This document shows, piece by piece, positions 1 to 64,000 of a stretch of DNA of 64,000 nucleotides (position 1 is its first letter; the number at the start of each line of letters is the position of its first letter). The stretch is taken from the NCBI GenBank assembly GCA_012295275.1, contig CM022676.1, forward strand, positions 4,092,001 to 4,156,000, written 5' to 3'. A program made the position numbers and the translations under genes. This DNA is from Chrysomallon squamiferum. Its lineage: Eukaryota > Animalia > Mollusca. Under the pieces are notes generated by a model. That model saw only the letters and a program-made list of their open reading frames with translations, did no database searches and had not been told where the DNA came from.

Positions 1-29
1 TTATTCGCACAGGACACATTCCACACTGA
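1..29 (+). CDS. 3' end of an upstream CABIT-SAM adaptor paralog (A0), partial
   Basis: Reads ...IRTGHIPH-TGA (stop 27-29), identical to the C-terminus of the SAM exon of copies A1 and A2. Confidence 0.8.
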
Positions 30-129
30 GAAAGATTTAAAAATAAAATAAATAAACAAATAATAATGAGAAAAAAAGAGAAAAAAAGAAAAGAAACATT
101 CTAGTAGGTTCAACGTCATCTTTTTCTTT

Positions 130-415
<286 letters not shown>

Positions 416-504
416 TAACACGTAGTTTCTAATGTCTTTAAGCTAATTCCCAATCTAACCATTTGAATTGTGCTCCCCCACGACGGTTTCTAACATTTGA
501 TGCT

Positions 505-536
<32 letters not shown>

Positions 537-1022
537 AACACATAATATAGAGAATAATCACGATGTCTCAAAACAAGTATTCATAATTATTTTTGTTATT
601 GTTATTATTATCATTGTTTAAATAAAAAGTTTGTTCGCATCGTTTTTCTGACAATAAAGTTGTTACTACTATTATTATTTTTATTATTATCATTTTGTTT
701 TTGTTTTATTTATTTATATATTAATTTTTCCTATTTTTTTTCTTATTTTTATTTATATTTATTTTTTTATTTTTTTTCTATGACGATTTTTTTTCTAATA
801 TTTAAATTAAGCACATCATTTTTTAATTCTGATGCAACATTAGGATTATTTATACTAAAATAAAAAAATTCACTTTCCACTATTCATACCGGTTTAAAAA
901 GAGGCCTTATTAAGGTATATATATTTCCGAGAAAGAAAATATTGTGAGTAAATCTGATCGCAAATGAAATATGGAATATTTGGTTGTTAGTTTTTATTTG
1001 TCTGGGTGGGTGCGTGCGTGTA

Positions 1023-1070
<48 letters not shown>

Positions 1071-1414
1071 TCCGATTGTGTTGTCATGTGTTTGTATTTG
1101 TGTGTGTGTGCGTGCTAAAGTGTGAGTCGTATTTTTCTGTTTGCTGTAGCGGTTTACCTGTGTGTTTATAATGTTTGTGTAGGTCTCCGATTAGTAATCT
1201 CTGTTGTCACAGTGCTCAGTTTGTAAACAACTTTTTTTTTCAATTTCCGCTGTTAATTCCCGTCACAATGAGCTGCTAAAGTGTGAGTCGTGTTTCTGAT
1301 CTGCTGTAGCGGTTTACCTGATATCTAGTAAAATATATATGAAGTTTATAATTTAATGATGACGGTAAAATTAACGGTGTCCTTCCTCTTTTAGACCTTT
1401 TTCTGTAAACACAA

Positions 1415-1669
1415 CAGTATGGAGTCCTTCATACACCTCTTTACATAAAAACACAAGAAATATCTTTGTAACTGAGCACAGGCTAGAACTTCAAAGCATC
1501 TGTTATCTCTGAGCTATAAATGCAGTATGGAGTCCTTCATACACCTCTTTACATAAAAAGCACAACAAAATCTTTTTGTAACGGGAGCAAAGGCTAGAAC
1601 TGGAAACTGATACAAAATGCTCTTTAGTGAAAGTTCACTTTCAGTATGGAGTCCTTCATACACCTCTTT
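1415..1669 (+). repeat. Three ~110-bp tandem units upstream of A1
   Basis: CAGTATGGAGTCCTTCATACACCTCTTT starts at 1415, 1523 and 1642. A related GGCTAGAACTGGAAA motif recurs upstream of A2 (~8005-8165), A3 (~26965-27105) and A4 (~43210-43355). Confidence 0.8.
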
Positions 1670-2721
1670 GAGAAAAATCAATAGTTATCTAGGTTATACA
1701 AATAATTTTCCCTGCTATCTACGACATATCAAACATTTTCTTTCCTAGATAAAATCTCATCAGGTCAGAGGCAGATCTGGGTGGAGCGCTAATCATATTT
1801 ATTTATTTATTTATTTATTCATTCATTTATCTACTAACTTATTTACTTACCTACTTACTTATTTACCACTTACTTCCTTACTGATTTCTCACTAAAGTAA
1901 CGTTTGTTTCTGTTTTTCGTTGTAGTTTTTTGTAAGGTGATGAATGAAAACTATTAAACTGATTTGACTGGGTTTCATGGTGAAGAGATCGTTTTCAAAA
2001 CAATATATATTTTGAGTTCGCCCCTGAAAACATTATAAATAATATTTCTATTGAGATATAGATTTGAACTGATGGCATTTGATTGTAATGAGTAATAGGT
2101 ATTTTACAATACTTACTGTAAGCAGTAACTTAAGATGTACCTTCAAAGTGCTGGATTTGCCCCGTAAAACTGAAATGACATGTTGTTATGTCGTAATTCA
2201 ACCTTTCAAAAGATAACTGTTAGTCCTCAAGACGAACGTAAGAACAAACAAACGATAAAGACAGATAAAGCATTGTGCACTTTGGTCTCAATCGAACTTT
2301 CTTGTAGATAGATCTCTGTTCGTTAAATTTAAAATAAAACACATCTTCTTTTCAAATTTTCTTTGAAGGTAAGTCAGTTCTGTTTATTTGTTTATAACGT
2401 TTATTGTCTAAACTCTCTTATAATTTATGTTTAATTTTGTTTAAAAACTTTTACACATAGATCACTAGATATTACAGCTTGCCTTTGACTTAAATAAAGT
2501 TCATTACCTTAAATACTTGAATATACGTCTGTACGTCTGTCTGAATTAGAGGGCGGGTCTTTGAGAGTCATGAGAAAAATATAGTCCTGTTTTAAATGAA
2601 ACCATTTTACATGTATCTTATAATAATACTGATTATTACTACTACTACTATTATTATTATATTATTATTGCTGCTGCTGTTTTTGTTATTATTATTATTT
2701 TTTATTATTACTGAAGGTTGT

Positions 2722-2824
<103 letters not shown>

Positions 2825-2885
2825 ATATTTATATATATATATTAATTTTATTCCCAAATTTATAATTTATCTTTTATTTCAGAAA

Positions 2886-6795
<3,910 letters not shown>

Positions 6796-7006
6796 GAAAA
6801 AGAAAGGAATGTTTAGAAAAAAAGAGAAAGTTTTCTAACCGTTTTCAACTGAAGGAAAATGACATATGTTTTTTATTTTATTGTTTGTCAAGGACAGGTA
6901 CGTATTCGGCTAGTAAACAGTGACTGTGTAATAAGAAAGAAAAACAAAAACAACAACAAAAAATTATGTACAACATCAAACGTGATATGCTTCTTCCTTT
7001 TCTCCT

Positions 7007-7041
<35 letters not shown>

Positions 7042-7473
7042 TTGGTTTCTAATCTTTTTTACGGTTTGTATTTTTTTAATTTAAAAAGACACACACACAC
7101 GCGCGCGCATTCGTTCACACACATAATATACAGAATAATCACGATGATGCAAAAGAAATATTCATAATTATTATTTTTTTATTATTATTTAAAACTAAAA
7201 CATTTGATAGCGTCGCTTTACTGACAATAAAATTATTATGATTATGTTTGTGTGTATATTCGTTTTTTTGTTGTTGTTTTTTTCTAATATTTAAATTAAG
7301 CACATCTGTTTTTATTATGATTCAACATTTATTTTTATTTTTATATTATTATTATTATTTTAATTTGTCTGCACGTTAGGATTATTTGTACCAGAATAAA
7401 AAGTTAACTTTCAAAATGTGGTGCACAGCATTTTGAGACGAGTAATGGAATACGGACTATTTAGATTTGTTAG

Positions 7474-7522
<49 letters not shown>

Positions 7523-9200
7523 CAGACTTGTAAGTGTACATATGTATTATATATGTTTGTCTTGGTGTTTATGTGTATATGGTTGCGTGTTACTACAGTG
7601 CTCAATCTGTGAAGAATTTTTTAATCGACCACTGTTAATTCTCGTCAGAAGTGGTTCCTGAACTGTAAGTCGTGTTTCTCATTTGTTGTAGCAGTTTACC
7701 TGGTATTTGAAATTTATAATTTGTATGATGACGTTGACATCAACACACACACACACACACACACGCACATGAACACACACACGCACACTCTCAGACAGAC
7801 AGACATACGTATATCAGAAAAGACTAAATCTGATTTGTTTAGACTGAAGTGATTCATGAGATATTTTCATACATTTTATTTTACTATGATTTTGTAATGA
7901 CAGATGAAATATTCTTGAAACATTCTTATCCACTTTCAACAGGGTGTCTTTCCTTTTTATAAGTTTACCAACAGACACCTAAAGGTGTATTTTTGAAACG
8001 GAGCTGGGTCTAGAACTGGAAATCAACTGTAATCTTAATCTGATCTACTCTAGATCGTTTTCGGTATGAAGTCTTTTGTACACCTCTTGATATAAAAACG
8101 CAAAAAAATATAACAAAAAAAAAATAAAAATATCCTTGTAACGGAGCAGTGGCTAGAACTGGAAATTAAAGTTTATTAAACTAGGAGAATATTTCGTAGT
8201 AATAACGTAAATACAGTGAGAGAAGAAGAAGAGTGATAAAACAAATAGTTATCTAGGTTATATAAACAATTTTCTGTGTTAGTAAAATCTTATCAGATCA
8301 GAGGCGGATCTGGGTGGAACACCGGTTATATTTATTGATGCATTTATTTATTTTTACTTACTTACTTACTTACTGACTGACTTACTTACTTACTGACTGA
8401 CTTACTTACTTACTTACTTACGCAGTTATTTACTTCCTGACTGCACACTAAAGTAAGATTTGTTTCTGGGGTTTTACTGTCAGGTGATGAATGAAAAGTA
8501 TTAAACTGATTTCACTGGGTGATGGTGATGGTGTTATTTTTTAAATATATATATATTTTGTGTTCGCCCCTGAAAACAGCTGTGATGTTAATTTATAAAC
8601 AACACTTTAACTCAGATCTAGTTTCACTCTGCTTGAATTCAGCTTCAGATAATTTTAGATATAATACTTAGTGTAAACAACAACGTCATTTATACCTTGA
8701 AGTTGCTTGATTTGCTCCTTAAATAGCGGATCATATATGGGTAATAAATATCGTGACGTATATTTTTAAATTTATCTGTCAGGCAACGAAAAGAATTTCA
8801 GAACAAACGATAAAGTCAGATAAAACACTGCGTACTTTGGATTCAGTCGAACTTTTTGTAGATAGAGTTGTGCTCGTTAAAAGTAAAATAAAACAGAGCA
8901 ATACAAAGAGAACAACAACAAAACGAAGAGATTAAAACCCTCTTCTTAAATTTTCTTTGAAGGTAAGTTAGTTCTTTCTTATTTGCTTATAACTTTATTG
9001 TCTATACTATCTTATATGTCAGTGCTATGGTGTTTATATTTTGTGTACACAGATCGCTATAGTACACAGGTTGCTTTTGACTTAATGTACAATGTACATT
9101 GACCTCAAATACCTGAATGTACGTCTGTACGTCTGTCTGAATTCGAGGGCGGGATGGAAAAACATGAAGTCCTAGCCTTAAATAAAACTAGTTTCGTCTA

Positions 9201-9249
<49 letters not shown>

Positions 9250-9270
9250 TTATTATTATTATTATTATTA

Positions 9271-9388
<118 letters not shown>

Positions 9389-9567
9389 TCGCTGTTGTTG
9401 TTTTTGCTACTGCTGCTGCTGTTCTTGTTAAGTATGTGTAGAAGTAGTAGTAATTTTTCTTATTAAATTAGTTTCTGTTTTTAGTATTGCTATTGTTTTT
9501 ATTAGTCGTATTATTAGTTGTACTATTTTGTTCTTGTTTTGTTGTGGTTGTTGTTTTTGATCTTCTT

Positions 9568-9637
<70 letters not shown>

Positions 9638-9786
9638 CTCTTCATTACTTTATAATATTTAATGATCGCAACAAAACGATAATTAGTACTAAACTTAAAA
9701 TAATGTTTAGAAAAAATGTAGAAATCTGGTTTTAGTATGTCACTAAACAAAACAACAACAACAACAACAAAATAATGTTTTTAAAT

Positions 9787-9900
<114 letters not shown>

Positions 9901-9948
9901 GTTTATTTTATTATTCTTATTATTATTTTATTTTTATTTTTTGAGAAG

Positions 9949-14191
<4,243 letters not shown>

Positions 14192-14266
14192 GAAGCATAA
14201 CATACATACAAACATACATACATACTGTCTTTTCGTAGAGTGCAGAAGTCAGTCGATTGAATCCAG

Positions 14267-14385
<119 letters not shown>

Positions 14386-14819
14386 ATTCAGGGAACGGCA
14401 TAGATTAAAATGCATTCAATTTTTGTAGGTGGAAATTATTTTTGTTTTGTACAGAATTTCAAGAGGGTCGGCATACAAGAAAAAGACAAAGTTTTCGAAG
14501 GTTTTACGCATGATCGGAGATGACGTAGTTTGTCAGTGTGTTAAATAATAATAATGTAAAAACTCAAAGTATAATCAGTTTCGTGTAGACAGTCTTTTCT
14601 TAGACTCCTGAAGTCAGTCGATTGAATCCAGTCTATTACAGATTACAGTCTATTACAGTCTATTTTACAAAGAATATAAAGGGTGTTTTACTTATGAAAC
14701 AGAAAGTAAACGTGGTAACGTAGCAACAGAAAAGAAAACAAGGAAGAATTTAAAACAAAAAAACGTAGCTAAGAAAGTATATACTTTTATTAAAGACAGT
14801 GAAAACTAAAATACTGGAA

Positions 14820-14868
14820 ATGAGTTGTAAGTTATTCGTGTTACTGGGATGTGTATTGTACGTACAAG
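14820..14868 (+). pseudogene. Relic signal-peptide exon upstream of B1
   Basis: Encodes MSCKLFVLLGCVLYVQ, paralogous to the exon at 16292, but the donor reads G|TTACGT instead of G|GT. A further-decayed copy starts at 29736. Confidence 0.7.
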
Positions 14869-15163
14869 TTACGTATTTTATCTACACATTATTCATCTCT
14901 ATCTGAGTTAATCTCGTTTCATAAAATGTGAAATCTGGGTGGAGTCGACGTCATTACTAAGGTAATAACTGGGTAACATGAAGTCTTGAAATATGTTTAT
15001 CAAAATATGAAACAATAACGTAACATAAGATAACACAGGATAACATAATATATCGTGATATGACAGTACACTACACAACGTAACGTAATGCGATGTAACA
15101 TAATGTAATAAAATATAAAAATATGTAATAAAGGAAGAATAAAAATAACAAGAAAACAACAAC

Positions 15164-15209
<46 letters not shown>

Positions 15210-15576
15210 ACATTCCTGTATAAACCGAACACAACAGAAAGAGTATGCTACTCAATGACTTGACAGAAAGAGTATCATGTGTTTTGGGTTATATCTTTTG
15301 TGCGTAGTCTTTCATCCATGGCTGGTTTTAAACAGAGTGGTAGAGTCACAGCATACCACTATAAAACTGACCAAGTCATGTCATGACGTAAGAAACAAAA
15401 ATTGACAAACAGCTATGTTGCCTAGGTTACGCCACAATTCAAAATGGCCGCCCTTTCTCGCTGCAGCAAATCATTTTGTTATGAAATATCGCCTCAGAAT
15501 TTGAACAAAGATTTCTAATTCTTAAAAATGCACAAGCACACTTACTTACAAACACACACACATACACACAAACACG

Positions 15577-15625
<49 letters not shown>

Positions 15626-16291
15626 ATATATATATATGTATACACACATATACAAACATACATTGATACACGAAATACACACAAACACATATACCACCTA
15701 CCTACCTACGTTCATAAATATTATATATATATGCATATATGAATATACATATATATATATTAAACACACACACATATACACACATATGCATGCATAGATA
15801 CAAACTTAACTACTTATAAACATATCTATATACAAATCTGTATAAATGCAAATATGGAAATGCACACACTTGTAAGGTTAAAATACCTTCAAATATAGCT
15901 ATACACGTACATGAATACACTCAGGCATCAACAAATAATAATAATAAAAATAATAAATAAATAAATAAATAAAAAGAAAAAGAAAAAAGAAAAAATAAAA
16001 AGAAATAAAAAAGAAAAAAAATAAAGAAAAAAACAACAACACATAAACTATACGTACAATTTACATAAACTATTTACAACCCTGCATGTTATATCTCAGG
16101 TTGCATTGTGTATTTTTCTGATTCAGTCGACTGGATTTAGTTTAGTAATAAATACACAGAGCCAATGAGACATGTGTTCATATTGTGTATGAAGCAGGAA
16201 GTAAACTTGATACGTTAAACGAATAAAGCACAACAAGAAGGCGTCGAAAACTGCTTTTACATTAGCAACAGTAAAAACTAAAATACTGGAA

Positions 16292-17011
16292 ATGAGTTGT
16301 AAGATATTCTGTGTGTTCGTGTTGCTGGGATCTGTAATTTACGTACAAGGTATGTATTTTATATTCTCCATCCCCCAAAACAGACAGACGTCCCGTAAAG
16401 TATAGTATAGCATAAACAACACATAACACAGTGGAGCGTATTTGCCAATGACCTGCCGTTTATATTGAATAATACGTGTAATAAATTATAGACTGGTCTG
16501 ATATAACTAAATACCAAACACAGAAAAAAAGTATATAAAATTAGATTTATTTATACATTTATTTGTAGATTTATTAATTGCATTTGCCAGATAGGAAATA
16601 GGCTCTCATTGTTGCTTGTATGAATAGACTGGAGCATACCATTAAATCAGCGAGGGGTGTACAGGATACATGACCCAATAAAGAGTTTTGTCTATCAAAT
16701 GGCGTGTCTGCATTATGGGCTATCTGTCGGTCTTTTGTGAGGGAACCATTCATCTGTACCTGAGTGTATTTCATTTACAAACTGTGAAATCTAGATTGAG
16801 TCGAAGTTATGTTTCGTTGACTAATGTAAACAAATATATATATGCGTAATTGTGTGATTTGAATTTTTGAAACATATCTGTATTAAAACATGGGACAATA
16901 ACATAATATAATATAACATAACAGAGTGTAACGTAAGGTAAGGTAAACATAATGTAATAAACGTAAAAATTATGGAATAAAGTATGGTAATAATAATCGT
17001 CATCATAATAA

Positions 17012-17048
<37 letters not shown>

Positions 17049-17729
17049 ATTATAAATAAAAAAAAATATTTAATTTTATTTGAATTTTTTTTATTATTAT
17101 TATTTTAAATTTAAGGTCAGTATCACAATTTAACATCAGACAGATATGCAGTTGCTGGATCATCTTTTACTTTTACCTGTCGAGGAGATCCCGCTCCTAT
17201 ATTTAGCTGGTTTGTGAATAACACAGAATACAGGATGCATGTAGCAGGAAGATACGGTCAGTGTTATTTTCATGGTGAACATCCAAGGGAATACAGTTTT
17301 AACTGTTCACATGAATTAAACACTCTGACAATAAAATCAGTGAAACTCAGTCAACATGGAACAGTGTGGAGATGTGGTGATTTTAATCCAGGCAGCAATG
17401 AAATAAAACTGGAAGTGAGAGGTAACATTAACTTATTTATTATTAATCTTTTTAAAACCGTACCTATTAGATGTCGTTAATAGTTTTATTACCTACTGTT
17501 ACAACTTTTTTTGTTTTGTTTTGTTTTCATTTTTGTTTTTCTTTAAATATATAGTACATAAGCTATGAGAATGCGAACATACACTATCAAGGACAACAAT
17601 AACAATTGTAATAACAATAACAACAACAATAATAACAATAATAATATAGAAGTCACTCTGCATATTGTATTCCGCAAAGAGGCTTTAATAGTACTAGTAA
17701 TTTTCTAAATAATAATAATAATAATAATA

Positions 17730-17777
<48 letters not shown>

Positions 17778-17899
17778 CTATTAATAACATTAATATTAAT
17801 AATGACTAATAATCATCGACATCAAGAACATAGTGGAAGTAGATTATAGTAGTAGAATTAGTGGTAGTGGTAGTAGTAGTAGCAGCAGCAGTAGTCCGC

Positions 17900-17946
<47 letters not shown>

Positions 17947-18787
17947 GAATAGTAGTAAATTAATAACAAATTTGGATAAATGTGATAACGTTTTTTTTGT
18001 TTTAGGAGGTCCTAGTGAATCGCTTCATCTCACTTCCCTTCTGACCAAATCTGTTTTGTCTGTCGCGGAAGGAAGTGACGTCACGCTGATATGTTCTGCG
18101 AAATGCTTCCTGACATGTGACTATGAATGGCAGGTCAGAGGTCACGTGATAAGTAATAGCAGTGTTCTCTCGTTGGCTGATATTAATAGAACACAAAATG
18201 GTTTGTACACGTGCACGGCCACAAACCCAGATACGAAGGAAACATCCAACCAGACTGTGAAAATTAATATAGAGGATTTGAGAGGTTTTACAAGCTTTTA
18301 TAAATATATATATTTATTTTTATAAAGTAAAAAACACGAAAATTTCAATACAGTTGCTTCCATTTTTCTTCTTCTTTCATTTATTTTTCTTTAATTTCTT
18401 TATTTTGTCTTCTTCTTTCTACAATTAAATTTTTTCTTGATTTAAAAAATAAAGTGTTTTTTTTTCTTCTTTCATTCTTTGTCTTTCCTTCCTTCGTTCA
18501 TTCGTCCAAACAGTGGTGGTTCTTTTACTTTTGATTAGTCGTAGTAGAAGTTGTAGTAGAGGAAGCCGTGGTGGAAATAATTTGTAGTAGTAGTAATTTT
18601 ACTTTTTGTTTTTGTTATGGTAGTAATAGTATAGCAAAAGCAGAAGTTTGTGGTAATAGTAAAATGGTAAAGCACTAATTTGTGTTGGTAGTCGTACTAG
18701 TAATACTAGTTAAGCCGTATCATTAGTAAGAATAGTAGTAGTAGTAGTAGAACAGTAGTTTGTAGCAACAGCAGTCGTAGTAGTAAC

Positions 18788-18828
<41 letters not shown>

Positions 18829-18831
18829 AAC

Positions 18832-18883
<52 letters not shown>

Positions 18884-19454
18884 ACATAACAGCAATAGTA
18901 GTAGTGGCTATATTAATAGAGCTATATTACTGTTACGGTTCTTCCTTTAAATACTTCTTTCTTTTTTTTTTTAATTATTATTTTAATATCTGAAAATACA
19001 CAAACGCGCGCGGACAACAATATTTCTTACGACTTAAAAAATATAAAATAATTGCCCAATTCATTCTTACTTTATATAATTTTATTTTATTTTATTTTGT
19101 TTTATTTTTTTTATTTTTTTTTTAATTTCATTTTTTATTTTTTTTTTTTTTTTATATTTATATTTATATTCTTATTTTTATTATTGTATTTTATTTTAGA
19201 TCCAGATAAAAATAACAGTCATTTTGCAGAAGGATTTGCTACTGGTTTTGCTGTCGTCGTAGTCATACTTGTTGGTGCCGCGTTATTTTTGTTCTTCTGG
19301 TTGAGAAAACGTAAAAGGTGAACAAAAATTAAAACTGCACTGAATTTTGTTTTACTGAGAAGCAAAGGACACTGGCGTTGGACAGTAAAAATTTATTTAT
19401 AATTAGCTAATTACAAATCACAGCTGTTAACAACAATAACAACAACAACAACAA

Positions 19455-19492
<38 letters not shown>

Positions 19493-20249
19493 GAAAATAA
19501 AAAATTCGTATTCAGCAATTGGGATATATTTTGGTAACAGAAAAGCTAATGATATAACTGGGATTAACCACGGATATGTCAAGGATACTATATGGATATA
19601 CTGGGATATGCTATTCATCTAATGCTATCCGTTAGAGATAACATAAAGGTTTCATAAGGGAAGGTTATTTATATTCTACATATGGTAAAATGTATCATCA
19701 AAATTATTATTTGTTACTAGTAGTACTCCTCGTACTACTACTACTACTACTATTACTACTACTACTACTACTGCTAATAGTCTACCATATTACTTTACTA
19801 CTGGTTCTGATATTCTACTTACATGGTAAAATATATCACAGATAGGTTATGAATAAACCTAAACGTATGGACTAACAGAGATCGTACAATAGAGATAGAT
19901 TAGGGACATCGTAGAGATAATTTAGATATAATTTAGTAATATGGAACAGATATGGTAGGCCTGTATTCTGGATAAACTAATGATATATAGCAAGTGAGAC
20001 ATCTTTAGCCTTTAGTAATTAATTAAAAATGCCTATATATATATATAATTATAGCCAATTATTATAGAGTATCTTCACCTATATTTTAGCATTAATATTA
20101 GAAATATTTAATTTAAAAAATATATACATATAATTAGGGTTTATTAATTTTATTTCCAATTATTTTTATCTATATTTAATTAATAAGTTGATGCGAGTAA
20201 TTAATGATATGTGTATTTTAAATTTTTCTTCTTATTAATTAATTTTCGG

Positions 20250-20281
<32 letters not shown>

Positions 20282-20843
20282 CAGAAAGCAAAAAGAAGAA
20301 AACATTTATTACAATCCAGCCCAAGACAACGGTAAAATAAATTTCTTTGGTTTTTAATGTTTATAGTGAAAGTATTCTGTACACACTGTTATACAGACAC
20401 ATACATACATCCATATGTCAATCCACGCTTTGTATATACGCTTTTTTATTTTTGAGTTCCCATCGTGGTTTTTTCTTTTTTCCATCATCATCATTATCAT
20501 CACCATCGTCGTCGTCGTCATTGATGTCGTTGTCATCATCATTATTATCATCATAACCATCATTATTATATATCATCATGCTTTTACTATTATTTTCTAC
20601 AAATATCTATCGTGTATCTTTTTTTTAAATTATTTATGAAATTTTGGTACCAAAGTATTAACAGGTAACTGTCTAATTAACCGGTATCTCTCTATTTCTA
20701 TTGCAGCCAATGAAGCGCCACCTGGTGACGAAACAGAGGAAAACGCCAATACATACTCCTCACTTGGGGTTCGAGAAAATGTCGAACCCTATGACGTCTT
20801 AAAGTTTGAGAACCAATCACAGAATGCCAGCGAAGCTATCTAA
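16292..20843 (+). CDS. Type-I Ig-superfamily receptor B1: signal peptide, V-like Ig, C2/I Ig, TM, YYN, ITAM (~314 aa)
   Basis: Exons 16292-16349 (MSCKIFCVFVLLGSVIYVQG), 17116-17421 (FTFTC..W..WRC), 18006-18284 (VTLIC..YEW..GLYTC), 19200-19317 (TM plus RKRKR), 20285-20331 (ENIYYNP) and 20707-20843 (NTYSSLGVRENVEPYDVL). All junctions are GT-AG and phase-compatible. Confidence 0.9.
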
Positions 20844-21842
20844 GTTTCACAGACTCCGAGTGTTAAAGCTTTACCAAAAGGACATTTACGAAAACAACAA
20901 TTTTCTGTAAAAAAAAAAAAAGAAAAAAAAAAAAATGGAAATTCGCTTCCGACTAATGTGTTCCTGTGCAGTTTAAATAAACAGTTTAATAACATTCTTA
21001 ATTATTTCTGTGTTATTATTTTATTGTATTAAGGCACTTGGCAATGGTCATAGTAAAATATTACTATGAAGTAATTCTGTTACAAAACAGTTAAATGACG
21101 TCATGCTACTTGTAGACTATGACAAATGGAGTTGTGACGTCATGGTGGACTTTCAGCTGTATTTTTTCTGACAATACTGGAAAAACGTTTAGAAGAATTC
21201 TGTCTACCGTGTACGTCATGACGTCACAATTACAGAAAGAATGCCTATCTATCTATCTATCCATCTATATATATATACACACACAAACACACATACATAC
21301 AGATACACACACATACATACATAAAAAAAACACACACATACACACAGAGATATATATATATATCGTTACTAACGATGAAGAAAATACACTTATTCATTAA
21401 TCAGGATTTTTCTAATTAGTTTTTCCCTTTTGATATCGTATAATAATTATCATTTGGTCATGAATGTCTTGGAGTATTTTTATCTAATAATAATAATAAT
21501 TTTGTTCATGAAATTGATAAATATTTCCAACCAATAATGATCGTTCTTTGGTTTATGGGGTTTTTTTCAGACATTTCGATCTAATAATTATCATTTTTCA
21601 TGAATTTCTCCTAATATTTTCCGATTATTATAGTTAGTATCAAAAATATAATTTTATTTTTCCAGACATTATTTGGTATGGTATGTGTTTCTGTATGTAA
21701 AAAATAATAACATTAGTTACAAACAGTTCAACTAGTGGGAGGATAATTGGAATGGTTAGATTGGAAATTAGCTTAAAAAGATTAGCAACGGAGTTTTGTA
21801 TAATAATGTACCATTGATAAGAAATCTCACAAATATATTATA

Positions 21843-21894
<52 letters not shown>

Positions 21895-21962
21895 GCCGTC
21901 GTTGACTTTCACACTAAAAAGTCACGATTGTTTGTCTCTCCCCACCTTTTTTCTTCTCTCTC

Positions 21963-25401
<3,439 letters not shown>

Positions 25402-25442
25402 ATTCTGAAATAAAAATGATGAACAATAAAATAAACATTTAG

Positions 25443-25617
<175 letters not shown>

Positions 25618-28146
25618 ATAGAGTCAGAGTATTTCTATTGTTATAGTTTTGCTTCCTGGTAGTTTGAACATAGTACTACTCATGTTTATCAGATTTTATT
25701 TATGAAGCGAATATTAAATATAAATATAAATGATGATGATGACGGTAATAATAATAACAACAACAACAACAATAACAATAACAAAATCAACAACAACAGC
25801 AACATAGTACTACTAATAATACCAACAATCTCAACAACAGCAATTAGTAAAACAACATCCATTATAACAAGAGTTACTACTATTTCTGGTACTACTTAAC
25901 AAAAACAACAACAGCTACAAAAAATAAATAAATGACAATAACATCAGCAACAACAAAAAACAGCAGCAGCAACATCCACAACGACAATAATAATAATAGT
26001 AATAAGATGCATGAAAAATGACTCTATTTTTACAATGATTCTCTCTGACCCGCCCTCTAATTCAGACAGACGTATATTCAGACATTTAAAGCAATGTAAG
26101 TGAAAAGCAAGTTGAGTACTCTGTCGATCTATGTATAAGAGTCTTTAAACAAAATAACAATGACATATAACACAGTACAGACAATACAGTTATAAACCAA
26201 TGAACAGAACAGACTTACCTTCAAAGATAACTTTAAGAAGAGTGTTTTAATCTTTCCGTTTTGTTGTCGTTCTGTTTGTAGTTTTAAGTTTAACGAACAC
26301 AACTCTATCTACAAGCCAGTTTGATTGAGTCCAAAGTGCACTGTGTTTTATCTGTCTTTATCGTTTGTTCTTAAATTCTTTTCGCTGGGTGACTGGTAAA
26401 TATAAAAGCATAAATCACGATATACCCATATATTATCTGCGACTTAGGTGGGTAATCCGAGCAATTTTAAGGTATGAATGAAGTTGTTGTTTACTTTAGG
26501 TATTATATCTAAAATTATCTAAAGTTGAATTCCAGCAGCACTGACACTAGATCTGAGTTAAAGTTTTGTTTATAAATTAACATCACAGCCGTTTTCAGGG
26601 GCGAACACAAAATATATACATTTTAAAAAAATAACCCTATCACCATCACCCAGTGAAATCAGTTTAATACTTTTCATTCATCACCTGACAGTAAAACCCC
26701 AGAAACAAATCTTACTTTAGTGAGCAGTCGGGAAGTAAATAACTACGTAAGTAAGTATGTAAGTAAGTAAGTAAGTAAGTAAATAAATAAATGAGTCAAT
26801 AAATATAACCGGTGTTGCACCCAGATCCGCCTCTGATCTGATAAGATTTTACTAACACAGAAAATTGTTTATATAACCTAGATAACTATTTGTTTTATCA
26901 CTCTTCTTCTCTCACTGTATTTACGTTATTACTACGAAATCTTCTCCTAGTTTAATAAACTTTAATTTCCAGTTCTAGCCAGTGCTCCGTTTCAAAGATT
27001 TATTTTGTGTTTTTTTATGTGAAGAGGGGTATACAAGACTCAATACTGAAAGACAGATAGAGTAGCTCAAAGTACGATAACTGCTGATTTCCAGTTCTAA
27101 CCAGTGCTGCGATTCAAATATTTATATTGGTGTCCTTGGGAAAAGAAGTAAAAAAAAAAGAAAGTGGACAAGAATATCTCAACTGAAAGTTGTTTTTTTC
27201 AACTGTCATTTCAAAATCATAGCACAAATAATAAATATGTGAAAACATCTCATGAATCACTTCAGTGTAGACAAATCAGGTTTAGTCTCGTCTGATATCC
27301 ATATGTCCGTCTGTCTGTCTGTCTTGTGTGTGCGTGCGTGAGTGTGTGCGCATTTTACATGTGTGTATGTGTGTGTTTTAATGTCACCGTCATCACACAA
27401 ATTATACATTTTAAATATATTTGACTGATGACGAGATAAACTGCTACAACAGATCAGAAACACGTCTTACTGTTCAGGGCCTTTTTCTGAAGTGAACTAC
27501 TACCTTCATTACTATAACTGCAACCACTGTTAATACTACTACTACAACTTCTACTACATTTATTACTACCATTACTACTACCATATGTATTACTATTACA
27601 GCTACTGTTACTTTTATTACTATTACAGCTACTATTACTAATGTTATTAATGTTACTAGTACTTTTATTATTACTACTACTGCTAATACTAATACTGCTA
27701 CGTGTACTATTACTATTTGTGCTACTGTTTACTACAACTACTACTTTTTTACTGCTACTATTGCTGCTACTACTACTATAACTACTACTACAACTACTGC
27801 CACTTTTACCCGAAGTTTACAAACAGAAGCATCAAATTTCCACATCCACGATACCAGAAATATATACAATACAACACCACCAACAACAACAACAGGAACA
27901 ACAACAATAATAATAAGAAGAATTATACTTATAATTTAACAATAATATTAAAAATAAGTACAACAACAACAACAAGAACAGCAACAACAATAGTAAACTG
28001 TTGAATTCACACCAAAAAAAAAAAAATAACAGATGTAAAATAACATAAATAAATTACGGTGTACTTGCTACGAAGATATCCGATGACTTAAAACTTTCGT
28101 AAAGAAAAATGCTTTTCAGTTTTCTTCGTCGGAAAAACCCGAGTGA

Positions 28147-28220
28147 ACCCACCCGTAACTGGTGACTCGCTACAACTTCCCGATGCACCCACCCGTAACT
28201 GGTGACTCGCTACAACTTCC
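28147..28220 (+). repeat. Perfect 34-bp direct repeat (40-bp period) at the 5' end of A5
   Basis: ACCCACCCGTAACTGGTGACTCGCTACAACTTCC occurs twice. Confidence 0.85.
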
Positions 28221-28595
28221 TCGTAGACACATTTCTGTTCGTTGAAGTGTTTAAATAAACAACAACCACAGCAAAAAAAAGTGTTGAAACCTTGTGTTTC
28301 AAGGTAAGTCGGTTCTGTTTGTCGGTTTGTAATGCTGTTGTATGAACTCTCATGTTTTACTTTAAATCCACACAGGTGATATTTCGCACTAAAGAGCCAG
28401 CCTTTGACCTAAGGTTAATTACCGTAAATCCTTCAATACAAGGCGGTCTCTGAACACCCTGTTTCTTATAAATTATTATCATTATTATTAATATTATTAT
28501 CTGTATTATTACTACTATTACTACTACTACTATTACTATTATTATTATTTTTATTATTACTATTATTATTATTGTTACTATTATTATTATTATTA

Positions 28596-28647
<52 letters not shown>

Positions 28648-28750
28648 GTTATTATTATTATTATTACTATTATTCTGATGTTGATGATGTAAATGTAGCA
28701 GTAGTAGAAACAGAGTTCTCTGTTTTATTATTTATTTTTTATTTCAGAAA

Positions 28751-28816
28751 ATGGAAAGCGAATGGCAGTTTTATTACGGAAGAGGGAACAGAAATCCGCT
28801 GAATAAAGTAATTGGT

Positions 28817-28857
<41 letters not shown>

Positions 28858-29193
28858 TATAATTATTCGTCATTGTGAGCTTCATTGTACTTTTTATTGT
28901 TGATACGCTGTTTTTTTCTTGTTGTTGTTGTTGTTGTCATTGTTGTTACAGTTTCTGTTCCTGTTATTATATAACAAGACCATCATCATCATCACCACCA
29001 GCACAACCGACGTCATAATCGTTATAACCATCATCATTGTTGCATAACAATTTCCACCACCACCATCATCATCCTCCTCCTCATCATCATCTTCACATTC
29101 AAAACGCCTATATCCATGTATAACGAAAATTACTGACTTTTATTTCGTATTCAGTTGGACGACGCCATTTTCCAACATGGCGGAAACATTTTC
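28751..29193 (+). CDS. CABIT adaptor A5, 5' part only (runs into assembly gap)
   Basis: Exon 28751-28807 (MESEWQFYYGRGNRNPLNK) and an exon from 29155 (LDDAIFQHGGNIF...). Non-coding exon donor at 28303/28304. Closest to A1. Confidence 0.82.
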
Positions 29194-29393
29194 NNNNNNN
29201 NNNNNNNNNNNNNNNNNNNNNNNNNNNNNNNNNNNNNNNNNNNNNNNNNNNNNNNNNNNNNNNNNNNNNNNNNNNNNNNNNNNNNNNNNNNNNNNNNNNN
29301 NNNNNNNNNNNNNNNNNNNNNNNNNNNNNNNNNNNNNNNNNNNNNNNNNNNNNNNNNNNNNNNNNNNNNNNNNNNNNNNNNNNNNNNNNNNNN
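29194..29393. other. Assembly gap (200 N)
   Basis: Run of N. The round length suggests a placeholder. About 3.5 kb would be needed to complete A5. Confidence 0.99.
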
Positions 29394-30060
29394 AGAAAAA
29401 GACAAAGTTTTCGAAGGTTTTACGCATGATCGGAGATGACGTAGTTTGTCAGTGTGTTAAATAATAATAATGTAAAAACTCAAAGTGTAATCAGTTTCGT
29501 GTAGACAGTCTTTTCTTAGACTCCTGAAGTCAGTCGATTGAATCCAGTCTATTACAGATTACACTCTATTACAGTCTATTTTACAAAGAATATAAAGGGT
29601 GTTTTACTTACGAAACAGAAAGTAAACGTGGTGACTCATCAACAGAAAAGAAAACAAGGAAGAATTTAAAACAAAAAAACGTAGCTTAGAAAGTATATAC
29701 TTTTATTAAAGACAGTGAAAACTAAAATACTGGAAATGAGTTGTAAGTTATTCGTGTTACTGGGATGTGTATTGTACCTACATTATTTATCTCTATCTGT
29801 GTTAGTCTCGTTTCATAAAATGTGAAATCTGGGTGCAGTCGACGTCATTACTAAGGTAATAACTGGGTAACATGAAGTCTTGAAATATGTTTATCAAAAT
29901 ATGAAACAATAACGTAACATAAGATAACACAGGATAACATAATATATCATGATATGACAGTACACCACACAACGTAACGGAACGCAATGTAACATAATGT
30001 AATACAATATAAAAGTATGTAATAAAGGAAGAATAAAAATAACAAGAAAACAACAACAAG

Positions 30061-30099
<39 letters not shown>

Positions 30100-31164
30100 T
30101 AACCCACATTCCTGTATAAACCGAACACAACAGAAAGAGTGTGCTACTCAATGACTTGACAGAAAGAGTATCATGTGTTTTGGGTTATATCTTTTGTGCG
30201 TAGTCTTTCATCCATGTCTGGTTATAGACAGAATGGTAGAGTTACAACATACTAGAGTAAAACTGACCAAGTCATGTCATGACGTAAGAAACAAAAATTG
30301 ACAAACAGCTATGTTGCCTAGGTTACGCCACAATTCAAAATGGCCGCCCTTTCTCGCTGCAGCAAATAATTTTGTTATGAAATATCGCCTCAGAATTTGA
30401 ACAAAGATTTCTAATTCTTAAAAATGCACAAGCACACTTACTTACAAACACACACACATACACACAAACACGATTGCACACACACACACACACACAGACA
30501 CATATATATATATGTATACACACATATACAAACATACATTGATACACGAAATACACACAAACACATATACCACCTACCTACCTACGTTCATAAATATTAT
30601 ATATATATGCATATATGAATATACATATATATATTAAACACACACACATATACACACATATGCATGCATAGATACAAACTTAACTACTTATAAACATATC
30701 TATATACAAATCTGTATAAATGCAAATATGGAAATGCACACACTTGTAAGGTTAAAATACCTTCAAATATAGCTATACACGTACATGAATACACTCAGGC
30801 ATCAACAAATAATAATAATAAAAATAATAAATAAATAAATAAATAAAAAGAAAAAGAAAAAAGAAAAAAGAAAAAGAAATAAAAAAAAAAAAAATAAAGA
30901 AAAAAACAACAACACATAAACTATACGTACAATTTACATAAACTATTTACAACCCTGCATGTTATATCTCAGGTTGCATTGTGTATTTTTCTGATTCAGT
31001 CGACTGGATTTAGTTTAGTAATAAATACACAGAGCCAATGAGACATGTGTTCATATTGTGTATGAAGCAGGAAGTAAACTTGATACGTTAAACGAATAAA
31101 GCACAACAAGAAGGCGTCGAAAACTGCTTTTACATTAGCAACAGTAAAAACTAAAATACTGGAA

Positions 31165-32571
31165 ATGAGTTGTAAGATATTCTGTGTGTTCGTGTTGCTG
31201 GGATCTGTAATTTACGTACAAGGTATGTATTTTATATTCTCCATCCCCCAAAACAGACAGACGTCCCGTAAAGTATAGTATAGCATAAACAACACATAAC
31301 ACAGTGGAGCGTGTTTGCTAATGAACTGCCGCTTATATTGAATAATACATGTAATAAATTATGGACTGGTCTGATATAACTAAATACCAAACAGAAAAAA
31401 AGTATATAAAATTAGATTTATTTATACATTTATTTGTAGATTTATTAATTGCATTTGCCAGATAGGAAATAGGCTCTCGTTGTTGCTTGTATGAACAGAC
31501 TGGAGCATACCATTAAATCAGCGAGGGGTGTACAGGATACATGACCCAATAAAGAGTTTTGTCTATCAAATGGCGTGTCTGCATTATGGGCTATCTGTCG
31601 GTCTTTTGTGAGGGAACCATTCATCTGTACCTGAGTGCATTTCGTTTACAAACTGTGAAATCTAGATTGAGTCGAAGTTATGTTTCGTTCACTAATGTAA
31701 ACAAATATATATGCGTAATTGTGTGATTTGGATTTTTGAAATATATCTGTATTAAAACATGGGACAATAACATAACATAATATAACATAACAGAGTGTAC
31801 CGTAAGGTAATGTAAACATAATGTAATAAACGTAAAAATTATGGAATAAAATATAGTAATTATAATCGTCATCATAATAATAAAAAAATAAATAAATAAA
31901 TAAATAAATAAATGTAATTATATATAAAAAAAAATATTTAATTTTATTTGAATTTTTCTTCTTATTATTATTTTAAATTTAAGGTCAGGATTACAATTTA
32001 ACAACATCAGACAGATACGCAGTTGCTGGATCATCTTTTACTTTTACCTGTCGAGGAGATCGTGCTCCTCTAATTACCTGGTTTGAGAATAACACAGAAT
32101 ACATAATGGAAGTACTAGGAAGATACGGTCCGTGTATTTCTCATAGTGAACATCCAGAAGAATACACTTTTAACTGTTCATATGAACTAAACACACTGAC
32201 AATAAAATCAGTGAACCTCAGTCAACATGGAACAGTGTGGAGATGTGGTGAACTCGGACCAGGCAGCAATGAAATCAAACTGGAAGTCAGAGGTAAAATT
32301 ATTTTTATTATTAATAATTTTAATACCGTACCTATTAGATGTCGTTAATAGTTTTATTACCTACTGTTACAACTTTTTTTGTTTTGTTTTGTTTTCATTT
32401 TTGTTTTTGTTTAAATATATAGTACATAAGCTATGAGAATGCGAGCATACACTATCAAGGAAAACAATAACAATTGTAATAACAATAACAACAACAATAA
32501 TAACAATAATAATATAGAAGTCACTCTGCATATTGTATTCCGCAAAGAGGCTTTAATAGTACTAGTATTTT

Positions 32572-32636
<65 letters not shown>

Positions 32637-34355
32637 TGATGATGATGATGATGATGACGATGATGGTGTTAATAACACTAATATTAATAATGATTAATAA
32701 TCATCGACATCAAGAACATAGTGGAAGTAGATTATAGTAGTAGAATTAGTGGTAGTGGTAGTAGTAGTAGCAGCAGCAGTAGTCCGAAGTAGTAGTAGTA
32801 GTAGTAGTAGCAGTAGGAATAGTAGTAAATTAATAACAAATTTGGATAAATGTGATGACATGTTTTTTTTTTTGTTTTAGGAGGTCCTGGTGAATCGCTT
32901 CATCTCACTTCCCTTCTGACCAAATCTGTCATGTCTGTCGCGGAAGGAAGTGACGTCACGCTGATATGTTCTGCGAAATGCTTCCTGACATGTGACTATG
33001 AATGGCAGGTCAGAGGTCACGTGATAAGTAATAGCAGTGTTCTCTCGTTGGCTGATATTAATAGAACACAAAATGGTTTGTACACGTGCACGGCCACAAA
33101 CCCAGATACGAAGGAAACATCCAACCAGACTGTGAAAATTAATATAGAGGATTTGAGAGGTTTTACAAGCTTTTATAAATATATATATTTTTTTTTTATA
33201 AAGTAAAAAACACGAAATTTCAATACAGTTACTTCCAGTTTTCTTCTTCTTTCATTTATTTTCTTTAATTTCTTTATTTTCTTTTCTTCTTTCTACAATT
33301 AAATTTTTTCTTTATTTAAAAAAAGTGTTTTTTTCCTTCTTTCATTCTTTGTCTTTCCTTCCTTCGTTCATTCGTCCAAACAGTGGTGGTTCTTTTACTT
33401 TTGATTAGTGATAGTAGACGTTGTAGTAGAGGAAGCCGTGGTAGAAATAATTTGTAGTAGTAGTATTTTTACTTTTTGTTTTTCTTATGGTAGTAATAGT
33501 AGTAGCAAAAGCAGTAGTTTGTGGTAATTGTAAAATTGTAAAGCACTAATTTGTGTTGGTAGTCGTACAAGTAATACTAGTTAAGCCGTATCATTAGTAA
33601 GAGTAGTAGTAGTAGTAGTAGAACAGTAGTTTGTAGCAACAGCAGTCGTAATAGTAACAATAGTAGTAGTAGTAGTAGTAGTAGTAGCAGTAGTAGTAGA
33701 ACAGTAGTTTGTAGTAACAACAGTCGTAGTAGTAACAGTAGTAGAAGTAGCAGCGGCAGCAGCAGTAGTAGTAGTAGTAGTAGTAGTAACATAACAGCAA
33801 TAGCAATAGTGGCTATATTAATAGAGTTACGGTTCTTCCTTTAAATACTTCTTTCTTTTTTTTTTTAATTATTATTTTAATATCTGAAAATACACAAACG
33901 CGCGCGGACAACAATATTTCTTACGACTTAAAAAATATTAAACAATTGCCTAATTCATTCTTACTTTATATAATTTTATTTTATTTTATTTTTGTTTTAT
34001 TTATTTATTTTTATTTTTAATTTCATTTTTATTTTTACTTTATTTTTTTTACATTTATATTTATATTCTTATTTTATATTATTGTATTTTATTTTAGATC
34101 CAGATAAAAATCACAGTCATTTTGCAGAAGGATTTGCTACTGGTTTTGCTGTCGTCGTATTCATACTTGTTGGTGCCGCGTTATTTTTGTTCTTCTGGTT
34201 CAGAAAACGTAAAAGGTGAACACAAATTAAAACTGCACTGAAATTTGTTTTACTGAGAAGCAAAGGACACTGGCGTTGGACAGTAAAAATTAATTTATAA
34301 TTAGCTAATTACAAATCACAGCTGTTAACAACAATAACAATAACAACAACAACAA

Positions 34356-34427
<72 letters not shown>

Positions 34428-34665
34428 TAAAATAGAAAATAAAAAATTCGTATTCAGCAATTGGGATATATTTTGGTAACAGAAAAGCTAATGATATAAC
34501 TGGGGTTAACCACGGATATGTCAAGGATTCGACATGGAAGATACACTGGGATATGCTGTTCATTACAGATAACATAAAGGTTTCATGAGGAAAGGTTATT
34601 TATATTCTACATATGGTAAAATATATCATCATCATTATTATTTGTTACTAGTAGTACTCCTCGTT

Positions 34666-34708
<43 letters not shown>

Positions 34709-35792
34709 AGCTACTGCTAATAGTCTACCATATTACTTTACTACTGGTTCTGATATTCTACTTACATGGTAAAATATATCACAGATAGGTTATGAATAAA
34801 CCTAAACGTATGGACTAACAGAAATCGTACAATAGAGATAGATTAGGGACATCGTAGAGATAATTTAGATATCATTTAGTAATATGGAACAGATATGGTA
34901 GGCCTGTATTCTGGATAAACTAATGATATATAGCAAGTGAGACATATTTAGCCTTTAGTAATTAATTAAAAATGCCTATATATATATATAATTATAGCCA
35001 ATTATTATAGAGTATCTTCACCTATATTTTAGCATTAATATTAGAAATATTTAATTTAAAGAATATATACATATAATTATGGTTTATTCATTTTATTTCC
35101 AATTACTTTTATCCATATTTAATTAATAAGTTGATGCGACTAATTAATGAAATGTGTATTTTAAATGTTTCTTGTTATTAATTAATTTTCGGTATATATA
35201 TATATATAATTTCAGAAAGCAAAAAGAAGAAAACATTTATTACAATCCAGGCCAAGACAACGGTAAAATAAATTTCTTTAGTTTTTAATCATTATAGTCA
35301 AAGTATTCTGTACATACTGTTATACAGACACGTACATACATCCATATGTCAATCCATACATATATACGCTTTATTATTTTTGAGTTTCCATCGTGGTTTT
35401 TTCTTTTTTCCATCATCAACGTTATCATCACCATCGTCGTCGTCGTCATTGATGTTGTTGTTATCATCATTATTATCATCATAATCATCATTATTATATA
35501 AACATCATCATCATGCTTTTACTATCATTTTCTCTTTAAGTAGATCTACAAATATCTATCGTGTATCTTTTTTTTAAATTATTTATAAAATTTTGCTACC
35601 AAAGTTTTAACTGGTAACTGTCTAATTAACCGGTATCCCTCTATTTCTATTGCAGCCAATGAAGCGCCACCTGGTGACGAAACAGAGGAAAACGCCAATA
35701 CATACTCCTCACTTGGGGTTCGAGAAAATGTCGAACCCTATGACGTCTTAAAGTTTGAGAACCAATCACAGAATGCCAGCGAAGCTATCTAA
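31165..35792 (+). CDS. Ig-superfamily ITAM receptor B2 (~315 aa)
   Basis: Exons 31165-31222, 31984-32292, 32881-33159, 34098-34215, 35216-35262 and 35656-35792. Same architecture as B1. Tail ENIYYNP..YSSLGVRENVEPYDVL. Confidence 0.9.
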
Positions 35793-36799
35793 GTTTAATA
35801 GACTCGGAGAAATTCGAATACAGAGTGTTAAAGCTTTACCAAAACGACATTTACGAAAACAACAATTTTCTATAAAAAAAACAGAAGAAAAAAAAAAGAA
35901 TTGTAATTCGCTTCCGACTAATGTGTTACTGTGCAGTTTAAATAAACAGTTTAATAAAATTCTTAATTATTTCTGTGTTATTATTTTATTGTATTACGGC
36001 ACCTAGCAATGGTCATAGCAAAGTATTACTGTGAAGTAATTCTTTTACAAAACAGATAAATGACGTCATGCTACTTGTAGACTATGACAAATGGAGTTGT
36101 GACGTCATCGTGGACTTACAGCTGTATTTTTTCTGACAATACTGGAAGAAAGTTTAGAAGAACTCTCTCTACCGTGTACGTCATGACGTCACAATTACAG
36201 AAAGAATGCCTATCTATCTATCTATCTCTATATATATATATACATATATACACATACATACACACACATACATACAGATACACAAACATACATACATAAA
36301 CAAACACACATACACACAGAGATATATATATATCGTTACTAACGATGAAGAAAATACACTTGTTCTTTAATCACGATTTTTCTAATTAGTTTTTGACTTT
36401 TGATATCGTATAATAATTATCGTTTGGTCATGAATGTCTTGGAATATTTTTATCTAATAATAATAATAATTTTGTTCATGAAATTGTTAAATATTTCCAA
36501 CTAATAATGATCGTTCTTTGGTTTATGATTTTTTTTTTCAGATATTTTGATCTAATAATTATCATTTTTCCTGAATTTCTCCTAATATTTTCCGATTATT
36601 ATAGTTAGTATCAAAAATATATTTTTATTTTTCTAGACATTATTTGGTATGGTATGTGTTTCTGTATGTAAATAATAATACAATTAGTTGCAAACATTTC
36701 AACTAGTGGGAGGATAATTGGAATGGTTAGATTGGGAATTATCTTAAAAAGATTAGCAACGGTGTTTTCTATAATAATGTACCATTGATAAGAAATCCG

Positions 36800-36856
<57 letters not shown>

Positions 36857-36924
36857 GCCGTCGTTGACTTTCACACTAAAAAGTCACGATTGTTTGTCTC
36901 TCCCCACCTTTTTTCTTCTCTCTC

Positions 36925-38165
36925 TCAGTGTGGAATGTGTCCCCTGCGAATAAACTTCATCATTTTTATTGTTTCTGTTCCTGTAAATTTGAATTCTTCT
37001 TTCAGGATGTGTTCATTCAAATCAGCGAGCACGCAGCCGTCTACGGATTCTTTCTTAAACGTGTCAATGTGTCTCCCCAACCTCAAAGCTTTCATCACTT
37101 CCCCAACCTCAGCTATTGTTAAATCGTTCCGTTCTTTCTTAAAAACAGCTTCTCCTCTGACGTAATTATCTCCACTGTTGCTGGTGACGTAATCGTCTTT
37201 CCCAGCGATTTTAACTTCAATCTGACTGCTATTTTTATTGACGTCATGATTATTCCTGTCTTCCGTGACGTCACAATTATTGCTTTCTCCTTCACGAGGA
37301 CCTCTAGACTTGTAATCGACACTGTTACCTGCTGTGTCGTAATCATTTTCTCTACCTCGAGTAGTCTTCTCGTTACCTGTTCTGACGTAACTATCTCTCG
37401 TGACGTAATCATAGTCACTAGTTCTGTTATTGTAAGTCGATGACGCTTTTTCAGATGAAAGGACAGAGTGGCGAGGTGGTAAGGGAGGGGGGATAACATC
37501 AGCACTCCTCTCATTACTGGGTGGCTCTGCGCGTGGTTTCAGGGGCTTTGTTCTATAAATAGGTTTCGCAGATAGAGGAGTCGCGACGGTTTCCTGTTTG
37601 GCTGATTGAGTTATCTCTCTTGATTTATTTTCTCCGTGGAAATGGGAACAGTCGGATAAGGTCAAATACTCTTCTTGATGTTTCGCAAATCTGAAAAATC
37701 GGTCAGGTTCTAGTGTCTCGTAAATATTGTCTCCTTGGGTCGTGTCCACATCCACTTGTTTGTACACAGCAATATCTGAAGAAAAATAAATAACAGAGAA
37801 TAAATAGATATAAAACAAGCAAACAAACAAACGAACAAACAAACAAACAATAAATAAATAAATAAATATATAAATATCAATATAAATCGATACAAATATA
37901 AATATAAATATACAAATAAATAAATAAATAAATAACTATTTATATATTTTTTCTCACTCTGTTACTTACTTTCGTTTCCTGTTTTCCCATCGAAAATGAT
38001 TCCCTTGGCTGCGATTTCGATATCGCTAACAAACTGCTGAAAATGTTCTTGCGTCATATCCTGTATTCCTGTTACTAGAGACACCAGAACGTTCTGAAGA
38101 TACAGTGGAATCAGAATCGTGTGAGGTTCCAAAATTCCTGGAAATTAGATTGTCATACAATAATT

Positions 38166-38262
<97 letters not shown>

Positions 38263-40313
38263 TATTTATAGATAGAAAAACACAGAGACAGATAGAATGA
38301 CAGACAGACAGGTTATCAATGCTTAGCTGTCACATACCTTCACAAATACAATTTGCTGTGCAGTACAATTCATCGTACATCTCAGAAACTGTTATTTTTC
38401 CAAATGATTTTACTCTGGTTTCAGTGTTACCCACATCAAATCTGCATTCATCTGACACAGCGAACTCAACCTGTACTGGCAGCGAGTGAGTGGACAAAAT
38501 GTCTGATAATAACTGACCCTGTCCACCTGGTCAGATTAATAAGGATTATGTAATAGCAGCAACAATAACAACAACAACAATAATAATAATCACAGCATTA
38601 TGTTCTCTATAAATTATATTTATTTCATTACATTAAATACATTACAGGTCATCATATTACACTTCATGATAATTATATTACATTATATTATATTGTTACT
38701 TTACCTAGTATGGCATAGAATACCATAGTATAGTGTAGTACAGCATACTCTAGTAAATAATGTTGTAGCATAATACTGTATAGTATAATATAGTATACAT
38801 TAGAATAGGTAAGTATAGCGTAGCATAGTATAATATAATATAGTATAGTGTTTGGTAGTATAGCACAGTGTAACATAATATGGCGAAGTATAATACACTA
38901 TAATATAATTCAGTGTTGTGTACAGTAATATAGAGTATAATACAGTAGTACAGAGTAGTTTATTTTATTTATACCACAATGTAACATGTATAGTATAATA
39001 CAGCATAGTGTATTGTAATGTAGTTTAGTATCATACACTGCAGTGGTACACTCACGTTTATTTTTGGTGGTACAAACACGGAAGGGTAAAGGGTAGTTTA
39101 AGGGTATCGTGATGTTACGTCCAGAGCTATCTCTAGCTATCAGTCTTCTTTGTTTACAAACACTGTGTATTCGCATCACCTGTGTAGAACAGATAGACGA
39201 ACAAACAAACAGCATTATTAAAAATAATAATAATAAAAAAATAAAAAATAAAACAAATTATATACATATACATTAATCCACAATGAAATTAATAAATAAA
39301 TATATAGAAATAAATCAATTAAATACAACAAATAAAAACAAAGATATAACTAACCTGTCCCGTCCCTATCGTATCCAGTTCCGTACCACCGTCGTATCCT
39401 TGTGTACCAACAACGATTTTTGGTAAATGGTACTTGTACGCGTCACAAAAATCTCTCAGTGTCAACTTCTGTCTGCCATGTTGGAAAATGGCGTTCTCAA
39501 TCTGAAGATAAAACAAAAATGAGTAATTTGCGTTATACATGTATAAGGTGATTGTGAATGTGATGATGGTGATAATGAAGATTATGGAAATGGTAATGCA
39601 ATGATCATGGAGATGATGACAACAACATCAGTAAAAGCAAGAATACCAATAATGAAAGTGTATAATGAAGATGATTATGATAACAACGAGAACAACAATG
39701 TCTATACTGATGATGTTGATGATAGTGATAATAACAACAATACTACTACTTTTACCACTACTACTGTTACTACTTCTCCTACTACTAATACTACTAACAA
39801 TAACAATAACAAATTATAATAATAATAATAATAATAATAATACAATCAGAAGAAGCTCAATACTAATAAAATAAATAAAATGAAAATGAAAATGATGATG
39901 ATGATGATAAGAAGAAGAAGAAAAAGAGGGAAAAGACAGTGATGATGATGATGACGATGATGAAAAATAACATATTAATGATTCAACTGATGGTTTCACA
40001 CACACATAAATATATACATACATACATACACAGACAAACACACACACAGACACGCACATACTCTCACGCACACATTCAGATAAATAGATATGCATGTATA
40101 TAGAAAGACAGAGGAAGAGACAGATACACAGACTAAGAAAAGATAGATACTGAAAGACGTAGAGACAAAAATATTATATTTAAAGAAAGATTTGTTGTTA
40201 TTTACGCTACACATGTACATGTCTAAAAGTATGTATTTAGAAAAACAAATTCTTACTTTTAACTGCGGAATTCTGCGCCATTTTCCACGAACATTTTGCC
40301 ATTCGGTTTCCAT
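36925..40313 (-). CDS. GAREM-like CABIT / proline-rich / SAM adaptor A4 (~511 aa)
   Basis: Exons 40313-40257, 39501-39355, 39179-39056, 38526-38338, 38137-37970 and 37775-36925. Open frame throughout. Closest to A3. Confidence 0.88.
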
Positions 40314-40351
40314 ATTCTGAAATATAAATGATGAACAATAAAATAAATATT

Positions 40352-44640
<4,289 letters not shown>

Positions 44641-45049
44641 GAGGGAGATAAAGTATGTGAGCACAGAAATTAGTTCTGTAATTGTGACGTCATGACGTAC
44701 ACTCTGGACAGAGTTCTTCTAAACTTTCTTCCGGTATTGTCAGAAAAAACCCAGCTGAAAGTCCACGATGACGTCACAACTCCATTTGTCATAGTCTAAA
44801 AGTAGTATGACGTCATTTGACTTCATAGTAATACTTTGCTATGACCATTGCCAGGTGCCTTGATACAATAAAATAATAACACAGAATAAAGTAAGAATTT
44901 TATTAAACTGTTTATTTATACTACCACAGAGAAACATGAGTCGGAAGAGAATTACAAAATGTTTTATAGAAAATCCTTGTTTTTTTCGTAAATATCCTAT
45001 TGGTAAAGTTTTAACTCTCTGTACTCGAATTTCTCGGAGTCTATGAAAC

Positions 45050-45478
45050 TTAGATAGCTTCGCTGGCATTCCGTGATTGGTTGTCGAACTTTATGACGTC
45101 ATAGGGTTCGACATTTTCTTGAACCCCAAGTGAAGAGTATGTACTGGCGTTTTCCTCTGTTTCGTTACCAGGTGGCGCTTCATTGGCTGCATTAGAAATA
45201 GAGGGATACCGGTTAATTAGACAGTTACCAGTTAAAACTTTGGTAGCAAAATTTCATAAATAACTGAAAAAAGATACACGATAGATATTTGTAGATATAC
45301 TTAAAGAGAAAATAATAGTAAAAGCATGATGATGATGATGATGATGATGTTTATAATAATAATATAATAATGATGATGATGATGAAGATAATGTTTATAT
45401 AATAATGATGATTATGAACGTGATGTTGATAATAATGATGATAACAACAACATCAATGTCGACGACAACGATGGTGAC

Positions 45479-45509
<31 letters not shown>

Positions 45510-47935
45510 TGAAAAAGAAAAAACCACGATGGAAACTCAAAAATAATAAAGCGCATATATGTATGGATTGATATATGGATGTATGTATGTGTCTGTATAA
45601 CAGTGTGTACAGAATACTTTGACTATAATGATTAAAAACTAAATAAATTTAGTTTACCGTTGTCTTGGGCTGGATTGTAATAAATGTCTTCTTCTTTTTG
45701 CTTTCTGAAATTATATATATATATATATATATACAGAAAATTAATTAATAACAGGAAAAATTAAAAAAAACAGATTTCTTTAATTACTCGCATATATATA
45801 AAAGTAATTGGAAATAAAATTAATAAACCATTATGATTATTATTATTATTATTTGTTTTAAATTAAATAATTCTAATATTAATACTAATATAATAGGCAA
45901 AATTAGTCTATATTAAGAGACATCGTTGATTAATTACTAAAGGCTAAAAATGTCTCACTTGCTATATATCATTAGTTTATCCAGAATTTAGCTCTACCAT
46001 CTCTGTAACATATCCACAAATTATATTTAAATTATCCTACGATATCTGTGATCTATCGCTGTTATACGATTTCTGATATTCATTAATTATCTGTGATACT
46101 ATGTAAGTATAATATTAGAACCAGTAGTAAAGTAATATGGCAGAGTAGTTGTAGTAGTAGTAGTAATAGTAATAGTAATAGTAATAGTAGTAGTAGTTCT
46201 TGTTATTGTTGTATCTATAGTATTAGCTGTAATAGTAGTAGATGATGATGATGATGATGATGATATATTTTACCATATGTAGAATATAAATAACCTTCCC
46301 TTGTGAAACCTTTATGTTATCTCTAACGGATAGCATTAAATGAATAGCATATCCCAGTGTATCCATATAGTATCCTTGACATATCCGTGGTTAATCCCAG
46401 TTATATCATTAGCTTAATGGAAATACAAATTAATTAACTTTTGTTTTCCTGTTCAATACAACTGCACTTTTTTTATCAGTAACAGAAAATTCAGAACAAT
46501 TTTAATTTTTGTTCACCTTTTACGTTTTCTGAACCAGAAAAACAAAAACAACGCGGCACCAACAAGTATAAATACGACGACAGCAAAACCAGTAGCAAAT
46601 CCTTCTCCAAAATGACTGTTATTTTTATCTGAAAATAAAATGAAATAAAATAAAATAAAAATATAATAAAATAAATTAAAATATGAATGAATTAGGCAAT
46701 TATTTACAAACGTTTTAAGTCAAGATTTTTTGTTGTGGGCACATGCGTGTGTATTTTCAGAGATTACAGTAATAATGTTTAAAAAAAAAAAGTACCTTAA
46801 AGAAGAACAGTAACTCTATTAATATAGCCACTATTGTGACTGCTGTTATTCTGCTCCTACTACTACTACTACTGCTACTGCTGTTACTACGACGACTACT
46901 ACGACTGCAGTTATTACTACTACTCTTTCTAATGTTACGGCTTAACTAGTATTACTCTACGACTACGAACACAAATTAGTGCTAAAAGAAATATCCAAAA
47001 GAAGAACAGTAACTCTATTAATATAGCCACTATTGCCATTGATGTTATGTTACTACTACTACTACTACTGCTGCTGCTGCTACTTCTACTACTGTTACTA
47101 CTACGACTGCTGTTACTACAAACTACTGTTCTACTACTACTACTACTATTCTTACTAATGATACGGCTTAACTAGTATTACTAGTACGACTACCAACACA
47201 AATTAGTGCTTTACCATTTTACTATTACCACAAACTACTGCTTTTGCTATACTATTACTACCATAACAGAAACAAAAAGTAAAAATACTACTACTACAAA
47301 TTATTTCCACCACGGCTTCCTCTACTGCTACTTCTACTACGACTAATCAAAAGTAAAAGAACCACCACTGTTTGGACGAATGAACGAAGGAAGGAAAGAC
47401 AAAGAATGAAAGAAGAAAAAAAAAACTTTTTTTTTAAATCAAGAAAGAATTTCATTGTAGAAAGAAGAAGAAAAAATAAAGAAATTAAAGAAAAAGAAAT
47501 GAAAGAAGAAGAAAAATGGAAGTAACTGTATTGAAATTTCGTGTTTTTTACTTTATAAAAATAAATATATATATTTATAAAAGCTTGTAAAACCTCTCAG
47601 ATCCTCTATATTAATTTTCACAGTCTGGTTGGATGTTTCCTTCGTATCTGGGTTTGTGGCCGTGCACGTGTAGAAACCATTTTGTGTTCTATTAATATCA
47701 GCCAACGAGAGAACACTGCTATTACTTATCACGTGACCTCTGACCTGCCATTCATAGACACATGTCAGGAAGCATTTCGCAAAACATATCAGCGTGACGT
47801 CACTTCCTTTCGCGACAGACATGACAGATTTGGTCAGAAGGGAAGTGAGATGAAGCGATTCACCAGGACCTCCTAAAAAAAAAAAAAAACATGTCATCAC
47901 ATTTATCCAAATTTGTTATTAATTTACTACTATTC

Positions 47936-47980
<45 letters not shown>

Positions 47981-48885
47981 TTACTACTGCTGCTGCTGCT
48001 GTTGCTGCGGCTGCTATTACTACTACTAAAACTACTACTGCTACTGCGGACTACTGCTGCTGCTACTACTACTGCTACTACTACTACTACTATCACTACT
48101 TCTACTACTATAATCTACTTACACTATGTTGTTGATGTCGATGATTATTAGTCATTATGAATATTAGTGTCATTAACATCATCATCGTCATGATCATCAA
48201 CATCATGTCGATAATCATCATCATCATCATCATTATGATTATTATTATTATTATTATTTAGAAAATACTAGTACTATTCAAGCCTCTTTGTGCAATACAA
48301 TATGCAGAGTGACTTCTATATTACTATTGTTATTATTGTTATTACAATTGTTATTGTTGTTAAATATATACGCATCGCATAACAATATGTACTATATACT
48401 TAAAGAAAAACAAAAAGAACGGTACGGTATTAACAAAATTAAAAAAAAAAAAAACATTTTTAAATATAAACGTTTTAAGAGTAGGTAATTGTTTTTTTTA
48501 ACGACATCTAATAGGTACGGTATTCAAATTATTAATAATAAAAATAATTTTACCTCTCACTTCCAGTCTTATTTCATTGCTGCGTGGTCCGAGTTCACCA
48601 CATCTCCACACTGTTCCATGTTGACTGAGTTTCACTGATTTTATTGTCAGAGTGTTTAGTTCATATGAACAGTTAAAAGTGTATTCTTCTGGATGTTTAT
48701 TAAGAAAATAACATGGACCGTATCCTCCTGCTACATGCAATCTGTATTCTGTGTTATTCTCAAACCAGCTAATTACAGAAAGAGTAAATCCGCGACAGGT
48801 AAAAGTAAAAGATGATCCAGCAACTGCGTATCTGTCTGATGTTGTTAAATTGTAATCCTGACCTTAAATTTAAAATAATAATAAT

Positions 48886-48918
<33 letters not shown>

Positions 48919-49600
48919 AATAATAATAATAATAATAATAACAATAATAATAAATAGATAAATTATTGAATTAATTAATTAATAATACTACTACTACTAC
49001 TAATAATAACAATACAGACACACACATATACACACGTACACGGACTCATGTACCAGCACACATAACATCTATGCTTAGATGATCTTTCTCTAAAACTAGC
49101 TGACAATTTCGCGTTTTCTTTTGTTTTAATCAGCTCCTATTCGTTTCTTATGAACAACCGCTTATGCATCGTTTTTATTTTTTTATGCAAATGACGTTTA
49201 GCGTTAAAGTCGAAAACTATTTGATCTGTGAACTAATAAAAAAAAACTTCACTATCTGACACCTTAGAAGTCGGCAGAAAGTTTTATAGCACAAGATTCG
49301 ACAGCTCAGAAAACATGCAGAGAAAAAAAACCTTTAATACTGTCACCATGGTAATAACGAAGATTAACGAAGAGGACAGACAGCAGTCTCTGTGAGCCAC
49401 TACACATAAATTATATCGCGACTATTCATCGAAGTTTTGCTACTTTCTGAGTCATAACCGTCATCCATGAATGACGTCGACTCCACCCAGCTTTCACAGT
49501 TGGTAACTGAAACGAGATTAACTGAAATATTAAAATACGTACCTTGTACGCACAATAAACATCCCAGTAAGACGAACACGCAGAATAACGTACAACTCAT
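45050..49600 (-). CDS. Ig-superfamily ITAM receptor B3 (~313 aa)
   Basis: Exons 49600-49543, 48862-48554, 47872-47594, 46628-46517, 45704-45658 and 45186-45050. Tail EDIYYNP..STYSSLGVQENVEPYDVI. Confidence 0.9.
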
Positions 49601-50433
49601 TTCCAGTATTTTAGTTTTCACTGTTGTTAATAAACAAAATATATATATAGTTTTAAAATTTTAGTATCTTTTCTTTACTACTTTCTTGTCTTCACTGCTA
49701 TTAATAAAAAAAATATATATATGCATTTTTTTTTTCTTCTTTGCAAAGTTTGAAAGATTTACTATCACTACCTGCTTGTATGAACACCCATACAATTGTT
49801 ATTCATTGAAGTATTACGATGAAAAAGCAGTGCATTTCTAGTCTGTCCGACTGGTAGGCCCAGTGACGACATTTTTTAACACACACACACGCACACACAC
49901 ACACACACACATAAAAACACACACACACAAACACACAAACAGACAGATATACAGATTACAAGCTGAACAAAACGCCAAAGAACGCCTAGTTCTGTTTGTA
50001 CAGATATAATAACCAAACTAGCAACACCACTCTATAAATATCACTGGATCCGTCTCTCGGACGACTTTGTCAAGTGTAATTCAACACGATTTGAAAGCAG
50101 CTGCATAAGAAAGATTATTTACACCGATAAAACTTTTTGTCCTACGATCGCATTTGCACCCGTGACATAACAAAGTGAAAGAGTGTACAAACTGTCGCGT
50201 ATTCTTCTGTGTTTCGACAAAGGACACAAGTTTTTTTTTATTTTTTTTTTTTTTTTTTTTATTTGGTTTTATTTATTATTTATTTTATTTTTTTTTTTTT
50301 TTTAATGAAAAGAAACTTTGAATGATATATGCAGAGTTAACTTCATGTGACTTGTCAGTTATTTTATGTCAGGTGTGATCCTGGTTGCTTTTCATGTGTT
50401 TGTGTATGGGGGGAAAGATATATATATATATAT

Positions 50434-50545
<112 letters not shown>

Positions 50546-52424
50546 TGTTAATGTACATTTCTATACATGCTTATGTTATTGCGTTTTTGTCTGTACGTAC
50601 GTTCGTATGTATGTACATCTGTATGTGTGTGTACATTTATATGTATATACTAATTTTGTTAAGCATATATATGTATGTATGTATCTATGTATGTATGTAT
50701 GTATCAATGTATAGATGTATGGACAATGTATCGGTGTATGTATACGTATGTATATACACGTATACATACATTTAGCAGTTATGTAACTTCCCTTTGTTAT
50801 GTCCCTTGTCTATTTCCTGTTCTAACTGTTTGCTCACAAATTCCTTTAACCTATTTTCTATCATTTCAATCATTGTTACACAAGCAACAATAAGCAGTCT
50901 TTCTTTTTCTTTTTTTTTTTTTTTATAATGATTCCTCTTCCTGATATACTTTTAAGTCTGGATAACATGTAAAATCAACTATTTACATCTGCTAGTACAG
51001 TTCTAGAAGTTTGAAAAGAGGGTAATGGAAAGAAAAAAACAATTAAACTCTTCAGGACAACAGAGATAAGTTTCCTAATTTATTGAAAGCCAATTTTAGT
51101 AATACATCTGTGTTCAGAGATGTTAAAGTGATTACATCAGTTAATTTGTAGTTTTCTCTACCCCAATTCTTCAGTTCCTTTTCTTTGTTATAAATGAACT
51201 GTGCAAAAAATACTGAAGACGTACAACAGTAATTCTACATCACAATGTCAGCCACAAGTCGATTTATTATAACGGAGAAACACACGTTTGAAGGGTGCAA
51301 GTGAAAATATTGTGTGTGGATTTTATTATTATTTATTTGTTTATTTATTTATTTTTCCGGTCAACAATGTAGCTATGCAGTATATTATGTATCATCCATT
51401 TTTGAAGATTATGATTTATTTTTTATTTTATATTTTTTTGATGCCGCTGTTTACAGTACACTGTAGCTGAAATTTTATTATTTAAATCATCAAGAGAATT
51501 TTTTGTTGGCAAAACACATTGTGTTTCAAAGCGGTGGTTACTGAGAAATAATAGAAATGTCATGACGTCAGAACCTTCCTGGCAATATTCCTCTTGTCAT
51601 CTGGCTATATTGCTTTGCCGTGTCATCCGTTGTCCTGGAAACGAAGTATCAACAAATGGAATTCCACAGGTTGAACAGTTCTTCACTTGAATTCCCATGT
51701 GTTCGTACATTTTAAATACTATTCAAGCCGTTAATATGAAAAACCAGTTCGTACGCACTCCTCAGACTTTTACAGAAATCGTCATAAAATCATCATACAG
51801 AATTAAACCCCACTCAATGCAGAGTGAGTGTAAAAAAATGAAGAACTCAAAAGTGTCACCAAAAATGATACGGGTTACCAGACACTAGAGCAGGTACTCT
51901 TGTTAGTAAAGAAAACTGTAAATATAGTTTTATTGTCATTGTCAGCCAGAAATTTCATTTTTCATGTCACCGATATACAGGAAGAAAAAAAAGTAAACAA
52001 AATTAAATAGAAAAATTGCGAATTTGAACGAAGTTTCATTTCTTGGATATCATCGCGGGAAACCATTACTCAGATTGATAAAACTATTTTCTTTTTTTAA
52101 TTTATGTTTTTATGTGTATCTATTTAATACTTAATTTTACCTGATAAATATGACGAGATTTTAACATAGTTGCATTCACAATTCACACAATGTTATGATC
52201 GGTAGAAATTCGCGACTGGAAACTCATTAAAATGTTCATAACTTTTGTCACAGACAGCTCTTTACAAAGTTCAAATCTGGTGTCACTCCAGAAACTGAAG
52301 TCTCTCTATTTTAATAAAAATATTTAACAAATTAATATTCTTCAAGTTTTCCTGAAAGTGCCTTAAGAAGTGAATGATTGACAAACAGTACTTGTTTCCT
52401 TGTTTATCATTCATGAACAGGATC

Positions 52425-58161
<5,737 letters not shown>

Positions 58162-58492
58162 TTCCAGTTTCGACGCCTTTTTTGTTTTACTGCTGTTAAT
58201 GTAAAAGCAGTTTTCGACGCCTTCTTGTGTACTTTATTCGTTTAACGTATCAGGTTTACTTCCTGCTTCATACACAATATGAACACAGGTGTCACTGGCT
58301 CTGCATGTTTATTAATAAACTAAATCCACTCGACTGAATCAGAAAAATACACAATGCAATATGTCACACAGCGTTGAATTTTGAATAGTTATTTCTGCTT
58401 AGAATTTTTTCTTCTTCGATTTTTTATTTTTTTCTTTTATTTTATTTCTTTTTTTATTTATTTATTTTTTTTTTTTTTTTTATTTTTTTTTT

Positions 58493-58527
<35 letters not shown>

Positions 58528-58669
58528 CCTATTTTTTTTTTATGTATATTGAAAATATAGTATATATGTTTTGTTGTATTTTACCTGAATAGGTGTCGTT
58601 ATTTCCATGTTTGAATATATACATGTAGTGAATATCTATATATGTGTGTGTTTGTGTATGTGTGCGTTT

Positions 58670-58701
<32 letters not shown>

Positions 58702-58985
58702 GTGTGTGTACATACATGAATGTACTTTGTGTAAATGTGTGTGTGTGTGTACATCTGCAGTGGTACACACACCAGCAGTATTATATAGGTTTTATTTGAT
58801 TTTTTAAGAGAAAAATATATATATATATATATAGTAGTTGGTGCAATGTATATACAACATTTATGAACGTAAATGGTATATGGGAAGCGTGTGTGTATAG
58901 ATTAAGAAAATTGTGCAAAGGACAGTTATCAATATTGTTTGTATGGATGATGTCCATTGAATTTAAAGCATGATATCATAAAACA

Positions 58986-59335
58986 CAGTGGTACCTTGTA
59001 TTCGACTTGGTTAGTGCCCGTAAATTCGATATGTGTATGAACCATACTGAAGAGTCAGCCGAAAAGGCTGTTAAACGTTAAAATAATTTGTCCGATCTCC
59101 AAGATAAATATTCTTTACAAAACCAATTAATTTCTTTCTGTTTATTTTTTTTTTTTTTTTTTTTATTATTATTATTTTTAAAAGTTACCAAAAATGGGGG
59201 GGGGAGTTCGGAGCTTGAGTGGATTAATTGTATTTCAGTTAATTTCAGTTGGTAAAAACTGATTTGATATACGGGAAAACTGACTTACGAGCTCTGCCAC
59301 GGAACGAATTAAACGCGTAAGTCAATGTACCACTG
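58986..59335. mobile_element. Possible non-autonomous Tc1/pogo-type MITE remnant
   Basis: Imperfect terminal inverted repeats CAGTGGTACCTTG ... CAATGTACCACTG, about 350 bp. Not evident in the homologous regions upstream of B1 and B2. Flanks are CA/TG rather than a clean TA duplication. Confidence 0.45.
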
Positions 59336-59704
59336 TGTGTGTGTGGTGTTTGTGTGTCTGTGTGTGTGTGTGTGTGTGTGTGTAGTGTGTTTCTCTTTTT
59401 ATAATCAGAAATTTTTTAATCAAAATTCTCGGGGGTGATAATTTATTGGCTGCAGAGATAAAGGGCGGCCATTTTGATTTGTGGCGTTAACCTAGATAAC
59501 ATAGATGTTTGTCAAGTTTTGTTTGTCATGTTTTGACATGGCTGACCCGTTTTACTCTGGTATGTTGTAACTCTACACTCTATTTAAAACCAACCGTGAA
59601 TGAAAGAAAACGCACAAAAGATATAACCCAAAACACAAATACTCTTTCTGTCAAGTTATTAAGTAGCATACTTTTTCTATTTTGTTCGGTTTTATACTGG
59701 AATA

Positions 59705-59754
<50 letters not shown>

Positions 59755-60808
59755 TCTGTGTGTTATTATTGTTGTTTTGTTATTATTATTATGTTCACTT
59801 TATTACATATTTTAATATTGTATTACATTACGTTATATTGCGTTACGTTATTCTGTGTAGTCTACTGTCATGTTATGATATATTATGTTATCCTGTCTTA
59901 TATTATGTTATGTTATTGTTTCATATTTCGGTCTTTGTTACATAAGCAACAATAAGCAATAAAATCAAACAGTACAGAGAGAGACATTTAACAGGAAACA
60001 TGCAGACGCAGAAACAATGTTTAAAAAAATATAATAATAAATAAATCCATTCCAAGCCGTGTATTACAATATAAAAAATATAAAAAAATCGATTCGTACG
60101 CCCGAACCCTCGTCCAACTTTTACAGAATCATCACATAGAATTATGCTTCACTCAATGTAAACAGACAATAAAAATATGAAAAACTCACAAGTATCACCA
60201 AAAAAGAGAACAGCTTGGACAGATATAGTTTACGAAGGTGTGGAAAAGAAACTCTTGATAGTATAAAAAATAAAAAACTTTAAATATAGTTTTATTCTGC
60301 CATTGTCAGCCAGGAATTACATTTCTCACGTTACTGTTATACAATAAAATAGAGACTTTCATGACGTCAAGGATCTTACATCTGAGCAAATATAAAAAAT
60401 TAAAAGATGAAAAATGTGCGAATGAGACCAGTGTTACCGAGATTGATCAAATCTTTCTTTTAATTAATGTACAGGGGTGTAAATATTTAAATTTTACGTC
60501 ATAAATCTCCCGAAATTTTCACATAGTTCGAGTCACATCTCAGACAATGTTATAGAATGATTAAAAATTCGCTATTAGCAACTCATTAAAGTATTTATAA
60601 CATTTCTCACAGGTAGCTATTTACACAGTTCAAATCTGGTGTCACTTTAGAAACTGAAGTCTTTGTATTTTAATTAAAAAAAAACTTTTAACAAATTAAT
60701 ATGCTACAAGTTTTCATAAAACAGTTTTAAGAAGTACATGATTAACAAATAGAACTTGTTTTCTTCTTTAACATTCATGACAACAATTTCGTTTATTTTC
60801 AAACTTTA

Positions 60809-61847
60809 TCACATCTCTGTATCTTGTTGTACAGCCGCTGGCGCAGTCTGATTATCTGAAACATGCAATGAAATTTTCCTTTCTATAAAAACTTGTGAGG
60901 TATGGAGAAAACAATAATCGTGCTAACGTGTGTGTATGTACACATATATAAACACACAAACACAATTTTAACATAAAATAACTATTTAGTTAAGGTGTAT
61001 ATGAAACATAAATGAAATTAGTATTTAGAATGTTTCTATTTTAAGGCTATCTCATCAAATCGAAAATCGAAAAATTCGAAAATTTCTAAACATTTCGGTT
61101 AAGGCTTTGTCAACTTATATATATATATATATATATATATACGATTTATAACCGGAAAAGAAACAACTATATCTATCTATCTATCTCTCTATCTTTATAT
61201 GAATGACATATTCCCATTCTCTATACATCATAACAGTAAGACAACCTTGTTGTTTTCTTTTGTGAAAGTGTCTGAATAAATGTATGATTAGCAAATAATA
61301 CTTATTTTGTTCTTTATCATTTATTAACATCAGTTCACTTACCATCAGGTATTAAGACGTCATATGCGAACTCATATCCTCTTTCTCCTAGAGAAGAATA
61401 TGAATTCTCTGAATCTTGAAGTTCTGCTGCTGCTACAGTCTGATTATCTGAAACATGGAATTAAATTATGTTTTGTTTTATTTAAAAATTGTAATGTGCG
61501 GAGAAAACAATAATCGTGGTAAGGTGCGTGTGCATATATATATATATATAAATACACAAACACATAGATACATACATACATATATAGATACATAAATATA
61601 CATCGATGTAAGACTGTGCATGTGGCTGTGTATACTATATTTTACAGCTATTTCAAAATCATTTACAAAGTGTCTCTCTTCAAAATCTAGAACAATTTTA
61701 ACATTTCAAACAAAGACCCTTCTAGACAAACACATTTATCAATCTACTTAAAACTATTTCGAACATATTTAGAATCTATTCTTTCTCAAAATCTGTAAAA
61801 CATCTAATACTTCGGAACAACAAAAGGAAAAGAAAATACATTCTTTG

Positions 61848-61885
<38 letters not shown>

Positions 61886-62964
61886 CTGTACCTTCTATTG
61901 AATTAATTCGTAAATGTATGTATGTATATATGTATTTTACACCTGTACCTTATATTCAATAAAACAAAAAAGTTTTTATCGTTGTTTTAATGTAAGCTAT
62001 GTGTGTGTGCATGTACATCTGTAATGTACGTATGTCTGTGTGTACCGATGTACGTATTAATTAATATATAATTGTAAGGATGGATCATTTGTCATTTAAA
62101 ACAATTTTAACATAAAATAACTATTTGTTAATTACATATGAATTATAAATGGAATTAATATTTTGAATGTTTCTATTTTAAGTCTATCTCATCAAATCGA
62201 AAACATAAAAGTTAAAAATTCTATTTCGTTAAGGTATTACATGTTATATATAAATCGAATTAATATTTAGAATCTATCTATCTTCTATCTATCTATATTT
62301 CTATCTATCTATCTATATATCTATCTATCTATCTCGAAAATCTATCTATCTATCATGTAAAATCTATCTTGTTTCTTTTTCGTGTGAAAATGTCTGAATA
62401 AACGTATGATTCAAACACATACTCGTTTTCTTCTTTATCATTTATTAACATCAGTTCACTTACCATCAGGTATTAAGACGTCATATGCGAACTCATATCC
62501 TCTTTCTCCTAGAGAAGAATATGAATTCTCTGAATCTTGAAGTTCTGCTGCTGCTACAGTTTGATTATCTGAAACATGGAATTAAATTATATTTTGTTTT
62601 ATTTAAAAGTTGTAATGTGCGGAGAAAACAATAAAGGTGCTAACTTGTGTGATATATATATATATACACACACACAAACACATAGATACATACATACAGA
62701 TATAGATACATAAATATACATCGATGTAAGATTGTGGATGTGACTGTTTATATTATATTTTACAGCTATTTCAAAATCATTTACAAAGTGTCTCTCTTCG
62801 AAATCTGAAAACATTTTGACATTCCAAACATAGAGACTTCGAGACAAACACGTTTATTAATCCACTTAAAACTATTTCGAACATATTTAGAATCTATTCT
62901 TTCTCAAAATCTGTTAAACATGTAACACTTGGAACAAAAAAACGAAGTGAAAATACATTCTTTG

Positions 62965-63053
<89 letters not shown>

Positions 63054-63461
63054 TGTATATATGTATGTATCTATGTATATATTTCTGTACCTTATAGTGA
63101 ATTAATTAACAAACACAAGTTTTTACACATATATTAATAAGACCAAAATATCATTGTTTACCTGTAAGCTATGTATGTGTGTGTATGTAAATCTGTAATG
63201 TACGTATATCTGTGTGTACCGATGTACGTATTAATTAATATATAATTGTAAGGATGGATCCTTTGTTATTTAAAACAATTTTAACATCAAATAACTATTT
63301 AGTTAAGCTGTGTATGAATTATAAATGGAATTCGTATTTTGAATGTTTCTACTTTAAGTCTATCTCATCAAATCGAAAATTCAAAAATTCCGAAAATTCC
63401 GAAATATTTCGTCTAAGGTATTGTCAACCTATATATATACGATTAATCACCGGAAAAGAAA

Positions 63462-63530
<69 letters not shown>

Positions 63531-63765
63531 GTCTATCTATCTATCTATCTATGTATCTATCTATCTTGTTTCTTTTTTCGTGAAAATGTCTGAATAAACG
63601 TATGATTACCAAACAATACTCGTTTTCTTCTTTATGATTTATTAACATCAGTTCACTTACCATCTGGTATTAAGACGTCATATGCGAACTCATATCCTCT
63701 TTCTCCTAGAGAAGAATATGAATTCGCTGAATCTTGAAGTTCTGCTGCTGCTACAGTTTGATTAT
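60809..63765 (-). CDS. 3' part of receptor B5 (starts beyond the window): at least 3 tandem ITAM exons plus a terminal exon
   Basis: Phase 1-1 105-nt exons 63765-63661, 62568-62464 and 61447-61343, each TTTCAG|..|GTAAGT and encoding [13 protein letters not shown][A/E][21 protein letters not shown]. Terminal exon 60855-60809 ([15 protein letters not shown]). The 3' flank 60.1-60.8 kb is homologous to the B4 3' flank 51.8-52.4 kb. Confidence 0.8.
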
Positions 63766-64000
63766 CTGAAACATGGAATTAAATTATATTTTGTTTTATT
63801 TAAAAGTTGTAATGTGCGGAGAAAACAATAAAGGTGCTAACTTGTGTGAATATATATATATACACACACACAAACACATAGATACATACATACAGATATA
63901 GATACATAAATATACATCGATGTAAGATTGTGGATGTGACTGTTTATATTATATTTTACAGCTATTTCAAAATCATTTACAAAGTGTCTCTCTTCGAAAT
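60860..64000. repeat. Tandem ~1.1-1.2 kb exon+intron repeat, continuing past the window edge
   Basis: Near-identical exon-bearing blocks at about 61343, 62464 and 63661 (periods 1121 and 1197 bp). Confidence 0.9.

Follow-up and report, generated by a model that had tools for sequence, protein, structure and literature searches.

How a receptor tail could come to carry several ITAMs is the question raised by the right-hand end of the window, the whole stretch of 64,000 nucleotides of Chrysomallon squamiferum DNA that was analysed (contig CM022676.1, positions 4,092,001 to 4,156,000). Three exons of 105 nt lie there in tandem on the minus strand, and all three possess a tttcag acceptor, a gtaagt donor, phase 1 at both ends and no stop codon. 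The motif YSSL-x8-YDVL is encoded by all three cassettes, each of which encodes [16 protein letters not shown], and joining them produced a single open frame with three ITAMs. The sequence-only reading had described three near-identical open exons with intact splice sites, and all of them were present. The coordinates of the array and of the related genes in the window are given in Table 1.

Table 1. Location of the tandem ITAM exons and of the related exons in the 64,000-nucleotide window.
Feature	Position	Strand	Remarks
B1 terminal exon	20707..20843	+	one in-frame ITAM, YSSL-x8-YDVL
B2 terminal exon	35656..35792	+	one in-frame ITAM, YSSL-x8-YDVL
B3 terminal exon	45050..45186	-	one in-frame ITAM, YSSL-x8-YDVI
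B4 terminal exon	52425..52539	-	closest DNA homolog of the cassettes (84%); no donor
B4 47-nt cytoplasmic exon, YYNV (YxN)	52774..52820	-	
B4 ectodomain and TM	54063..57297	-	five Ig-type exons; TM exon 54063-54179
3' flank of terminal unit	60127..60815	-	matches the B4 terminal exon's 3' flank, 70% over 704 columns
Fourth, terminal unit	60809..60855	-	acceptor intact, no donor
Tandem array	60856..64000	-	1197, 1121 and 592 bp from one acceptor to the next; free of assembly gaps
ITAM cassette exon 3	61343..61447	-	105 nt, phase 1-1; Glu at -3 of first Tyr
ITAM cassette exon 2	62464..62568	-	105 nt, phase 1-1; Glu at -3 of first Tyr
ITAM cassette exon 1	63661..63765	-	105 nt, phase 1-1; Ala at -3 of first Tyr
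Tyr codon starts in exon 1	63718, 63694 (spacer), 63682	-	
GTAAGT donor over ancestral last codons and stop	63643..63660	-	TGA at 63655-63653; AATAAA from 63643, 9 nt later
Equivalent donor/stop/AATAAA layouts	62463-62446 and 61342-61325	-	

The cassette copies varied at 3 of 105 columns, two of the changes being synonymous and one exchanging Ala and Glu. The unmasked, unique parts of the introns differed by 9–14% between units and, the array being free of assembly gaps, this indicates that the three units are not one collapsed sequence. The fourth unit was affected by a 46-nt deletion, which takes out all three tyrosines and shifts the frame, so that a stop follows after 15 codons. Its 3' flank matched the flank of the terminal exon of B4 (one of four related genes, described below), so that the fourth unit is the terminal exon of the gene; the flank itself is likely the ancestral 3' UTR. 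At the opposite end, the 235 nt upstream of copy 1 were aligned with the region preceding copy 2 and agreed at 235 of 236 columns, whereas only 139 of 247 columns matched the corresponding intron of B4. Since the region upstream of copy 1 resembles that of copy 2 and not the B4 intron, the array probably goes beyond position 64,000, with at least one further unit past the end of the window. The earlier proposal that the array leaves the window is thus probable as regards the continuation, but no further unit was present within the window. Homologs of the YxN, 31-nt and TM exons were sought inside the tandem units and none was found.

Four further members of the family, B1–B4, are located in the window. 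In B1–B3, a V-like Ig exon is followed by another Ig exon, the TM exon, a 47-nt YYNP exon and, as the terminal exon, one that contains a single in-frame ITAM. The order in B4 was five Ig-type exons, the TM exon, a 31-nt exon, the 47-nt YYNV exon and the terminal exon; four of the five Ig exons had Pfam Ig matches at E<=0.003, the third being without a Pfam match. The number of cytoplasmic exons was two in B1–B3 and three in B4. Taken together, B1–B4 possess two to five Ig domains and TM segments devoid of charged residues. In B4 as assembled, with the conserved acceptor in use, the ITAM is out of frame owing to a 2-nt insertion in a G run; an alternative acceptor 8 nt downstream would restore the ITAM frame. 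The ITAM count per family member thus ranged from zero (B4 as assembled) and one (B1–B3) to at least three in the array gene and probably four in an RNA contig, record 9, presented below. A gap of 200 N at 29194-29393 adjoins a near-duplicate of 14.9 kb.

The comparison with B4 shows how a terminal exon could have become internal. The GGT-AAG-TGA at the end of each cassette aligned without indels to the last two codons and the stop of B4. This indel-free alignment indicates that the donor corresponds to the ancestral coding end, the stop being retained and becoming intronic when the donor is used. The ancestral end, (G/A)GT-AAG-TGA, doubles as a consensus 5' splice site. The GT was missing from B4 and from the terminal unit. 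In run X1, which is DNA-like, an A preceded the same GT in other family members (22 contigs with that base), and two contigs matched on the intron side and diverged in the exon. About 80 nt of ancestral 3' flank were retained in each unit and, with the stop kept in register, every cassette also lends itself to a reading as a full terminal exon. We propose a downstream duplication of the exon together with its acceptor, by which the latent donor would have gained a partner and splicing would have removed the stop. With a length of 105 nt and phase 1-1, the frame would be kept at any copy number. Later, the last unit would have lost its ITAM and would serve only to end the frame; the deletion is observed, while the order of events is our reconstruction. 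The conversion of a terminal ITAM exon into a symmetric, repeated internal exon holds at the level of sequence. The initial contrast between a terminal exon in B1–B4 and an internal cassette here stood for the terminal position and for the donor, and needs correction for B4, the ITAM of which is out of frame as assembled.

The ITAM consensus is given as D/ExxYxxL/Ix6-8YxxL/I (PMC2832619). Two YxxL/I motifs were found in all three cassettes, with a gap of 8 residues that falls within the 6–8 of the consensus. At position -3 of the first tyrosine, copies 2 and 3 possess a Glu and copy 1 an Ala; B1 and B3 have no acidic residue there. The location of the ITAM within a TM protein's cytoplasmic tail was observed in the B1–B3 models and in homologs from Gigantopelta aegis, and record 9 joins ITAM units to a cytoplasmic YxN exon; for the array gene, the TM and Ig exons would lie beyond the window. 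With regard to the ITIM consensus, [I/L/V/S]xYxx[I/V/L] (PMC9546547), the -2 residues deviated, being Asn in the first tyrosine motif and Phe in the second. As symmetric cassettes, all three exons showed a length that is a multiple of three, matching phases and AG/GT sites. The Ig-TM-ITAM organization of the peltospirid 'CEACAM-like' proteins was found in the window family, and applies to the cassette via its DNA homology to the B4 terminal exon. The permutation of the residues of the exon (100,000 shuffles) produced the di-tyrosine pattern in 0.39% of cases.

Four runs, three of RNA and one of a kind not on record, were compared, as assembled contigs, with a 276-nt stretch made of copy 3 and its flanks; for positions 54050-63990, the RNA runs shared 0.02–0.05 of the words. 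Record 9 of run X3 is a contig of 500 nt at a depth of 3.4, the only one of its kind, found in one of the three RNA runs. It starts with 48 nt of which the 30 letters shown were all identical to the B4 YYNV exon (52780-52809). This exon was joined straight to an ITAM unit, the 234-nt intron of B4 being absent, and three more units followed at offsets of 87, 105 and 105 nt, making four tandem ITAM units. Unit 1 and copy 3 were unlike at 18 of 103 nt; unit 1 had most of the B4-type substitutions, but lacked the 2-nt insertion of B4. Unit 2, 87 nt long, was identical to copy 3 at 35 of 35 nt. Between units 1 and 2, the 31 letters displayed kept the frame and contained no stop. Unit 3 agreed with copy 3 up to the donor except at one position (63 of 64 nt), whereas unit 4 ran through the donor position, which was changed (weakened) at -1 and +5, and retained the ITAM region. 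The 5' halves of units 3 and 4 gave no alignment at 80%. Record 9 was read from the pieces shown, and the absence of a stop refers to the letters shown; the 69 and 47 letters located between pieces include the second half of the ITAM of unit 2.

Since its unit lengths and last exon differ from those of the array gene, record 9 represents a paralog or another haplotype. Tandem ITAM units are thus joined at the cassette donor register within the family, as seen in this single low-depth contig, the expression of the array gene itself being a separate matter. The multiplication of ITAMs by exon duplication suggested by the initial reading is borne out by the array, by the joins of record 9 and by the different ITAM number of the paralogs, with the restriction that record 9 is a relative and not the array gene. 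The tuning of ITAM number by exon skipping or by copy-number variation between individuals, also put forward in that reading, is a hypothesis, whereas the variation between genes is observed. The other two X3 contigs carry intron-type sequence, and the library therefore contains unspliced or genomic molecules. In RNA runs X2 and X4, no contig fell on copy 3 and its flanks, which is no proof of absence, and among the three RNA runs no contig matched the array gene end to end over the 276-nt stretch. In run X1, 205 contigs were found on the copy-3 stretch, distributed as 26, 44, 51 and 84 by class of likeness. Their summed depth was near 5000, compared to 24–107 for the single contigs listed; this sum is not a copy number. 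The contig number and depth in X1 hint at many paralogs.

When the three units were compared, 3 of 105 columns varied in the exon and 47 of 310 in the unmasked parts of the introns (Fisher p=0.0004). Between copies 3 and 2, the difference was 1/105 in the exon and 20/224 in the near flanks (p=0.0035), and the comparison of copies 3 and 1 with the near flanks only gave p=0.026. Between copies 1 and 2, 2/105 exon sites and 3/224 near-flank sites differed (p=0.66); here the exon was no more conserved than its near flanks because the upstream intron has been homogenised. Gene conversion may contribute to the similarity of the exons and can mimic selection. In the alignment of copy 3 with B1, the eight motif codons showed no nonsynonymous and four synonymous changes, while the spacer showed about nine nonsynonymous changes.

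On this basis, the array gene probably encodes a single-pass Ig receptor, the tail of which would be made of YxN and at least three ITAMs with a period of 35 residues, followed by a short end exon devoid of ITAM. The exons are likely spliced consecutively, and the tail is predicted to signal via a Syk-type kinase more strongly than those of the one-ITAM paralogs. By analogy with the oyster receptor CgIgR and the vertebrate ITAM receptors, clustering by a ligand would lead to phosphorylation by Src-family kinases and to the recruitment of a Syk-type kinase. The output would increase with the number of ITAMs, following the example of the T-cell receptor (PMC4428620).

Each copy could instead act mainly as an alternative last exon, with read-through to the retained stop and polyadenylation, giving one ITAM or a mixture from one to n depending on the choice of the poly(A) site and not on skipping. 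Such a use would fit with the stop being in register in all three copies, with the AATAAA placed 9 nt after it, with the ancestral flank kept in every unit and with the last unit of record 9 crossing the donor position. Nevertheless, the joins in record 9 occur at exact exon-length offsets, which shows that the donor register is used, and the unit that is read through has a weakened donor, whereas the three copies keep the full consensus. AATAAA or ATTAAA is found at 13 places in 4.2 kb of the AT-rich minus strand, and a poly(A) site beside a strong donor is usually suppressed by U1. We consider this reading unlikely. There is little probability that the array is an assembly artefact of a single exon, and it is the least credible of the readings considered: the 200-N gap beside the near-duplicate shows that the assembly is imperfect elsewhere, but the units are 9–14% apart in substitutions, with indels in addition, in a gap-free array, and an independent RNA contig contains four tandem units.

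The array gene could also be dead or decaying, following a recent amplification in a birth-and-death cluster, with its similarity kept by conversion and multi-ITAM tails made only by other paralogs. The frameshifting deletion in the last exon, the frameshift in the neighbouring B4, the homogenisation of copies 1 and 2, and an RNA record without an end-to-end contig for a gene the upstream exons of which are outside the window all agree with it. It nevertheless seems quite improbable, as all six splice sites and the three frames have stayed intact in units with diverged introns, and as the exon of copy 3 stayed so much closer to that of copy 2 than did the near flanks. Moreover, decay is not triggered when the stop is located in the last exon. 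In an equally improbable scheme, the tail is made and the tyrosine pairs act as endocytic YxxL signals or as docks for other SH2 proteins rather than as activating ITAMs. The ITAM function is here a prediction from sequence, the acidic residue at -3 is lacking in copy 1 and in B1–B4, and comparable motifs of the Hydractinia Alr proteins have been described as ITAM/ITIM-ambiguous (bioRxiv 10.1101/2022.03.25.485889). Yet a spacing of 8–9 residues has been preserved in both species despite a drifting spacer sequence, a constraint that single sorting motifs would not need, and the -2 residues, Asn and Phe, fall outside the ITIM consensus (PMC9546547). The receptor with a tail of at least three ITAMs is the most likely reading.

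The profile of the five window Ig domains matched 113 proteins, in a library made of one protein per 50% cluster. The best matches were RefSeq proteins of the vent snail G. aegis, named 'CEACAM-like' or uncharacterized. A hydrophobic segment was present in 46 of the 113 (crude scan), six of which had one ITAM-like motif. More than one ITAM-like motif was seen in none of the 46 TM-bearing matches; given one protein per 50% cluster, this does not imply absence. Two G. aegis clusters combined a TM with one ITAM. The G. aegis 'CEACAM-like' proteins XP_041372832.1 (P0003) and XP_041373956.1/XP_041373955.1 (P0016/P0116) share the V-like and second Ig domains with the window family, and the Ig domain match reached E-values down to 1e-69 (P0002). 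They also possess a similar glycine-rich TM (46% over 28 aa) and a YSSL-x8/9-YxxL motif, but contain one ITAM each as compared to at least three in the array gene. When copy 3 and B1 were aligned with three sequences from G. aegis, Tyr-Ser-Ser-Leu, the second Tyr and the final Leu were invariant. In view of the G. aegis homologs, the ITAM itself is an old, family-wide feature, only its multiplication being lineage-specific. The word-indexed protein search returned nothing for the ITAM exon or for the CABIT-like exon, and only a fish hemicentin for the Ig exon. A degenerate pattern of the exon had no match in metagenome contigs. The 36-aa ITAM exon gave no usable ESM Atlas match and no Pfam match, while, as regards the N domain, the Atlas look-alikes were mostly molluscan unnamed or V-set clusters. 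The tail is short and likely disordered.

The T-cell receptor zeta chain carries three ITAMs, the spacing of which is close to the 35-residue period found here. It serves as an adaptor in signalling, has hardly any ectodomain and possesses an acidic residue in its TM. In contrast, the ITAMs described here, each occupying a whole exon, belong to a ligand-binding Ig receptor family with an uncharged TM. Membership of the CD3-zeta/FcR-gamma adaptors was considered and rejected, given the Ig domains and the uncharged TM of paralogs B1–B4. In CD3-zeta (CD247), the multiplicity of ITAMs amplifies signals (PMC4428620).

The vertebrate activating CEACAMs resemble the snail family by an IgV-like N domain, a fast-evolving cluster and a small cytoplasmic YxN exon located before the ITAM; CEACAM3 drives the phagocytosis of bacteria, and marsupial members combine ITAM and YxN (PMC2832619). 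They differ in having one ITAM, in a tail distributed over four cytoplasmic exons, whereas the snail ITAM lies within one exon (PMC2832619). The four-exon tail was looked for and not found, the whole ITAM being in one exon and the cytoplasmic exons numbering two or three. The name 'CEACAM-like' of the snail proteins is an automatic best-hit label. A 'CEACAM5' orthogroup was found to be expanded, with 130 genes in G. aegis and 101 in C. squamiferum, and four G. aegis genes named 'CEACAM5' were up-regulated in the symbiont-housing gland (PMC7895826). Judging from the names only, the window genes may belong to this orthogroup. ITAMs are not mentioned in the main text or in ten supplementary files of that report (PMC7895826).

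Among invertebrates, the oyster CgIgR is likewise a molluscan Ig-domain membrane receptor with a cytoplasmic ITAM, which recruits Syk and drives ERK signalling and phagocytosis (PMC6994640). It has a single ITAM and other flanking sequence; the likeness noted is one of architecture. The Hydractinia Alr proteins, which belong to an unrelated lineage, are also clustered invertebrate IgSF receptors with ITAM/ITIM tails (PMC9546547; bioRxiv 10.1101/2022.03.25.485889). Two ITAMs were reported in Alr2B and Alr2C (bioRxiv 10.1101/2022.03.25.485889), and Alr1A exchanges tails by alternative exons, but no tandem symmetric ITAM exon is described in the available parts of these sources. In Botryllus, the tyrosine motifs of the IgSF receptors FcoR3 and FcoR4 vary by allele and splicing (PMC12582321), the variation being a swap of ITIM and hemITAM without multiplication of a full ITAM.

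Invertebrate Ig receptors with ITAMs, including tails with two ITAMs, are therefore already known from these reports, and the new variation is a symmetric exon containing a whole ITAM and amplified in tandem. No report of invertebrate ITAM multiplication by tandem exon duplication was found in the open-licence literature, from which subscription journals are largely missing. To our knowledge, the purpose of multiple ITAMs is a standing question that has been studied almost only in the T-cell receptor and in engineered receptors. The snail family provides a natural series of tails with zero, one, at least three and probably four near-identical ITAMs, built independently in a mollusc, and this series could be compared in chimeric-receptor assays. 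It also illustrates how, in a simple manner, a terminal exon turns into an internal one that can be repeated, via a splice donor over the old stop codon. The expanded 'CEACAM-like' genes of chemosymbiotic snails, previously only counted, would include activating immune receptors, as these observations suggest, and the strength of their signalling likely varies with the number of motifs.

We also propose, far more tentatively and as a doubtful extension, that the family of about 100 vent-snail genes functions as an ITAM dosage dial. The latent donor would make tandem copies internal, so that genes, alleles and splice or poly(A) isoforms would present from zero to four or more ITAMs on similar, diversifying Ig ectodomains. 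The interleaved CABIT-like/SAM adaptor genes, with their proline-rich motifs, might couple to the YxN via Grb2. In this scheme, the family would be an independent counterpart of T-cell-receptor tuning, grading the responses to symbionts and pathogens.

The third tyrosine, noted earlier in the spacer, is real but not conserved, the residue being an Asn in B1, B3 and B4. A special role for it was therefore rejected, as the residue is not conserved in the family. This tyrosine is followed by EFA and its codon is one base away from the Asn codon of B1 and B4; the Asn-type base was observed in 14 X1 contigs.

The receptor genes in the window were interspersed with those of a second gene family, of which four members were present. 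Their large last exons combined a SAM domain (Pfam SAM_1, E values between 3e-5 and 0.05) with PPP(L/I)PPR motifs and numerous DY motifs; their upstream exons gave weak CABIT matches (E 0.05-0.14, below the cut-off). These four genes resemble the GAREM/Themis-type Grb2-binding adaptors. YxN motifs were present in the neighbouring receptors, and it is possible that the window holds a co-cluster of receptor and adaptor genes.

Coordinates of the SAM-family exons and of the Ig domains compared among paralogs
Feature	Position	Strand	Comparison
SAM-family large last exon	5919-6795	+	
SAM-family large last exon	13190-14191	+	
SAM-family large last exon	21963-23003	-	
SAM-family large last exon	36925-37935	-	
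SAM-family upstream exon (example)	24176-24304	-	
SAM-family upstream exon (example)	39051-39179	-	
Membrane-distal V-like domains	17118-17420, 31986-32291, 48555-48860, 56992-57297		pN/pS
Second Ig domains	18008-18274, 32883-33149, 47604-47870		pN

An 11-kb segment containing one receptor gene and one SAM gene (14478-25542) recurred 14.9 kb further on; the second copy (29394-40453), 92.6% identical to the first, lies beside an assembly gap (N run 29194-29393). The repeat corresponds either to a recent duplication or to an uncollapsed haplotype. Inverted homology of about 80% was observed between 59333-59928 and the segments 15003-15602 and 29897-30497. These stretches precede the first Ig exon in each of the receptor genes B4, B1 and B2, and likely contain a leader exon or promoter.

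Among paralogs, the V-like domains showed a pN of 0.07-0.14, approximately equal to or higher than pS. The second Ig domains were far less divergent (pN 0.01-0.03). The V-like pattern resembles that of ligand-binding domains under diversifying pressure, or of domains shuffled by conversion.

In the B4 terminal exon (52425-52539, minus strand), which has a G run near 52498-52502, the ITAM was 2 nt out of frame. An alternative AG located 8 nt 3' of the acceptor would restore the frame, and the 2-nt insertion was absent from the RNA contig carrying a B4-type unit. The shift may reflect a null allele, a splice switch or an assembly error.

Comparison of the DNA-like run X1 with the third ITAM cassette and its flanks (61240-61515) yielded 205 contigs with 80-100% likeness, a contig number that is not a copy number. 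Among them were variants in which the ITAM end had a different sequence, 6 nt were deleted or 81 nt were skipped. These contigs suggest the existence of many additional ITAM exons in the genome, part of them degenerate.

In the Gigantopelta aegis homologs (XP_041373956.1 and XP_041373955.1), short internal repeats precede the single ITAM in the tail, which also bears an additional terminal Tyr motif; judging from these sequences, repeats alter tail length in this species as well.
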